NCBI GenBank assembly: GCA_963771465.1
Contig: CAVYTU010000009.1
Span: forward strand, 224,001 to 288,000
DNA: 64,000 nt
Source of the DNA: an uncultured delta proteobacterium
GTDB taxonomy: Bacteria > Desulfobacterota > Binatia > UBA9968
Reading direction: 5' to 3'
In this document: positions 1 to 64,000 of the stretch, piece by piece
How the letters are laid out: each line of letters starts with the position of its first letter
Position numbering within the stretch: position 1 is the stretch's first letter
Position numbers and translations under genes: made by a program
The notes under the pieces: generated by a model
Told to the model about the DNA's origin: nothing
The model's input: only the letters and a program-made list of their open reading frames with translations
The model's database searches: none

Positions 1-655
1 CGTCGACATAAACCAACGTCACGTGCGGCTCCATCGGCATATGCTGCGCCGGCGGCGAGCTGAACCAGTCTTCGAAAACCCGGTCGGCCTCGGCGAAGGC
101 TTTGTCGACGTCGCCGGTGCGAAGTTTGAAGTGGTAACAGACATTGGACTGTTGACCGGCTTTGACATGGGCAAGATCGGCGAAAGCCTTGGCCGGCCGA
201 TGCTGCTCATGCACGAGGGTCGCTCCAGCCTTCGCCGCTTCAATCACGTCATGCACCGCGGGCAGCGGTTCGTAGTCGACCTCGACAAGCTGGAGCGCGT
301 CTTCCGCGGTGCGTCGATCGACCGCCGCCACCGCGACTACGGAATCGCCGATGTAGCAAACCCTTTCCACAGCGAGAATCGGCTGATCGCGAAATGCCGG
401 GCCGAAATGCGGATCGATGCCCGGCATCTTGGCGATGTCAGCACCCGTCAATACGACGGCCACGCCTTCCAGCGCCTCGGCCTTGGATTTCTCGATGCGG
501 GTAATTCGCGCGTGGGCATAGGGACTTCGCAACACGGCGACATGGAGCATTCCCGGCATCTCGATGTTGCCGACGTGCAATGCCCGGCCGGTTACTTTTG
601 GGTTCGCATCCGTGCGATAAACCGATTGTCCTACCACCGAGTAGTTCGCCATCAT
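1..655 (-). CDS. Xanthine dehydrogenase family molybdopterin-binding subunit (5' part, runs off window)
   Basis: Manual minus-strand translation from ATG 655 gives MMANYSVVGQSVYRTDANPKVTGRALHVGNIEMPGMLHVAVLRSPYAHARI, the typical N-terminus of this family. Not in the ORF track because it is open at the edge. Confidence 0.9.
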   Translation of the reverse strand, partial: MMANYSVVGQSVYRTDANPKVTGRALHVGNIEMPGMLHVAVLRSPYAHARITRIEKSKAEALEGVAVVLTGADIAKMPGIDPHFGPAFRDQPILAVERVCYIGDSVVAVAAVDRRTAEDALQLVEVDYEPLPAVHDVIEAAKAGATLVHEQHRPAKAFADLAHVKAGQQSNVCYHFKLRTGDVDKAFAEADRVFEDWFSSPPAQHMPMEPHVTLVYVD

Positions 656-793
656 GACCTCGTCCGTTTAATTCCCCTTCTCATACCGTGTTTTCTGCGG
701 ATTGGAAAGAATTGGCGCAAACCGGCCGATTGCCGATAACAGAGACATGAACGCATGGCGAATCCGTACCGTCGGAGGCAACTAACTTTGGGG

Positions 794-824
794 TTGACAT
801 CTTTTTTTTCGTGTTCGATAAATT
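794..824 (+). promoter_or_regulatory. Possible sigma70 promoter for the DUF1326 operon
   Basis: TTGACA at 794-799, followed by an AT-rich GATAAATT about 17-19 bp downstream. Confidence 0.35.
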
Positions 825-935
825 ACCGGTCGACACGTCCTTCAACTTTGCGCAGGCACCGCGGACACGAAACCAGAGATATGTTCCGAAATGTTTACAG
901 TGATCGCTGAATGATCACTAAGAAAGGGAGTAGCT

Positions 936-1538
936 ATGGCTTACAAACTTGAAGGCAGCCTTTTGGAAGTCTGCAATTGTGAAGTGCTGTGTCCCTGCTG
1001 GGTCGGTATGGACCCGGATAGGGGGACTTGCGATACAGCGCTGGCGCACCATTACGAAAAAGGTGAAATCGACGGTGTCGATGTGTCGGGGCTCACCATG
1101 GCGTTCACCGCGCATGTTCCCGGAAACATCTTGAAAGGCAACTGGCGTGTGGTGGTGCACATCGATGAGCGCGCCACGAAGGCACAGGAAGAGGCACTGC
1201 TGACAGTCTATACCGGCAAACAAGGCGGTCCCGTGGCCGATCTGGTAAAATTGATTGGCGAAGTGGTTTCCGTGGAGCGCTCGCCGATCACGTTTGAAGT
1301 TTCGCAAGGCAAAGGAATCTTGCGCATCGGCAGCGTCGCTGACTGTGAGATGGAACCTTTTCGCGGTCCCAACGGCGAGGTGACAACGCTGCGTGATTCG
1401 ATTTTTACGACCATTCCCGGTTCGCCGGCCTATGTGGCCAGGGCAACGAAGTACAGGATGAACAACCCTGCGCTGGGACAAAACATCGACCTCAAAGATC
1501 ACAACGCCATACAGGGCAATTTCATTTTTCAGAGCTAG
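936..1538 (+). CDS. DUF1326 family putative metal-binding protein
   Basis: ExCNCxxxCPC motif; RBS GGGAG; lies before a DUF2182-like gene. Confidence 0.85.
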   Translation: MAYKLEGSLLEVCNCEVLCPCWVGMDPDRGTCDTALAHHYEKGEIDGVDVSGLTMAFTAHVPGNILKGNWRVVVHIDERATKAQEEALLTVYTGKQGGPVADLVKLIGEVVSVERSPITFEVSQGKGILRIGSVADCEMEPFRGPNGEVTTLRDSIFTTIPGSPAYVARATKYRMNNPALGQNIDLKDHNAIQGNFIFQS

Positions 1539-1584
1539 ATTCTCCTGCGCGCGGATGTGAGGGCGAACGTAGTAACTGAACGCC

Positions 1585-2336
1585 ATGGCCGACCGAAGAG
1601 CTTTCCTAGGGTTGATGGCTTCACTGGTCGGCTTGGCATGGTGCGCTCTATGGATCTGGGATCGCTCGCCTTATGGCCGCTACCTTAGTCATCAACAACT
1701 TGGCGAGATCGACGCCGGGTCTTTCCTTCTTCCCGATAACGCTCTACCTGATCGGTTGGACGCTGATGACCGTGGCCATGATGTTGCCGACGACGCTGCC
1801 GCTGCTCGAAATCTTCCGTCGCTTGACGGTGCGGCGCCAGGATCGGTCCCAGCTTCTGGCGCTGCTGGTTGCGGGTTATCTTGGCGTCTGGCTGGGGTTC
1901 GGTATTGCCGCCCACGGAGCTGATTGGCTGTTGCATGAAATCGTCGAGCGCAGTTCCTGGCTTGAAGCGAACGCGTGGCTTGATCGGCGCGGCGACGCTG
2001 CTCTTGGCCGGCGGCTTTCAATTTAGCCGCTTGAAGTACCGTTGCCTGGAGAAGTGCCGTGCGCCGTTGAGTTTCGTCACCGAGTACTGGCGCGGCCGCC
2101 ATGAGCGGCGCAACGCATTTTTGTTGGGTATCAATCACGGCCTCTTTTGCGTCGGCTGCTGCTGGGCGTTGATGCTCTTGATGTTCGCCGTCGGGGTCGG
2201 CAATGTCGCCTGGATGTTGACGCTCGGCGGCTTGATGGCCGCGGAGAAGAATCTGCCCTGGGGCGGCAAACTGAGCGCGCCGCTGGGTGTCGCTTTGCTC
2301 GGCTGGGGCGGGCTGATTTTGCTGCGTCACTCTTGA
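1585..2336 (+). pseudogene. DUF2182 family metal-binding integral membrane protein, split by two frameshifts (pseudogene or assembly error)
   Basis: Motifs WTLMTVAMMLP, KYRCLEKCRAP and CVGCCWALM are spread over overlapping ORFs in different frames (1585, 1673, 1869). Confidence 0.8.
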
Positions 2337-2375
2337 GCAGCGCCACAGCGAAAATCCAGTGAGAGGTTGGCCGAG

Positions 2376-3488
2376 ATGGAAGCAAAAAGCGCGAACAAAT
2401 ATTTTCCAACTGTCGGCGACGGCAGCGGGCTGGCTCAAACCGATGCGCTTTATCAAGAAGAGTTGCAGTTGGCGCTGCGCAATCGCGGCATGCCTCTGGA
2501 GGCACTGCGCTATCCGATCACACCGACCGGTCTGCACTACCTGCTGATCCACTATGACATACCGGAAGTAAACGCCGAAAAATGGCGCCTAAAAATCGCC
2601 GGGCGGGTCGCCAAACCGCTTGATCTAACTCTCGAGGAAATCAAAAAGCGGCCGCGCCGATCCATCCCCGTCACCATGGAATGCGCCGGCAACGGCCGAG
2701 CGCTATTCGCGCCGCGGCGCATAAGCCAACCCTGGCTTCTCGAAGCCATCGGCACCGCCGAGTGGACGGGCACGCCGCTTCGAAGCATCCTGCAGGATGC
2801 CGGCGTCAGCGCCGATGCCGCGGAGATTGTTTTTACCGGCCTGGATCAAGGAGTCGAAGGCGACCAGATTCAATTCTACCAGCGCAGTCTAACCGTCGAC
2901 GAAGCGACGAGGGACGAAGTCTTGCTGGTCTATGAGATGAATGGCGAACCGCTGCCGCCGCAACACGGCTATCCGCTGCGCCTGTTGATGCCGGGATGGT
3001 ATGGCATGGCGAGCGTGAAATGGCTCGATCGCATCGAAGCTGTTGCAGAGCCGTTTCAAGGCTATCAAATGGCGCGCGCCTATCGTTACGCGCAGACAGC
3101 GGACGGTCCGGGTGAAGCCGTCAACTTGATAAGAGCGCGGGCGCTGATGATTCCTCCCGGCATTCCAGACTTCATGAGCCGCAATCGGCTGGTCGACGCC
3201 GGCTCTGTTACTCTCACGGGTAAAGCGTGGGCCGGGCGAGTCGGCGTGTCGCGTGTCGAGGTTAGCGTCGACGGCGGCTCGACTTGGTCCGAGGCCCAAC
3301 TGGGCGAGTCCCAATCACCGTACGCATGGAAAAGTTGGACGTTCGTATGGAATGCCACACCGGGCGCATACGTGCTGTATGTCCGCGCCAGCGATGCCGA
3401 CGGCAATGTGCAGCCGGTCGATCAGCAATGGAACTTCGGCGGCTACGGCAACAACGGCGTGCAGCGCGTGAATGTCCTCGTGCGGTGA
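2376..3488 (+). CDS. Sulfite oxidase family molybdopterin oxidoreductase
   Basis: MECAGNGR Mo-ligating Cys motif, HGYPLRLLMPGWYGMASVKW, C-terminal dimerisation domain. Confidence 0.92.
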   Translation: MEAKSANKYFPTVGDGSGLAQTDALYQEELQLALRNRGMPLEALRYPITPTGLHYLLIHYDIPEVNAEKWRLKIAGRVAKPLDLTLEEIKKRPRRSIPVTMECAGNGRALFAPRRISQPWLLEAIGTAEWTGTPLRSILQDAGVSADAAEIVFTGLDQGVEGDQIQFYQRSLTVDEATRDEVLLVYEMNGEPLPPQHGYPLRLLMPGWYGMASVKWLDRIEAVAEPFQGYQMARAYRYAQTADGPGEAVNLIRARALMIPPGIPDFMSRNRLVDAGSVTLTGKAWAGRVGVSRVEVSVDGGSTWSEAQLGESQSPYAWKSWTFVWNATPGAYVLYVRASDADGNVQPVDQQWNFGGYGNNGVQRVNVLVR

Positions 3489-3676
3489 AATCTTTTTTAC
3501 GTCCCGCAACGATGCGCCGCGCGAGCGATGCAAGGCCTTAACATTCCCGCAAGATCGCAATTTTCACTAAACGCTCGGGCGATTCAGCACTCGCTGGCTC
3601 GAATATATTCGCGTCACAGAAAAAGTATTTTTAATTTTCCTATACAGATGACTTATGCCGATGATAAAATCAGCGA

Positions 3677-4180
3677 ATGAAAAATTTTAAACTGTTGCTG
3701 TCTTGTCGGCTTTTCCTCGCTGTAGTTGTGGCTACGTTGTTCGCGTCAGGAGTCGCGGAGGCCCAATCCGCCGTTCCCTTTAAAGCCACCATTGCTATAA
3801 CTGAATCGATTCAACTTACTGGTACCGCCCGCATGTTTTCTAGTAGGTGACATTTCAGGAACAGGGCTGGCAACGCACCTGGGTAAGGTAACGCTCGATT
3901 CAAGCGATTGCATCAATCCGATAAGCGAGACGGCGTTTTCGTTCTCTTCAGATCAACTTGTCCTCACCGTCGTCGCAAACGGAGACCAAATCTTCGCGAC
4001 CTACGGTGGGATCCTTACGATCGAAGGTACGGTTGGAGTAATTACTGGCGGCTATAAGATTGATTGGGGGAACCGGACGCTATTTACACGCGAGTGGCGT
4101 GGGGACCGTGCAGGGAGTGGAAGACTACTGAGCACTGGCCAAAAGGAAGCGTGCAGCTAACTGGCACTATTTCGTACTAA
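3677..4180 (+). pseudogene. Secreted beta-rich hypothetical protein with about 3 frameshifts
   Basis: Manual translation: signal peptide MKNFKLLL...AEA, then QSAVPFKATI...GTGLATHLGK...ANGDQIFATY...GGTGRY...LTGTISY*, across frames. Confidence 0.65.
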
Positions 4181-4294
4181 AGTATAGCACGGCATCTGGC
4201 GCTCACAGCGAAAAGCGATAAGAAAATCAGTACTGCTCTCGTTTCGCGCCCCTTACGATATTTTCCTGATCATACTTTCCATTGCGCAGCGGCA

Positions 4295-5191
4295 TTATGT
4301 GGAGCGCGCAATCTCTGGCGCGGTCGAAAACGGTAGCGGCAGCGGCGAGCGCACGTGCAGATCGCGCTGCGGGAATGGAATTTCCACGCCGTTCTGACGG
4401 AACTTTTGCACGATCGCGCAGTTGATGTCCGAGTGCACTTCGGGATGGCGGCGCGGGTGAGCGAGCCAAACCCTAAGACGCATGTTCCACGCCGAGTCGC
4501 CGAACCCCCGATGCAGGACGTCAGGAGCCGGTTTCCTTAGCACTTCCGGATGTTCTGCTGCGACTTCCTTCAAGCAACGAATTACGATCTCCAGGTCGGA
4601 CTCGTAGGACACGCCCACGTCGATGTCCAGCCTCACTGTTTCGTCGCCGTAGGACCAGTTCTCCAGCTTCGAGGAAACAAACTCTGAATTCGGCACGATG
4701 ACGGCGATATTTTTCATCGTGCGAATCGTCGTCGAGCGCATATTTATTTCCACGACGTCTCCCTCCTGGTCTCCGACCATGATTCTGTCACCGATCTTGA
4801 TCGGCCGCTCGAGAAGTAGGATAAGGCCGGCAACGAAGTTGGAGGTGATATTTTGTAATCCAAAACCGATGCCGACGGACAAAAAGCCGACAATGATCGC
4901 TAAACCCGTGAGATCGATGCCGATGAATTGAAACGCCACCACGGCGCCGATGATCATAATCAGATAATGGGTGATGCGGGTGAGCGTGTATTGCATGCCC
5001 TCGTCGATGCTCAGCCGAGAAAACAGTTGCGCTCTCAGCACCCGCTGCAACAGACGCGACGTCACGGCGAAGACCGCAATGAAAATGAGAAACATGAAAA
5101 CCGAGGAAGGCGTGATCGCGGTTTGGTTGATCTCAAAGAGCTTGAAGTTCATGAAGGACTGAACCATCTCGATTACGTCTGATAGCTTCAT
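4295..5191 (-). CDS. Small-conductance mechanosensitive channel (MscS family)
   Basis: GIGFGLQNITSNFVAGLILLLERPIKIGD and GVEIPFPQRDLH motifs. Confidence 0.93.
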   Translation of the reverse strand: MKLSDVIEMVQSFMNFKLFEINQTAITPSSVFMFLIFIAVFAVTSRLLQRVLRAQLFSRLSIDEGMQYTLTRITHYLIMIIGAVVAFQFIGIDLTGLAIIVGFLSVGIGFGLQNITSNFVAGLILLLERPIKIGDRIMVGDQEGDVVEINMRSTTIRTMKNIAVIVPNSEFVSSKLENWSYGDETVRLDIDVGVSYESDLEIVIRCLKEVAAEHPEVLRKPAPDVLHRGFGDSAWNMRLRVWLAHPRRHPEVHSDINCAIVQKFRQNGVEIPFPQRDLHVRSPLPLPFSTAPEIARST

Positions 5192-5398
5192 ACTTTGATC
5201 CCCTTTCCCGATCTCATACGACCTGGCTCGATTGTACTCTCAGGCACGGGAGCTCCGAAAGAACCCCGGTAATCCAAGTTTGAATCGATTTCTGCAGGCG
5301 GGAGCCAAGCCAGCAATGGGGAGATTGAAGGTCGAATTAGGTCGGTCGAATTGGAATCGTGCCTGAGGTTAACTTATACTGGTTCAGACACAACCGTG

Positions 5399-6331
5399 TC
5401 ACACTTTCGGAAACACATCCTTGGCCATCCACTCCATGCGCTCCAGCGTTGCCGCCGAACTGGGCTGGCGCACGTCGAAGATCATCGTGCCGACGCCGGC
5501 GCTCTCGTAGTCGCGGATGTCGGCGGCGATTTCTTCCGCGCCGCCCATGAAGCGACGGCGTCGGTCGGCGATCTTTTTCTCTTTGTCGAACAGCGAACCT
5601 TTGAGGGCGACATGGATCGATTTGGGATCGCGGCCGGCTTTGATTGCATATTCGGCAAGCACAGCCAAGTCCTTCTTTACGTCTTCCGGTTCCAGCGGAA
5701 TCGTCGGCACGCCGCCAATGGGATGCCAACCGTCGCCGAGTTGGCCGGCGCGCTTGAGCGCCGCTTTGCTATGGCCGCCGATCCAGATGGGAATCGACTT
5801 TTGCACCGGCTTGGGTAAAAAGATCAGATTGGAAAAATTGCAAAATTTACCGTGGAAGGTCGGCTTGTCGCTGGTCCATAATTCGCGAAAGGCGCGGATG
5901 TATTCGTCGGTCACACGACCACGCTCGGCGTATTCGGGCGCTTGAAGATTTTCGAACTCTTCTTTCATCCAACCGACGCCAACCCCAACGATCACCCGCC
6001 CGCCCGAAAGCACGTCCAAGCTGGCGAGCATCTTGGCGGTGACGATCGGATTGCGATAGGGCAAAATCATCACACTGGTGGCAAAGCGAATCCGCTTGGT
6101 CGCCCCGGCGAGAAAACCCATCGTCATGAGCGTTTCGAGATGATAACCCGTGCCCGGATACTTGCCGTCGACAGTGTATGGATACGGGACGGAGATGTCG
6201 GTCGGCACGATGACGTGATCGGCGACCGTCAGCAGACTGAAGCCCAACGCTTCGGCTTGCTGGGCAAAACGAACCAACTCTTCTGGTTTTACCGTGGCGC
6301 TCGACGCCGGAAGATGTAAACCGTACTGCAT
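5399..6331 (-). CDS. LLM-class (putative F420-dependent) oxidoreductase
   Basis: ADH, LDVLSGGRVIVGVGVGW and PKPVQKSIPIWIGG motifs. Confidence 0.9.
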   Translation of the reverse strand: MQYGLHLPASSATVKPEELVRFAQQAEALGFSLLTVADHVIVPTDISVPYPYTVDGKYPGTGYHLETLMTMGFLAGATKRIRFATSVMILPYRNPIVTAKMLASLDVLSGGRVIVGVGVGWMKEEFENLQAPEYAERGRVTDEYIRAFRELWTSDKPTFHGKFCNFSNLIFLPKPVQKSIPIWIGGHSKAALKRAGQLGDGWHPIGGVPTIPLEPEDVKKDLAVLAEYAIKAGRDPKSIHVALKGSLFDKEKKIADRRRRFMGGAEEIAADIRDYESAGVGTMIFDVRQPSSAATLERMEWMAKDVFPKV

Positions 6332-6336
6332 GATGA

Positions 6337-6906
6337 CTAACCCGCCTGTGCCAAAAACTTTTGTGAACTTTGTTCTAGCGTGATCGCATCGCCGGTGCGA
6401 ATGATGCCGTCGCTCACAACTGCGGCTTTGAGGCCGCTGCGATGCTCCAGAGCTTTGAAGATGCTCGGCAGCTTGGTCACGGCGACCAGATGGCCGCAGG
6501 GCTCGAACAGGCGGATGCCGCGCATGCGCACGTTGCCGACAGTGAATTCTTGCCCAAGCAGCTCGATGAGCGGCACGCCACGGGTGACAATATTGCGCCG
6601 GGTCAGAATGCCGATAGCGCTGACATCGATCTCCTGGGCGGCAAGCTCCAAAACCTCATCCTCGATGAGACTTACTGCTTTGTCGGATCGCTTTACCGCA
6701 TCCCAGGAGTCGCGAAAGAATCGATCACCCTCCAAACCGCGATCCGCGAATGCTCGCACAGTGGAGACCGAAACCATCGCTTGCGCAGATTGAGGCGTGA
6801 TGAAGATCTCCTTAACGCTCCCCTGCCAAGCCGCGCTCGTCGGTTGATAACCGCGCCACAACTCGGGCGGCATCTCTTCGGGCATCGGTCGGATCGCTTG
6901 CGTCAT
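6337..6906 (-). CDS. MOSC domain protein
   Basis: GLEGDRF, RRNIVTRG, EPC and GIIRTGD motifs. Confidence 0.85.
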   Translation of the reverse strand: MTQAIRPMPEEMPPELWRGYQPTSAAWQGSVKEIFITPQSAQAMVSVSTVRAFADRGLEGDRFFRDSWDAVKRSDKAVSLIEDEVLELAAQEIDVSAIGILTRRNIVTRGVPLIELLGQEFTVGNVRMRGIRLFEPCGHLVAVTKLPSIFKALEHRSGLKAAVVSDGIIRTGDAITLEQSSQKFLAQAG

Positions 6907-6926
6907 ATTGCCTCCCCGAAACGACA

Positions 6927-6952
6927 CCGGCCACTGATTTCTCAGTGGCCGG
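6927..6952. terminator. Intergenic GC-rich hairpin (terminator or mRNA stabiliser)
   Basis: CCGGCCACTGA-tttc-TCAGTGGCCGG, a perfect 11-bp stem with no clear U-tract. Confidence 0.45.
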
Positions 6953-6984
6953 CGCTTACTAACATGGGCGGGTTGAAATAAAAC

Positions 6985-7467
6985 TTATCCGGCCGAGTCG
7001 GCGAAAAATCGGCTATCTTCGATCGGCTCGACGGTCTTGTTCTCCTCGGAGGAGGCGATTAATGGTTTGCCATCCGGACGAACGCGCATCTCCACGCCGC
7101 CCTGGGGCTTGCCCTTGATGCCCGAGCCGACGCGAATCACAACCAAATTTTCCGGGCCGGTGTTCAAGTAGCGGTAATACGCGCCCCTGGGAATCATCAC
7201 GCCCTGGTGTTTTTCAACTTTGATCTCATTGCCCTTTTCATCGAAGACGCTCATCTGGCCTTCGAGCACGATGAAGGAATGATCTTCATCGAGATGGGTA
7301 TGAATCTCATTCTCGCCGCCTTCGTAATTGATCTTGGTGTGGATCCACATGTTCTCGGTCTCCGCGACGAGCTGGGTGACTCTCCCCTGCTTCATATACG
7401 GCGTCCTAAGGGAGAATTTTTGCGTGCGCGGTTTTTCCGTCGGATCGATCTTCTTTGCGGGTTGCAT
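6985..7467 (-). CDS. Cupin domain protein
   Basis: HTHLDEDHSFIVLEG cupin motif; RBS AAAGGA. Confidence 0.85.
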   Translation of the reverse strand: MQPAKKIDPTEKPRTQKFSLRTPYMKQGRVTQLVAETENMWIHTKINYEGGENEIHTHLDEDHSFIVLEGQMSVFDEKGNEIKVEKHQGVMIPRGAYYRYLNTGPENLVVIRVGSGIKGKPQGGVEMRVRPDGKPLIASSEENKTVEPIEDSRFFADSAG

Positions 7468-7496
7468 GCCTATTCCTTTCAATGGTGCTCAAGTTT

Positions 7497-8558
7497 TTAG
7501 TTATTAATCCCGTCGACCTTGATGTGGTAGAGATCGAGGACGTTTTGCCGAACGACTTTGTCGATCACCGGCTTCGGCAAGTGGCCTAATTCATCGGCGA
7601 TCACTTGGCGCGAGTGCGGCCAGGTCGACGCGGCGTGCGGATAGTCGCTCGACCACATGAAATTATCTTCGCCGAACCAATCCATCATCCGACCGCCGCA
7701 GGGGTCGCTAAAGAAAGTCGCGAACACCTGATCCTTGACGTATTCGCTGGGCAGCTTTTTCATGTAAGGCAGCGGCGCCTTGGGGCTATGGCGAACAAAA
7801 TACTTGTCCCACTCGTGACAATGGAAAGGAATCCAGGCGACTTCGTTTTCGACGTAGACGATCTTCAGCTTGGGATGCTTCGCGATGGCGCCGCCGAATA
7901 CGAGATCGAACAGTGTGTTCGCCGCATCGGCGAGTTTTTGGTTGACGGTCATCTTGTAGGTGTCCAAGCCCTTGCGGTCGAAGCGGCTGTAATTGAAACC
8001 GGTCAAGATATGCACGTTGACCGGCATGTCGAGTTCAGACGCCGCTTCCCAGAACGGATAGTAGTATTCACTGGTAAACGGCAGATTGTCCGGCGGCACC
8101 TGCCAGATCATGCAGCCGATCATGCCGTTCTTTTTGCAGCGTTCGAGTTCTTTGATCGCGTTGGGAATGCTGTACATGGAAATATTAGGAATGCCGAAGA
8201 GTCGGCCCGGCGCGGCTTTGCAATATTCCATCATCCAATCGTTGGCGATTTGAAAACAGGCTTCCTGCAGCTCGGCGTCTTCCAGGGCGAAAAGTCGCAA
8301 CCCGAACGTCGCGTACAACACCTCGGCGCTGACGCCATCGACAGCCATTTCATCCAAACGGGCCGTGGGGTCTTGCCCCCCAGGTTTTTCACCGGCCGAA
8401 TTGCGCGGTGGAAATTTCGGAAACTTGGCGCGCAGACTCGGGGTGAGATTTTTTTCCCAAAGGTCGGGCGGCTCCATGATATGTGAATCCGACGAGACGA
8501 TTTTATCTTTCCCCAATACTTGTTCCGCGGTGCGTTTCACCGCAGTCGCTGTGGTCAT
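7497..8558 (-). CDS. Amidohydrolase family protein (Amidohydro_2-like)
   Basis: SSDSH and MWSSDYPH motifs. Confidence 0.9.
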   Translation of the reverse strand: MTTATAVKRTAEQVLGKDKIVSSDSHIMEPPDLWEKNLTPSLRAKFPKFPPRNSAGEKPGGQDPTARLDEMAVDGVSAEVLYATFGLRLFALEDAELQEACFQIANDWMMEYCKAAPGRLFGIPNISMYSIPNAIKELERCKKNGMIGCMIWQVPPDNLPFTSEYYYPFWEAASELDMPVNVHILTGFNYSRFDRKGLDTYKMTVNQKLADAANTLFDLVFGGAIAKHPKLKIVYVENEVAWIPFHCHEWDKYFVRHSPKAPLPYMKKLPSEYVKDQVFATFFSDPCGGRMMDWFGEDNFMWSSDYPHAASTWPHSRQVIADELGHLPKPVIDKVVRQNVLDLYHIKVDGINN

Positions 8559-8679
8559 AGGCTCTTCCCTCCTGAGTACTTAATATTCCACAGCAATATG
8601 CCTTTTTGCCGGGTTTGTCCAGGCCGCATCGGAGTCTTATCGAATTGGACATTCAGGGACGCATACGCTAAATCATCTC

Positions 8680-9525
8680 ATGGCCATGACTTTTCTCACG
8701 CGACCGATTTGGTTTTTATTTCTCCTTGCGTTTCTGGTTTTGCCCACCGTGATCATCGCGGCTGAGGCGCAAAACGCCTTTAACCAAGGCGTTAAGCTGT
8801 ATAAGGCAGCGAAATACAAAGACGCCATCGCGGCCTTCAACCGCGCGCTTAAGGCCGCGCCAAAGTCCGATGAAATCTACAACAACCGCGGCTTGGCCTA
8901 TTTCAAAATGGGTCAGCATGAGAGCGCGATCAAAGACTACGACGAAGCGCTCAAGCTCAATCCCAAGATGACGGAAGCTTATTTCAATCGGGGCAACGCC
9001 CATATGGCGCAGAATCTTCACGAGCGCGCGCTCAAAGATTTTGACGAGGTGATCAAACACGATGCCAACGCGCCGCTGGCACATCGGCAACGGGGCCTCG
9101 CCTACATCGCTTTAAAACAATTCGACAAAGCGATCGGAGATTTCAATCAAGCGCAGAAGTTGGACGCTAAAGACGTGGAGATTTACTATAACCGCGGCTT
9201 GGCTTACCGACGACTCGGCAAGAACGAGCTGGCGATCCAAGATTATTCCGAAGCGATCAAGCTCGAGCCGAAGAACGCCGAGTCGTACAATAATCGCGCC
9301 AACGCTTACTCGCTGCTCGGCAAGTACGAGGACGCCGCCAAAGACTACGATGAAGCGATCAAGCTCGATGGCAAAAGCGCCAAGATCTACGCCAACCGCG
9401 GTGTGATCCGTTCGCGCCTGGGTAAGACCGACGATGCCCAAAAAGATTTCAAGAAAGCGCTCGAGCTCGACCCGGCGCTCAAAGACAGGATCGAGCCGCT
9501 GATAACACCATCAAAAGGAAAATAA
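8680..9525 (+). CDS. Secreted tetratricopeptide repeat protein
   Basis: Signal peptide followed by tandem 34-aa repeats YxNRG...A..DY..A..L.P. Confidence 0.9.
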   Translation: MAMTFLTRPIWFLFLLAFLVLPTVIIAAEAQNAFNQGVKLYKAAKYKDAIAAFNRALKAAPKSDEIYNNRGLAYFKMGQHESAIKDYDEALKLNPKMTEAYFNRGNAHMAQNLHERALKDFDEVIKHDANAPLAHRQRGLAYIALKQFDKAIGDFNQAQKLDAKDVEIYYNRGLAYRRLGKNELAIQDYSEAIKLEPKNAESYNNRANAYSLLGKYEDAAKDYDEAIKLDGKSAKIYANRGVIRSRLGKTDDAQKDFKKALELDPALKDRIEPLITPSKGK

Positions 9526-9528
9526 TCC

Positions 9529-10587
9529 ATGGCGCGCAACGTTTTGCTATTCCGATTTCTATTGGCCTTGCTGACAGCGCCGGCAAAGCTCTGGGCGGGG
9601 CTGGCGGACGATCCGCTCAAAGCCGCGGTTGATTTACACGACGCCGGCAAGATCAAAGAAGCTCTCATCGAGTATGACAAAGCGCTCAAGGCCAATCCGA
9701 AACTGGCCGAGGCGTACTTCAACCGCGGCAACGCACACTACGATCTCGGCCAGAATCAGCAAGCGCTAAAAGACTACGGCGAGGCGATCCGCTTGAATCC
9801 CAAAGACAGCGAAGCCTACTTCAATCGCGCCAACGTTTATCGGCGCTTGAAACAGGATCAACCCGCGCTCAATGACTACAGCGCGGCGATCAAGCTCAGC
9901 CCCAGCGAAGCGCGCAATTACGTCAACCGGGGTGCGATTCATTTCGACGCCAAGCGCTACGACAGCGCGATCAAGGATTACAGCGAGGCGATCCGCATCG
10001 AACCCGAAGACGGCCAGCACTATTTCAACCGCGGCAATAGTTACCTGGCGCTGGATAAAAAAGACGACGCGATCAAAGACTACGAGGCGGCCTTGGCCAG
10101 AGATCCCAAGCTCGCCGACGCCTACTACAATCGCGGCATCGCCTATTCACATTCGAACAAATACGAAGACGCCATTCGCGACTTCGACGAGGCGATCAAG
10201 CTCAACAGCGCGAATGCCGAAGCGTTTTACAATCGCGGCTTGGCGAAAATGAAAACCGGCAGGCATGACGGCGCCATTGAGGACTATAGCGAAGCGATCC
10301 GCTTGAATTCAAAAGATGCCGAGGCGCCGTTTAACCGCGGCCTCGCTTACATGAGAGTAGGCAAACACGATTTTGCCGCCCGTGACTTCACCCAAGTAAT
10401 CATCTTGCAGCCAAAAAACGCCGACGCCTACGTTTATCGCGGTATCATTCGCGTCTATCAGAACAATGGCAAAGACGCCGACACCGACTTTCAAAAAGCT
10501 TTTCAGCTCGATCCCGGTCTCAAGAAAAAACTCCAACCGATCATTGACGACGCCAAGGCGAAGGCGAAAAGCGGCGCGAAGCAGTGA
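9529..10587 (+). CDS. Secreted tetratricopeptide repeat protein
   Basis: Signal peptide followed by about 9 TPR repeats (AYFNRG...). Confidence 0.9.
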   Translation: MARNVLLFRFLLALLTAPAKLWAGLADDPLKAAVDLHDAGKIKEALIEYDKALKANPKLAEAYFNRGNAHYDLGQNQQALKDYGEAIRLNPKDSEAYFNRANVYRRLKQDQPALNDYSAAIKLSPSEARNYVNRGAIHFDAKRYDSAIKDYSEAIRIEPEDGQHYFNRGNSYLALDKKDDAIKDYEAALARDPKLADAYYNRGIAYSHSNKYEDAIRDFDEAIKLNSANAEAFYNRGLAKMKTGRHDGAIEDYSEAIRLNSKDAEAPFNRGLAYMRVGKHDFAARDFTQVIILQPKNADAYVYRGIIRVYQNNGKDADTDFQKAFQLDPGLKKKLQPIIDDAKAKAKSGAKQ

Positions 10588-10600
10588 ATCCCATCGAGTG

Positions 10601-10635
10601 GCAGTGAGTAGCCAGCAAAAAGCAGTCAGCGGTAA
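10601..10635. repeat. Degenerate heptamer tandem repeat
   Basis: GCAGTGA GTAGCCA GCAAAAA GCAGTCA GCGGTAA. Confidence 0.55.
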
Positions 10636-10652
10636 GAAGCAGAGCAAAACCG

Positions 10653-11630
10653 ATGATTAGAAAGATCGTTGTCTGCCTACTGATTACTGTCGTTCTGCTA
10701 ACTGCTTCTCTCGCCGAGTCGCAGCAGCCGGTAAAGGTATTTAAGATTGGCTGGCTCACGAGTATTTCCGGTCAAACATCCGCATCCGGGATAATCCAAC
10801 AAGGGCTTCGTCCGCTCGGCTATGTTGAAGGCAAAAACACAATATTCGAGTATCGATCCGCGGAAGGTAAGCTCGACCATCTCTCGGCCCTCGCTGGCGA
10901 GCTGGTCCGTCTTAAGGTTGACGTTATAGTCACGACGGGGACAGAGGTTGCTCTAGCTGCCAAGAATGCGACTAAAACGATTCCGATCGTTTTTACAAGC
11001 GGAGCTGATCCTGTTGCGGCGAGGTTAGTTGACAGCCTCGCGCGGCCTGGCGGGAACCTGACGGGTCTCAGCACTATTTCCGGGGAGTTGACCGGCAAGC
11101 GACTGGAGTTGCTCACGGAAACCGTCCGCAAGCTCTCCCGCGTCGCAGTGCTTTGGCACCCACGGGCGGCAAGCTCTGCGCAACAATGGAAAGAAAGCCA
11201 AGTGCCGGCGCGCGAACTGGGGCTGCAGCTTCACTCCATGGAAGTCACCAGCGGTGATAAATTCGAGAGCGCTTTCAAAGACGCTATCAAAGCGGGTAGT
11301 GCGGCTCTGGCCGTGACCTCGGCCCCGGTTAACAATTCAAATCAAAAACAGATCGCCGACCTGGCGGCAAAACATCGGTTACCGGGAATATCGCCTTGGG
11401 GAGAATTTGTCGCCAGCGGAGGATTGATGTCCTACGGCGCCGACGACGCCGAGCGCTACAGGCGGGCGGCATACCTCATCGACAGAATCCTGAAGGGAGC
11501 CAAGCCCGCCGAACTACCGGTTGAGCAGCCGATGGGGTTTGAGTTCACTATCAATCTCAAAACCGCCAAAACCCTCGGCCTGACGATTCCACCGATCGTG
11601 CTGATGCGCGCGACGAAGGTTATCAAGTAG
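10653..11630 (+). CDS. ABC transporter substrate-binding protein (ABC_sub_bind type)
   Basis: SLARPGGNLTGLS, GKRLELL and ILKGAKPAELPVEQP...INLKTAKTLGL motifs. Confidence 0.9.
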   Translation: MIRKIVVCLLITVVLLTASLAESQQPVKVFKIGWLTSISGQTSASGIIQQGLRPLGYVEGKNTIFEYRSAEGKLDHLSALAGELVRLKVDVIVTTGTEVALAAKNATKTIPIVFTSGADPVAARLVDSLARPGGNLTGLSTISGELTGKRLELLTETVRKLSRVAVLWHPRAASSAQQWKESQVPARELGLQLHSMEVTSGDKFESAFKDAIKAGSAALAVTSAPVNNSNQKQIADLAAKHRLPGISPWGEFVASGGLMSYGADDAERYRRAAYLIDRILKGAKPAELPVEQPMGFEFTINLKTAKTLGLTIPPIVLMRATKVIK

Positions 11631-11704
11631 CCGATGGATAACTGAGTGAGTATTTGAAAACCACTCACTGAGAAATGTTTTCGCTGAGGTTTATTCGGAA
11701 TATC

Positions 11705-11753
11705 GCCTGTGGTGAGCACCGTCGAACTACCGTTAAATGCATGCGGGAATGAC
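11705..11753. repeat. REP-like palindrome remnants
   Basis: GCATGCGGGAATGAC (11739-11753) is identical to the end of the element at 23337-23368; it is preceded by GTGGTGAGCACCGTCGAAC. Confidence 0.5.
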
Positions 11754-11825
11754 GGGTCCGGAGAAGCGGGCGAATGACCCAGCTCGCCACGGGAATGTGA
11801 CCAGCATAGCTTGAAGACAAATTGC

Positions 11826-12245
11826 ATGGCTGACGCAAATATTCTCGGTGGCCTGATCGGCGGCGCGCTTATCGGTATCGCCGCTTCCCTGCTCTTGCTC
11901 TTGAACGGCCGCATCGCCGGGATATCCGGCATTCTCAGCGGCGTCTTTGGGACCATTGGCGGCACGGAACGATATTGGCGGCTCGCCTTTGTCATCGGGC
12001 TCATCTGCGGCGCGGCGATTTATTTTCTCGCCGCAGGCCGCCACGCAGTTCAACTTCCAGCTGGCAATCTAACTCTGATCGTCGCGGGATTGCTCGTCGG
12101 CTTCGGCACGAGACTCGGTTCGGGCTGCACTTCGGGCCATGGTGTTTGCGGACTGGCGCGTCTCTCGCCGCGTTCACTGGCGGCGACTGCGACATTTATG
12201 CTGTTCGGTATGCTTACGGTATTTCTGATTCGCCACTTGAGCTGA
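11826..12245 (+). CDS. YeeE/YedE family sulfur transporter subunit (PmpA-like)
   Basis: GRIAGISG and GSGCTSGHGVCG motifs. Confidence 0.92.
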   Translation: MADANILGGLIGGALIGIAASLLLLLNGRIAGISGILSGVFGTIGGTERYWRLAFVIGLICGAAIYFLAAGRHAVQLPAGNLTLIVAGLLVGFGTRLGSGCTSGHGVCGLARLSPRSLAATATFMLFGMLTVFLIRHLS

Positions 12246-12247
12246 TT

Positions 12248-12655
12248 ATGCAATTGACTGCTGCCTTCGCCAGTGGAATTATTTTCGGCCTCGGATTGAG
12301 CATTTCCGAGATGATCAACCCGGCGCGGGTGATCGGCTTTCTCGACATCACAGGCTGGTGGGACCCGACGCTCATGTTCGTTATGGCTGGCGCGCTCGCA
12401 GTCACGATTCCAGCGTTCACTTTAATTATGCGCCGCAGTCAGCCGCTGCTTGATGGCCAATTTGTTCTGCCAATCAAACGCGTCGTCGATCGGCCGCTGA
12501 TTCTTGGCGCAGCAATTTTCGGCATCGGCTGGGGCCTCGGCGGTTTCTGCCCTGGCCCGGCGTTGGCCGCTTTGGCAAGCGGCTCGCCGGCGGTTATTTT
12601 ATTTGTTCTCGCGATGATCGTCGGCCAGCGGCTTGCCGGCCGTTTCGCTGGATAA
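12248..12655 (+). CDS. YeeE/YedE family partner (DUF6691/PmpB-like)
   Basis: MINPARVIGFLD, WDPTL and GWGLGGFCPGP motifs. Confidence 0.9.
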   Translation: MQLTAAFASGIIFGLGLSISEMINPARVIGFLDITGWWDPTLMFVMAGALAVTIPAFTLIMRRSQPLLDGQFVLPIKRVVDRPLILGAAIFGIGWGLGGFCPGPALAALASGSPAVILFVLAMIVGQRLAGRFAG

Positions 12656-12704
12656 GACTTGCACTGAGCTTCTCGACTCGAAGCTAGACTTGCTTCGCTG
12701 AAAA

Positions 12705-13012
12705 TCGGCGCAATGGGTGCCGTGGATCGCCCGCGAAACGGCGATCCGCTACCGTGCCCAGAGCCGCGCGTTCCCGACAATGTTTTCGCTGCCTACAACA
12801 TTTTCGTCACCTGCCAGACCAACGATGACGTGCCCTACATCGTCAGCTGCTGTGGCGAAGATCGCTTGGTCATCGGCACCGACTATGGCCACACCGACCC
12901 GTCGAGCGCGGTTACGGCGCTCAATGAATTTCAGCGCATGGAAGGTTTGGACTCAGCGGTGAAGGGAAAGATTCTTTCGCACAACGCCGAGGCGCTGTAC
13001 GCGTTGCAGTGA
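12705..13012 (+). pseudogene. C-terminal remnant of an amidohydrolase
   Basis: SAQWVPWI...[frameshift]...NIFVTCQ...IGTDYGHTD...KILSHNAEALY*; no N-terminal half is present. Confidence 0.75.
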
Positions 13013-13101
13013 GATCCGCAGAGAAAATGTATTTGGACGACATCGCAGTCGAAGCTGAATTACTGGCGGCGCGACGGTGTTCCGGCTAGCAAGTCGTGTG
13101 A

Positions 13102-14442
13102 TTAGTACCAACGAGGCAATTCCAGCAGCGCGTGCTGATTGGATTCGCCGCGTAATAGGGCTAGCCACTTTTCCTGGCCGCGCTTAAATTGCTGCAATTT
13201 GACTCCGGTCAATGAGTTCGGACCGGGAATCTTTATTGACAGGAAATCGATCTTTTCGCCATTGAGGGCAAACTCAAAGTGAAGATGCGGGCCGGTCGCG
13301 TAACCGGTCTGGCCCACTGTACCGATTGGGTCGCCGGTTTTGACCCTCGCGCCTTCCTCTAGCCCAACGGCGATCCGTGATAAATGGGCGTATGTGGACG
13401 AATAACCGCCGGCATGTTTGAGCTCGACCATCAAACCGTAGCCCCCACGCGAGCCGGCAAATTCCACCGTTCCAGCGCCCACCGCAATGACTGCTGTCCC
13501 CTGCGGCGCCTGATAATCCACCGCTTCATGGGGCCGCAAGACTCCCGTCGCTGGATCAGGCCGCGCCAAATCGAATGTCGAGGAGATGCGATCGAACTTT
13601 AACGGCGCGGCCAGAAAAGAGCTTGGTAATAAGTTGCCGTCGATATCGTAATACTGCAACGAGTCATCCGCGCCGGAAAATCCCAATGCTTCATAGGATC
13701 GGCCGCCCGCTACGACCCGCGCCGCGGCGATCTGACCGACCACCACATGGCCGTCGAGATAATATTTCTGCGGCATCGCAACGCTAACTTCATCGCCGGC
13801 GCTCAAATCCGCCGAGAGGTCGAGTTCGGAACTGAATATCCTGTGCAACTCAGCGATTTGCGCCGAAGATAAACCAGCTTGGGCCGCGCTCTCAGAAAAT
13901 TGCTTGCTCACCTTCACACGCAGGAGATTTAACCGCGCAACGTGAAACAGCTCTTCGCGCTCCACCGACCAGCCGCCCAGGGTCGCGCTGGCGCGCACGA
14001 TATGATTTTGCAGCACAAACTCCACCGCCCGTAGGTTTCGGCTGTGTGCATCCAATACCAAATTAAATGATTGATCCCTTGGCATGCGCCGCCAGTCGAC
14101 GATATCGCGCATTTTTTTCAGCAGCTCCTGGCTCGAGCTCTGCGGCAAACCGTGGCGCTTCAGAATGTTGGTGATATTTTCATTGCGTCCAAGCTTTACT
14201 GCCAGCCGTTCAACCACTCCCGTGTTCAATCTATCCGGCGTCGCCGTGCTGCGGCGATCGTCGGACGGATTTAATGACGGGACCAAAGCGAAGATTCCCA
14301 GCATCGCCGCTGCGAAAAGCGCGGCGCCGACCGGTAACCCGTCGAAGATATCAGCAAAGAAGTTGCGGAGAATTTTGAGATACATTTGGCAATCGATCGG
14401 AAGCGTTTCGTGGTTCATATCGGATAAGCCATAGTGGGTCAA
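13102..14442 (-). CDS. M23 family metallopeptidase (MepM-like)
   Basis: HEAVDY, YAHLS and TGPHLHFE motifs; N-terminal TM helix. Confidence 0.9.
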   Translation of the reverse strand: MTHYGLSDMNHETLPIDCQMYLKILRNFFADIFDGLPVGAALFAAAMLGIFALVPSLNPSDDRRSTATPDRLNTGVVERLAVKLGRNENITNILKRHGLPQSSSQELLKKMRDIVDWRRMPRDQSFNLVLDAHSRNLRAVEFVLQNHIVRASATLGGWSVEREELFHVARLNLLRVKVSKQFSESAAQAGLSSAQIAELHRIFSSELDLSADLSAGDEVSVAMPQKYYLDGHVVVGQIAAARVVAGGRSYEALGFSGADDSLQYYDIDGNLLPSSFLAAPLKFDRISSTFDLARPDPATGVLRPHEAVDYQAPQGTAVIAVGAGTVEFAGSRGGYGLMVELKHAGGYSSTYAHLSRIAVGLEEGARVKTGDPIGTVGQTGYATGPHLHFEFALNGEKIDFLSIKIPGPNSLTGVKLQQFKRGQEKWLALLRGESNQHALLELPRWY

Positions 14443-14487
14443 TACTTTTTTTGCAAATAATGATTTACTCTTTAAAACAAAACTAAG

Positions 14488-14913
14488 CTATGCTGTGAAA
14501 GCGTCGTGATAGAGAACTTTGCCTTCTTGGCATTCGGACGAGAACGGTCGCGCCAAAAAATATTCCGTTGGAAATCCGTCGAGGCTGAGACCTTGGCGCG
14601 CAACAAAACCGAAGCGAGAAGAAAAGTCGGACTCGCCGAGCAAGACGCAGCCATTTGCGCCGCCCGCTTCAAGTAACTTTAAACCGGCATTGATTAAGCG
14701 ACTACCGATACCCTTCCTTTGATGGATTGGGGTGACCGACATCAAGCACAGACACCAGTGAAACCGTGAGCGCGCTACTTTCTCGCGCAGCTTGTCGACG
14801 ATATGCTGTTCCCTATGGTTGTTATACGACTGGTCTTCGAAAGCCGCGACAATGACGGCGCGGATCGCCGGCACATCCGCGCGCTCTTCCGGACGGATTA
14901 TGATCTCTAGCAA
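14488..14913 (-). CDS. GNAT N-acetyltransferase (YhbS-like), apparently with an internal deletion
   Basis: IRPE and QRKGIGSRLI...GCVLLG...RFGF motifs; the usual central VGH strand region seems missing. Confidence 0.7.
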   Translation of the reverse strand: MLEIIIRPEERADVPAIRAVIVAAFEDQSYNNHREQHIVDKLREKVARSRFHWCLCLMSVTPIHQRKGIGSRLINAGLKLLEAGGANGCVLLGESDFSSRFGFVARQGLSLDGFPTEYFLARPFSSECQEGKVLYHDAFTA

Positions 14914-14956
14914 TTGGCCGTCTCGTTGCCGATGAAATAGATTTTCGGCAAGCTGG

Positions 14957-15898
14957 TTACGCGAGAATCGCCTTACAGATTTCCTCGACGTGACGATGAT
15001 CCGTGCCGCAGCAACCGCCGAGCACGTTCAAACTCGCGAGCTTGTCACGAAGTTGTCGGTATTGTCGACCGAGTTCGTTGGGATTTCCAACATCGAGCTC
15101 GGTGGCTTCGTCGAGTTCTTTATGACTTTTCGTCGAAGCATTCGCTCTCACGCCGCGGATTCTTGCGGTCCACGACGCGTCTTTATCCAACACCCCTGCG
15201 AAGTGACTCGGGTGCGCGCAGTTAATCATATAATAAGCCGGTAAAGGGATGGTCGCGCCATCGACTTGTTCGATGGCATCCTTTAGAGATTGACCGTTGG
15301 GCAATTGGCCGTCGATCTCGACTGTGAACGAAATAACGACCGGCATGCCGACCCGCCGTGCCGCGCGGGCAATCCCGATCGCTTCAGCCGGATAGGTCAT
15401 GGTGATCGCAGTTACCATATCCGCATCCGCAGCGCGAAAGGTTTCCGCTTGGAGCGCATGATAGTTCTCAGCTTCTGTCTCCGTCATAAAGCTCGCCGGA
15501 TTGTAGCCGTCGCCGCGCGGCCCGATGCAGCCGCTGATAACCATCGGCGTGCCCGAGGTTTCAAATTCCTGCCGAATCCGATGCAGCATAGCGATGGCCC
15601 GACGATTGGCTTCGACGAGCGCTGCCTTCGAATAGCCAAGCTTCGCGCCCCAATCCGCGCTGGCGCGCCAGGTCGCGCTCTCGAGAATACAGCCCACGTC
15701 GTACCCGCTCGCGAGCGCGGCATAGGTGCGGAAATATTTCACCAGCGCCGACTCGCCGGCCGCATGCTTTAACAAGTCGAATGCCGCGAAGAACGGTAGT
15801 TCCAGCCCTTCGTGAAAGATCAGCGTGGTCTCGATACCGCCGTCGGTGACAAATAGATCGCCGGACAGTTGCGGCAATTGGTTTCGGTATTTTGCCAT
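14957..15898 (-). CDS. Homocysteine S-methyltransferase family protein
   Basis: DGGIET, INCAHP and GGCCGT Zn-binding motifs. Confidence 0.92.
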   Translation of the reverse strand: MAKYRNQLPQLSGDLFVTDGGIETTLIFHEGLELPFFAAFDLLKHAAGESALVKYFRTYAALASGYDVGCILESATWRASADWGAKLGYSKAALVEANRRAIAMLHRIRQEFETSGTPMVISGCIGPRGDGYNPASFMTETEAENYHALQAETFRAADADMVTAITMTYPAEAIGIARAARRVGMPVVISFTVEIDGQLPNGQSLKDAIEQVDGATIPLPAYYMINCAHPSHFAGVLDKDASWTARIRGVRANASTKSHKELDEATELDVGNPNELGRQYRQLRDKLASLNVLGGCCGTDHRHVEEICKAILA

Positions 15899-16008
15899 CG
15901 GCACGCGTCAAGGAGTCTAGGTCCAAATCATTTGAGACGATGGAAGAATTTTTCGCTGTTTAAATCCTGCAATCATGAATTCAATCGAAACGGCAACGGT
16001 GGCGATTG

Positions 16009-17295
16009 CTAGAGACCGTTTGAAGTCCCGTTCACGACCTTGGCGTCGCTATTATGCAGCATCGCTTCTTGTTGTTCCCGCAGCCGCTCAAAACGCGCCA
16101 GATTTTGGCCGGCCAACTGCTGCTCTTTTGGAATCCGTAGATTCAAAAAATTGACCTTGGTGCCGCCGCGCAAAAACTCAAAATGAAGATGCGGTCCGGT
16201 TGTGTGACCCGTCTGACCGACAAATCCAATCACGTCGCCGGGATCCACCGACTGGCCTTTGCGCAAATTCGCCGCGAACCGAGAAAAATGCGCATAGCGA
16301 GACATGTAGCTGCCGGAATGGCGTACATCGACAACATTTCCGTAGCCGTTGCGCCGACCGATAAATTCCACCTTGCCGCGCCCGATGGAAACCACCGGCG
16401 TTCCGGTCGGCGCCGCGTAATCGATCGCCAGGTGAGGTCTTACCGTGCGAAAGATCGGATGGCGTCGAGTGGGGTTAAACGGCGAAGAAATGCGTGCATA
16501 ACTCAAAGGCGCACGCAAGAAAGAGCGCCGCAGCGCTTGTCCGTTGCGATTATAATAAGCGCCAGTGGCGTTGCCGTCTAAGAAATAATAGGCGTTGTGG
16601 AGTTCATTCTCAGCTTCCAGTTCGGCTGCTAGGATTCGACCCTCTCCGCGCCTACCATCGGCGTAACGCAGGGTTTCGACGATCACGCTAAATCCGTCGC
16701 CCCGCTGAAAGTCAGAAAAGAAGTCGATATCGGATTCGAAGATCTTCGCCAAATCGAAAATATGTTGCGGCGTCAATCCCGCTTCAGTGCCGCTTTCGTA
16801 AAGACTTCCCTTGACCGTGCCACGCACGACTTGTTTTTCGCGCACGAACGGAATTTCGTGCCGCTCCGCGAACCAGCCTTGTTGCGTAGCTTTGACCCGA
16901 ACCAGCGCGTCATCGACGACAAACTCCATCGCTTGTACCGTGCGATCCTCGCCGCTCAAGACCACCGCGACATTGTCACCGGGGCGAATCTTGCGTGGAT
17001 TTAGAAACGGACGGAGTTTCTCGATCATCGCGTGAGCCGATGGCGGAGCAACTCCAAAGCGCTTCAACACGGAACCCAAAGTTTCTCCCGAGCGCAATTT
17101 AACGCCAACTCGAGAATCCACCGGCGCAGCGATCGTGGCGGCCGGCGCCGTTTGGTATTCTTGCTGCGGCGCATTGACCATCGGCGCGCACAACAACGCG
17201 ATCGCAGCCAGCATGCCAATCCATGCGCAACGATAGCAAAACTCCAGCAGCAATTTGTTTATCGATGGGCGGCAAGGGATAGGTCGATCATTCAT
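16009..17295 (-). CDS. M23 family metallopeptidase (MepM-like)
   Basis: RRHPI...HLAIDYAAP, YAHFS and TGPHLHFE motifs. Confidence 0.92.
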   Translation of the reverse strand: MNDRPIPCRPSINKLLLEFCYRCAWIGMLAAIALLCAPMVNAPQQEYQTAPAATIAAPVDSRVGVKLRSGETLGSVLKRFGVAPPSAHAMIEKLRPFLNPRKIRPGDNVAVVLSGEDRTVQAMEFVVDDALVRVKATQQGWFAERHEIPFVREKQVVRGTVKGSLYESGTEAGLTPQHIFDLAKIFESDIDFFSDFQRGDGFSVIVETLRYADGRRGEGRILAAELEAENELHNAYYFLDGNATGAYYNRNGQALRRSFLRAPLSYARISSPFNPTRRHPIFRTVRPHLAIDYAAPTGTPVVSIGRGKVEFIGRRNGYGNVVDVRHSGSYMSRYAHFSRFAANLRKGQSVDPGDVIGFVGQTGHTTGPHLHFEFLRGGTKVNFLNLRIPKEQQLAGQNLARFERLREQQEAMLHNSDAKVVNGTSNGL

Positions 17296-17530
17296 GGAGA
17301 CATCCAGTTTTTCGAGCAGAGTAGCGAATCATTTAACCAGGGTCAAAACATCGGCACCGTTTTTTTAAACTTTTTTATTGCGGGGATCGAGAAAAAGACG
17401 TCCATCAAGTCATTTTGCGCCGTTCAACCTTAGTGAGGACGGTTTACAGCTAGACCTGAACGGGTTATATCGAACTCGAATTTGAGCGTTTAATGAATCG
17501 CCGATTTAATTTGGCTCAGGAGCAGACGCA

Positions 17531-18628
17531 ATGATTTTTTTGACCAACGAACATATCGCCCAAGTCCTCGACATGAAGATCTGCATCGACGCCATGGAAG
17601 ATGCTTATCGAGAATTGAACGAGCAGCGCGCCGGTTACCGGCCGCGCATCGACTTCTACGTTCCGCACGAGCCGCACTATTATCGCTGGGGCACCATGGA
17701 AGGCGCGTCGCGCAAGCTCGGAGTGTTCGCCATTCGGATGAAATCCGATATGCTCGCCTGGGAAAACCAAGACGGCTTCATGGTCGAGGATAAGTATTGC
17801 ATGGAGCGCGGCACCTACTGTGGTTTGATCTTTCTCACCAGCACGCGCAACGGCGAGCCGCTGGCAATCATGAACGACGGCTATCTCCAGCATATGCGTG
17901 TGGGCGCCTGCGCCGGCATCGGCACGAAATATTTGGCGCGGAAAAATTCAAAAGTCCTCGCCATGATCGGTTCGGGCGGCATGGCGCGAACTTATGCCGA
18001 AGCGATCAAGCATGTCCGGCCTATCGAAGTGATGCGCGTGTACAGCCCGACGAGAAAGAACCGCGAGGCATTCGCAGCCGAGATGACGGAAAAGCTCGAC
18101 ATCGAAGTGATCGCCGTCGATTCGCCGGAAAAGGCGCTCAAAGGCGCCGATATCGTATCGCTGACGACCGATTCTTTGGTCCCGGTCATCAAAGCGGAAT
18201 GGTTGGAGCCGGGCATGCATATTAACAACGTGCGCAACAACGAGGCCGGTCCAGATGTGCTCGCGCGCGCCGATGTGCGCGCCCGGCTCGGCACTTCGAC
18301 CTTGTACGCCGATCGCAATGCGCCGGAAGTCGTGACCGGCAGCGACGGCATGTTCGGTTTCATCGCCGGCAGTCCAGAAGAAAAAAATAAAATACCCACG
18401 TCGCCGCATCACGAGATCGACAACCCAAACATCGGCACGGTACCGGACATCATGGCGGGTAAATGGATCGGCAGAGCCAATGAACAGCAGATTACTTTTT
18501 TAAACAACCAAGGCACCCAAGGCTTACAATTCGCGGCGGTGGGCGGAACTGCGTATAATCTCGCCAAAGCCAAAGGGCTCGGTCATCCGCTGCCGTTGGC
18601 ATGGTTCACGCAGAATATACGAGATTGA
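17531..18628 (+). CDS. Ornithine cyclodeaminase/mu-crystallin family protein
   Basis: GEPLAIMNDG...RVGA, IGSGGMA and LEPGMHIN motifs. Confidence 0.88.
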   Translation: MIFLTNEHIAQVLDMKICIDAMEDAYRELNEQRAGYRPRIDFYVPHEPHYYRWGTMEGASRKLGVFAIRMKSDMLAWENQDGFMVEDKYCMERGTYCGLIFLTSTRNGEPLAIMNDGYLQHMRVGACAGIGTKYLARKNSKVLAMIGSGGMARTYAEAIKHVRPIEVMRVYSPTRKNREAFAAEMTEKLDIEVIAVDSPEKALKGADIVSLTTDSLVPVIKAEWLEPGMHINNVRNNEAGPDVLARADVRARLGTSTLYADRNAPEVVTGSDGMFGFIAGSPEEKNKIPTSPHHEIDNPNIGTVPDIMAGKWIGRANEQQITFLNNQGTQGLQFAAVGGTAYNLAKAKGLGHPLPLAWFTQNIRD

Positions 18629-18707
18629 GAAGAAGGAAGTGTTGGAGTTAAAGAATTCCGAAGCGGAATCAATACTCCACTCGCTCCAACCCTTACGGAG
18701 ATTTCCC

Positions 18708-19502
18708 ATGGCTACTCTACGCTACGTCGCATATCTCGCCGAAGATCCGGCGAAGCTCGTGGACTTCTACCACCGCTTTCTCGGCACCGAAGAACTGGGC
18801 CGAACAGCCGACGGCGACATCACGATCACCGACGGCTTTTACAATTTGACCTTTTTTAAAAATCGTCCTGAGCTTGGCGAGATGCAGATGAACAACGGCC
18901 TGCACCACATTGGCCTGCAAGTCGACGATCTCGAAGAAGTGAAGGACCGCTTTTTGAAATTCAATCCGCGCGGGATGATCATCCCGGAGACCGACGACTT
19001 ACAGCACGGCGAGATGCGTCTGCATGACCCGGAATGCCGGCCGGTCACGGTATCTACCAAAAGCTTCGGCGTACCGGCGAGCAAAGAAAAGCAATTTCCG
19101 CGCGTCCGTCACATCGCCTATAACGCTCTCGATCCGGAAAGCATGTTGCAGTTTTACACCCAGGTACTCGGCCTGCGCGAAATCCCGTCGAGCTACCAGC
19201 GCCGCCAGCAGGGCCTCGCCAACCGCTTCTGTGCCGACGGCAAAACCAACCTGGCGATCCACCCCTTTTACAGCCCAGTCGAAGGCCACGAAGCCAAATA
19301 CGGCATCAACCATATCGGCTTTCTGACCAATACGATGCAAGCGACGATGGCCGAACTGAGCAGCGTCCTGAAAATCGTGCCGCGTCCGTCGAGCCGACCC
19401 TACGCTGAATTTCGCTTCCGCGATCTCGAAGGCAACGCTTTAGATTTATCACAGACCAAAGGCTGGGAGGTCGACGTCGATAAATGGGTAAGCGCGGCGT
19501 GA
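18708..19502 (+). CDS. VOC (glyoxalase/extradiol dioxygenase-like) protein with two domains
   Basis: GLHHIGLQVDD and GINHIGF...RDLEGNALDL motifs. Confidence 0.85.
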   Translation: MATLRYVAYLAEDPAKLVDFYHRFLGTEELGRTADGDITITDGFYNLTFFKNRPELGEMQMNNGLHHIGLQVDDLEEVKDRFLKFNPRGMIIPETDDLQHGEMRLHDPECRPVTVSTKSFGVPASKEKQFPRVRHIAYNALDPESMLQFYTQVLGLREIPSSYQRRQQGLANRFCADGKTNLAIHPFYSPVEGHEAKYGINHIGFLTNTMQATMAELSSVLKIVPRPSSRPYAEFRFRDLEGNALDLSQTKGWEVDVDKWVSAA

Positions 19503-19512
19503 TATTAAGATC

Positions 19513-19546
19513 GGAATGATGGACGATTGGAGTACTGGAGCGATGG
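19513..19546. repeat. Degenerate octamer tandem repeat
   Basis: GGAATGAT GGACGATT GGAGTACT GGAGCGAT GG. Confidence 0.5.
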
Positions 19547-19585
19547 CCAGGAAAAACATCAACGCGCCAGATATCAGTTGCCAGA

Positions 19586-20569
19586 TTGTTCTTCTTGTTC
19601 ATTTTATCGTTCGGCGCAGCGCAAACACTGTGGGCCGCCGCGCCGCTGGAAAAACTCACCATCGGCTGGAGCGCCATCGCCGGTTCGCAAGCACCGTTTT
19701 GGATCACCAAGGAAGCCGGCTTATTCGAGAAGAACGGCCTCGACGTCATCATGATCTACCTCGACGGCGGTTCTCGGGCGACTCAAGCGATGATGTCCGG
19801 CGATATGCCGATCGCCCAGGTCGGCGGCAATGCGCCGGTGGTCGCCAAGCTGCGCGGCGCCGATATCACACTTATTGCTGGACTGCTCAATGTTCTTGCC
19901 TACAGCATGGTGGTATCACCGGAAATCAAAAAGCCGGAAGATCTACGCGGTAAAAAACTTACCGTTAGCCGCTTCGGCTCCAACTCCGATTATGCGACGC
20001 GCAAGATTTTGCTTAAGTGGGGTTTGCGTCCCGACATAGATGTTGCAGTGCTACAGATTCCCGGCGGCCAGCCGACCCGCCTCGCGGCGATTCAATCGGG
20101 GCAGATTCACGGTATGGTTGCGCAACCGCCAGTGACGAATCTTGCTCGCAAATTCAAGATGAACATCATCGCCGAACCGGAAGACTTTGGCGGCGCCTAC
20201 CCGACCACGCCGGTGGCCGCGCGGATTTCGTTCATCAAGGACAAGCGCGAAACTGTCCGCAAATTTACTCGCGCGCTGTTGGAGGGTATTCACGTTTACA
20301 AGACGCAAAAGGATTTCAGCAAAAAAGTGATCGCCAAGTATGTAAAGACCGACGATAACGACGCTTTGGAAGACAGCTACCAGTTTTTCTCTCGCCTCGT
20401 GCCGCAAAAACCCTATCCCTCGCTTGACGCCATCAAAGAAGCCCTCGCCGAGCTCGGCGAGAAAGATCCCAAGGTGCGTTCAGCCAAGCCCGAAGACTTC
20501 GCCGACATGAGCGTGATCAAAGAGTTCGACGACAACGGGTTTATCGATGGGCTTTATAAGAAGCGCTAA
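19586..20569 (+). CDS. NMT1/THI5-like ABC substrate-binding protein (true start probably ATG 19543, with an indel in an A-run)
   Basis: AGLFEKNGLDV, EDLRGKK and RFGSNSD motifs; signal peptide. Confidence 0.88.
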   Translation: MFFLFILSFGAAQTLWAAAPLEKLTIGWSAIAGSQAPFWITKEAGLFEKNGLDVIMIYLDGGSRATQAMMSGDMPIAQVGGNAPVVAKLRGADITLIAGLLNVLAYSMVVSPEIKKPEDLRGKKLTVSRFGSNSDYATRKILLKWGLRPDIDVAVLQIPGGQPTRLAAIQSGQIHGMVAQPPVTNLARKFKMNIIAEPEDFGGAYPTTPVAARISFIKDKRETVRKFTRALLEGIHVYKTQKDFSKKVIAKYVKTDDNDALEDSYQFFSRLVPQKPYPSLDAIKEALAELGEKDPKVRSAKPEDFADMSVIKEFDDNGFIDGLYKKR

Positions 20570-20916
20570 GAAAACGATTCTGCATCGGCGTCAGATAAGT
20601 ATGCTGTCTGCGAATTGCCGGATTTTTTCCACCACAGAGCCACAGTCGCAAGCCATATCTTATTCCAATCAGCGGTGGTATAGTTACTATACACCGAAGA
20701 TCGTAGCTACCTTCTCGTGCTTCTCGCCTTGGTATTTGACACGCTTCTCCGATGACCCGCAAGCACTGGACGAGCTTGAGTTCAACTTGCCGGGTGGCGT
20801 TTCACTGGAATGTAAAATCCGCTCTGGACGGATTTTAGTCTGGAATCTGGAAATATTGGCGCCAACGAGCTGGAAAGATTCACTTCGCTCTAGTTCCAGC
20901 AGAAATGGAGATTCGA

Positions 20917-21435
20917 ATGACCTTGACTGTTGGCGATAAGGTTGTTTATACGGGCCGGGGTCCCTGTCTTATTGATGCGGTCGTTAACAAAGTCGTTTGT
21001 GGAACGACGGCGAGTTTTTACCGATTAGCCCTATTGGACGATAGCAAAGCCGAGTTGTTCATGCCGGTCGATAAGTCCACCGATCAACATGTGCGGGCAT
21101 TGCTGAACCGGTCTGAGATTCCCAAGCTGTTAGGACTCCTCAAAACCCACGCCGCAGTGACCAAAGATCCTGGAACGGCGAGAAACTGGCGCCAGCGCGA
21201 GTTAGACAGTCTCAAACTATTCAACTCTGGTTCCATATTCGAACTGGCCCAGATGGTCGAGTCACTGACTCAGTTGAGCACCACCAAGAACCTAGCCGCC
21301 CACGACCGGGAGACGCTGTATCGTGCCAGGAAGCTGCTGATATGCGAGATCTCGGAAGTGATGGGCGAAAGTAAAACTGCGGCAGAAGCACGCATTGACC
21401 ACGTGCTCGAACCCGGTAAGAACAAGTCGAACTAG
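20917..21435 (+). CDS. CarD family transcriptional regulator
   Basis: VGDKVVYxGxG N-terminus, NWRQR, and ARKLLICEIS motifs. Confidence 0.85.
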   Translation: MTLTVGDKVVYTGRGPCLIDAVVNKVVCGTTASFYRLALLDDSKAELFMPVDKSTDQHVRALLNRSEIPKLLGLLKTHAAVTKDPGTARNWRQRELDSLKLFNSGSIFELAQMVESLTQLSTTKNLAAHDRETLYRARKLLICEISEVMGESKTAAEARIDHVLEPGKNKSN

Positions 21436-21496
21436 TTCGAAACTGAAATCCACACTCGTTATCGGCCTGAAGCTCAAGAAGATCGAAGCGTAGAAA

Positions 21497-22168
21497 TCAG
21501 ATCACGCCAGCCTTCTCCTCGGTAAAACAGAGCCTTTGGGCTTGCTGCAAACGCTTATCCGTCGGATGGAAAACATCGCCGGAATAGTTCTGACTCTCGA
21601 AGCCTTGCAGAATCTGCACCCAGATACGGCAATCCCAGCCGAGCTTTTTCCAATATCCCAAGCCTATCGAGTCCGCCTCCAGTTCCTTATCCATCGAGTA
21701 GTTACGAAATCTCACATTCCACGGCAGCCCCACATCGACGTTGGATACGCCGTCCCGTAATGTCGTATTGAGAGTAGAAAAGTTAGATCCCGTTTGCTTG
21801 GCATGACCGGCGGTCTCATGGGCAATTTCGTGAGCCAAGGTTTGCCGTAGCAACCAAAGGTAAGACAAATGTCTAGAGGCGAGCTTCGCTAGCTGGTGAC
21901 TAATATATATGCGGCGGTTTCCAAAGGTCATTCCCAGAACGTCTTTGCGGGGGAAATCAGAGAGAAAGATTTGATAGTGCGAAACACCGTACTTGTCGTC
22001 ACTGGCGGCGACAATCTGCGCCGCCTCGTTTCTCACCAGGAGTTCGACTGCGTCATCTGAAACGATGGGGATATGCGCTTGCGTCGAGCACGATGTTAAA
22101 ACCAAATAGAAAACAACCATTCCGTATAAACAACGGCTGCCTCGCGTCAGCAAGTGTAATTCGACCAT
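21497..22168 (-). CDS. M48 family metalloprotease (putative lipoprotein)
   Basis: LAHEIAH, ELEAD and HP motifs; LTSC lipobox-like sequence. Confidence 0.8.
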   Translation of the reverse strand: MVELHLLTRGSRCLYGMVVFYLVLTSCSTQAHIPIVSDDAVELLVRNEAAQIVAASDDKYGVSHYQIFLSDFPRKDVLGMTFGNRRIYISHQLAKLASRHLSYLWLLRQTLAHEIAHETAGHAKQTGSNFSTLNTTLRDGVSNVDVGLPWNVRFRNYSMDKELEADSIGLGYWKKLGWDCRIWVQILQGFESQNYSGDVFHPTDKRLQQAQRLCFTEEKAGVI

Positions 22169-22353
22169 CCGGATATGCCTTCACTTCCGTCAAACATTAA
22201 ACTCACGCAAGTTACCACACCCAATCTGGGATCAACAACAGACATTACCGGGTTCGTTAACTACAAAGCCGCCCCGCAAGTCTAGCACGGTCATTATTTC
22301 GCGGGCGTTGTGTCTTTTGATAAATGGGCGTAGGGAAGGAACGAGGCGTGACG

Positions 22354-23301
22354 ATGAAAAAAAACAATTTCTCCAAGTGCGCCTCGCGATCGGGCGCTTT
22401 CCTCCGGACTATCGGGCTAGCTGCCGGCTTGGCAGCGCTCTGTACAGGCGCTACCGACACGGCATACAGCCAAACCAACGCCAATCCGATGAGACCCATC
22501 CCGATCCCCGCCCAGGCTCCGGCTAAGGACGGCATGGCGCAGATTCCCGACACCCGTCTCTGGTACTGGGACACGGGCGGCCAAGGCGTGCCGATCGTGC
22601 TTCTTCATCCGGCAACCGGCAGCGCGCTGATCTGGGGTTACCAGCAGCCGGTGTTCGCCAATGCCGGCTACCGCGTCATCGCCTATTCGCGACGCGGCTA
22701 CTACAACTCCGCGCCCTTCGACAAGAACAATCCTGGCATTGGCTCCGAGGACCTTCGCCATCTCGCCGATGTTCTGGGCCTTAAGCGATTTCATGTGTTG
22801 GCATCGGCAGCCGGCGGCAGCATCGCTTCAGACTTCGCGTTCTCCTACCAGGACCGGCTCCTGAGCCTAACCATTTCCAGCAATTCCTTCGGCGTGCGCG
22901 AGGGCGAGATCGCGAAGGTCGCGGCCTCCATTCGCCCCAAGGGCTTTGATGAATTGCCGGCCGAATTTCGCGAGATCGGTCCATCATATCGAGCAGCCAA
23001 CCCCGAAGGCGTCAAGGCCTGGATCGAGCTCGAGCACAAGGCGCTGATCGGCCCCCGAGTTTCGCAAGCACTCAAAAATCAGATCACGCAGGCGAAGCTC
23101 AAGGAACTCAAGCTGCCGACGCTGTTGATTGCCGGCGCTGCGGACCTGTATACGCCGCCCTCGATCTCGCGGATGCTCGCTGCCGAGATTCCAAACAGCC
23201 GGGTAGTGCTGATACCCGAGTCCGGGCATTCGATCTACTGGGAGCAGCCGGAGCTCTTCAATCGCGCCGTGCTCGACTTCATCGGTGGGCAGTCGAAATA
23301 G
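22354..23301 (+). CDS. Secreted alpha/beta hydrolase
   Basis: YWDTGG, ASAAGG at the nucleophile elbow (non-canonical) and GHSIYWEQP motifs. Confidence 0.85.
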   Translation: MKKNNFSKCASRSGAFLRTIGLAAGLAALCTGATDTAYSQTNANPMRPIPIPAQAPAKDGMAQIPDTRLWYWDTGGQGVPIVLLHPATGSALIWGYQQPVFANAGYRVIAYSRRGYYNSAPFDKNNPGIGSEDLRHLADVLGLKRFHVLASAAGGSIASDFAFSYQDRLLSLTISSNSFGVREGEIAKVAASIRPKGFDELPAEFREIGPSYRAANPEGVKAWIELEHKALIGPRVSQALKNQITQAKLKELKLPTLLIAGAADLYTPPSISRMLAAEIPNSRVVLIPESGHSIYWEQPELFNRAVLDFIGGQSK

Positions 23302-23336
23302 CCGAAGGAGCAACAGAGGTCAAGTCCAGCAATCCT

Positions 23337-23368
23337 CTGGATTCCCGCCAAAAGCATGCGGGAATGAC
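23337..23368. repeat. REP-like palindrome (GGATTCCCGC...GCGGGAATGAC family)
   Basis: CTGGATTCCCGCCAAAAGCATGCGGGAATGAC; same family as the insertion in dnaE2. Confidence 0.75.
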
Positions 23369-23470
23369 GCTTCGGTGAGAAATTTCATTCCACGCGGTAA
23401 GCTTCGGAAATCCCACCTAGCGAGATTGGAGATATCTTGCTACGAATAAAAAGATCCCGCGATAAGTACC

Positions 23471-24538
23471 ATGCCAGCTATCGAGAGCATCGAAGTCTTG
23501 GTGATTCAGCAAGTGCCCGACCAGGTGCTCGACCGAATTGCCAACGTCGATCAGCGCATCAAGGTTATCGATGCCAGAGGATGGTTTGACGTCGAGCTGC
23601 GCGCTACTTGGCCGCAATGGACCGTCGATCGTTATCTTGGCTCCCGTAAATATCCTGCCACCAGCGGTTACCAGCGAAACCAAGCGCTGGCGTCAGCCGA
23701 GATCATCCTCGTCGGCTGGCCTCCGGTAAAAGACATCTGCGCTCGCGCGCCTCGACTGAAATGGGTCCACGAGCTGCCGGCGGGAGCGAGCAATTTTCTC
23801 GATACCGATCTGTGGAGCTCGGATGTTATCGTAACTACTTCCCGCGGGCTGACGAATAGGCGCCCGATGGCCGAGTATGTGTTGGCGAGCTTCCTCCACT
23901 TTGCTCGCGGGCTTCACTTGAGTTACCGCGACCAACGGCGCCACCGCTTCGATCATCACACTTACGATCCGATAATTATTCGGGACAAGACTGTATGCGT
24001 TATCGGCGCCGGCGGCATTGGCCAGGAAGTCGCTAAGCTTTGTGGCGCGGCGGGCATGCGCGTGGTCGGTACGCGCCGGGACGTTGTTCCGGGTGCCGCA
24101 CAACCATCAAGCTTTACGCGCATAGAATCCTCCCACGCCTTGAATGATCTGCTCCGCGAGAGTGAATTCGTCGCCGTTTGTTGTCCGTGGACAAAAGAGA
24201 CCACGCGCCTTATCAGCAGAGACGCTTTTAACGCGATGAAACCGGGGACGGTTTTAGTCAACATCGCGCGCGGTGAGATCGTCGATGAAGAAGCTTTGAT
24301 CGTCGCGCTGAAGGAGGGCAAACTGCGCGGCTTCGCAACCGACGTCTACGATGGTGAATTCGATCGTCCGCCAGATCCGCGCCTGTGGGACGATGAACGA
24401 GTCGTCATAACACCCCATATCTCCGCGGTTACAGACGTTTCGGAGCATCAAGGGATAAATTTATTCTGCGACAACTTGCGTCGCTATCTTGAAGGCCAAC
24501 CGCTAGCAAACGTCATCGACTGGCAACGTGGCTATTGA
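23471..24538 (+). CDS. D-2-hydroxyacid dehydrogenase
   Basis: GAGGIG, NIARG and ITPHIS motifs. Confidence 0.92.
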   Translation: MPAIESIEVLVIQQVPDQVLDRIANVDQRIKVIDARGWFDVELRATWPQWTVDRYLGSRKYPATSGYQRNQALASAEIILVGWPPVKDICARAPRLKWVHELPAGASNFLDTDLWSSDVIVTTSRGLTNRRPMAEYVLASFLHFARGLHLSYRDQRRHRFDHHTYDPIIIRDKTVCVIGAGGIGQEVAKLCGAAGMRVVGTRRDVVPGAAQPSSFTRIESSHALNDLLRESEFVAVCCPWTKETTRLISRDAFNAMKPGTVLVNIARGEIVDEEALIVALKEGKLRGFATDVYDGEFDRPPDPRLWDDERVVITPHISAVTDVSEHQGINLFCDNLRRYLEGQPLANVIDWQRGY

Positions 24539-24566
24539 AATTGGCTGGCGACCACGATTCATCTGC

Positions 24567-24643
24567 TTCACCGCGCCGGCAGAGAAAGGCAGAGGGAAAC
24601 ATCCAGCAGAACGACTCTGAAAATTCTGCGCCTCTGCGGTGAA
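24567..24643. repeat. REP-like inverted repeat (TTCACCGC...GCGGTGAA family) between convergent genes
   Basis: TTCACCGC...GCAGAG / CTGCGCCTCTGCGGTGAA; related to 27792-27862. Confidence 0.65.
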
Positions 24644-24648
24644 AAATC

Positions 24649-25396
24649 TTAACCGACGAAATGAAACCCGCCGTCGACGTTCAATAGTTGCCCCGTCATA
24701 AAATCGCTTTCGCTCGACGACAGAAAGAGTACCGTACCGACCAGATCATCTTCTACTTGTGAGCGCTTGATGCTGCGTTGTTGGGCGCGAACTTTTTCGT
24801 ACTCGGGGTCGACTTGGCGGCCTTCGGTAACGACGAAGCCGGGGCTCACCGTGTTGACGCAGATATTCCAATCGCCCAGTTCCCGAGCCATGGCGCGCGT
24901 CATTGCGATCAACGCGCCTTTCGATGTGACGTAGTGAATATAGTTCGGGTTGCCGGTGAGCGCGACGTTGGATGAGATGTTGATGATCTTGCCGCTATTT
25001 TGCTTTTGCATGTGCGGCGCGACGGCTTTGGCGCAGAGCCAGGAGCCGCGCACGTTGACCGCCATCGCCTTGTCGAATTCCTCGACGGTCATTTCCCAGA
25101 ACGGCCCCTTCCACACCGACATAAAATACGCCGCGTTGTTGATGAGAATATCGACGGTGCCGAACTGTTTTACCGTTTCGCTCACCATCGCCTTGACACT
25201 CTCTTCATTCGACACGTCACAGGCCATGCTGATCGCCGTGCCGCCCATGTCTTGAATCGCGCTTGACGACATGATCGGCGCTGGCGATATCCGGCAGTGC
25301 GACTTTCGCACCCTCTTTGGCGAACCCCATCGCGTACGCCTTGCCGATCTTACCGCCGCCTCCCGTGATGATGACCGACTTGCCCGCGAAGCGCAT
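24649..25396 (-). pseudogene. SDR family oxidoreductase with frameshifts near the 5' end
   Basis: MRFAGKSVIITGGGGKIG (from 25396) is out of frame with NNAA...YVTSKG...NVDGG. Confidence 0.85.
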
Positions 25397-25425
25397 AAAG
25401 TTCTCCTTTACTTTAGTTCAAGCGT

Positions 25426-25501
25426 CACTTAACACCCGCTCCTAGGGGTGTCAACGAAATCACCCGATTGATTGACACTACAACCACCGACCTTTTATGA
25501 T
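25426..25501. promoter_or_regulatory. Back-to-back divergent sigma70 promoters
   Basis: Plus strand: TTGACA (25472-77), 18 bp, TATGAT (25496-501). Minus strand: TTGACA (25454-49), 17 bp, TAAGTG preceded by TG. Confidence 0.6.
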
Positions 25502-25563
25502 CACGATTGGCGACGACGCTTTACCGAGCGCGTTTGCGGCAAGAAATAAACGGAGAACATTCC

Positions 25564-26523
25564 ATGGCCAAACTGAAACTCACCATCGCTTTCGACAAAT
25601 ACGACTATCTTCAACCATTACGTGACGGCCAGATCGAAGTCGAAGGCATCGATCTTAACTTCATCACGGTTGAAAGCGGCATTCGCCATGAGCGTATGTT
25701 TCACTACGGCGAATACGACGCCTGCGAGTTCTCCATGTCGTCTTATCTGGTCGCTCGCGGCCAAGACATCGACTGGCTGCAAGCGATCCCTTTTTTTCCG
25801 CGCCGCATGTGGGGCCACAAGTTTTGCTTCATCCAGGCAAACTCCGGTGTGAAAAAACCTGCCGAGTTGAAAGGTGGACGGATCGGTCTGCGCAGTTATG
25901 AGAATACGCTGGCGCTGGTCACCAAAGGCATGTTGATGAACAGCTACGATCTCGGCGTCGGCGACGTCACCTGGGTGATCGTCAACAAGGAACATGTCGG
26001 CTTCAAATTGCCGCCGCATATCAAAGTCGAGTTCGTCGAAGGCAAGCGCAAGCTCGAAGAGCTGTTGGTCGAAGGTAAAGTCGACGCCGAAGTCGAGCCC
26101 GACTTGCCGCAGCGCTGGATTCGCGGCGACGGCACGCTCGAACGATTGTTTCCGGCATTCGAGAACGAAGAGCGCGCATACTACAAGAAGACGGGAATCT
26201 TTCCGATCATGCACCCGGTGGTCATCAAGAAAGAGATTCTCGACCGCGATCCCTGGGTGGCGACCAGTTTATACGAAGCCCTGCTGGCGTCGCGCAATGC
26301 TTACAACGAGTTTATGGAGCAACCGCATCGTTTGAGCTTTGCCTGGGGTCGTTCGTATTTGGAGGAGGAAAGAAAGTTTTTCGGCAAGGATCCGTTTTAT
26401 CAAGGCTTGAAAGAAAACTATAACGATGTGGAGAACTTGATCAAATTTGCCGGCCAGCAAGGCATGCTCGGGCGAAATTTAGGGGTCGAAGAATTATTTA
26501 CGGAAAATACGAGGAACACCTAG
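25564..26523 (+). CDS. 4,5-dihydroxyphthalate decarboxylase-like (periplasmic binding fold) protein
   Basis: YDYLQPLRDG, EFSMSSY, AIPFFPRR and TGIFPIMH motifs. Confidence 0.8.
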   Translation: MAKLKLTIAFDKYDYLQPLRDGQIEVEGIDLNFITVESGIRHERMFHYGEYDACEFSMSSYLVARGQDIDWLQAIPFFPRRMWGHKFCFIQANSGVKKPAELKGGRIGLRSYENTLALVTKGMLMNSYDLGVGDVTWVIVNKEHVGFKLPPHIKVEFVEGKRKLEELLVEGKVDAEVEPDLPQRWIRGDGTLERLFPAFENEERAYYKKTGIFPIMHPVVIKKEILDRDPWVATSLYEALLASRNAYNEFMEQPHRLSFAWGRSYLEEERKFFGKDPFYQGLKENYNDVENLIKFAGQQGMLGRNLGVEELFTENTRNT

Positions 26524-26547
26524 CCGCCGATGACATCGGATTCAGTC

Positions 26548-26622
26548 TGTCATTTCGAGCGCTGCGAGAAATCTTGCGTTACAGAGGAAAGATTTCTCGT
26601 CGCGTCGCTCCTCGAAATGATA
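26548..26622. repeat. REP-like palindrome (TCATTTCGAG...CTCGAAATGA family)
   Basis: TGTCATTTCGAGCGCTGCGAGAAATCTT...AAGATTTCTCG...CTCGAAATGATA. Confidence 0.8.
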
Positions 26623-26677
26623 CCCGTGCGTTTTAATATTCGTTTGAATTGAACGATAAAGACCGGAGGGAAAGATT

Positions 26678-27772
26678 ATGGCTGACTACCGAATCATCGA
26701 CGCCGACGGGCATGTGATGGAGCTGGACTCAGAGCTGCGTGAGTTTATTGGCGCGCCGTATAATGACTTGGAGTGGCACCAAAGCTATTCATTTTGGCCG
26801 GGCCTGACGATGGACGGTTTTCTTCGTTCGCTGCGTAAGAAAGGCGGCTGGGCTGGCGGCGGCACCGGGCCGAATGCCCAAGATTGGCTACGTTTTCTCG
26901 ACATCAACAAGATCGAGCTGACCGTGCTGTACCCGACTCAGGGCCTGACCCACGGCGCGATTCAAGACCACGACTGGGCGATCTGCATGGCCAAAGCTTA
27001 CAACGACTGGCTCTACAACAAGTTCATGGCGGTGAGCCGGCGTTTGGTCGGCGTTGCGCTACTGCCGATCCAAGACATCGGCGAAGCGGTCAAGGAACTG
27101 CGCCGCGCGGTGACCGAGTTGGGCATGGTCGGCGCCGTGCTTCCCGCGGTTGCACCGGCGGGACGGCTCTACAGCGGACCAGAGTTTTATCCGCTATGGG
27201 AAGAAGCACAGCGGCTCGACGTACCGGTTTCGACTCACGGCGGTTTAAGCATGCCGTCGCTCGGCCTCGATATGGTGAACAATTTCACCATCGGCCACAC
27301 GCTTGAACATCCCTTCGCGCAAATTCGCCAGTTCACGGCGTTGATGTTCGAAGGGGTTTTTGAATTGTTCCCCAATTTCAAATTCGGCTGCATCGAGTGC
27401 GGCGTCGGCTGGGTGCCTTACATGATGGACCGCATGGACGAAGAACAAGAGCGCAAAGGCCATTATTCGCCGCGCTGCAAATTGAAACCCAGCGAGTACG
27501 TCAAGAAAGGCAACATCTATTTCGCGGTCGAAGTCGAAGAGTCGGCGCTGCCGCTCGCCGCTCAAGTAGGGAATGACAATTCGCTCATCTGGGCCTCCGA
27601 CTACCCGCACGAACGCGACCAACGCGACTTCAGCCACGACATTCCGAACTTGATCAATCGCAAAGATATCAGCGATGAATTAAAGCGTAAGATCTTCTGG
27701 GACAACCCACTGCGTTTCTATCCGCGACTGAAAGCGCGAGTAGAGAAGGACGAAACTAAAGCTGTCGCTTAG
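26678..27772 (+). CDS. Amidohydrolase family protein
   Basis: IDADGH, ECGVGW and WASDYPH motifs. Confidence 0.9.
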   Translation: MADYRIIDADGHVMELDSELREFIGAPYNDLEWHQSYSFWPGLTMDGFLRSLRKKGGWAGGGTGPNAQDWLRFLDINKIELTVLYPTQGLTHGAIQDHDWAICMAKAYNDWLYNKFMAVSRRLVGVALLPIQDIGEAVKELRRAVTELGMVGAVLPAVAPAGRLYSGPEFYPLWEEAQRLDVPVSTHGGLSMPSLGLDMVNNFTIGHTLEHPFAQIRQFTALMFEGVFELFPNFKFGCIECGVGWVPYMMDRMDEEQERKGHYSPRCKLKPSEYVKKGNIYFAVEVEESALPLAAQVGNDNSLIWASDYPHERDQRDFSHDIPNLINRKDISDELKRKIFWDNPLRFYPRLKARVEKDETKAVA

Positions 27773-27791
27773 TCAAAAACTTCGAATACTG

Positions 27792-27862
27792 CACCACAGA
27801 GGCACAGAGTTCGCGGAAAGGATTATCTATTTCTTCTCTGCATCCTCTGTGTCTCTGCCGTG
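27792..27862. repeat. REP-like inverted repeat between convergent genes
   Basis: CACCACAGAGGCACAGAG ... CTCTGTGTCTCTGCCGTG. Confidence 0.7.
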
Positions 27863-27870
27863 TAGTTCTT

Positions 27871-31086
<3,216 letters not shown>

Positions 31087-31130
31087 AAATAGAGCAGATC
31101 TCAGATAGAGAGTGAGATAAGAAGAGACGA

Positions 31131-31730
31131 TTACTTAGGCAACAAAGGATGTAACTGCCGATCGTGTAGTTTTGCCAAAAGCGCCAGCGCCAGCAGCGCA
31201 CCTAGCAGCGCCAGCGCCATATCCGATTGGGTATCCCACATATAGCCTTGGGTGCCGAGAAAACTTTCGGCGGAGTCACCGGTCGCCACGGCGACGGCCC
31301 ATTCGAATAGTTCGTACAACGCGCTAAAGGCGAGACAAATCGAAACGACAAACAGATTCAACCAGCTCCGGCCGTTGACCACTTGATGGCGAACCAAGAT
31401 CTCACGGGCGATGATCGCCGGAACAAACCCCTGGGTGAAGTGGCCGAGCTTGTCGTAGTTGTTTCGTTGCCAGCCGAAGAAACTGCGGACGAATTTAAAC
31501 GTATCGACCTCGGCGTAGGTATAATGCGCGCCGAGAAAAAGAATCAGGCAATGACCAAGTATCAAGGTATAAGCGAGCGGCGTTAGCGGGAAGCGCTTGT
31601 AAGTTGCGGCGAGAATGACGAGAGCGATCAGCGCCGGCACCGCTTCGAGAAACCAAGTAAAGTAATCCCGTGGATTGACAGCCGACCAAACAAGAGCGCT
31701 GAAATAAACGGTCAGCCAAAGAAACTTCAT
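31131..31730 (-). CDS. DUF2238 (YjdF-like) inner membrane protein
   Basis: [17 protein letters not shown] and [15 protein letters not shown] motifs. Confidence 0.9.
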
Positions 31731-31742
31731 TTCACCCGGCCG

Positions 31743-32363
31743 TTAACCATGTTCTTTGACAATCGCTTGCCGGCGGAAACAGTTCACCGCATGATCGTTG
31801 ACCATGCCGGTTGCTTGCATATGCGCGTAAATAATCGTCGAGCCGACGAACTTAAAGCCGCGCTGCTTTAAGTCCTTGCTCAAAGCATCGGACTCACGGC
31901 TGGTCGCCGGATAATTTTTCAGCGATTTGAGACGATTGACGATCGGTTTGCCGTCGACGAAACGCCAAATGTATTTGTCGAAGCTGCCGAACTCTGCCTG
32001 CACCTGTAAAAACTTCCCGGCGTTGATTACCGCGGCGTTGATTTTCAAGCGATTGCGAATGATGCCCGGATTGCTGAGCAACGCTTCGATCTGTTTCTTG
32101 CCGTAGCGCGCAACTTTCTCCGGATCGAAATCGGCGAAGGCTTGGCGATACGACTGGCGTTTACGCAGCACGGTGTACCAGCTCAGTCCCGCTTGCGCCG
32201 CCTCCAGGGTCAAAAATTCAAAGATCGTCCGGTCGTCGTGCACCGGCACGCCCCACTCTTTATCGTGATACTCGACGTAATCCGGCTTGGTCAGATCGAC
32301 CCAGGGACAACGGTTTTTGTCGTTAAATCTTTTCATGATCAATCGAGCTTTCGTCGTCTGCAT
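31743..32363 (-). CDS. tag: DNA-3-methyladenine glycosylase I
   Basis: RCPW, YHDKEWG, QAGLSW, IIRNRLKI and NDH..C motifs. Confidence 0.95.
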   Translation of the reverse strand: MQTTKARLIMKRFNDKNRCPWVDLTKPDYVEYHDKEWGVPVHDDRTIFEFLTLEAAQAGLSWYTVLRKRQSYRQAFADFDPEKVARYGKKQIEALLSNPGIIRNRLKINAAVINAGKFLQVQAEFGSFDKYIWRFVDGKPIVNRLKSLKNYPATSRESDALSKDLKQRGFKFVGSTIIYAHMQATGMVNDHAVNCFRRQAIVKEHG

Positions 32364-32391
32364 ACAGCCGTCTACCCAATGCCAAAGGATG

Positions 32392-32745
32392 TCACCAAGA
32401 GCGCAAGCCGTAGACGACCGTCAGCATTCCCAGCACCGCTCCAAGAATGCCACCGCCGAATGCTACCAGTGCTTGTACGCTCTGTCCCCATCGAAACAAA
32501 TGGCTGACGTGCAAGAGCAATGTAGTTAACAACAAGGTTAAACCGCCGAAGCCGCAGAAGAACAGCACGAGCCGCACCGTATTAGGAACTGCGTAAATAG
32601 CGGCAGCCACAAACGCAAGGGAAAGTAGTAGAGATAAAGCGGCGATGAAACCGAGCCAAAGTCTGCGCGGGCCGCCAAGCGTCAACAACCTGACTGCCAG
32701 TGGCGCGTAAATAAAAATTACTAGGATAACGATTAGAAATAACAT
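32392..32745 (-). CDS. Hypothetical membrane protein (4 TM)
   Basis: Hydrophobic ORF packed within the co-oriented run. Confidence 0.65.
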   Translation of the reverse strand: MLFLIVILVIFIYAPLAVRLLTLGGPRRLWLGFIAALSLLLSLAFVAAAIYAVPNTVRLVLFFCGFGGLTLLLTTLLLHVSHLFRWGQSVQALVAFGGGILGAVLGMLTVVYGLRSW

Positions 32746-32754
32746 CGCCGTATA

Positions 32755-33264
32755 CTAGATCTTCTTTGGAAACCGTCGGTATAGCCGCACGATCCACCAA
32801 ATCAGTGCCAAGGCAAAACCAAAAAGAACGGCCGAAAAGGTCGGCCCTGGCAGCGTCGGCGGCCGCATGTGATTGGCTTTCAGAATAACATAGTGCATGC
32901 CGAGCATCATCATGACGATCAAGCAACCAAGGCGCTTGCCATGGGCGTTCAAGTAGCTCAACGACTCGTCGCGCCGCTCCGCTGAGAGCCAGTAGTCGCG
33001 GTTGGGCACGTTGGTCCATTGGGGAAACTTACGCGGCAAGGTGCCGATGACGAAACTGACAAAGGCCGAGATGCCGATCATGAAGCTGAGGATAAAAAAC
33101 AAGTAACCGTCGCGGCTCATCCAACCGTTGGCTTGGTTATCGGCGCCGAAGTGGGTCGCGAGCGTGTCGGGTAGATAGCGTGTGGTGTAAATCACAAACA
33201 CGGCGGCAAAAACCGTTAGACATAGCAACGTAACTAGCGCGCCCGCCGAGTTGTCTCTTTGCAC
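32755..33264 (-). CDS. DUF1648-like membrane protein
   Basis: LPDTLATHFGADNQANGW and NVPNRDYW motifs; GTG start assumed. Confidence 0.75.
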   Translation of the reverse strand: MQRDNSAGALVTLLCLTVFAAVFVIYTTRYLPDTLATHFGADNQANGWMSRDGYLFFILSFMIGISAFVSFVIGTLPRKFPQWTNVPNRDYWLSAERRDESLSYLNAHGKRLGCLIVMMMLGMHYVILKANHMRPPTLPGPTFSAVLFGFALALIWWIVRLYRRFPKKI

Positions 33265-33266
33265 GG

Positions 33267-33821
33267 CTAATCTCCCTGTTGATACCAAGCGTAGCGTGTG
33301 CCGTTCCAGTAAATCAAAGCGCTGGCGGACTCGGTCTTGATCACCATCAGCGCATCGCCGCGCAGTTTCGGCGGCGCTTTGCCGTTCGCGCCTTTGCCGA
33401 CCGGTCCGCGGTGAAAAACCTGCCATGCGTCCAGCCCCGGAAAGTCGTCGCTGCCATTACCCCAATCCTGTCCCGCGCCGACGATGATCAGGCGATTCGA
33501 TTTGCCATGATAGATTGCGATGCCATTCTTGCCGCTGAATCGTTCTTTAATCAGCAGAGCCGTATCCCAACGGCCGTCGCCGTTGAAATCGCCGTGCAGA
33601 TAAAATGGATTGATATGCGCGGATAATTGGTAGCGCTTAGCCTGCGGACTTTTTTCAAAAGCATCGCGCACCTCGGGCGGCAAGCTCGACAGCGTAACGA
33701 AATCTAGCTCGGCGGTGAAAACCGCGGTGACGGCCGTTACGGCGATGACTCCTAGAATCACGCCGACGCCGATAAACAGTGCCAGCAGCTTGATACGACA
33801 GCGAGAGGCCTGGACAAACAC
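33267..33821 (-). CDS. Secreted hypothetical protein with an FG-GAP-like motif
   Basis: N-terminal hydrophobic helix; GDFNGDGRWD; C-terminal YWNGTRYAWYQQGD. Confidence 0.7.
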   Translation of the reverse strand: MFVQASRCRIKLLALFIGVGVILGVIAVTAVTAVFTAELDFVTLSSLPPEVRDAFEKSPQAKRYQLSAHINPFYLHGDFNGDGRWDTALLIKERFSGKNGIAIYHGKSNRLIIVGAGQDWGNGSDDFPGLDAWQVFHRGPVGKGANGKAPPKLRGDALMVIKTESASALIYWNGTRYAWYQQGD

Positions 33822-33838
33822 GGATGGAGGTGTGAGGA

Positions 33839-33874
33839 GTCATCGCCGGCGAGGTTGTCCAGACCGGCGATGAC
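33839..33874. terminator. Intergenic hairpin
   Basis: GTCATCGCCGG...CCGGCGATGAC, an 11-bp stem. Confidence 0.4.
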
Positions 33875-33887
33875 CTTTTGCAATAAA

Positions 33888-34358
33888 CTAGCGGTCTAGA
33901 CTTCGACTCAACGCGTCCAATCCTTCCGCGATCGAATTGTTGGACTGATCAGTTACCTGCCCTTGCGGCGTCAACTGATCGATCAATTCGGGAAGAACTT
34001 GCGACATCGCCGAGCCAGCTTGATCTTCGGACATGCCGAGTTTGGAAGCGATATCGCTGAGAGCGCCGGAACCGAATGCTTCTTGGAGCTGATCCGATGA
34101 GATGTTCATGTTTTGTCCCGTACTCACCCACGAGTCGGCCTGCGCGCCCATACCGGCTTGGCGGAACTTGCCGAGCACGCCTTCCAGCCCGCCGTTTTGC
34201 TGCAGCATCGAAAGTCCGAGCTGAAGCAGAATATTGCCCGCTCCGCCGCGACTCTCACCCGAGAGCCCGCTAAGAATCGCCCCCAAGGGATCTTGCGTCT
34301 GTGGCTGAGCCCGATTGCCGCCAAGTACGTTACCCAATATGCCGTCTAATAATCCCAT
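33888..34358 (-). CDS. YidB (DUF937) family protein
   Basis: MGLLD...GGLEG...SWVSTGQN...LPELIDQLTPQG. Confidence 0.9.
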   Translation of the reverse strand: MGLLDGILGNVLGGNRAQPQTQDPLGAILSGLSGESRGGAGNILLQLGLSMLQQNGGLEGVLGKFRQAGMGAQADSWVSTGQNMNISSDQLQEAFGSGALSDIASKLGMSEDQAGSAMSQVLPELIDQLTPQGQVTDQSNNSIAEGLDALSRSLDR

Positions 34359-34520
34359 AAAAATCTCCTTATTCCGTCTACTAAAAACACTCAGGCACAC
34401 GGATACTATCCCAGGTCGAGGCGCAGCCGCAACATAATAACCGTAAATCGTTAGCATCGCTTGCGAGTTTATCCTCCTTAGTTTTTCGCTTCGCCATATT
34501 CAAACCGGCATTGAATCGGG

Positions 34521-34961
34521 TTAGCGTTTGAACGCTAATACCACGACACCGGTTCCGACTAGAAATATGCCGAGCCAATCTTTCAGCGCCGGCCGTTCGC
34601 CGAGAAAAATGACCGCAAATATTGCAACCAACACCACGCTCAACTTATCCACGGGTGCGACCTTCGCCGCCTCGCCCATCTGCAAGGCGCGAAAATAGCA
34701 AACCCACGACGCGCCGGTAGCCAAGCCGGACAAGGTGATAAAACTCCAGTTCTTCGAACTGAGCGACGAAAGAGCGCGCCACTTGCCGGTGTAGTGGACG
34801 AACCATGCGATGGCGCACAGAATCACAACCGTACGAATCAGCGTGGCAAAGTCGGAATCGACGCCTTCGAGCCCTATCTTGGCGAAGATCGCCGTCAACG
34901 ACGCGAACACCGCCGATAGCAGCGCCCAGTAAAACCATAGCTGCGTGGATGCAACTGTCAT
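34521..34961 (-). CDS. EamA family transporter (single domain)
   Basis: TAIFAKIG...SWVCYFRALQ...VAPVDKLS. Confidence 0.9.
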   Translation of the reverse strand: MTVASTQLWFYWALLSAVFASLTAIFAKIGLEGVDSDFATLIRTVVILCAIAWFVHYTGKWRALSSLSSKNWSFITLSGLATGASWVCYFRALQMGEAAKVAPVDKLSVVLVAIFAVIFLGERPALKDWLGIFLVGTGVVVLAFKR

Positions 34962-35347
34962 TTTATCGATCCTTCCCGTTTCCGCCGCGCTTTTCGCTCT
35001 AGCCCTTCCAGATGCACGCGCCGAGACTCATCACTCTGTGCTCGCTTTGTGCGCCGGCATAACCGGCAGCGAACCGCCGTGGTGTAAACAAACCCCTTCG
35101 CCACTTCGTACCACCACTTCTGTTGCGTGCCGGTCCAGACTTCTTCTTTACCGCAATCGACACAGCGAAACGGCCTATCGACATAGTAACCGCGATAAAC
35201 AAAGTCGGGCGCGCCGTAACTGTTGTTCGGCGCCAACAGGGCTTCGTTCACCGCCGGACCGAACACCGGACGAAGTTGCCGCTCCTGCTGATTATTGTGC
35301 AACTGGATCTTGGCCACTTTGTGCTTTCGTTTGGTCTTGAATCTCAA
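34958..35347 (-). CDS. Zinc-ribbon domain protein
   Basis: YYVD..F.CVDCG...W...QQKWWYE...RCRLCR. Confidence 0.8.
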   Translation of the reverse strand: MRFKTKRKHKVAKIQLHNNQQERQLRPVFGPAVNEALLAPNNSYGAPDFVYRGYYVDRPFRCVDCGKEEVWTGTQQKWWYEVAKGFVYTTAVRCRLCRRTKRAQSDESRRVHLEGLERKARRKREGSIK

Positions 35348-35413
35348 CGCGTCTTTGTTTACCGCTTTTCATCGAAACACCAGTCGAACATTCAATTTTG
35401 AGACCCGCCGAGC

Positions 35414-36430
35414 CTACTCCGCTATACAACGAGGGCAATCGATCGAGACCGTCTTAGATTCACTACCGCGGCGATAGGAGTATTCTGTCTTTCCCGGTCC
35501 GATCCTAAAAATAGCCTGGCGAAGATCGTTTTCGCTGGCGACTTTTTTGCCGGCGATCGTCAGATTACATCACCGACATGAACTCCCGCCTTCGCCACCG
35601 GCCGCCCGCTTTCGACTTCCATGACGACGGCTCCGGACGGCATCGAACCTAAGGTCGCTGCACTCTGTTCAGGACTAATATAAGCCACACGCACACCCAG
35701 ATCCGGGACATGGAAACCTTTTGCGAGGGTTGTCGCAGGCATGGCGCCGCTAAACGCGCCGGCCATATCTTTGATAGCCTTTTCGAGATCTGAATTGCCC
35801 GGCGAAGCTGGGGCGGCCTCTTTCGCGGTATTGGTCACTTCAAGTGGTGGACTATCGGGTCGATCATCGTGAACCGATCCGTTCTTGAAAAAATATGCCG
35901 CCGACGCCGAGTCCGATCACGACCATAGCCGCGCCAGCCAGAGTTGCTGGGGAACGCAACCTGTTGATAATATTTTTGCGTGGCGGCGTGGACTGATAAT
36001 CGGCCGAGGGTCGCAAGGTTTCAGTGGCCGGCGCCATGGGGTTGCCGATGAGTTCAGCCACTCGCGCTGACAGCCGCTGGAATTCTGGATGGGTTAAGTC
36101 TCCTTGCCAGTCAGACAGATCGGCGCCATTGAGCGAGCGGAACTGCAGCGGCGCGTCGACGTGCTCGAGAAATACCGGCAGCAAAATCCCCCGTCGCTTG
36201 CCCTCGGCGGTTTCATTGCGCACCCATTCTTTAGCCACCGCAACGGCTGACCAGAGAACGATCACGCACTTGGCGGCGGCGATCTGTTGTTCGATGACTT
36301 CATCGAAGGACTTGCCAAGCGGGATTTGCCGGTCCCACCACACCGACCAGCCGCGCGCGCTGAGCGCGTCGGCGACCGATCGGGCGCGGTCACGATCCTC
36401 AGATGCGTAGCTGATAAATACGTCCGCCAT
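35414..36430 (-). pseudogene. TIR domain - TM - PDZ domain protein with two 1-bp frameshifts
   Basis: ADVFISYASED...WVRNE TIR, then a TM helix. After a shift near the T6 run (~35890): GAVVMEVESGRPVAKAGVHVGDVI. After a shift at ~35560: TIAGKKV...DLRQAI...CPRCIAE*. Confidence 0.75.
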
Positions 36431-36534
36431 CGGCTATTCCACACGGCTAACAATAGATAACTGATTTTACTACATTCGACCGGATCGCATGAAGGGTAAG
36501 ACCTACTTTATATCCGTTCGGTCAACGGCTGAGA

Positions 36535-36924
36535 TCAACCCGAGCAAGCTTCCCGTAGCCACAACTCGACGATCAAAACCGCATTGGCAGGTATCAAGTC
36601 ACCCAATCCTTTATCGCGGTAAGCGAGATGTGGGCTAATGCGAATTTTCCGATAGCCGCCGGGCTTCATGCCATAGAGAGAATATTCCACACCGGCCATG
36701 GTTTGCCGGCTACCCAAAATCGTTCTGTGGTCGATGAAACAATAGCCATCGACGACTCGGATCATTTCTACTGGTAAGTTTTTCGCTTGCTGTTCGTTGA
36801 GCGTAATCTCCTCGCCCTGGTTGCGATAAAGCCGCCAATTATAAACGACGGTGTCGCCTTTCCTGGCTGGCTCTCCTTCGCCTTCGATCTCTGCCAAAAG
36901 CTTGATGCCGGATTTGATTCTCAT
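36535..36924 (-). CDS. FKBP-type peptidyl-prolyl isomerase
   Basis: EGEGEPARKGD and GMKPGGYRKIRISPHLAY...IPANAVL motifs. Confidence 0.85.
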   Translation of the reverse strand: MRIKSGIKLLAEIEGEGEPARKGDTVVYNWRLYRNQGEEITLNEQQAKNLPVEMIRVVDGYCFIDHRTILGSRQTMAGVEYSLYGMKPGGYRKIRISPHLAYRDKGLGDLIPANAVLIVELWLREACSG

Positions 36925-36948
36925 CCTAAACTTTGAGCGGCTGGTTTT

Positions 36949-37422
36949 TCACGACGGCGGCTGCTGCTTCATGAAAGCCTCGGCGCGCCGGTTGATCTCT
37001 TCCGGCGACACATCTTCGATGTGGGTTGCCACCGTCCAAACATGGCCGAAGGGATCTTCCAACGTGCCGGAGCGATCGCCATAGAACTGGTCCTGCAACG
37101 GGCGCACGACTTTGGCTCCCGCATCGACGGCTTGCTTAAAGCGCTCGTCAACATTCTCCAGGTAGAGAAGAATACTTACCGGCGAGCCGCCGAGCGCTGA
37201 AGGACTGCGAAATCCCATATTGGGCATCTCGTCGGCGAGCATGATTACCGAATTACCGATTCTAATTTCCGCGTGGCCGACCTCGCCCGTCGGCGCAACC
37301 AAACGCATCAACTCGACGGCGCCGAAAGCGCGCCGGTAGAAATCCAGAGCAGCGCCGGCGTTTTTAATAATCAAATACGGCGTCGCGGTGTGATAGCCAT
37401 CAGGAATCGGTTTTACTGCCAT
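36949..37422 (-). CDS. VOC family (PhnB-like) protein
   Basis: VKPIPDGYHT, HAEIRIG and DQFYGDR...DPFGH motifs. Confidence 0.92.
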   Translation of the reverse strand: MAVKPIPDGYHTATPYLIIKNAGAALDFYRRAFGAVELMRLVAPTGEVGHAEIRIGNSVIMLADEMPNMGFRSPSALGGSPVSILLYLENVDERFKQAVDAGAKVVRPLQDQFYGDRSGTLEDPFGHVWTVATHIEDVSPEEINRRAEAFMKQQPPS

Positions 37423-37436
37423 GAAAAAGACCTCCT

Positions 37437-37943
37437 TTAACCGAACAACTTTAGCGCACTCTCATCTTCCCACTCGACAATATCGCCAGTGCGAATCACG
37501 CCATCGGCAAGCACCCGCGCGTAGGCGCCACCGCGCCAGTTGGCATACATCGCCGCTTGCAAGCCGGGCATCACTTCATCCATACGCTCGCACGGCTTGG
37601 TCTCGCCGCCAATGAGCAACCGCGCGGTGCCGCTGCGAAGAATCTTACCGCGGGTATTGGCGAGGACGATTCCACTCACCAATAAATTCGCCCGCCGCGC
37701 GCTCGGCGCAACGGAGGCGCCGAATTGCTTCATCAGCTCATCCCACACTTCTTTTTCCAGCAAAGTCACTTGCCGCGAACCGCCGCGGTCGGCGCTGCCA
37801 AGCAAACCTTGATTGGTAACCAATTGCACCGATGAGACCGCATCCATCGGCCCGCGATGAGCGCGCTTGAGCCAGATCGATGCCACATGACCGACGAAAG
37901 CCGCTTGAAGTTTTGCCTTAGGTAATCTCAAGGTATCCTTCAT
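37437..37943 (-). CDS. MOSC domain protein
   Basis: [20 protein letters not shown] and GVIRTGD motifs. Confidence 0.88.
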
Positions 37944-37952
37944 GACCGCTTA

Positions 37953-39041
37953 TTAGCGAAAGCGCTGCATAAAGCCTTCTTTTTCGATCTCGTCGAGTAG
38001 GCTCATATCGACGAACTCCGCGGGATTGCGCTGCGGCGCGGCCATTTCCCGCAGGATATTTTTTAATCCTTCGAGATTGGTGCGCGGCACGGCGTCGGTG
38101 CGGCGGGCGAAAAACTCGTAGGTCGCTTCGATCGCTTCCAGATCGTCGACGCGGAGAAACTTCTTGAGAATCTTGATGCTGCCGTCGTGGTTGGTGCGCA
38201 TGTAGTGGATCGCTTCGATCTGCGATCGGAGCAGGTTTTTCGCCAGCGGCCGCTGCTTTTCGATAAAGGAGCGGGTCAGCATCAGTGACGTATTCGGATA
38301 AGCGCTGAAGTCGCCGATATCGGCCAACACGTTCATGCCGCGCTTGCGCGCGATATGAATCTCCGGGTAGGAAAGGATCGTCGCATCGATCTGTCCCAAG
38401 GTCAGCGCCAACAGCCGCGCATTGGTAGCGCCCGACTGTAGAACCGTCACCTGGCGCGGATCGATTTTCCAGGCGCGCAACGCCCATTGGATACCGGTGT
38501 CATTGGAGCCGCCAAAGCGCAGAATGCCGATCTTCTTGCCGATCAATTGCTGCGGCGTTTTGATTTCCGGCCGCGCGACGATCTCAGCCGACATGCGATT
38601 TTCCGAAGTGGCGACGAGCGCGATGGGCGCGCCGCGCAACGCCGCGCCGACGGCCGCTGACGCGGAGTTCTGACTCATCTGGATGCTATTGGCGAGCAAC
38701 GCCTGCATGCCGAGCGCGCCGCCGCTGATCAATAGCGGCTCGATGTCGACACCGTATTTTTTGCCGATCTCGGCTTCCTTGTTCACCCAGAGCGGCATCT
38801 GATATCCGGCGATACCGCCGTAACCGACGTAGATCTTGGTTAGATCGGCTGCTGAAGCGTGACCACTCGCGAAACTAACTAACAAACTGACAGCCAAGGA
38901 AAGACACAGTATCGCTCCTGTGCAAAATCTTTCCTGACGACTCTTTTTCACACAAGGAAACGGTTTTTCGCCCTGCAATTTCCCCCTTTGAAAAAGGGGG
39001 ACCAAGGGGGATTTTCCTACGCGAGCAAAACCAAATTTCAC
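37953..39041 (-). CDS. NMT1/THI5-like ABC substrate-binding protein; its N-terminal extension carries a palindromic repeat
   Basis: KYGVDIEP and GKKIGILRFGGSND motifs; signal peptide preceded by SPLVPLFQRG. Confidence 0.85.
   Translation of the reverse strand: MKFGFARVGKSPLVPLFQRGKLQGEKPFPCVKKSRQERFCTGAILCLSLAVSLLVSFASGHASAADLTKIYVGYGGIAGYQMPLWVNKEAEIGKKYGVDIEPLLISGGALGMQALLANSIQMSQNSASAAVGAALRGAPIALVATSENRMSAEIVARPEIKTPQQLIGKKIGILRFGGSNDTGIQWALRAWKIDPRQVTVLQSGATNARLLALTLGQIDATILSYPEIHIARKRGMNVLADIGDFSAYPNTSLMLTRSFIEKQRPLAKNLLRSQIEAIHYMRTNHDGSIKILKKFLRVDDLEAIEATYEFFARRTDAVPRTNLEGLKNILREMAAPQRNPAEFVDMSLLDEIEKEGFMQRFR
38924..39015. repeat. REP-like element TCCCCCTTTGAAAAAGGGGG with a degenerate inverted copy
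   Basis: TCCCCCTTTGAAAAAGGGGGACCAAGGGGGATTTT (38981-39015); degenerate opposite copy beginning AAAATCTTTCCTG at 38924. Confidence 0.7.
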
Positions 39042-39062
39042 GCTAACCTCGAGTAAGACTAT

Positions 39063-40154
39063 TTAACCCACGACATACCGAGTCAATTCCCGACTAAATT
39101 CCAACCCCAGTCCGGGCTTTGTCGGCACGACCAATTCGCCGTTCATCGGCACTGGCACTTCTTCGAAAAGCCGGAACGACCACGGCATGTATTCGACCGT
39201 CAGTCCGTTGGGAATCGCCGAAATCAAATGGACGTGAATCTCCGGCAGCAGATGACTCACCACGGGAAGATTGAACGCTTCCGCCAGCGCCGCGACTTTC
39301 ATCCAGTTGGAAATACCACCGACGCGGATCAGATCGATCATGATGATATCGGCCGAGTGCGCTTCGATCGTATGGCGAAATGGCGTGATGCCGTACAAAC
39401 ACTCGCCGCTCGCCAAGGGCGTTGCCAGCGCGTCGGCGACCCGCGCTAAACCGGCATAATCGTCATGCACGGTGACGTCTTCGAGCCAAAAAAAATGCAC
39501 GTCTTCCACCCGCTTACCGATATCGATGGCCTGATTCACCGACCAGCGTTGATTGATATCGCACATGAGATCGACATCGGGCCCGACCGCTTCGCGCGTC
39601 AGGCGCGCGCGTTCGGCTTCCTGCGCCGGCGTGATGTCGCCGGGCAAGGCCATCTGGGTCTTCATCTGTTTGAAACCGCGCTCGACCAGCGTCCGGCAAG
39701 ACTTGAGCAAGTGATCCAGCGAGTAACTGCGCACCAGCGCGCCGCTGGCGTAGGTCGGCACCCGTTCGCGCAGTCCGCCGAGCATCGCCGAGAGCGATTG
39801 GCCGAGAAACTTGCCTTTGATGTCCCACAGCGCCATGTCGATGCCGGCAATCGCCAGAGTGAGAATGCCGCCCGGGCCCGCGCTGGCGCCGGCGTTACGT
39901 AATTTTTGTGTCAACGCTTCGATGCGCAGCGGATCATCGCCAACGATCATTGCGCCCAGTTCATCGATCGCATGTTTGAGCGTGCCGCTCAGGGCGCCGC
40001 CGAAGAATGCCGCGCCGATGCCCTCGATACCGTCTTCGGTGTCGATCCGAACTGTGACGAACATGTTATGCGCCCGCCCCGAAGGCGGCCCATCGGCGAG
40101 CGGCTCGTCCACCGGCAAGCGAACGATTTGCGAGCGAATACCTTTGATCTTCAT
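39063..40154 (-). CDS. Mandelate racemase/muconate lactonizing enzyme family protein
   Basis: IDMALWDIKGK, KxK (KQMK), D-x-N, WLED and GE motifs. Confidence 0.92.
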   Translation of the reverse strand: MKIKGIRSQIVRLPVDEPLADGPPSGRAHNMFVTVRIDTEDGIEGIGAAFFGGALSGTLKHAIDELGAMIVGDDPLRIEALTQKLRNAGASAGPGGILTLAIAGIDMALWDIKGKFLGQSLSAMLGGLRERVPTYASGALVRSYSLDHLLKSCRTLVERGFKQMKTQMALPGDITPAQEAERARLTREAVGPDVDLMCDINQRWSVNQAIDIGKRVEDVHFFWLEDVTVHDDYAGLARVADALATPLASGECLYGITPFRHTIEAHSADIIMIDLIRVGGISNWMKVAALAEAFNLPVVSHLLPEIHVHLISAIPNGLTVEYMPWSFRLFEEVPVPMNGELVVPTKPGLGLEFSRELTRYVVG

Positions 40155-40254
40155 GCGAACTCCGTAGTTATAGCGACGTCCACGTTACCGCGCAGCCGCA
40201 TCCCACACCTTAGCAAATTAGGAGCAAGACCATGACGACACGACGAACTTTCTT

Positions 40255-40908
40255 GTGATGAAGATAGGCGTAACGGCGCCGTTTTGCTACGATGGCGATG
40301 AAAGAAGCAAAACATCCGTGATCGTTGTCTATCAACAACTGCGCGCGTATTTGTATCGCCTACGCCCTTATTTGACCACTAGTATTGTTCTGTTCAGCGT
40401 CGGCGCAGCGATCGGCTTGATACTCATAAACCAATTTCCGCACATGACCGATAGCTTGGAAGAATCACTCCACGCCTTCATAAAACAGTTTCGCGGTTTG
40501 TCCAAGTTAAAACTTGCCGCGGCGATCTTTTTGAACAACAGCGTCAAAACATTGGTGGTGATCTTGCTCGGTATATTCTTCGGCATCGTTCCAGCTTTCT
40601 TTCTCATCGTCAACGGCGCCGCTCTGGCGGTCGTGCTAACCCTCTCGACCGAATCACGCGGCATCGGGTTGTCTTTGCTGAGCGTCGTGCCGCATGGCAT
40701 TTTGGAACTTCCCGCCGTGTTCCTCGGTACCGCCATCGGTCTCATGTTGGGCGCAATGTTCACGCACAGATTGACCGCGAAATCCGAGATTAGTATCGGC
40801 GCAGAGTTTGGCCAAGCGCTGAAATTCTTCGTTATTCTAATTGTGCCACTGCTAATGGTCGCCGCGCTGGTTGAAGCCTACGTCACGTCGGCGCTGCTCG
40901 GGCACTAA
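40255..40908 (+). CDS. Stage II sporulation protein M (SpoIIM/DUF95) family membrane protein
   Basis: IFLNN, NG, PHGILELPA and AALVEAYVT motifs. Confidence 0.88.
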   Translation: MMKIGVTAPFCYDGDERSKTSVIVVYQQLRAYLYRLRPYLTTSIVLFSVGAAIGLILINQFPHMTDSLEESLHAFIKQFRGLSKLKLAAAIFLNNSVKTLVVILLGIFFGIVPAFFLIVNGAALAVVLTLSTESRGIGLSLLSVVPHGILELPAVFLGTAIGLMLGAMFTHRLTAKSEISIGAEFGQALKFFVILIVPLLMVAALVEAYVTSALLGH

Positions 40909-40915
40909 AAGTAAT

Positions 40916-41335
40916 TTAAAGCATGCGCAGCGCATGATGCCGTACGAGCAAGTCGGTCATCTCAGCCAACCGCGCGGCGGTGTATTCCGGTCCATCGGGT
41001 AGATTGCCCCACACTGGCGCCGGCCAGCAGGGATCGTTTGGCCTTCTGCCGACGACATGCAAGTGCAACTGCGGCACGACGTTACCGATGGCGGCAAAGT
41101 TAACTTTGGGATAACCAAGATGGTGTTTGATGAATTGCGAAATGATCCCCGCTTCATGAGTCGCTTCGCTTCTCTGCGGCTGCGGCAAATCAAATAAGTC
41201 CATTAGATTGGTCTCCGGAACTAAAATAAACCAGGGCAGCAGAGCATTCTTATTGAGCAAGACGTGACAGCAATCGAATCGGCCAAGCCGATGGCAGTCG
41301 GCGAGCAGCTGAGGATGGAGTTCGAATATCGGCAT
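40916..41335 (-). CDS. HIT family protein
   Basis: ELHPQLLAD, PWFILVP and GNVVPQLHLHVVGR...WPAPVWG motifs. Confidence 0.9.
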   Translation of the reverse strand: MPIFELHPQLLADCHRLGRFDCCHVLLNKNALLPWFILVPETNLMDLFDLPQPQRSEATHEAGIISQFIKHHLGYPKVNFAAIGNVVPQLHLHVVGRRPNDPCWPAPVWGNLPDGPEYTAARLAEMTDLLVRHHALRML

Positions 41336-41357
41336 GGCTACGTTGTCATAACGGACT

Positions 41358-42536
41358 TTATTTCGCATCCCTGGCGCAGCGAAAACCAATGCTATCGTCA
41401 CGGTGTTGCGGCGGCGCGTGCATGCGCTTAGTTGCCGTTACGCGCTCCGGCGGATCGTACCAACCGCCGCCGCGCAGCACTCTTGCGCTGCCGCTATTGG
41501 GTCCTTTAGGATTACGAACATCAGCGCGGGGAAAACTTTCGCCGAACCAGTCGGCCACCCACTCCCACACGTTGCCCGAAAGATCGTCGATGCCAAAGGG
41601 ACTGGTTCCTTTAGGATGACTACCCACCGGCGCAACGCCGTCTTTGTAAACGGGGTTTTCATAAGCCTTGAGAAATCTCGCGCGCTCATCGCTCGGTGGG
41701 TCATTGCCCCATGGAAACTTTCGTTCGTCGTTGCCGCGCGCGGCCTTTTCCCATTCAGCCTCGGTGGGCAAACGCCGGCCGCTCCACTGGCAATAGCTTT
41801 GCGCGTCCTGCCAGTCGACACCGACAACCGGTAGCTCGGCAGCGATTGTGAGATCGACCGTATCCCACTCTTGCGGGAGTTTGACATTGCCGCTGGCCTT
41901 GGAGAAAGCGGCGTAGCGCGCCACGGTGACTTCGTATTTGTCCAAGTAAAATGCGTCGACGAAAATTTCCCGGCGCGGCGACTCTTCGCCATCTCCCATA
42001 ATAAATACGCCGCTGGGAATCAGGACCGCCGGCGCGCCGTCTGTACCGACGACTGCATTTTTCGACTGGCCGTTGATCGCGTAGAAAAGCGCTCCGCAGA
42101 TCGCCAGAATAGCGGCCGCAGCGCAAACATACTTGAGCCTTCTGCGCCGCCGCACAGCGGCGATGCGATGCACTTCGGCTGCCACCGCGGCAGGCAGGTT
42201 GCCGTCCGATTCGAGAAATGTCACAGCCTTTAGCGCGGCGGGCAGTTGGCCGACATCCAACTTGCCGAGCGCCACCGGCAACCGCCTGACGCTGGCTTTC
42301 TCGGCGATGTCGAGTTCGGTCAGTGTGTAACTGCCGGCATCGATGGCGTTGGGGCTTATTAAAAACAGAAAAAGCTGCGAGTCCTCAATCGCCGCGCGAA
42401 TGCGATTGTGAAACTCCTCGCCCGCTGGTAAGTCGGTGCGGTCAAAAAATACTTTATGTCCCTGGTCGCGCAGCGCCAGATAGATAGCTTGTGCCGGCTC
42501 GCGGTCTTGGGAGGCGTAACTGAGAAAGATTTTCAT
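41358..42536 (-). CDS. TIR domain - TM - FGE-sulfatase (SUMF1-like) domain protein
   Basis: KIFLSYASQD...YTLTEL, TM helix, then RRLPTEAEWEKAARG, GNVWEW, RVLRGGGW and IGFRC. Confidence 0.9.
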   Translation of the reverse strand: MKIFLSYASQDREPAQAIYLALRDQGHKVFFDRTDLPAGEEFHNRIRAAIEDSQLFLFLISPNAIDAGSYTLTELDIAEKASVRRLPVALGKLDVGQLPAALKAVTFLESDGNLPAAVAAEVHRIAAVRRRRRLKYVCAAAAILAICGALFYAINGQSKNAVVGTDGAPAVLIPSGVFIMGDGEESPRREIFVDAFYLDKYEVTVARYAAFSKASGNVKLPQEWDTVDLTIAAELPVVGVDWQDAQSYCQWSGRRLPTEAEWEKAARGNDERKFPWGNDPPSDERARFLKAYENPVYKDGVAPVGSHPKGTSPFGIDDLSGNVWEWVADWFGESFPRADVRNPKGPNSGSARVLRGGGWYDPPERVTATKRMHAPPQHRDDSIGFRCARDAK

Positions 42537-42543
42537 CGGCTCG

Positions 42544-43020
42544 CTACCTTCTTACCCGATAAGACCCAAGCAACAGCAAGATTCCGATCACACTCGATAG
42601 CCAATAATCGGCCGGCAGCGCGCCCCACCAGTGTTTGTGCCAGGGAATATGAGCGGCGCCAAACTTGCGCCATCCGAACGCGGGATTGAGAGTGAACCAG
42701 AGCGCGTCTTCGATCACCCAGAAGAGCATGATCGTGCCGATGATGCGCGCCTCCATGCGCCACGACCAACGGCCGCGCAGGAATATTGGGGTGTGAAACA
42801 CCAGAGCCATGAATGGAAAGACCCAGGCGTGATAGCCGGTCATCGCTCGGCCACTCCAAAAAGTATCGAGCAGCCAATGATTCTCGATCCGCCAGGTCGG
42901 TAAATTCACCGCCCAACCGGCCGGACCTTCGATCTGAATTTCCACTTGGGCAAAAAAGAACGCCGACAGAAAAATCCATCCAAGCAAGAGCCAGGGACGT
43001 GACCAACGCGGGAACTTCAT
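42544..43020 (-). CDS. Conserved hypothetical membrane protein
   Basis: Trp-rich multi-TM ORF; ATGA overlap with the upstream glycosyltransferase. Confidence 0.75.
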   Translation of the reverse strand: MKFPRWSRPWLLLGWIFLSAFFFAQVEIQIEGPAGWAVNLPTWRIENHWLLDTFWSGRAMTGYHAWVFPFMALVFHTPIFLRGRWSWRMEARIIGTIMLFWVIEDALWFTLNPAFGWRKFGAAHIPWHKHWWGALPADYWLSSVIGILLLLGSYRVRR

Positions 43021-44150
43021 CGGCGATCGTGGAGCACATGATGCAACACGGCGCGCGCTGCCTCGGGATGACCGAGGGCGTGCATGTTAGCGCGCATGCG
43101 CGCGAGGCGCTCCGGGTGAGCCAACAATTGACCCAGCTTATACTCCAGCGCGACGGCGTCATGGGCTTTGAGCGCGACACCGTGTTCCATCAAGTAGTCG
43201 GCGTTGCGTTCCTCTTGTCCGGGAATGGGTGCGATCAATACCATCGGCAGCCCGACGGCGAGACATTCCGAAACGGTCAAGCCACCGGGTTTGGTAACGG
43301 CAAGATCGGCGCACGCCATCACCCGCTCGATGGTCGTGGTGAAACCCAACGGCAACAGCCGCTCCGGATAATCCCTTGCGATCGCCCGATAACTCGCCAA
43401 CAACTTGTTGTTGCGCCCAGCAAGGGCGACAATCTGAAAGTCCTGCGCCAGTCCGAGCAATTTCTCAATCAACGATTCGCTGCCGCCGATTCCCGCCCCG
43501 CCGGTCATCAACAGCAATGTCGTTTTGCCCGGCGCGATACCGAGCTCATTCGCGCATTTCCGGCGATCGAGCTTTTGGCTAAACACCGGCATGATCGGGA
43601 TGCCGGTCACGACGACGTTTTCTTTGGCAATACCGTGCGCGCGCATGCGAAACGCGATCTCGTCGCTCGCCGCGAAGTAGCCGCGCATGCCCGCTTGAAT
43701 CCACAGCCGATGCAGATCGAAGTCGGTGACCTGCACCCAGACCGGCGGCACGGCGCGGCCTCTGCGGATATCGTGCGCGAGTAACTCCGCGGGTAAAAAG
43801 TGGGTGCAGATAATGTGCTCCGGCGCGAAGTTTCGCGCGGCGTCGCGTAATGGGCGCGTGTTCAGCCGCTCAATCGCCCGGCGCATCTTGGCGAACAGCG
43901 CGTCACGCGGCATTTTATCCGAGGCATGATAAAGATAAGCCCACACCGCCGGATGGCGTTCGACGATCTTGAGGTAATAGTCGGCATAGAGCGCGCGAAA
44001 GCTCGATGGCACTAAAGTCATCACATCGAGATGCTCGACCGCAACATCGGCAAAGCTGATCGACGCCACGGCGCGCAAAGCCTCCGCCGCCCGCGTGTGA
44101 CCGGCTCCGGCGGACACGCTAAGAAGCAAAATACGCCGAGAGCGATTCAT
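43017..44150 (-). CDS. MGDG synthase family glycosyltransferase (GT28)
   Basis: SAGAGHTRAAEA, CTHFLP, TDF, TKPGGLT and PIPGQEERNA motifs. Confidence 0.92.
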   Translation of the reverse strand: MNRSRRILLLSVSAGAGHTRAAEALRAVASISFADVAVEHLDVMTLVPSSFRALYADYYLKIVERHPAVWAYLYHASDKMPRDALFAKMRRAIERLNTRPLRDAARNFAPEHIICTHFLPAELLAHDIRRGRAVPPVWVQVTDFDLHRLWIQAGMRGYFAASDEIAFRMRAHGIAKENVVVTGIPIMPVFSQKLDRRKCANELGIAPGKTTLLLMTGGAGIGGSESLIEKLLGLAQDFQIVALAGRNNKLLASYRAIARDYPERLLPLGFTTTIERVMACADLAVTKPGGLTVSECLAVGLPMVLIAPIPGQEERNADYLMEHGVALKAHDAVALEYKLGQLLAHPERLARMRANMHALGHPEAARAVLHHVLHDRR

Positions 44151-44230
44151 CGAGAATTTTAAAGCCCACGAGAGTCGTAAAGGGTTTTGGCTAAACGGTT
44201 GGCTGATCGTGGCATCATCGAACGGGCACA

Positions 44231-45307
44231 TCAGCGCTTCTTGTCCTCGGGCAGAGCGCCAGCCCACAGCTCTTTCATAAAGCCGCTCTTTTCCAAATGC
44301 TCGACGAACGTGTTGTCGAACACTTCAGCCGGCTTACGCCGGATCGCCGTGCCGTCTTCGCGCGCGAGGTCAATCGTCTCGGCGACCATCTTTGCCGGTA
44401 CGATCATGCGCCGGTTGATCAAGCGCTTGGCATAGGCATCGTACGCGGACTGCAGTGTATCGGCCTCATTGATTCGTAGCGTTTTCCCCACCGAAGCCAT
44501 GCCCAGTTCGGGATTTTTCTCGACCAGGTAAATCGACTCGGCCAGCGCCGCCACCACTTTTTGGATCAGCGCCGGCTTTTCTTTGAAGGTCTTGGCGTTG
44601 GTGAACAGCGAACTGTAAATAAACGGAAAGCCAAGATCATTGAGGCTGTAAATGACGTTGAAGCCGTCTTTCTTGCCGCGCGCGTCGAGGGGCGGTTGAA
44701 TCAACGTGGCTTGAAAGACATCCTGCACCAGCGCAGTGTAGCGCTCCGTCGGCGTGCCACCCACCGTGGCGAGAGTCACTTCCTTTTCGCTGAGATTGTG
44801 TTTTTTGAGAAACGCCTTGGCGAGCTTATAGGGAAAGTCGCCGGGCCGGGTCACACCGATGCTTTTCCCTTTCAGATCCGCCGGACGTTTGATGTCCTTG
44901 CGCGCCAACACAACATAGGGCAGTCCGACCAGCGGCGAAGCGATCAGCTTGCCGTCCATGCCGGTGGCGATGCGCACGATGTTCGCGTCGGCATTGCAGT
45001 AGAGAAAACTAATTTCATCGGCGGCCAACGCTGCGGCCGCGACCGCGCCGCCGCGCACCACGACATGCTCGGCATGGACGCCGTATTTGTCGAACAGTTT
45101 GTTATCGAGGGCGGCGTATAAATGAATAAAGCCGCCGGTCACCGCGCAGGTGCCAATGCGCACTCGCACCGCCGGCTCGCCCGGCTTGGCGAGGTAAGGA
45201 TTGGCATGAGTTATCGCGACGAATAGCGCGCCTATCATTACCTGCAGGCAAATATTGAAAAGATACTTTACGATATCGGCAGCGAGTATCGCCATGTAAA
45301 ACTCCAC
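44231..45307 (-). CDS. NMT1/THI5-like ABC substrate-binding protein
   Basis: LFDKYGV and ADLKGKSIGVTR motifs; C-terminal LEKSGFMKEL. Confidence 0.85.
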   Translation of the reverse strand: MEFYMAILAADIVKYLFNICLQVMIGALFVAITHANPYLAKPGEPAVRVRIGTCAVTGGFIHLYAALDNKLFDKYGVHAEHVVVRGGAVAAAALAADEISFLYCNADANIVRIATGMDGKLIASPLVGLPYVVLARKDIKRPADLKGKSIGVTRPGDFPYKLAKAFLKKHNLSEKEVTLATVGGTPTERYTALVQDVFQATLIQPPLDARGKKDGFNVIYSLNDLGFPFIYSSLFTNAKTFKEKPALIQKVVAALAESIYLVEKNPELGMASVGKTLRINEADTLQSAYDAYAKRLINRRMIVPAKMVAETIDLAREDGTAIRRKPAEVFDNTFVEHLEKSGFMKELWAGALPEDKKR

Positions 45308-45330
45308 AAGCGTCAGGCACTAATAGATGC

Positions 45331-46521
45331 CTAACGGCGCGTCAGTTTTATCGACAGTGCCTGGTGATCGCCAATCATGTTGTAAACACCGGTCATTGTC
45401 CGGCTACTTTCATCAATAGTCGCTGTCAACGTGGCCGTACCAATAGCTATTTCGTCCGGTCCGGTGACCAAATTCATGAGTAGATTTAGCTCACGTCCGT
45501 TTAGCGCACCTGTTCCCTTCAACCGGCTGATCGTCACGATTGGCCCTTTAGTCGCCGCTGCGATCTTATTCATCGCTTTAATACTCGGATGATCCGCGGC
45601 TTGAAAACGCTCGGTCGTGGCTTTTACATTGATGCCGGCTTGCGTAATGGTGAAAGGTAACCACGGACCTTGTCCAACGACCTCGACATTCCACACGCCA
45701 TTCAAATCGATGCTGGCGGGCGCTGCGGCTGTCGTTAACGAGGTTGCCGAGTTAAGTTCCACTCCGCGCGCCAAGAAGTGCAACACCTGCCAACTGCAAA
45801 GCAACATCAAAACCAACGCAGATACCCTAACGCTGCGCGTAGCGCTTTTGAGCATGCGCCATGCATACCAGCATATCCCCAGTGGCATAAGTCCGACCAC
45901 GGTGGCCCCAATATAGTCGTCGCTAGAAAAAGTACCGTCATTTATGGCGATCAACTCTAATCCCAAAAGCACCAGGAACGCTGCCACCGCTACCGACAGC
46001 CAGCGCCTAACGCGAACCTGCGGTGGTGCGCCAAACGTCGAACGCCAGTCGGGGTCTCGGACTTTGAAGCCAAAGCGAATCAAATCATCGACCAAACGCG
46101 GCAGATCGTAACTCCAGTCTTCACTACGCAGTTTGAGGGCATGACGTGACGTCAGTGGCCGCAAGCCCTCTGGCAATGATTCCGCTGCTGGCATATTCAC
46201 GCTCTCGACCAATAGAGGAATGATTTGAGCGCCGGATTCGAGTGCAGTTAATAATTCGTCCCGCACGGGGTCATCAAGGCGTTCAATGCGCCGGTCCGCA
46301 CCCACGAGCGCGCCGAAATAATCTGGAGTGATGAGTGCCAGCACGACGGGCTTACTGCCCAGGGCAGCCACTATCTCGTCGTGCCAGGACGATCCACCCT
46401 TCAAGTCCTGTTTGTCCAAAAATACCTGATTGTCGCCGAACACACGGTTCAAATCGACGGCAAGCCGATTGGCATCCTTGCGGCCGTCGGAGTTGCGATA
46501 ACTAATGAAAATACGTTTCAT
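45331..46521 (-). CDS. TIR domain protein with 3 TM helices and a beta-rich C-terminal domain
   Basis: RIFISYRNSD, VFLDKQDLKGG, DDPVRDEL and IIPLLV motifs; three hydrophobic helices; IDLNGVW. Confidence 0.85.
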   Translation of the reverse strand: MKRIFISYRNSDGRKDANRLAVDLNRVFGDNQVFLDKQDLKGGSSWHDEIVAALGSKPVVLALITPDYFGALVGADRRIERLDDPVRDELLTALESGAQIIPLLVESVNMPAAESLPEGLRPLTSRHALKLRSEDWSYDLPRLVDDLIRFGFKVRDPDWRSTFGAPPQVRVRRWLSVAVAAFLVLLGLELIAINDGTFSSDDYIGATVVGLMPLGICWYAWRMLKSATRSVRVSALVLMLLCSWQVLHFLARGVELNSATSLTTAAAPASIDLNGVWNVEVVGQGPWLPFTITQAGINVKATTERFQAADHPSIKAMNKIAAATKGPIVTISRLKGTGALNGRELNLLMNLVTGPDEIAIGTATLTATIDESSRTMTGVYNMIGDHQALSIKLTRR

Positions 46522-46744
46522 CGATCCCAATCACGACCCACTACAGACAATCATTGAAACTGTAACTCAAAAAAACTTTCTTAGGTCCCACAGACAGCAC
46601 CCTAGGCGTTAATTACCCGATATCGGACTCACTCAGCGAGGGCATTCTTGCACTTCGGAGCGATCATGAGTGACCCGCGTTAACGGCTCTCGCTGCCGGC
46701 GGCGGTCAACTTCGAATTGAAAGATCGCGCGACCGAACAACTCG

Positions 46745-47818
46745 CTAATTGCCGCGCCGCGGCAAAATCTCCTTCAGCATTTCCCGTGCCTTCAGTATGG
46801 CCGTTTTCGTAGTCGACCAATCGATGCACGGGTCGGTGATCGAGCAGCCGTATTTGAGTTTTGCTAAGTCGTCGGGGATCGGCTGGTTGCCGCCTTCGAT
46901 ATTACTTTCGATCATCAAGCCGACGATGGACGTATTGCCGTCGCGGATTTGGTGCACGCAGTCCGCCAGCACCAAAGGTTGCACGTAAGGATCTTTTGCC
47001 GAGTTGGCGTGTGAACAGTCGACGACAATGTTCGGTGCGAACTTGGCGTTGGTCAGCGCTTTCTCGGCCAACGCGATGCTCACCGTGTCATAGTTGGGAT
47101 GGCCATCGCCGCCACGCAGCACGAGATGGCCATAACGATTGCCACGGGTGCGCACGATCGACGAGCGCCCTTGAGCGCTGATACCGAGAAAACTATGGGA
47201 ATGCGCGGCGGATTTGATACCGTTGATCGCCGCGTCGATGTTGCCATCGGTGCCGTTTTTAAATCCCACCGGCGTCGATAGTCCGGACGCCATCTCGCGG
47301 TGCGTCTGCGACTCCGAAGTGCGCGCGCCGATCGCCGTCCAAGATATCAGGTCGCCCAAATATTGCGGCGTGATCGGGTCGAGCGCTTCGGTTGCCGTCG
47401 GCAGACCGATCTCGGTCACGCTCAGCAAAAACCGGCGCGCCTTCTCAATGCCCTCCTCAATGTGGAAAGAATCATCCATGCGCGGATCGTTGATGAAGCC
47501 CTTCCACCCGACCGAGGTGCGCGGCTTCTCGAAATAGACCCGCATGACTAAATATAGAGTGTCGCGCACTTCTTCGGCGAGCCGGGTCAGCCGCTGGGCA
47601 TAATCGTACCCGGCAATCGAATCGTGGATCGAGCAGGGACCAACGACGAGGAAGACGCGCGGGTCCAGGCGGTCGAGAATCCGTTGGATAGTGGCGCGGC
47701 CTTCGAAGACGGTTTCCGCCGCTTGATTTGAAATCGGCACACGCGTGTGAATTTCTTCCGGCGACGGCATCACATCCAGCGCCGCGATATTCAAGTTTTC
47801 TAATGGACGGTAGGCCAT
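46745..47818 (-). CDS. aroG: 3-deoxy-7-phosphoheptulonate (DAHP) synthase, class I-alpha (AroF/G/H type)
   Basis: GPCSIHD, EKPRT, IGARTSESQTHR, DCSHANS and SITDPC motifs. Confidence 0.93.
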   Translation of the reverse strand: MAYRPLENLNIAALDVMPSPEEIHTRVPISNQAAETVFEGRATIQRILDRLDPRVFLVVGPCSIHDSIAGYDYAQRLTRLAEEVRDTLYLVMRVYFEKPRTSVGWKGFINDPRMDDSFHIEEGIEKARRFLLSVTEIGLPTATEALDPITPQYLGDLISWTAIGARTSESQTHREMASGLSTPVGFKNGTDGNIDAAINGIKSAAHSHSFLGISAQGRSSIVRTRGNRYGHLVLRGGDGHPNYDTVSIALAEKALTNAKFAPNIVVDCSHANSAKDPYVQPLVLADCVHQIRDGNTSIVGLMIESNIEGGNQPIPDDLAKLKYGCSITDPCIDWSTTKTAILKAREMLKEILPRRGN

Positions 47819-48123
47819 ATACTCCCTGTTTCGATCGAGAAAATCTCCCACAGCCGTCGCACGACTGGATTATAACATGCGGAGCATGAGGTCGGAATCG
47901 CAATAGCCAGGGCTAACAAAATGGCGTCCTAGGCGAACGAACTGCTGACGGCGCCGTAAAGTAATGGGCGATTGATCGGGCGAGTTGGGCGTTGGCGCTT
48001 CTCTTGGCTCGTGAACCACCAGTGCCATGCTAATCCCTCTTTTGATTCGGGACTTTTTTGTTTGGTCGTCGCCGCTGCCGGCATTCATGCGACTTAGGCG
48101 AGCCTACCGGCCGCGGGCGACGC

Positions 48124-50157
48124 CTACATTTGATCAGCCTTATGATAGACCAGTGGAAAGCGCACCAGCTTGATGATCGCTTCGAGATTCTTAAGCGACA
48201 CTTGTTTAGCCTTCCACTCGGCGTCGACTTGAAACTCCAAAGGCAAGTCTTTGACGTTTTGTTCCAACACGAAAGCAAACACCTGAAGCTTTTTGTTCTT
48301 CACGGCGCACACGACTTTCCAGAAACGGGTCGGCAGCATAACCCTTTCAGTGCCGGGAAAAATCTTGTCATCGGCAGCCAACACCGGACCGGCGAAAAGG
48401 CACAGGCGCTCGTCGTCGGTCTGGGCACCGATAAAATTTTCCAGCTTGCCCCAAATGCCGCCCTTGCCCGACTGATTGAAGTTGCCGCGTTGGGGCGAGC
48501 AGTTGGTCACGTGATAGGTATCGCCGTTGGCACGCTGCACCTGCGCGTAGGTCATGCCGAAGCAGACGTCCTCGCGGCGCGCGATATGGCCTTTGTCGAA
48601 AGCGCCGTTATCCTTGGTATAGAAGCGGTCGGGGATTTGGAACTGCGCATCCACACGCGGATCGAGCACCCACTTCTCTAGGTCATTTGCCTTTAGACCG
48701 GTCAGCGCGTCCCGGTTATAAATCTTACCTGCCTCCGGCCGCCTCGCTTTCGGGCTGCCATCGACATTTGCCGCGGTGAAGATTGCCAGTCGGCGTTCCT
48801 TGTGGAGCACCACACTGAAGTGTTCGTAGGGAATGATTTTGCGGCCATCTTTCATCGGCGCAATCAGCTTGCTGTTAAGAACTTTCGGCAACGGCGTGGA
48901 AATGCCGAGAAACTTGCCATCGAAGCCGGTGCGCGAGCTGTAGTCGGTGTCGATGATCGGTTCTTTGAGCGCTTCGGCTTCACCGCTGGTTTGATCGGCA
49001 ATCAAACGGCTATCGCCCGCGCCAAGTGGCCAGCCTAATCGGCCGCTACGCACAGCGCTATCAAGCTCAAGCACTAAGGTGCCCAAAACAATTCGATTGC
49101 CGGAATGGCTTAGGCTGTCTGCCATCGTGATCACCTCCCGTGATGGAACTTTTTCGAAAGCATTGGTAAGAACGTCGCCGCCCTGCATCGCCGCTTTGAA
49201 CTCGGCGAGATAGCCATTATTTTCGCCAGCTTTTTGCAATATACAGGCAGCGATACGGCTGATCCGCACCCCGGCATTGGCGATCCAGTCGACCTCGGAG
49301 TCATCGACATCGCGCAGCGAGCTCACCGTTTTACCGTTCTTAAGCAGGTATTGGCTGCGCCCGTCGCGGCGCGCCACGCCAGCGTGATGCAGCGCGACGA
49401 CCTGAAAACTATCGTTCAGCACCGGCGCGCCGCTCGAACCTTGCGCCGTGTCACTCATGTACCAAATCACGTCGGGGTCGCGGTCCTCGATGCACTGATT
49501 TTCCCGGATCGCGAATTGGCGGCGCGCGCCGATCGGATGTTGAATGATCGTCATCCATTCCTTAACCAGGCTTTTGCCGCTTGCAACGATCACGCGATGG
49601 TAGCCAAAGCTCTTTAGCTCGACGTCGTGGTCGGTCGCCCGAGGCTCGACCGCGACAATAGCGAAGTCCAAGGACTCGTCATTGAAAAAATATTCGCTCG
49701 GGCGCAGGCGGAAACGATACGACGGCTCGGGCCGGCCGGCGATATCGTAACGGTAGTTGAACTCGGCGATGGAGGGTTCGGCTTCCTCCGGCGAGCCGAA
49801 GACATGCTCGTTGGTGAGCAGCAAGCGCGGTGAAATCATGAATCCGGTCGCAGTGCCGCGCTCGTGGCCCGACGACGAACGAATACTGATGCGGCAAACC
49901 GGTTGCGCAGCCAGTAGCGCGCGCTCTAAATAAAACTCGTCGACCAGATCGTCGTTGCCCATCAGCCGTTCGAGTTCGGTGGCCGTCGGTTTTGCGCCGC
50001 CGACGCTAAGAAAGCTCGCCCGCCGCGCCAGCAGCGCCGGTTCGGTAGGTTGCTCGCGATAGCGCGCGTAATCGAGTGTGCGCCGGGTTAGCGCCGCTTT
50101 GGGAAGTTCCTTCGCCCGCCGCAGCGTCGCGGCCATCACCTTTTGAGAAATGTTCAT
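48124..50157 (-). CDS. Trypsin-like serine protease fused to a DNA/RNA non-specific endonuclease
   Basis: Catalytic triad motifs TNEHV, LDFA and GSSGAP; nuclease motifs DKGH, TNCSPQ...FNQ and WGKLE. Confidence 0.9.
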   Translation of the reverse strand: MNISQKVMAATLRRAKELPKAALTRRTLDYARYREQPTEPALLARRASFLSVGGAKPTATELERLMGNDDLVDEFYLERALLAAQPVCRISIRSSSGHERGTATGFMISPRLLLTNEHVFGSPEEAEPSIAEFNYRYDIAGRPEPSYRFRLRPSEYFFNDESLDFAIVAVEPRATDHDVELKSFGYHRVIVASGKSLVKEWMTIIQHPIGARRQFAIRENQCIEDRDPDVIWYMSDTAQGSSGAPVLNDSFQVVALHHAGVARRDGRSQYLLKNGKTVSSLRDVDDSEVDWIANAGVRISRIAACILQKAGENNGYLAEFKAAMQGGDVLTNAFEKVPSREVITMADSLSHSGNRIVLGTLVLELDSAVRSGRLGWPLGAGDSRLIADQTSGEAEALKEPIIDTDYSSRTGFDGKFLGISTPLPKVLNSKLIAPMKDGRKIIPYEHFSVVLHKERRLAIFTAANVDGSPKARRPEAGKIYNRDALTGLKANDLEKWVLDPRVDAQFQIPDRFYTKDNGAFDKGHIARREDVCFGMTYAQVQRANGDTYHVTNCSPQRGNFNQSGKGGIWGKLENFIGAQTDDERLCLFAGPVLAADDKIFPGTERVMLPTRFWKVVCAVKNKKLQVFAFVLEQNVKDLPLEFQVDAEWKAKQVSLKNLEAIIKLVRFPLVYHKADQM

Positions 50158-50392
50158 GGATTACTTTCCTCGCGGCGCCGAGCTCGATTTCCGCGGCGCG
50201 TTGCTGATTATAGCAAATTATCCGATCCACCCATAAGTGAAATCGTGCGGCGCGTTGGCATAACGACGTAAAGTTGCGACCGGATTGCACAGTCGGAATA
50301 ACTGCGTGGGCCGGAGTGAGACGCGAACCTGGAATAGAGTAGACAGCCAAGACTACAGCGGCAAAGTCAATTTGACTGGCCGGCAACGACCG

Positions 50393-51442
50393 TTAGATTT
50401 CGTAATGCTTGACGATATCGGGATAGATTCGCGGCAGATCGTTTTCCTGCCACGGCGTGCCGGCGAGCTTTTTACTCTTAGCGGTAATCGGCGCCATGGC
50501 TTTGCCAGATCTCGCTTCGTAAGCGGTTGGCGCGGCAAAAAGCAACTCAGCCGCATGGGTGCTCAAACCGCGCGGCACCTTGCGCAGAATCTTGTGCATA
50601 TCTTTGAGCGCCGATTCGAACAGCCGGCGTCCCTGCAAAATCAACCAGGCGCAAAACTCTTCGAAGGCGTCATCCGAGCACCCGCCTTGGGCGACATAAG
50701 CCAAAGCCCATAGATCCCAACGATAGGCGAGCGCGAATTTGTCGAGCAGAATTTTTTGAAACCGTCTGATTTCTTCGGCTTTGAAGGCCTGCAATTGCTC
50801 GGTTAGCGCTTCGACGTGCTCAGCCGTGGACCGATTAGTTTGGCGGCCGGCTTCAATGATCGACCAAAATAACTCATCATCCATTTTTCTTCGATCGGCA
50901 GGAGTTGCGATCTGTCTGTGCTGTTCGCGTTCGAGCAGCGCGATCTCCTCGTTGAGCTTGCTGCTGCCCGGCGCGTCGCCCAGCTCCGCCAAGAGATCGT
51001 GCAGCGTTCTCATGCTGGCTAAAGCATTGGCCTTCGCTCGGGCGATGCTTGCTGGCTTCAACCCAGGAGCTTTACCGCGAGCGCCGGCTAAAATCCAAAA
51101 GTTATTTTTTTGTTTGGCGATGACACCGCGCCAAAGTCGGATTAGCTGTGCACGCTTTTTTTCCCGCCGCAGCGTTTCAGTGAGCCGCTTGAGCATGGGA
51201 TTGTCGCTGCCGACCTCCCAGTTAAAGCCGCAAAGATAGTCAACCAGCTGGCGGTACTTTTTCTGCTCGAGATAGGCGTCGAAGACGGTCTGCTGCGCGT
51301 TATCGTAGCCGCGAACCACGGAAAAGCGGCCTGCATCACCGAGGTCGAGAATATCAGGCTTGCCGTGTCGTTCGAGATATTTCTCGATGTCGCGGTCGAC
51401 ATCTTTAAACGAGAGTTTGAGAGATTGTTTTGGCTTGGCCAC
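50393..51442 (-). CDS. DUF4240 domain protein with an N-terminal extension
   Basis: MDDELFWSIIE...LWALAY..GGCSDDAFEEFCAWLILQG. Confidence 0.85.
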   Translation of the reverse strand: MAKPKQSLKLSFKDVDRDIEKYLERHGKPDILDLGDAGRFSVVRGYDNAQQTVFDAYLEQKKYRQLVDYLCGFNWEVGSDNPMLKRLTETLRREKKRAQLIRLWRGVIAKQKNNFWILAGARGKAPGLKPASIARAKANALASMRTLHDLLAELGDAPGSSKLNEEIALLEREQHRQIATPADRRKMDDELFWSIIEAGRQTNRSTAEHVEALTEQLQAFKAEEIRRFQKILLDKFALAYRWDLWALAYVAQGGCSDDAFEEFCAWLILQGRRLFESALKDMHKILRKVPRGLSTHAAELLFAAPTAYEARSGKAMAPITAKSKKLAGTPWQENDLPRIYPDIVKHYEI

Positions 51443-51443
51443 T

Positions 51444-51570
51444 TTATCCTTGACCTGGCGGCGTTCGTTGTTGCGCGACCTGCTTGATTTCTTTTTTAAT
51501 CCCCGAGTGAGCGTGGAGCAAGCGGCGGAAGTCGGCGGCTTCCAAGGCCAACCGTTGGCAGTCGGACTTA
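51444..51570 (-). pseudogene. Possible C-terminal remnant of a cyclic nucleotide-binding domain
   Basis: SDCQRLALEAADFRRLL...IKKEIKQVAQQR resembles the terminal helices of cNMP-binding domains. Confidence 0.4.
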
Positions 51571-51726
51571 CTCGAACGGAATCTCGCGAGAAATAGATTA
51601 TTGGCGTCCTTCGGGCACTGACGCAGCTTCGTCCGGTCGAGACTCATAGAGTTGACGTCCTTTTATTTGTTCTTGCCGCCAAATTCGCCCATCAATGCCT
51701 TGGGCACAATCGTTGGAAGTAAACAT

Positions 51727-53151
51727 CTAAAACCGTCGATCCAATATGCGGCGGATCTCGATGACGTCAGAAGAGGGTTTCGAAGATCCTGTCGTCAAGA
51801 GCTTGTATGCGTCTTCGGCGTCCTGCCGGTACTCTCTCCGAAGTCTTACCGCAGCGGCATCGTGAACCGGGAACGTGATCGCGTTGAACTGCGTGAGCGC
51901 GGCTTTGGTGATTTTGCCTAAATCGTCTGGCGTGATCAGATTCTCAAGAGTCTTTGAATGCATAAGGGCGATCACAGCGGCATCGATGTAGTTTCGAAAA
52001 ACGATGACTCCCCGCCCGCTGGCGGAGGTCTTCTTGACTACAAGTTCCGAGGGAAGCTTTTTAAATGAAGAGCTCACCTTTGTGAGGTAATGAATAAAAG
52101 TGGTTACAACCCTGGTTGTCCCGCCCGTCAACCCCTTGGCGACCATCCGTTGCGCCGTCAGCGCGTCGGCTTGGCCAGAGTCGCCGACGAACACATAGCG
52201 ATATTCAGGATAGACCTCTGAAAATTTCAAAAAATTTCTAAACTTCACCTCGCCAATCTCATCTTCTTGTCCCGGAGGGATATCGTCATGCAAGGGATCA
52301 TCGAGTTTGTTCCGTAGCACGGTCTCATGCGTGTCTATGGTTGAACTCACAACGTCTCCCGACAATGCGCTGGGGCACAATTCTCCCGGTAAACTTATCA
52401 AGGCCCGAAGACTAGCCTCTTCTAGAACCCCAGCGACGGGATTGCGTCTGGCTGACAGAGTTGTCACGGGAGTCGCTGTCAGCGCGAAGGGCTCATCTTT
52501 CAAGGAATCGTAGAACTCCAGGACTCCGGGGTACAAGGTTTTCTTTGGATAGCGCGGATCAACGAGATTGGCGTACATCGTATCATCCACGTCGGAGAGA
52601 ACCTTGATGCCGATCTGCCGTGGCGCCTTGCCGAAATGCTCGATGATGCGATTTCGATACTCTTTGATGTCGATGTCGTGGAAGATGTATTCTTCAAGAT
52701 CCTTGTAGTCTCCGTCATATTCCAAGGCCAGCTTAAATAACGCCAGCTCTTTCGGAGCGATCGATAGGATGAGCCGTTCCATCCGTAACTCTCTCGGCTC
52801 ATCGCTCTCATCCTGCCTTGGCGACAGCCTTCTGAAGACTTCGATTTTATCGACCAGGCTAAGCGCGGCGCGGCGAATACGGTTGTCGAGTTCTTGAGCG
52901 CGTCGTTCCAGAGACGAACCCAGAAACGAGTACTGGGGTGCTGTTGGCCTCAGGTAAACATGGAGGAACTCATTGACACGCTTCGGATCAAACTGCCCGT
53001 AGTCGACGACTTGGCATCGATTCATTGAGGACCGGCTCTCAGGCGCTAGCTCGATAGCTTTGCCAACGGGTTTCCTAGACGCGTGTCCTTCAACGATACC
53101 CAGGCCGAAAACCAACGCTAACAACAGCCGCGACGATTTACGGTTGTTCAT
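51727..53151 (-). CDS. Secreted App1/DUF2183-like HAD phosphatase
   Basis: SDVDDT (DxDxT) and FVGDSGQAD motifs; signal peptide; RBS AAAGGG before ATG 53151. Confidence 0.75.
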   Translation of the reverse strand: MNNRKSSRLLLALVFGLGIVEGHASRKPVGKAIELAPESRSSMNRCQVVDYGQFDPKRVNEFLHVYLRPTAPQYSFLGSSLERRAQELDNRIRRAALSLVDKIEVFRRLSPRQDESDEPRELRMERLILSIAPKELALFKLALEYDGDYKDLEEYIFHDIDIKEYRNRIIEHFGKAPRQIGIKVLSDVDDTMYANLVDPRYPKKTLYPGVLEFYDSLKDEPFALTATPVTTLSARRNPVAGVLEEASLRALISLPGELCPSALSGDVVSSTIDTHETVLRNKLDDPLHDDIPPGQEDEIGEVKFRNFLKFSEVYPEYRYVFVGDSGQADALTAQRMVAKGLTGGTTRVVTTFIHYLTKVSSSFKKLPSELVVKKTSASGRGVIVFRNYIDAAVIALMHSKTLENLITPDDLGKITKAALTQFNAITFPVHDAAAVRLRREYRQDAEDAYKLLTTGSSKPSSDVIEIRRILDRRF

Positions 53152-53185
53152 GTTGATCCCTTTCACTATGCGCCAATTTTCGCCC

Positions 53186-53338
53186 GAGAGGTAGGCGGAG
53201 CGCACCGTCTGAGTATCGTTGCTGGTCAGGCCAACGATGGCGAGAGCGAAGTAGGCGACGACCGCGCGCGAGCCAGCCGACCGACAAGGTGGTATGCGCG
53301 GTGAGTGCGAATTTGCGGAGACTTGGTTTCATCGTCAT
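53186..53338 (-). pseudogene. Truncated, frameshifted paralog of the membrane protein at 58068-58733
   Basis: MTMKPSLRKFALTAHTTLSVGWL[frameshift]AVVAYFALAIVGLTSNDTQTVRSAYLS versus MTMTPRLRKFALTAHITFSVGWLGAVVPYLALAIVGLTSDDAQMVRAAYLS. Confidence 0.85.
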
Positions 53339-53342
53339 CGCC

Positions 53343-53402
53343 TCCGAATGCTAAGCTAGGGGCGGTCCGTCAGGGCCTTCCACCTTCGGCGAATTGTTGA
53401 GC
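53343..53402 (-). repeat. attC site (R' core mutated to ATT)
   Basis: Minus strand: GCTCAAC aattcgccgaaggtggaaggccctgacggaccgcccctagcttagc ATTCGGA, 1 bp after the GFA stop codon. Confidence 0.7.
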
Positions 53403-53403
53403 C

Positions 53404-53802
53404 TCACAGATAGCTTGTAATGGCTGGTGTCGAATGCTTGTCGTGCTTGCCGTCGACGTAGATTATTGGCGCGGCGGCAAGCTCTTCGGGTGTGACGTCT
53501 TCCAGGCACCCCAAGTTAACCCCATAAACTCGATTAGCGTCCGGCGCGTTACCAATGCCAAAAGAGCGCACGCCGCAGTGTTTGCAGAAATAGTGCTCGT
53601 TGCGCTTGGTGTTGAACAAGTATTGGGTTAGCTCTGACTGGCCGGAAATAAGGCGAAACGCTTCTGGTTTCACGACTGCAGGCCAAAAACGGTTTCTTGA
53701 GCAGATTGAACAGTTACACCGATAAGTCGCGGCGGTCAGATCGATATCAGCCTCGAAACGGACGGCGCCGCAATGACAACTGCCTCTATACGTCTTCAGC
53801 AT
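53404..53802 (-). CDS. GFA (CENP-V) family protein (cassette)
   Basis: GSCHCG, CNCSIC and FCKHCG motifs. Confidence 0.93.
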
Positions 53803-53956
53803 TCTTCAGTCCTCGCAAGATTTCCAATGAAGTTCAACGAGTGAACGGCGATATAATTCGAGATAGTTATCGCCTTCATCGGCAGTGGATCCTGGCTAAT
53901 GATGTCCAATGGGTAGCTGCTGCTGTTTTGCCTGGGGTTAAACATCCTCACTCTAT

Positions 53957-54534
53957 CTAATTGTCACGTTTATGCTCGTAGTGAAGGCAAGCAACACCGG
54001 ATGAAAACATGTTACTTGCAACGAGTTTTAGTGCCACCTTATCTGTAATGCCTTTGAACAACGGAATTCCTCGGCCTAGTAAAACTGGATTAACAAATAA
54101 CCAGTAATCGTCAATTAACTTTTCTGTCATTAGCGAATGCGCAGCGGTCGGACTTCCGAACATCAATATATCTTTACCCGCGTCTTGTTTAAGTTTAACG
54201 ATTTCGGCAGCTAGATTACCGTCAATAATTTTTGTGTTGGTCAGACTTTGCCCCGTTCATGGCTCTTCGACAACACAACTTTTGTTACTCTGTTATACCA
54301 TCTTGAATGCTCAACATCGTGTTTAGTTGCTGTCGGTAGTTGTGCCGCTGTCGGCCAATAGCTTTCCATCATTTGATAGGTTACTCGTCCGTACAAAGCT
54401 GTGTCAGCTTCGTTGGTCCGTTGCCCCGCAAAATCAAATATTTCTTCGTCGACGTTGATCCAGTCCATTTCTCCGTTCGGTCCCGCCACAAAGCCATCAA
54501 GTGATGTGTGTATAAATAAAACTAATTTTCTCAT
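53957..54534 (-). pseudogene. Dihydrofolate reductase/RibD C-terminal family protein with one frameshift (~54260)
   Basis: SLDGFVAG and GRVTY in one frame; FGSPT...LIDDY...PVLLGRG in another; AT-richer than flanks. Confidence 0.85.
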
Positions 54535-54639
54535 TTTGTCGGTCCGTTCAGTTGGTTAGTTAAGTTGCTTGTTAAATCGATTCTCAGTTGCGAAGTCATC
54601 TAGTTGCCGCTGGATTCCGGGTTCGGCCAACGGCGCCAA

Positions 54640-54942
54640 TCATCGCTGTGCTCTCCTCCAAGGACTGCCGATGCCGTCACGCTCCGCGATCCAACCACAG
54701 GGTAAGTCCGCCAACTCGCAAATGCTCGGGTCGTGGTCAACGATCGTGCTCAACGCCACAATCATCGCATCGCCGTCCGAAACCTGTGCCGCGCCAGTGT
54801 GAAACTGCCATGCGCCGTCCTCGTCGTCGTGCGAGACGTGGAGAATAGGCTGGCCGAGGCGCAAGACCTGTGTTGTCGTGAAGACCGCGACGTTCCGCGG
54901 GTCTGCAAACGGCCAATCTTGTGTTGTGCTTCGTGTTTTCAC
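54640..54942 (-). CDS. DUF2185/Imm33-like hypothetical protein (cassette)
   Basis: VSHDDEDGAWQF...DPSICELADLPCGW. Confidence 0.65.
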   Translation of the reverse strand: MKTRSTTQDWPFADPRNVAVFTTTQVLRLGQPILHVSHDDEDGAWQFHTGAAQVSDGDAMIVALSTIVDHDPSICELADLPCGWIAERDGIGSPWRRAQR

Positions 54943-54958
54943 GCGAGGTGGGACCTCC

Positions 54959-55043
54959 GCCTAATATTTGCATTCACCGCCCTGCGCGGCTTTTTCCAGT
55001 CCGTTGCAAAGAGGATAGCGCCTGTGACAGTGCATTGTTTTTC
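54959..55043 (-). repeat. Degenerate attC site
   Basis: Minus strand: GAAAAAC aatgcactg...gcggtgaatgcaaat ATTAGGC, overlapping the cupin stop codon. Confidence 0.5.
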
Positions 55044-55524
55044 AATAGGGTGTTCCATTCTTATGCAAGAACTGCCACTTCCCGTCATCACCCAATACGG
55101 CTTGTAAGTCGTCGTCGGGGTATGCCCCGGAATCGCCAGCAGTACGGTCGCCCACTTCGAGATAAAGGACGTCTTCGTTCGCTCGGTTTACGAGTTGATG
55201 TCCGTTTCCAGTGCCAGCCTTGAAACCGGCGCACATTCCTGGAAAAAGCGGCGTCTCGCCTTGATCCGTGATGAGTACCGGCTGTCCCGCCAAGATGTAC
55301 ACGAATTCATCCTGTTTCGAGTGGGCGTGGCGGAGTGCGGAGCATGCACCCGGAATCAGGCGCGTAAGATTCACACCAAAGTTCGCCAAACCGAACATGT
55401 CACCAAGCGCGCGCTTTTCTCGGCCAGCCATGCGCGACGCGAACGGCTCTGGATAGTTTGACGGCTTGGTTCGAGGTGGTGCGTCCAAGGCAGCGATTGC
55501 TGTTGGGAACTCTGTATTCGCCAT
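55042..55524 (-). CDS. Cupin domain protein (cassette)
   Basis: SNYPEPF, FGVNL, SALRHAHSKQDEF and YPDDDL motifs. Confidence 0.9.
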   Translation of the reverse strand: MANTEFPTAIAALDAPPRTKPSNYPEPFASRMAGREKRALGDMFGLANFGVNLTRLIPGACSALRHAHSKQDEFVYILAGQPVLITDQGETPLFPGMCAGFKAGTGNGHQLVNRANEDVLYLEVGDRTAGDSGAYPDDDLQAVLGDDGKWQFLHKNGTPY

Positions 55525-55547
55525 AGAGACTCCGGGTTGTTGATGGT

Positions 55548-55619
55548 TCTTAACGCCAAGCTCAGCCGCGACTCGCCGCGCAACGGAAGCGGGACGTCGG
55601 CTTGAATCGATTGTTGGCG
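55548..55619 (-). repeat. attC site (intact core)
   Basis: Minus strand: CGCCAAC aatcgattcaagccgac...gcggctgagcttggc GTTAAGA, directly after the stop codon; resembles aadA-type attC. Confidence 0.9.
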
Positions 55620-56021
55620 TCATTTGCTCGATACAGGAACCAGCATATTGGCGTCGCGTGCCAGCACCCACCTGCCATCCTGCTTCCTGAGAATAGAGAG
55701 CGTATGCCCTGCACGCGTCATAGGTTGAGCTCCGCCCGGCGGAGTGACTACGACCGTGAGCTTTGTCCACATGAAAGCCCAGTCTTCTAGCACCTTGATT
55801 TCTTGTATCTCACTCGTGCCCTCGAACTGCGGCGCCGTTTGACCTGATTGCGCGCGCGATGCTGTCGCGAACGCGGACTTTCCGACCATGGGCGGTTGGC
55901 CAGCTATAAGAAATACAACATCGTCGGCCATCAGGCTCAAAACTGTTTCGATGTCACCGGCTTTCGTCGCAGTCATCCAGGTTGCGACCAACTGACGTAT
56001 CTCGCTCTCATCACTTTGCAT
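55620..56021 (-). CDS. SgcJ/EcaC (DUF4440, NTF2-like) family protein (cassette)
   Basis: DESEIRQLVATW...LMADDVVFL...WVLARDANM. Confidence 0.88.
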   Translation of the reverse strand: MQSDESEIRQLVATWMTATKAGDIETVLSLMADDVVFLIAGQPPMVGKSAFATASRAQSGQTAPQFEGTSEIQEIKVLEDWAFMWTKLTVVVTPPGGAQPMTRAGHTLSILRKQDGRWVLARDANMLVPVSSK

Positions 56022-56036
56022 GTGTGCTCCTTATGA

Positions 56037-56104
56037 CGCCAACGCTTTGCGGCTGAGCGGCTTTGTTTTTCTGAAGCTCCGTCGTTACACACTGATTCTT
56101 GGAT
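56037..56104 (-). repeat. Degenerate attC site
   Basis: Minus strand: ATCCAAG...gccgctcagccgcaaagc GTTGGCG; GTTGGCG is complementary to the CGCCAAC that ends the same cassette. Confidence 0.55.
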
Positions 56105-56341
56105 GGACTCACTTGGCCGCGTGGCACTCGCGATATCTATCTAAGAGGAACAAAGATCGATAAGTGACTCTGATGTGGATAGTTTCTTGAACCGCCTGGT
56201 GAAATGCGATTGCCTGGGTTTGATATATATATCGCAAGCGGCAAACTGCTTTGCCACAAATTCCCGGGCTCTTTTGCATGATCTCCGATCGAACATACAG
56301 CTCCCCTCAATAGGCATAGATTATTACAGATCTGAATGCTC

Positions 56342-56405
56342 GTCTAATGTCGACGCTAAGCGACGCATCGTCGCGGGGCGTCCCGTCAGCGCGCCCATGT
56401 TAGAC
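56342..56405 (-). repeat. attC site (R' core mutated to ATT)
   Basis: Minus strand: GTCTAAC atgggcgcgctgacgggacgc...gcgtcgcttagcgtcgac ATTAGAC. Confidence 0.75.
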
Positions 56406-56471
56406 GGCCTGCGGATCAAAATGAGCGCATCACTCTTCAAGACTCATACTGCTTCGCCGGTGCGACGCGAC

Positions 56472-57848
56472 TCAAGGCAATGGGCGAATGTTCTGGTTGA
56501 TGTGGAAGAAATTACTTGGGTCGTACTTGGTCTTGATCTCCTGGAGCCGCCGATAGTTGGCCCCGTACGCGGCGGCGATCGGATCGCCTGTTTCGTCGTC
56601 GCCCAAGTAATTCACATAGCGGCCGGAGCCGACGAAGGGCTCCATCGCCGCATAGGTTTCCCGCCCCCAGGCAATGCAGCGATCGCTATTTGCCGGCTCC
56701 ATCCATTCGGAGAGCACGACGAGGTTGTAACCATCCGCGCGGTGCGGGAACGCCGTGTCGCCGGTCCCTATCCGGGCTGCGGCGCCGTGGAAGTGCTCGA
56801 GGAGTAGCTGGCCCATTGGGGTGGGGCAGCGGTCGAAGCACTCGACCATCGTGTCGATAGCATCGTCGCTCAGTTGTGCGAGGAAGCTCGACTTCCAATA
56901 ATTGAGCGCCCCTTTCGGATAGGCGCCGTCGAGCATCGCGTTGAGCTGACAGTAAGGCATGGGGCCGAGCGCGTCCATGAGCGGAGTACCGAATTGCTTG
57001 AGCGGCCGCATCGCCGTTTCTCCCTCGGCAAGCGAGCCACAGTGACCCGTCACCATCGCCGCCAGCTTCGTGCCAGAGCCGTCGCCGGCGTGGATGAGGC
57101 CCGCGAACACGGTGAATTCGTCTGGCAGCGACACAGTGAAATCCCGGTAGAACTTCAGTACGTCGCGGGCGCGGTCGAACGGGTGCGCGACCAGGCCGCC
57201 TGTGATCGTGGGCCCGACCGGATGAAGCTGATATTCGAAGGACGTCGCCACGCCGAAGTTTCCACCACCACCTCGAACGGCCCAGAAAAGATCAGGCAGT
57301 TCATCCTTGCTCGTCTGCAACACCTGGCCTTCGGCGGTAACAATTTCAACCGACCGAAGATTGTCGAGTGCCAGGCCGTACTTGCCCATCAGCCAACCAA
57401 GTCCACCGCCGAGTGTGAGTCCAGCGATGCCAGTGGTCGACACCACACCGCCCGTGACCGCCAGGCCGTGCAACTGCGTCTCGCGGTTGAGCTCGGCCCA
57501 AGTGACTCCGCCCTGGGCCCGCACGGTACGGGCGTAGGGGTCGACGTGGATGCCTTTCATCGGCATGAGGTCGATCATCAGCCCGCTATCGACGGTGGCG
57601 CGCCCGGCCACGTTGTGGCCGCCGCCACGGATCGCCACCTCAAGACTTAGCTTTCGCGCGAGGTTGACGGCGTCGACGACATCGGCCACGCCATGGCATC
57701 GCGCAATCAATGCCGGCCGTTTGTTCACTAAACCATTGTGGACTTTCCTTGCCTCCTCGTAGCCCGCATCGCTGGGCTGTAGGAGTTGCCCGGAGAACTT
57801 GCTAGCAAGCTCGATGACAGCGTCGGCAACGGATGGAACTGAAGTCAT
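56472..57848 (-). CDS. FAD-binding oxidoreductase (berberine bridge enzyme-like; cassette)
   Basis: RGGGHN, TLGGGLG, GGGGNFGV, YVNY and KYDP.N.F motifs. Confidence 0.93.
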   Translation of the reverse strand: MTSVPSVADAVIELASKFSGQLLQPSDAGYEEARKVHNGLVNKRPALIARCHGVADVVDAVNLARKLSLEVAIRGGGHNVAGRATVDSGLMIDLMPMKGIHVDPYARTVRAQGGVTWAELNRETQLHGLAVTGGVVSTTGIAGLTLGGGLGWLMGKYGLALDNLRSVEIVTAEGQVLQTSKDELPDLFWAVRGGGGNFGVATSFEYQLHPVGPTITGGLVAHPFDRARDVLKFYRDFTVSLPDEFTVFAGLIHAGDGSGTKLAAMVTGHCGSLAEGETAMRPLKQFGTPLMDALGPMPYCQLNAMLDGAYPKGALNYWKSSFLAQLSDDAIDTMVECFDRCPTPMGQLLLEHFHGAAARIGTGDTAFPHRADGYNLVVLSEWMEPANSDRCIAWGRETYAAMEPFVGSGRYVNYLGDDETGDPIAAAYGANYRRLQEIKTKYDPSNFFHINQNIRPLP

Positions 57849-57899
57849 AGCGTCTCTCTCCTTCGTGTAGGGTTGATGAATCTAAAATTTGATAAGACC

Positions 57900-57965
57900 G
57901 TCTAACAGCTTGCCGATGAGCTGCTGGCGCCGCAGGCGACCGTCGGATTCATCCGCTTGTTGGCC
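57900..57965 (-). repeat. attC site (intact core)
   Basis: Minus strand: GGCCAAC aagcggatgaatccgac...gcagctcatcggcaagct GTTAGAC. Confidence 0.85.
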
Positions 57966-58067
57966 AGTATATTCTTGCTCTAAATAATCCGTCGAACGTG
58001 AAACGTAAACAGTCTCGGCCCTCTTGCGACAAGTGTACGACCAAACGCGTGGAGCTTCATGCGATGC

Positions 58068-58733
58068 TCAATGGCCCCGCAGGCCACCGCCGGTGAGATG
58101 CAGTATGACAAACAGCAGGACAAGGCCGATGGCGTGAATGGCGTGAATACCAACTACGCGCATCCAGCGTGGCGTACTGGTCGCAAATACCGGCGCGCGC
58201 ACCAAGGTGGCGTTGTCGCTGGGACGGGGCTGCGATAGCTGACGCCGGCCGTAAGAGGTCATGCCCCACGGCTTGAACAACGACACTGCCGTGACCGCAA
58301 GCAACACCAACAAGCCGCCCGCAGCGTGGACCACGAGTTGAACTCGCAGCGCGCGGAAATCGGCATTGGACAATATCGTCTCCGCCGCGATCCGTGACAT
58401 GCGGCTCACTGCCTGCATGTGACCAAGCAAGACGACGGTGGCACCCGTCGTCAGCAGGAACTTCACCAGTATCCACCAGTATCGGAACAAGCCCCACGGA
58501 GTGCCCAATGACTGGACAAGCCCGCTCAACAGTGCGGCGACGCTCAATGGGACGATGACAAACCAGCCAATCAACTCCATCGAGAGATACGCGGCGCGCA
58601 CCATCTGAGCATCGTCGCTGGTCAGACCGACGATGGCGAGAGCCAGGTAAGGAACGACGGCGCCGAGCCAGCCGACGGAGAAAGTGATGTGCGCAGTGAG
58701 CGCGAACTTGCGGAGGCGTGGTGTCATCGTCAT
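58068..58733 (-). CDS. DUF2269-like membrane protein (cassette)
   Basis: LTAH..SVGWLG, LGTPWGLFRYWW..K and KPWG motifs; multiple TM helices. Confidence 0.75.
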   Translation of the reverse strand: MTMTPRLRKFALTAHITFSVGWLGAVVPYLALAIVGLTSDDAQMVRAAYLSMELIGWFVIVPLSVAALLSGLVQSLGTPWGLFRYWWILVKFLLTTGATVVLLGHMQAVSRMSRIAAETILSNADFRALRVQLVVHAAGGLLVLLAVTAVSLFKPWGMTSYGRRQLSQPRPSDNATLVRAPVFATSTPRWMRVVGIHAIHAIGLVLLFVILHLTGGGLRGH

Positions 58734-58784
58734 AACATGTCCATTCTTTGTTTTGTTTTTGTTGATCGCGAAATGCTCGCTACC

Positions 58785-58846
58785 GCCTAACGTTCCCACT
58801 GAGACGCGCGAGTCTTTCACGCGTCGGACTCGAACCGGTGTTAGGC
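58785..58846 (-). repeat. attC site (intact core)
   Basis: Minus strand: GCCTAAC accggttcgagtccgacgcg...cgcgtctcagtgggaac GTTAGGC. Confidence 0.85.
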
Positions 58847-58996
58847 AACCGCGTCGATAATTGGACTTATCCCCTTTTTCTCTGCCGATTCTATGGTGCA
58901 GTGGTGTATTAGAATTGTCATCTCTATCGCTTTTCATACGCGGCTGCGCCGATGACGCTCCCGCGGCGCGGTAATCTGAAAGGTCGCCACCTTCGC

Positions 58997-59188
58997 TCAA
59001 TCGGGGCCAAGCAACACCGGCAGAAGGAAGGTCCAGATTATTACCGCGGCACCCGTTACAATCACGCCCAGCACCATGGCCCAGGTCAGATGCTTGGAAC
59101 TAAGGTACTTTCCCCGTGTGGAATGCGCGTGCTCCGCTTTCTTTTGTTCTCGCTCTTGTCGATGGGACAGATCGCCCTCGTTGCTCAT
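58997..59188 (-). CDS. Small membrane protein (cassette)
   Basis: RBS AAGGAG; 63 aa with a C-terminal TM helix. Confidence 0.6.
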   Translation of the reverse strand: MSNEGDLSHRQEREQKKAEHAHSTRGKYLSSKHLTWAMVLGVIVTGAAVIIWTFLLPVLLGPD

Positions 59189-59251
59189 ATCGTCTCCTTT
59201 TTCCTGGCAACAAAACTATGAATAGCATTTGATCACTTCGCACCGTCATTG

Positions 59252-59310
59252 AGCTAACGTGGCGTCAACCGCGCCCGCTTGCGGGCATGGGCTGCATAGC
59301 AGGAAATGAT
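59252..59310 (-). repeat. Partial attC site (only the R'/L' half is recognisable)
   Basis: Minus strand: ...gcccgcaagcgggcgcggttgacgccac GTTAGCT. Confidence 0.45.
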
Positions 59311-59913
59311 TTATGTCTCTTGTATCCAACCAACGCTTTTCGCCCATTCCAACCGTTTGCGTTTGGCTTCCGCAAGGTCGCGGGGCGGCTTGCCTCCCTC
59401 AGATTCGACTTCCTTTCGGTGCGCCGCCAAGTCATCATCTTGTGTGGCGGGCAGTCCCATGTCCCGTCTTCTCGCATCAAGATTGACCGGGTCTTCAACT
59501 ACGCATGAAAGCTCACCCTGCTCATTCCAATCCAACACCGTCCCATACATCTGGGGTTTGTTTTCATTGAATCGAATCCTATCAATTAGAAAGGCAACCT
59601 GCGCTTTTGGGACCTCGCCGTTTTCAGCAGCCTCGGTGACAAGCGCGAGAAACCTCCGCTGCAAATCAGGAGTACATATGGAATGTTGGGCGATTAGCCA
59701 AGCCGCGCGGCAACCCTCGAGGCCGACTAGTGAAATGGTCGGCCAACCATGCTGCGAGATGACTTCATTCAGCCGGTGTGCGTTTTCCCGGTGCACTTGT
59801 TGCATTTCCTCGGCATAACCGTCATACAGCCGGCCCTCCCGCACCAACCGTGAACGAGTGTCCGCGTCGCGTTGCTTCATCGCGAGCAATTCATCGAACA
59901 AGTGCTGATTCAT
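59311..59913 (-). CDS. DUF6624-like protein (cassette)
   Basis: HGWPTISLVG...AWLIAQHS...DRI...PQMYGT...LDARR..MGL. Confidence 0.8.
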   Translation of the reverse strand: MNQHLFDELLAMKQRDADTRSRLVREGRLYDGYAEEMQQVHRENAHRLNEVISQHGWPTISLVGLEGCRAAWLIAQHSICTPDLQRRFLALVTEAAENGEVPKAQVAFLIDRIRFNENKPQMYGTVLDWNEQGELSCVVEDPVNLDARRRDMGLPATQDDDLAAHRKEVESEGGKPPRDLAEAKRKRLEWAKSVGWIQET

Positions 59914-59934
59914 GAGCTTCGCCCCATATGAGAA

Positions 59935-60021
59935 GCACGACGTTTTGGTGAGTGGCCCACCGGCACGACAGAAGAATGAGGGCACCGCTTTCTGCCCGTC
60001 CGCTCCACCTAAATATTGGGC
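59935..60021 (-). repeat. Degenerate attC site
   Basis: Minus strand: GCCCAAT atttaggtggagcggacgggcag...gccggtgggccactcaccaaaac GTCGTGC. Confidence 0.65.
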
Positions 60022-60029
60022 GTCTGTCA

Positions 60030-60308
60030 TTAATGGCCGAATCCTCCACAAATCGCTTTTGCCTCGTCCCAGCATGAAGCACAAAAGATCTTGAATTCTG
60101 CGTCTTCAAACCATTGCTCAGATGACGCACCACTAAGGGCGACGAGGGCTTTTTCACATTGTGCGCACCAAGCATCAGGCCGAGCCGTGTCAGTGTCGTC
60201 GCCCCAGTAGAACCCGACTTTCTCTCCACGGTCCACGGCGTGAGCTACATGTGTACAAACAAGGCCTATGCCTTGCTGTCCGTGCACCGGGCAATTCGTC
60301 TGCTTCAA
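60030..60308 (-). CDS. Small Cys/His-rich hypothetical protein (cassette)
   Basis: CPVH, CTH, WCAQC and CASC motifs; TTG start just after GTTAGGC. Confidence 0.65.
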   Translation of the reverse strand: MKQTNCPVHGQQGIGLVCTHVAHAVDRGEKVGFYWGDDTDTARPDAWCAQCEKALVALSGASSEQWFEDAEFKIFCASCWDEAKAICGGFGH

Positions 60309-60316
60309 TTGAAAAC

Positions 60317-60441
60317 GCCTAACGCATGGTTGCGGCAACTTGCGGCAACACGGGCAAAAGTGCTGCCTACACCACTTTGGTGGCTATGCACCACATCGTG
60401 CCCGTGTCCTTCACGCCGACCGGAGACCGCCAGCATTACAT
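60317..60441 (-). repeat. Long degenerate attC site
   Basis: Internal stems acacgggca/tgcccgtgt and cacca/tggtg; ends gcaaccatgc GTTAGGC; R'' is degenerate. Confidence 0.55.
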
Positions 60442-61421
60442 CAAGAATCCACGTTCACTACTGTTACGAATTTCTTCTCTGCAACTGCGAATCGACGCTT
60501 TTCTTTGTCAATCGCAATGGGAGGCGCGTGAATTTCATTCCAGATGACGCTACTGGTTTGATTTCCAGAATTGATCTCCTCCCATCGCTTTAGAACCTCG
60601 CCTGTCTTGAGTGAAAATAACTTGGGAAAACCATAGAATCCAATCGCAAGCTCTTCATCAAGGGGCATTAACATGCCGACTGGTTCTTGTGCTTGGACGC
60701 ATGATTCTATGGTTCTGGTGGACAAGTTCACGACAGCCAGGGATCTTGGACCGACATTCCCCTCATCTGGATCATCATCCAAAGTTTCATTGGAGGTAGT
60801 AATAAGCATCCGATCGCGGGAGATTAGTTCTGCAGAAACTACTTCGTACTCAAAGCTTGGTAGCGGCAACGATTTATCAAGGGCAGCGCCGTCTCGGAGC
60901 GAGGCGTTGATGTCATACACGGCAACATCGTTCCAGGGGTGCCATATCCAACCGGCGCTGAGGAGCCAATTGCCATTACGGCAAGTCCGTAAGCGCGAAT
61001 GAAAAAAATCACTTGGCTGTCGCATGTCCGATTTAGCAAGCGTCTCCCCGGTTCGAATATCCTCTATTTCGAGGCGACAATACTGCTCTGGGCAGTGCAC
61101 TAGAGCGGTTTGTCCATCCTGAGTTTCAAAAATTGCGATTGGGTATTCATAAACATTCGCGTGATAGAAACTCCGATTGATCTCTCGAACTACGTGGCCC
61201 TTGTTCAAGACCAAGCCTTTTGTTCCCAGTTTTTCATAGATAACAGCGAATTCGCCACAAGGAGACATCACAGCAGCATCGAATCGATAACCATAGATGA
61301 CATTGGGGTCCCCGACCGTTCCGTCCAAACGCAGGATTTGGCCACCACTGGCCCAATCGATCAGCTGATCATCTAGCCAGCAGAGTGAACGAATATTATG
61401 AGGTGCTTCTATACGCTGCAT
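60441..61421 (-). CDS. Hypothetical beta-rich (propeller-like) protein (cassette)
   Basis: 326-aa ORF between attC sites; AT-richer than the host background. Confidence 0.75.
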   Translation of the reverse strand: MQRIEAPHNIRSLCWLDDQLIDWASGGQILRLDGTVGDPNVIYGYRFDAAVMSPCGEFAVIYEKLGTKGLVLNKGHVVREINRSFYHANVYEYPIAIFETQDGQTALVHCPEQYCRLEIEDIRTGETLAKSDMRQPSDFFHSRLRTCRNGNWLLSAGWIWHPWNDVAVYDINASLRDGAALDKSLPLPSFEYEVVSAELISRDRMLITTSNETLDDDPDEGNVGPRSLAVVNLSTRTIESCVQAQEPVGMLMPLDEELAIGFYGFPKLFSLKTGEVLKRWEEINSGNQTSSVIWNEIHAPPIAIDKEKRRFAVAEKKFVTVVNVDS

Positions 61422-61454
61422 ATCGTCAGTTCACTGGTACAGTGAGGTCCTGCT

Positions 61455-61535
61455 GTCTAACGTCCGCGATGACGCGCGCGAGCGTGTGCGCGAAGCGCCG
61501 CTCGCGAAGGATCGCTGTCGACCGCGTGATTATGC
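61455..61535 (-). repeat. attC site (R'' mutated to AAT)
   Basis: Minus strand: GCATAAT cacgcggtcgac...cgcgagcg...cgctcgcg...gtcatcgcggac GTTAGAC. Confidence 0.75.
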
Positions 61536-61628
61536 GGCATCAATTCTCACAAGTTGTGCGCGCAAGCCGGGGTTTGCCTCGGGTGCGATCTGGCCGACGA
61601 GTAACGTCCAGTATGGCGGAATCGGAAC

Positions 61629-62003
61629 TTAGACGCTCTGGACCAACGCCATGATGTTTCCTTCCGTGTCCTTGAACCACGCAGCCTTGGCGCCGCCAGC
61701 GGTCGAGATACCGTTCTCGTCCATCTCTGGCATCTTGTACATCTCCAACTTCACGCCGCGCGTCTTTAGCTCCCTGACCTCCCGTTCGATGTCCTCGACC
61801 TGCCAGAACGCCTGGCTCGCATGGGAGGTGCCTGCGTTCGGTGTAGGATAAAGAAAGCAAGCGGTGCCCTTGCCGAACTCGTAAACTACGCCGCCCGCCA
61901 ACTCCTGCTTGGGTTTGAAGCCCAGCTTCTCCTCGTAGAATCTACGCGCGCGAGCCACGTCCTTCGCGGGTATATATGAATACATCGGGGCGTTTTGCAG
62001 CAT
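61629..62003 (-). CDS. VOC/glyoxalase family protein (cassette)
   Basis: ARRFYEEKLG and AAWFKDTEGN motifs; RBS GAGGAGG. Confidence 0.92.
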   Translation of the reverse strand: MLQNAPMYSYIPAKDVARARRFYEEKLGFKPKQELAGGVVYEFGKGTACFLYPTPNAGTSHASQAFWQVEDIEREVRELKTRGVKLEMYKMPEMDENGISTAGGAKAAWFKDTEGNIMALVQSV

Positions 62004-62056
62004 GACGTCCTCCTCAAGTGGTTCTGCAGATGTGTGCTACCGGCATTCTTAATGAC

Positions 62057-62125
62057 GCATAACGTCAGCGCGTAGCCGCGGCGGCGCGATGACCGGCCGC
62101 TGTCGCCTCCAGCGCAAGGTCAGAC
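62057..62125 (-). repeat. attC site (R'' mutated to GAC)
   Basis: Minus strand: GTCTGAC cttgcgctggaggcgacagcggc...gccgccgcggctacgcgctgac GTTATGC. Confidence 0.75.
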
Positions 62126-62187
62126 GGCGTGAGCAAGGTTTCACGCGGTCACCGGGGTCAACGGCCTTGTGGTATTGACACCGCCGT

Positions 62188-63057
62188 CTAAGCTGAAGCG
62201 GCCTGATGCGCCCGGAGGAAGGAACGTATCTGGCGCACCGCCAGGGGAATCCGCTCCTTCGGCTCCTTCCAGGGGAACATACTCACTTCTGCCTTCGGTG
62301 CGAGCATCGCCGCCTCCATGGCGACGGCGTACGGATGCGGCGTGGTATCATCCGGCAGGATCAGTAGGGGCGTCTGGCACTTGCGCACGAAATCGCGCGT
62401 CACAGTCCAAACGAAGTCGGGGTTGGTGCGGTACATCTTGGTCAGAAATTTGTCGACCATCTCCATCGTGATGTCGGGCCGGCGCTTGACCAGATCGGGA
62501 CCCCAGCCCTTCATGTTGCCGTCGTACGAGTGATTGGGCAGCTCCGGCCGGAATCCGCTCGGCTGAGCCAGCACGGCTGCGACAATACGATCAGGTGCCC
62601 GCTTCAGCAGGTTCCAAATCAATGGGCCACCGATGCAGAAGCCCATCACCATGAACTTGTCGATTCTTAAGTGATCCATCACACCAATATGGTCATCGGT
62701 ATAGGCATCCCACGGCCGGTCGATCTCGAGCGGGCCGGTAGACTGGCCGCCATTGGCGTTGCGCATATCCGAGAAGATGCAGCGGTATTCTCCCTTGAAC
62801 TCCTCGATCGCATTAAAAGGCCCGCCGCGTTTCAAGCCGGCGATCGTTGAGTTCAATCCGCCACCGGGGACAAGCAACAACGGGAAGCCGGAACCAGCCT
62901 CCTCATATTGGATGCGAACGGGGCCTTTTTCGTAAAACGACATGGCAATTCCTCCTTGTCCAGTTTGCTGAGCAATCACGCGCGGCGCTGCGGCCATCAC
63001 CGTTGCCGCGGCGCCCGTTTTCAGTATTTTGCGTCTGATCGGATCCATCGTCGGCAT
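62188..63057 (-). CDS. Alpha/beta hydrolase with a Cys nucleophile motif and Tat-like leader (cassette)
   Basis: RRKILKTGAAA leader; GFCIGG; PGGGLNS. Confidence 0.85.
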   Translation of the reverse strand: MPTMDPIRRKILKTGAAATVMAAAPRVIAQQTGQGGIAMSFYEKGPVRIQYEEAGSGFPLLLVPGGGLNSTIAGLKRGGPFNAIEEFKGEYRCIFSDMRNANGGQSTGPLEIDRPWDAYTDDHIGVMDHLRIDKFMVMGFCIGGPLIWNLLKRAPDRIVAAVLAQPSGFRPELPNHSYDGNMKGWGPDLVKRRPDITMEMVDKFLTKMYRTNPDFVWTVTRDFVRKCQTPLLILPDDTTPHPYAVAMEAAMLAPKAEVSMFPWKEPKERIPLAVRQIRSFLRAHQAASA

Positions 63058-63073
63058 CCTCCTGACTTTCGAC

Positions 63074-63155
63074 GCCTAACTCAATGCGCTGAGCGGTCGT
63101 AAAAAAAGAATTCTGCCTGAGCAGTCTGACCATTAGCTCCACCGAAGGGTCAGGT
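63074..63155 (-). repeat. attC site (R'' mutated to GAC)
   Basis: Minus strand: ACCTGAC ccttcggtggagctaatggtc...gaccgctcagcgcattga GTTAGGC. Confidence 0.6.
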
Positions 63156-63446
63156 GTCACTTCGAGAACTGCCACCGGAAACTTCGACGCCTAGGCCGCA
63201 GTGGCCAGTGATCAAGCAGTTTCAACTCCTCGTTATCAGCAACAATATAATCGCAGTAGTCATGCTGTTGCCAAGTCGCCGAATGATTGCCGCATCTTGA
63301 CCAGCATAGCGCACGGCCCCCACGCAGCATCTTTCAGCCGCCCGACATGTCTCAACTCTTCGCTTGTGACAGGCTGCCGAACAAAATACCTTTCGTCGTT
63401 GTCACCCGCAAGCGGCGCAAATAATTCAGGCGCTTCATGCTCCGTG

Positions 63447-63761
63447 TTACTTGCCGTTTAGCCCATCGCGCCAGGCAATCGTTTCAAGTTCGACCCGGAC
63501 AGCGTCCTCGACGGGAATCACGGGTCGCGCCTCGAATACAAAAGCAGGCCAGGTCGAGCATACCTTGTGAACGGTCGTCGGATCATCGCAGTCCACCAAC
63601 ATATGCCCACCCCACTCGCCCACGCGCACCACGAACAACTCGATCTTGAAATTAGCGGGTGCCTTCCATTGAGTGAAAACCTCCAGGATCCGCTTCTGGG
63701 CATTCTCGTACTCCGTCGGCGATCCTTGCGGACGTTCGAACCAGCTGATCATGTACTTCAT
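63447..63761 (-). CDS. DUF3303-like protein (cassette)
   Basis: MKYMISW...F..W..P...GG...DCDDP...PVIPVEDA; RBS AAGGAGG. Confidence 0.75.
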   Translation of the reverse strand: MKYMISWFERPQGSPTEYENAQKRILEVFTQWKAPANFKIELFVVRVGEWGGHMLVDCDDPTTVHKVCSTWPAFVFEARPVIPVEDAVRVELETIAWRDGLNGK

Positions 63762-63805
63762 CGGCATCCTCCTTTATTGAGTTGATGTCATCGGAACGGC
63801 AGTCG

Positions 63806-63880
63806 TTTGAACGGGCAAAGCTGAGCGGTGCGTGCACGCGGTTTGCGCGTGTGGATGTCCGCGACAGCGCATTGTTAGGC
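63806..63880 (-). repeat. attC site (intact AAC/GTT)
   Basis: Minus strand: GCCTAAC aatgcgctgtcgcggac...gcaccgctcagctttgccc GTTCAAA. Confidence 0.8.
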
Positions 63881-63932
63881 GCTCATCTTTGGATAAATCT
63901 TTAACAAAGACTGCGGCCAATCTTCCTCCACG

Positions 63933-64000
63933 CTAATCTGGAATCTCGGCCTCGACAAGTTTCGCTAGAAGAGTGAGCGATTCCTGCCAGCCAAGATAGC
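63933..64000 (-). CDS. SRPBCC (AHSA1-like) family protein, 3' end
   Basis: Manual translation gives YLGWQESLTLLAKLVEAEIPD*. Confidence 0.75.
   Translation of the reverse strand, partial: YLGWQESLTLLAKLVEAEIPD

Follow-up and report, generated by a model that had tools for sequence, protein, structure and literature searches.

Between positions 53343 and 63880 of the window (the whole stretch of 64,000 nt analysed here), a preliminary description noted about 13 imperfect palindromes following gene stops and read them as attC sites of a chromosomal integron or a CALIN in a poorly studied lineage. This raises the question as to whether the palindromes are genuine attC sites and, if so, whether the element to which they belong still has an integrase. 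The genome (G000) is a Candidatus Binatia MAG of an uncultured soil bacterium (6.9 Mb in 19 contigs, with an estimated completeness of 99.4% and contamination of 6.3%). We consider it probable, at roughly 85%, that the locus is a genuine cassette array of a resident chromosomal integron that has become a CALIN through integrase loss, and that the interval represents the promoter-distal two thirds of the first of its two arrays (array A). The element would be of an ordinary type, previously not described in this lineage.

attC sites and cassettes

We searched with two home-made, briefly calibrated covariance models, neither of which has a training site from 53343-63880: R2, trained on three clinical attC sites and six local sites outside the interval, and R3, trained on 25 sites adjoining true intI genes in three congeners and on no site of this genome. 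As shown in Table 1, where E values refer to the 80 kb searched, five sites in the interval (starting at 55548, 58785, 61455, 62057 and 63806) are supported at E < 0.1, all on the minus strand. The identification of the palindromes as attC sites is borne out by minus-strand matches that outscore anything in the remaining 53 kb of ordinary genes, where the highest score is 12.1 bits with R2 and 13.7 bits with R3. Over the whole locus the two models together support 12 minus-strand sites at E < 0.1, from 55548 to 77125, accompanied by about six marginal or partial ones. In a whole-genome search with R3, 10 of the 20 matches at E ≤ 10 fall inside C9:279548-301125, a segment that makes up 0.36% of the genome, and these 10 share the minus strand; at this scale the five interval sites have E values of 0.08-6 and are therefore significant only as a one-stranded cluster. 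Five further candidates (56037, 56342, 57900, 59265 and 63074) are not clear of noise and rest on context. Five model-supported and about five marginal palindromes were thereby recovered in the interval, and the full count of about 13 was not reproduced. The four sites that had been singled out, at 55548-55619, 57900-57965, 58785-58846 and 63806-63880, do lie on the minus strand with the kind of ends described; 57900-57965 scores at noise level and the other three are matched by the models, and the case in which none of them scores, which had been set to count against the idea, therefore does not apply. A search of the window against Rfam, which is without the attC model of IntegronFinder, gave no match at gathering score.

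Table 1 Features of the interval and of the surrounding locus. Positions above 64000 are extrapolated (position on contig C9 minus 224000).
Feature	Position	Strand	Details
Truncated, frameshifted membrane-protein gene copy, left array edge	53138..53338	-	18 of 22 N-terminal residues identical to 58068-58730
Apparently decaying far end of array	53343..55527	-	Cupin, weak Imm33-like ORF, RibD_C split by frameshift (53957-54534), GFA (Pfam)
attC CGCCAAC...GTTAAGA	55548..55619	-	R2 21.3 bits, E 0.016; R3 19.4 bits, E 0.047
SnoaL/DUF4440 (SgcJ-like) cassette gene	55620..56021	-	Pfam
Candidate short attC-like site GTGTAAC...GTTGGCG, closing an ORF-less stretch	56037..56090	-	Matched by no model; R' GTTGGCG complements R'' CGCCAAC of 55548-55619 7/7
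Marginal attC-like site GTCTAAC...ATTAGAC	56342..56405	-	R2 9.6, R3 10.8 bits (noise); sole support own-core match 7/7
FAD-linked oxidase cassette gene	56472..57848	-	Pfam FAD_binding_4 and BBE
Marginal attC-like site GGCCAAC...GTTAGAC	57900..57965	-	R3 12.5 bits, E 1.5 (noise level); R2 none at E ≤ 10; R' complements R'' of 56342-56405 7/7 across the FAD-oxidase gene
Membrane protein cassette gene	58068..58730	-	No Pfam family match
attC GCCTAAC...GTTAGGC, cleanest of window	58785..58846	-	R2 26 bits, E 1.3e-3; R3 27.2 bits, E 9.5e-4; outside R2 training set; hairpin with R box paired
Three co-oriented ORFs	59311..61421	-	326 aa and 102 aa, both without known function, and DUF6624 (Pfam)
attC GCATAAT...GTTAGAC	61455..61535	-	R3 23.5 bits, E 6e-3; R2 18.8 bits; R1 21.6 bits
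VOC/glyoxalase cassette gene	61629..62003	-	Pfam Glyoxalase; 5' core GTTATGC vs own R'' GCATAAT 6/7
attC GTCTGAC...GTTATGC	62057..62125	-	R2 19.2 bits, E 0.047; R3 18.7 bits, E 0.068
Alpha/beta hydrolase cassette gene	62188..63057	-	Pfam Abhydrolase_1
Marginal attC-like site upstream of alpha/beta-hydrolase cassette	63074..63155	-	R2 12.4 bits, E 1.7 (noise level); R3 none
DUF3303 cassette body	63445..63819	-	Gene 63447-63767; Pfam DUF3303, 74 bits; no homologous attC after it here
attC of AHSA1/SRPBCC cassette, GCCTAAC...GTTCAAA	63806..63880	-	R3 26.1 bits, E 1.6e-3; R2 11.7 bits; R'' GCCTAAC complements own 5' core GTTAGGC 7/7; R' end degenerate or ambiguous
AHSA1/SRPBCC gene	63933-64430	-	Extends past window end
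Array A	65720 down to about 53340	-	Cassettes
attI-like site	65782-65736	-	Conservation and position
Conserved block	68760-65882		ORF without known function, ImuB-like Y-family polymerase homologue, four-helix-bundle "23S IVP", higA-like fragment
Array B	77742 (C9 end) down to 69673	-	Holds IS256-family element
C4 segment (own coordinates)			In minus-strand reading order: DUF5131 flank gene, IS3-family element, last 16 intI codons, attI-like region

The R boxes of the 12 supported sites are regular, with a GTTAGRY end in nine and R'' carrying AAC in ten, GAC in one and AAT in one. The attC structure (an imperfect hairpin with an unpaired central spacer and an L box) holds in the nine-sequence training alignment, which includes gar, aadA1 and sat2; 12 of 23 L-box pairs change on both sides, a level of covariation reached by none of 500 shuffles. 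Folding of the bottom strands, proposed earlier as a check, yielded one hairpin each for sites s1-s7, the '' arm carrying bulged bases, and the bottom strands of the weak sites 63074, 57900, 56037 and 56342 do not form one hairpin. The four matches quoted previously between a 5' core and the cassette's own inverse core are correct as written, at 7/7 for the SgcJ/SnoaL and FAD-oxidase cassettes and 6/7 for the VOC and GFA cassettes. For the whole locus, 76 of 91 positions are complementary between 5' core and own R'' and 5 of 13 cassettes are perfect (permutation test; the sum has p = 1.3e-4 and the number of perfect cassettes p = 3.9e-4), and all cassette ORFs lie on the minus strand, as cassette logic has it. 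Parts of the array are less regular. Between the three ORFs of 59311..61421 there is no model-supported attC, the only match near them being a partial one at noise level (59265-59296, R3 12.8 bits). Within 53343..55527 only degenerate palindromes separate the genes and neither R2 nor R3 gives a match above noise; the sole match at E ≤ 10 left of 55548 (R2, 54193-54246, 9.5 bits) lies inside the frameshifted RibD_C gene.

The data show the attC architecture, an own-core complementarity of the kind expected of former circles, and one cassette with 97% identity to that of another species. Each cassette would have entered as a circle through IntI-catalysed attI x attC recombination, the recombination point probably being the G|TT of the folded bottom strand, i.e. 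the window's plus strand. The array would now be frozen unless IntI acts in trans, with its far end presumably decaying. The 12 supported sites are 58-109 nt long with a mean pairwise identity of 0.59 (range 0.42-0.78), and cassette GC3 ranges from 0.41 to 0.78. The earlier suggestion that such heterogeneous sites point to many donors is weakened, since attC arrays adjoining intact intI in congeners are equally heterogeneous (mean identity 0.57-0.59).

Anatomy of the locus and its integrase genes

The array continues for 13.7 kb beyond the window, to the end of C9, which breaks inside an attC, and an assembly gap separates this end from the start of contig C4. The locus comprises two tandem arrays (A and B) with a conserved gene block between them. 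The congeners used for comparison include G006, G012, G014, G015 and G019, and L015, L018 and L021. Synteny with G015, G014 and G006 extends over the left flank (window 39063-47851), and the right flank, on C4, matches G015 and G012; by this flank synteny the chromosomal location is constant across the taxon. IntI matches are present in 13 of 24 congeners, and the congener IntI is bona fide (467 bits to TIGR02249, and 52% identity to IntI1 including the IntI-specific insert). In congeners, intact intI genes lie between the higA-like gene and attI, in the same orientation as the cassettes. G014 has two tandem integrons, and in G019 intI is upstream of its array B. The R2 matches at E ≤ 0.01 in G015, G019 and G014 number 25 and are without exception on the intI strand; they lie downstream of an intI, apart from three in G015's separate array across its intI. 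The DUF3303 cassette is identical at 364 of 375 positions (97%) to the first cassette after attI in G012, which adjoins an intact intI, whereas the flanking core genes are 73-78% identical to those of G012; copies of this cassette occur in four of five congeners, in differing places. The independent attC models, the Binatia lineage and the synteny with congener integrons together support the original reading of a chromosomal integron or CALIN in a poorly studied lineage.

The same description had predicted intI and attI beyond position 64000. An attI-like site is indeed present at about 65736-65782, but no intI was found there or anywhere in the assembly, in which the best match to TIGR02249 reaches 90 bits against a cut-off of 265; nor does any intI remnant show up in the last 15.7 kb of C9 (C9:286001-301742). 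Relative to G015, the locus lacks a 2.1-kb segment with intI; the missing piece falls precisely where the higA-like gene gives way to the attI-like site, and homology resumes on both sides. Of a second intI, 16 C-terminal codons are left beside the IS3-family element on C4. The clean absence of the array-A intI and the truncation of the second one therefore argue for a CALIN by integrase loss, and the locus has what defines a CALIN, two or more attC sites grouped on the same strand without intI nearby. The site at 65736-65782 is called attI-like from conservation and position: over 47 nt it shares 83% identity with the sequence that directly follows intI in G015, and its end, G|TTAGCC, complements the first cassette's R'' GGCTAAC. 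A core of approximately ACTYAATRG|TT follows intI in five of the seven distinct congener intI loci examined (G006, G012, the second intI of G014, G015 and G019) and is not evident in L015, L018 and the short L021. In G000 this core recurs on C9, C4 and C14.

Alternative explanations

It is unlikely that the locus is a complete, working integron whose intact intI lies in the gap between C9 and C4 or on a discarded short contig. In its favour, the end of C9 breaks an attC, and since none of the 19 contigs is shorter than 59 kb, short ones, among them any bearing intI, may have been filtered out; congeners have IntI matches, tandem integrons (G014) and an intI upstream of array B (G019). By synteny, however, the array-B intI should directly follow the DUF5131 gene, as in G012, and at this place C4 has the IS3-family element and then the last 16 intI codons; the place of the array-A intI lacks 2.1 kb, and no IntI was found in 6.9 Mb at 99.4% estimated completeness. 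We regard it as very improbable that the losses are an artefact of a collapsed or chimeric assembly of co-occurring strains, some of them still with intI. The contamination estimate of 6.3% would allow for this, integron arrays contain many repeats and are a frequent place for assemblies to break, and the length of C13, 499,999 bases exactly, hints at post-processed contigs; yet both junctions are inside long contigs rather than at contig edges, and congener G019 has the same intI-less junction beside its IVP gene, so the intI-less state occurs independently. Of the sequencing runs screened for reads of the source sample, none contains more than 27% of the sampled words.

That the palindromes are no more than intergenic hairpins of a common sort, terminators or REP-like repeats for example, with AAC/GTT ends by chance is hardly credible. 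The noise-level scores and lack of a single-hairpin fold at 63074, 57900, 56342 and 56037 would fit, as would the 1425 genome-wide matches of a loose pattern-plus-hairpin scan. This explanation is contradicted by attC models that were trained elsewhere and still match, always on one strand and in a cluster, by the covarying stems, the significant own-core statistic, the resemblance of one site to clinical attC, the synteny of the locus with intI-linked arrays and the cassette held in common at 97% identity.

Known integrons and a possible Binatia platform

The integrase-less integron favoured here can be compared with several known systems. Sedentary chromosomal integrons are known from Vibrio, and in Xanthomonas such integrons often have an inactivated intI. 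The Binatia locus is similar in its fixed chromosomal position within a genus, its long arrays, whose cassettes are promoterless and of no known function, a possible toxin-antitoxin cassette and intI decay in some lineages, but its attC sites are heterogeneous (mean identity 0.59, 58-109 nt); where sedentary integrons are taken to have more than 19 homogeneous attC sites, this locus has 12 supported and about six marginal or partial ones. Cury et al. (2016, NAR 44:4539; PMC4889954) describe CALINs as clusters of attC sites lacking an integron integrase, 83% of which have fewer than six attC; intI loss is given there as one proposed origin, most CALINs having no recognisable intI remnant. The locus is alike in its one-stranded, heterogeneous attC, the lack of a nearby intI, an IS element within the array, and cassettes mostly of no known or "detoxification-type" function, without resistance genes. 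It differs in being much larger, with 12 or more supported sites in addition to marginal ones, and in that the loss is traceable, through the retained attI-like site, the 16-codon intI remnant and the intact orthologous integron in congeners. The same source notes a trend of long arrays towards similar attC sites, and the heterogeneity of the long array described here runs against it. In chromosomal integrons of the Treponema denticola type, as described in PMC3607928, intI is transcribed towards attI and the cassettes. Congeners G015, G014, G019 and G012 likewise have intI upstream of the cassettes on the same strand; The system here differs from this type in belonging to another phylum, in having two tandem integrons and in an IVP gene that is always upstream of intI.

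A tentative and rather doubtful extension of these comparisons is that Binatia may have a syntenic integron platform of their own, specific to the lineage, with three departures from the textbook: intI may be co-oriented with the cassettes; the genes always ahead of intI may be one for a four-helix-bundle protein of the 23S-IVP family, to which the DGR accessory protein Avd belongs, together with a higA-like gene and one for an ImuB-like Y-family polymerase homologue; and the platform may be duplicated in tandem. The constant position of these genes before intI would point to a coupling of cassette recombination with a damage-inducible mutagenesis module. The long arrays may, moreover, keep highly dissimilar attC sites and swap cassettes between species (97% identity vs. 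about 77% for core genes), which, if true, would be a counter-example to the rule of homogeneous, locally made attC in long resident arrays.

Class 1 and class 2 mobile integrons differ from this locus, which is chromosomal, without transposon or plasmid context, resistance cassettes or intI. They are alike in attC architecture, and IntI1 shares 52% identity with the congener IntI. Site 55548-55619 resembles the clinical attC sites of gar, sat2 and aadA and aligns with those of gar, sat2 and aadA1; in BLASTN, its alignments of 40-46 nt with the site following sat2 in class 2 and the one following gar in class 1 have 81-84% identity.

attC sites and cassette boundaries

The palindromes of window 53343-63880 are confirmed as the attC sites of a cassette array. 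Every plausible gene of this interval lies on the minus strand, and the genes are small and mutually unrelated. The cargo is free of resistance genes, as first described, and comprises only small enzymes and unknowns, an ordinary content; the variation in gene GC content reported earlier is likewise seen (cassette GC3 0.41-0.78). A scan of the window at Rfam gathering thresholds gave no matches, Rfam being without an attC family, and attC covariance models were built for this analysis. Model R2 derives from a nine-sequence alignment into which no site from 53343-63880 was taken. It combines three clinical attC sites, two from a class 1 integron (following gar and aadA1) and one from a class 2 integron (following sat2), with four clean sites that lie past the window and two isolated ones from other contigs. 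This alignment has the textbook attC structure, namely an R box, an unpaired spacer, an L box with one bulged 5'-arm base and a variable stem, and both sides change in 12 of 23 pairs, a level of covariation reached by none of 500 shuffles. Model R3 was trained solely on three congener genomes (G015, G019 and G014), using their 25 R2 matches at E<=0.01, all 25 on the strand of a true intI, and therefore contains no sequence of the genome studied here (G000). Both are home-made models that give only approximate E-values. The R2 search, run without filters, covered the window and the 15.7 kb up to the contig end; the noise ceiling is 12.1 bits for R2 (best score in 53 kb of ordinary genes) and 13.7 bits for R3 (best score outside the locus).

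Cassette genes, attC sites and conserved-block genes in window coordinates, extrapolated beyond 64000
Feature	Position	Strand	Content or score
Cassette-array genes	53343-63880	minus	GFA, frameshifted RibD_C, cupin, SnoaL/DUF4440, FAD/BBE oxidase, membrane protein, DUF6624, 2 unknowns, VOC, alpha/beta hydrolase, DUF3303
attC	55548-55619	minus	R2 21.3 bits, E 0.016; R3 19.4 bits, E 0.047
attC	58785-58846	minus	R2 26.0 bits, E 1.3e-3; R3 27.2 bits, E 9.5e-4
attC	61455-61535	minus	R2 18.8 bits; R3 23.5 bits, E 6e-3
attC	62057-62125	minus	R2 19.2 bits; R3 18.7 bits, E 0.068
attC	63806-63880	minus	R3 26.1 bits, E 1.6e-3
attC	64443		R2 25.6 bits (outside R2 training set)
attC	69680		R2 17.5 bits (outside R2 training set)
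attC	75921		R2 32.4 bits (outside R2 training set)
attC beyond window	64443, 65113, 69673, 71794, 72499, 75921, 77060		R3 29-53 bits
At or below R3 noise	57900-57965; 59265; 56342		R3 12.5; 12.8; 10.8 bits
Conserved-block genes	65882-68760		unknown ORF; 551-aa ImuB-like Y-family polymerase homologue (Pfam IMS, weak DinB matches); four-helix-bundle '23S rRNA IVP' (TIGR02436); higA-like fragment

The preliminary description had named four sites (55548-55619, 57900-57965, 58785-58846 and 63806-63880), whose coordinates and ends we verified, and had made its reading depend on a covariance model scoring at least one of them; three of the four score, with 57900-57965 at noise level, so the reading is not refuted. 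Across the whole genome, 10 of 20 R3 matches at E<=10, these ten all on the minus strand, and 10 of 15 R2 matches fall within C9:279548-301125, on the contig that holds the window (incomplete searches, only 150 first-look candidates being scored in each). When bottom strands (window plus strand) are folded as DNA, each strong site gives one hairpin whose bulged bases lie on the ''-arm, a fold that the weak sites lack. Over 40-46 nt, site 55548-55619 shares 81-84% identity with the clinical attC sites after sat2 and gar. An earlier model, R1, built from three near-identical local sites, was too narrow, scoring 61455 weakly and missing 55548, 57900 and 63806. A Python scan for the pattern plus an MFE hairpin was too strict for most of the sites first described and too loose genome-wide (1425 hits), and its sole use was in locating clean seed sites past the window end; MAFFT alignments of the sites, which are of unequal length, were unusable.

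Cassette ends provide a separate line of evidence. Circles cut at G|TT are expected to leave, after the G at the 5' end of a cassette, six bases complementary to that cassette's own R'' and not to its neighbour's. The preliminary description quoted a 5' core and the matching inverse core for four cassettes, all correctly; among the 13 cassettes whose two ends could both be assigned, complementarity holds at 76 of 91 positions (p = 1.3e-4 by partner shuffling). The match is perfect in five of them, the SnoaL, FAD oxidase and AHSA1 (attC 63806-63880) cassettes and two at the contig end, and this complementarity is all that supports sites 57900, 56342 and 56037, which are weak.

The cassette pattern does not stop at the window; C9 extends 13.7 kb past it, and the pattern persists to the final bases of the contig, which start on the minus strand with GCGTTAGACG, the R' end of an attC, placing the assembly break inside a site. 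A search for overlap between this end and other contig ends found none, and no sequencing run searched holds more than 27% of sampled words from the last 1.8 kb of C9. Contigs from four soil/rhizosphere runs cover only about 14096-14969 of locus L001 (C9:286001-301742), that is one cassette ORF, 90-99% alike, plus short attC cores. They diverge on both flanks of this stretch at boundaries 85-91 nt inside the attC limits, and hence neither prove nor disprove cassette boundaries and leave the C9 gap unclosed. The cassettes fall into two arrays on either side of a conserved block at 65882-68760: array A spans ~53340-65720, and array B runs from 69673 to the end of the contig. Inserted in array B, immediately upstream of a UbiD-family decarboxylase gene, is an IS256-family (Transposase_mut) element whose reading frame is broken into two parts (L001 ~12330-13640, plus strand). 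The final cassette preceding the contig end (L001 15073-15700, extrapolated 77073-77700) holds a toxin-antitoxin-like pair, in which one ORF has a weak CopG-antitoxin match (23.6 bits, under the cut-off) and the ORF upstream of it appears by eye to be frameshifted.

Congener integrons and the fate of the two integrases

An integron integrase is absent from the 6.9-Mb assembly, where the best TIGR02249 match reaches 90 bits against a cut-off of 265. This cut-off is exceeded in 9 of 41 genomes searched, G000 included, and IntI matches at E<=1e-30 occur in 13 of 24 same-genus genomes; the IntI of G015 scores 467 bits, has the IntI-specific insert and is 52% identical to IntI1. The attC matches of G015, G019 and G014 lie downstream of intI on the same strand, a co-oriented layout that PMC3607928 describes for Treponema. 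The comparison with the unpublished genome G005 is needed for none of the claims. On the cassette strand, the congener gene order is unknown ORF, ImuB-like Y-family homologue, '23S IVP', higA-like, intI, attI and cassettes. G014 has two complete tandem integrons on one strand (C15:171000-203200, loci L028 and L029), with an IVP gene upstream of each intI and 27 minus-strand R2 matches at E<=1, while in G019 the IVP-adjacent intI is missing and one intI lies upstream of the next array.

Several stretches tie the G000 locus to these integrons. Window 39063-47851, from an enolase-family gene to DAHP synthase, is in the same order in G015:C4, G014:C15 and G006:C138, and the start of G000 contig C4 corresponds to the genes right of the G015 integron. 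The conserved block (C9:289882-292760) aligns with G015 across 2.9 kb at 77% identity; it sits directly upstream of intI in congener loci L014, L015, L023, L026 and L029, and between two arrays in G000. A 492-aa gene left of the array, used as query, was not found in five congeners and so does not help to place the array edge. The left flank also carries two minus-strand TIR-domain proteins (41358-42536 and 45331-46530), one fused to an FGE-sulfatase domain, and beside them a fusion of a trypsin-like peptidase with a non-specific endonuclease (48124-50157), which may be a defence-type neighbourhood. TTGAAC repeats lie just past the IVP stop codon; the DGR protein Avd is a member of the Pfam family of the four-helix-bundle IVP protein.

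The intI of array A was lost by a clean 2.1-kb deletion that left an attI-like site behind. Homology to G015 breaks off at L001 3882 and returns at L001 3782-3736 (47 nt, 83%); between these ends G015 has 2.2 kb including intI, versus 100 nt in G000. The prediction of intI and attI beyond 64000 was thus right for an attI-like site (extrapolated 65736-65782) and failed for IntI. The retained 47 nt carry the palindrome ATACTG-GT-CAGTAT and terminate in GGTTAGCC. Because the R'' of the first cassette is GGCTAAC in G000, G015 and G012, the attI crossover is likely G|TTAGCC, judging from these sequences. A related core, ACTYAATRG|TT, lies downstream of intI in five of the seven distinct congener intI loci that were examined (G006, G012, the second intI of G014, G015 and G019), and is not evident in L015, L018 and the short L021. 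A sigma-70-like consensus match overlaps the attI-like site (2 found versus 0.7 expected).

The intI of array B was lost by an IS3-associated truncation. Synteny with G012 places it directly after a DUF5131 gene, where C4 has an IS3-family element (Pfam HTH_Tnp_1 and rve). Beyond the element are 16 codons matching the IntI C-terminus (11/16 identical to G012, E 6.6e-4 in a small search), followed by ~190 nt with 70-84% identity to sequence downstream of the G019 intI; an attC search of C4:1-6000 found none. Both losses are read at junctions in assembled contigs of a MAG with an estimated contamination of 6.3%. Since every contig of this MAG is at least 59 kb, it is possible that an intI was on a discarded short contig.

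With both integrases of the locus gone and with its synteny to intI-bearing loci, the earlier reading of a chromosomal integron or CALIN in a poorly studied lineage is supported: a co-oriented chromosomal integron has become, by integrase loss, a large tandem CALIN. Such loss is among the origins proposed for CALINs in PMC4889954. CALINs are common, and where they come from can usually not be traced; in this locus, comparison with congeners directly shows how each of the two integrases was lost. We found no published mention of integrons in Binatia/Binatota in the literature searched, and these data add the uncultured soil lineage Candidatus Binatia to those with integrons. The congeners supply intact IntI, attI and attC sets for testing co-oriented integron recombination.

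Site heterogeneity, decay and isolated sites

In length the 12 supported attC sites range from 58 to 109 nt; their mean identity is 59% (range 42-78%), and they include a similar subfamily (58785, 65113 and 77060) with 82% mean column identity. The heterogeneity noted at the outset is therefore real but not peculiar to G000: arrays adjoining intact intI in G015, G014 and G019 have attC mean identities of 57-59%, so heterogeneity is a property of the genus's resident integrons. Heterogeneous attC in a resident array is relevant to the question of where cassettes are formed.

The frameshift in RibD_C, a truncated duplicate of the membrane-protein gene (53138-53338) and degenerate sites at the distal end of array A are all in keeping with an array whose maintenance has ceased. 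The DUF3303 cassette (63445-63819) is identical at 364 of 375 positions to the first post-attI cassette of G012; flanking core genes are 73-78% identical to those of G012. Copies with 81-90% identity occupy other positions in G019 (two), G015 and G014, making the cassette present in four of five congeners overall. Homology of the G000 copy ends at its stop codon, indicating that it has lost its own attC and rendering the R' of the preceding site ambiguous. At 63806-63880, homology to the G012 cassette begins 8 nt upstream of the GTTCAAA assigned by the models as R', and the exact crossover is ambiguous.

Away from any array, R3 finds isolated attC-like sites of 33-52 bits at C17:253742-253801, C15:1234132-1234194, C11:117978-118082, C8:102879-102937, C15:1228889-1228990 and C9:75128-75179, which could be single cassettes at secondary sites. 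At C14:238499-238522 (minus strand), where we found no intI, no attC above noise and no tRNA by ARAGORN, the ~75-nt attI-like/promoter-like sequence occurs a third time, with a GST-like gene after it and, before it, sequence resembling the 3' half of a tRNA.
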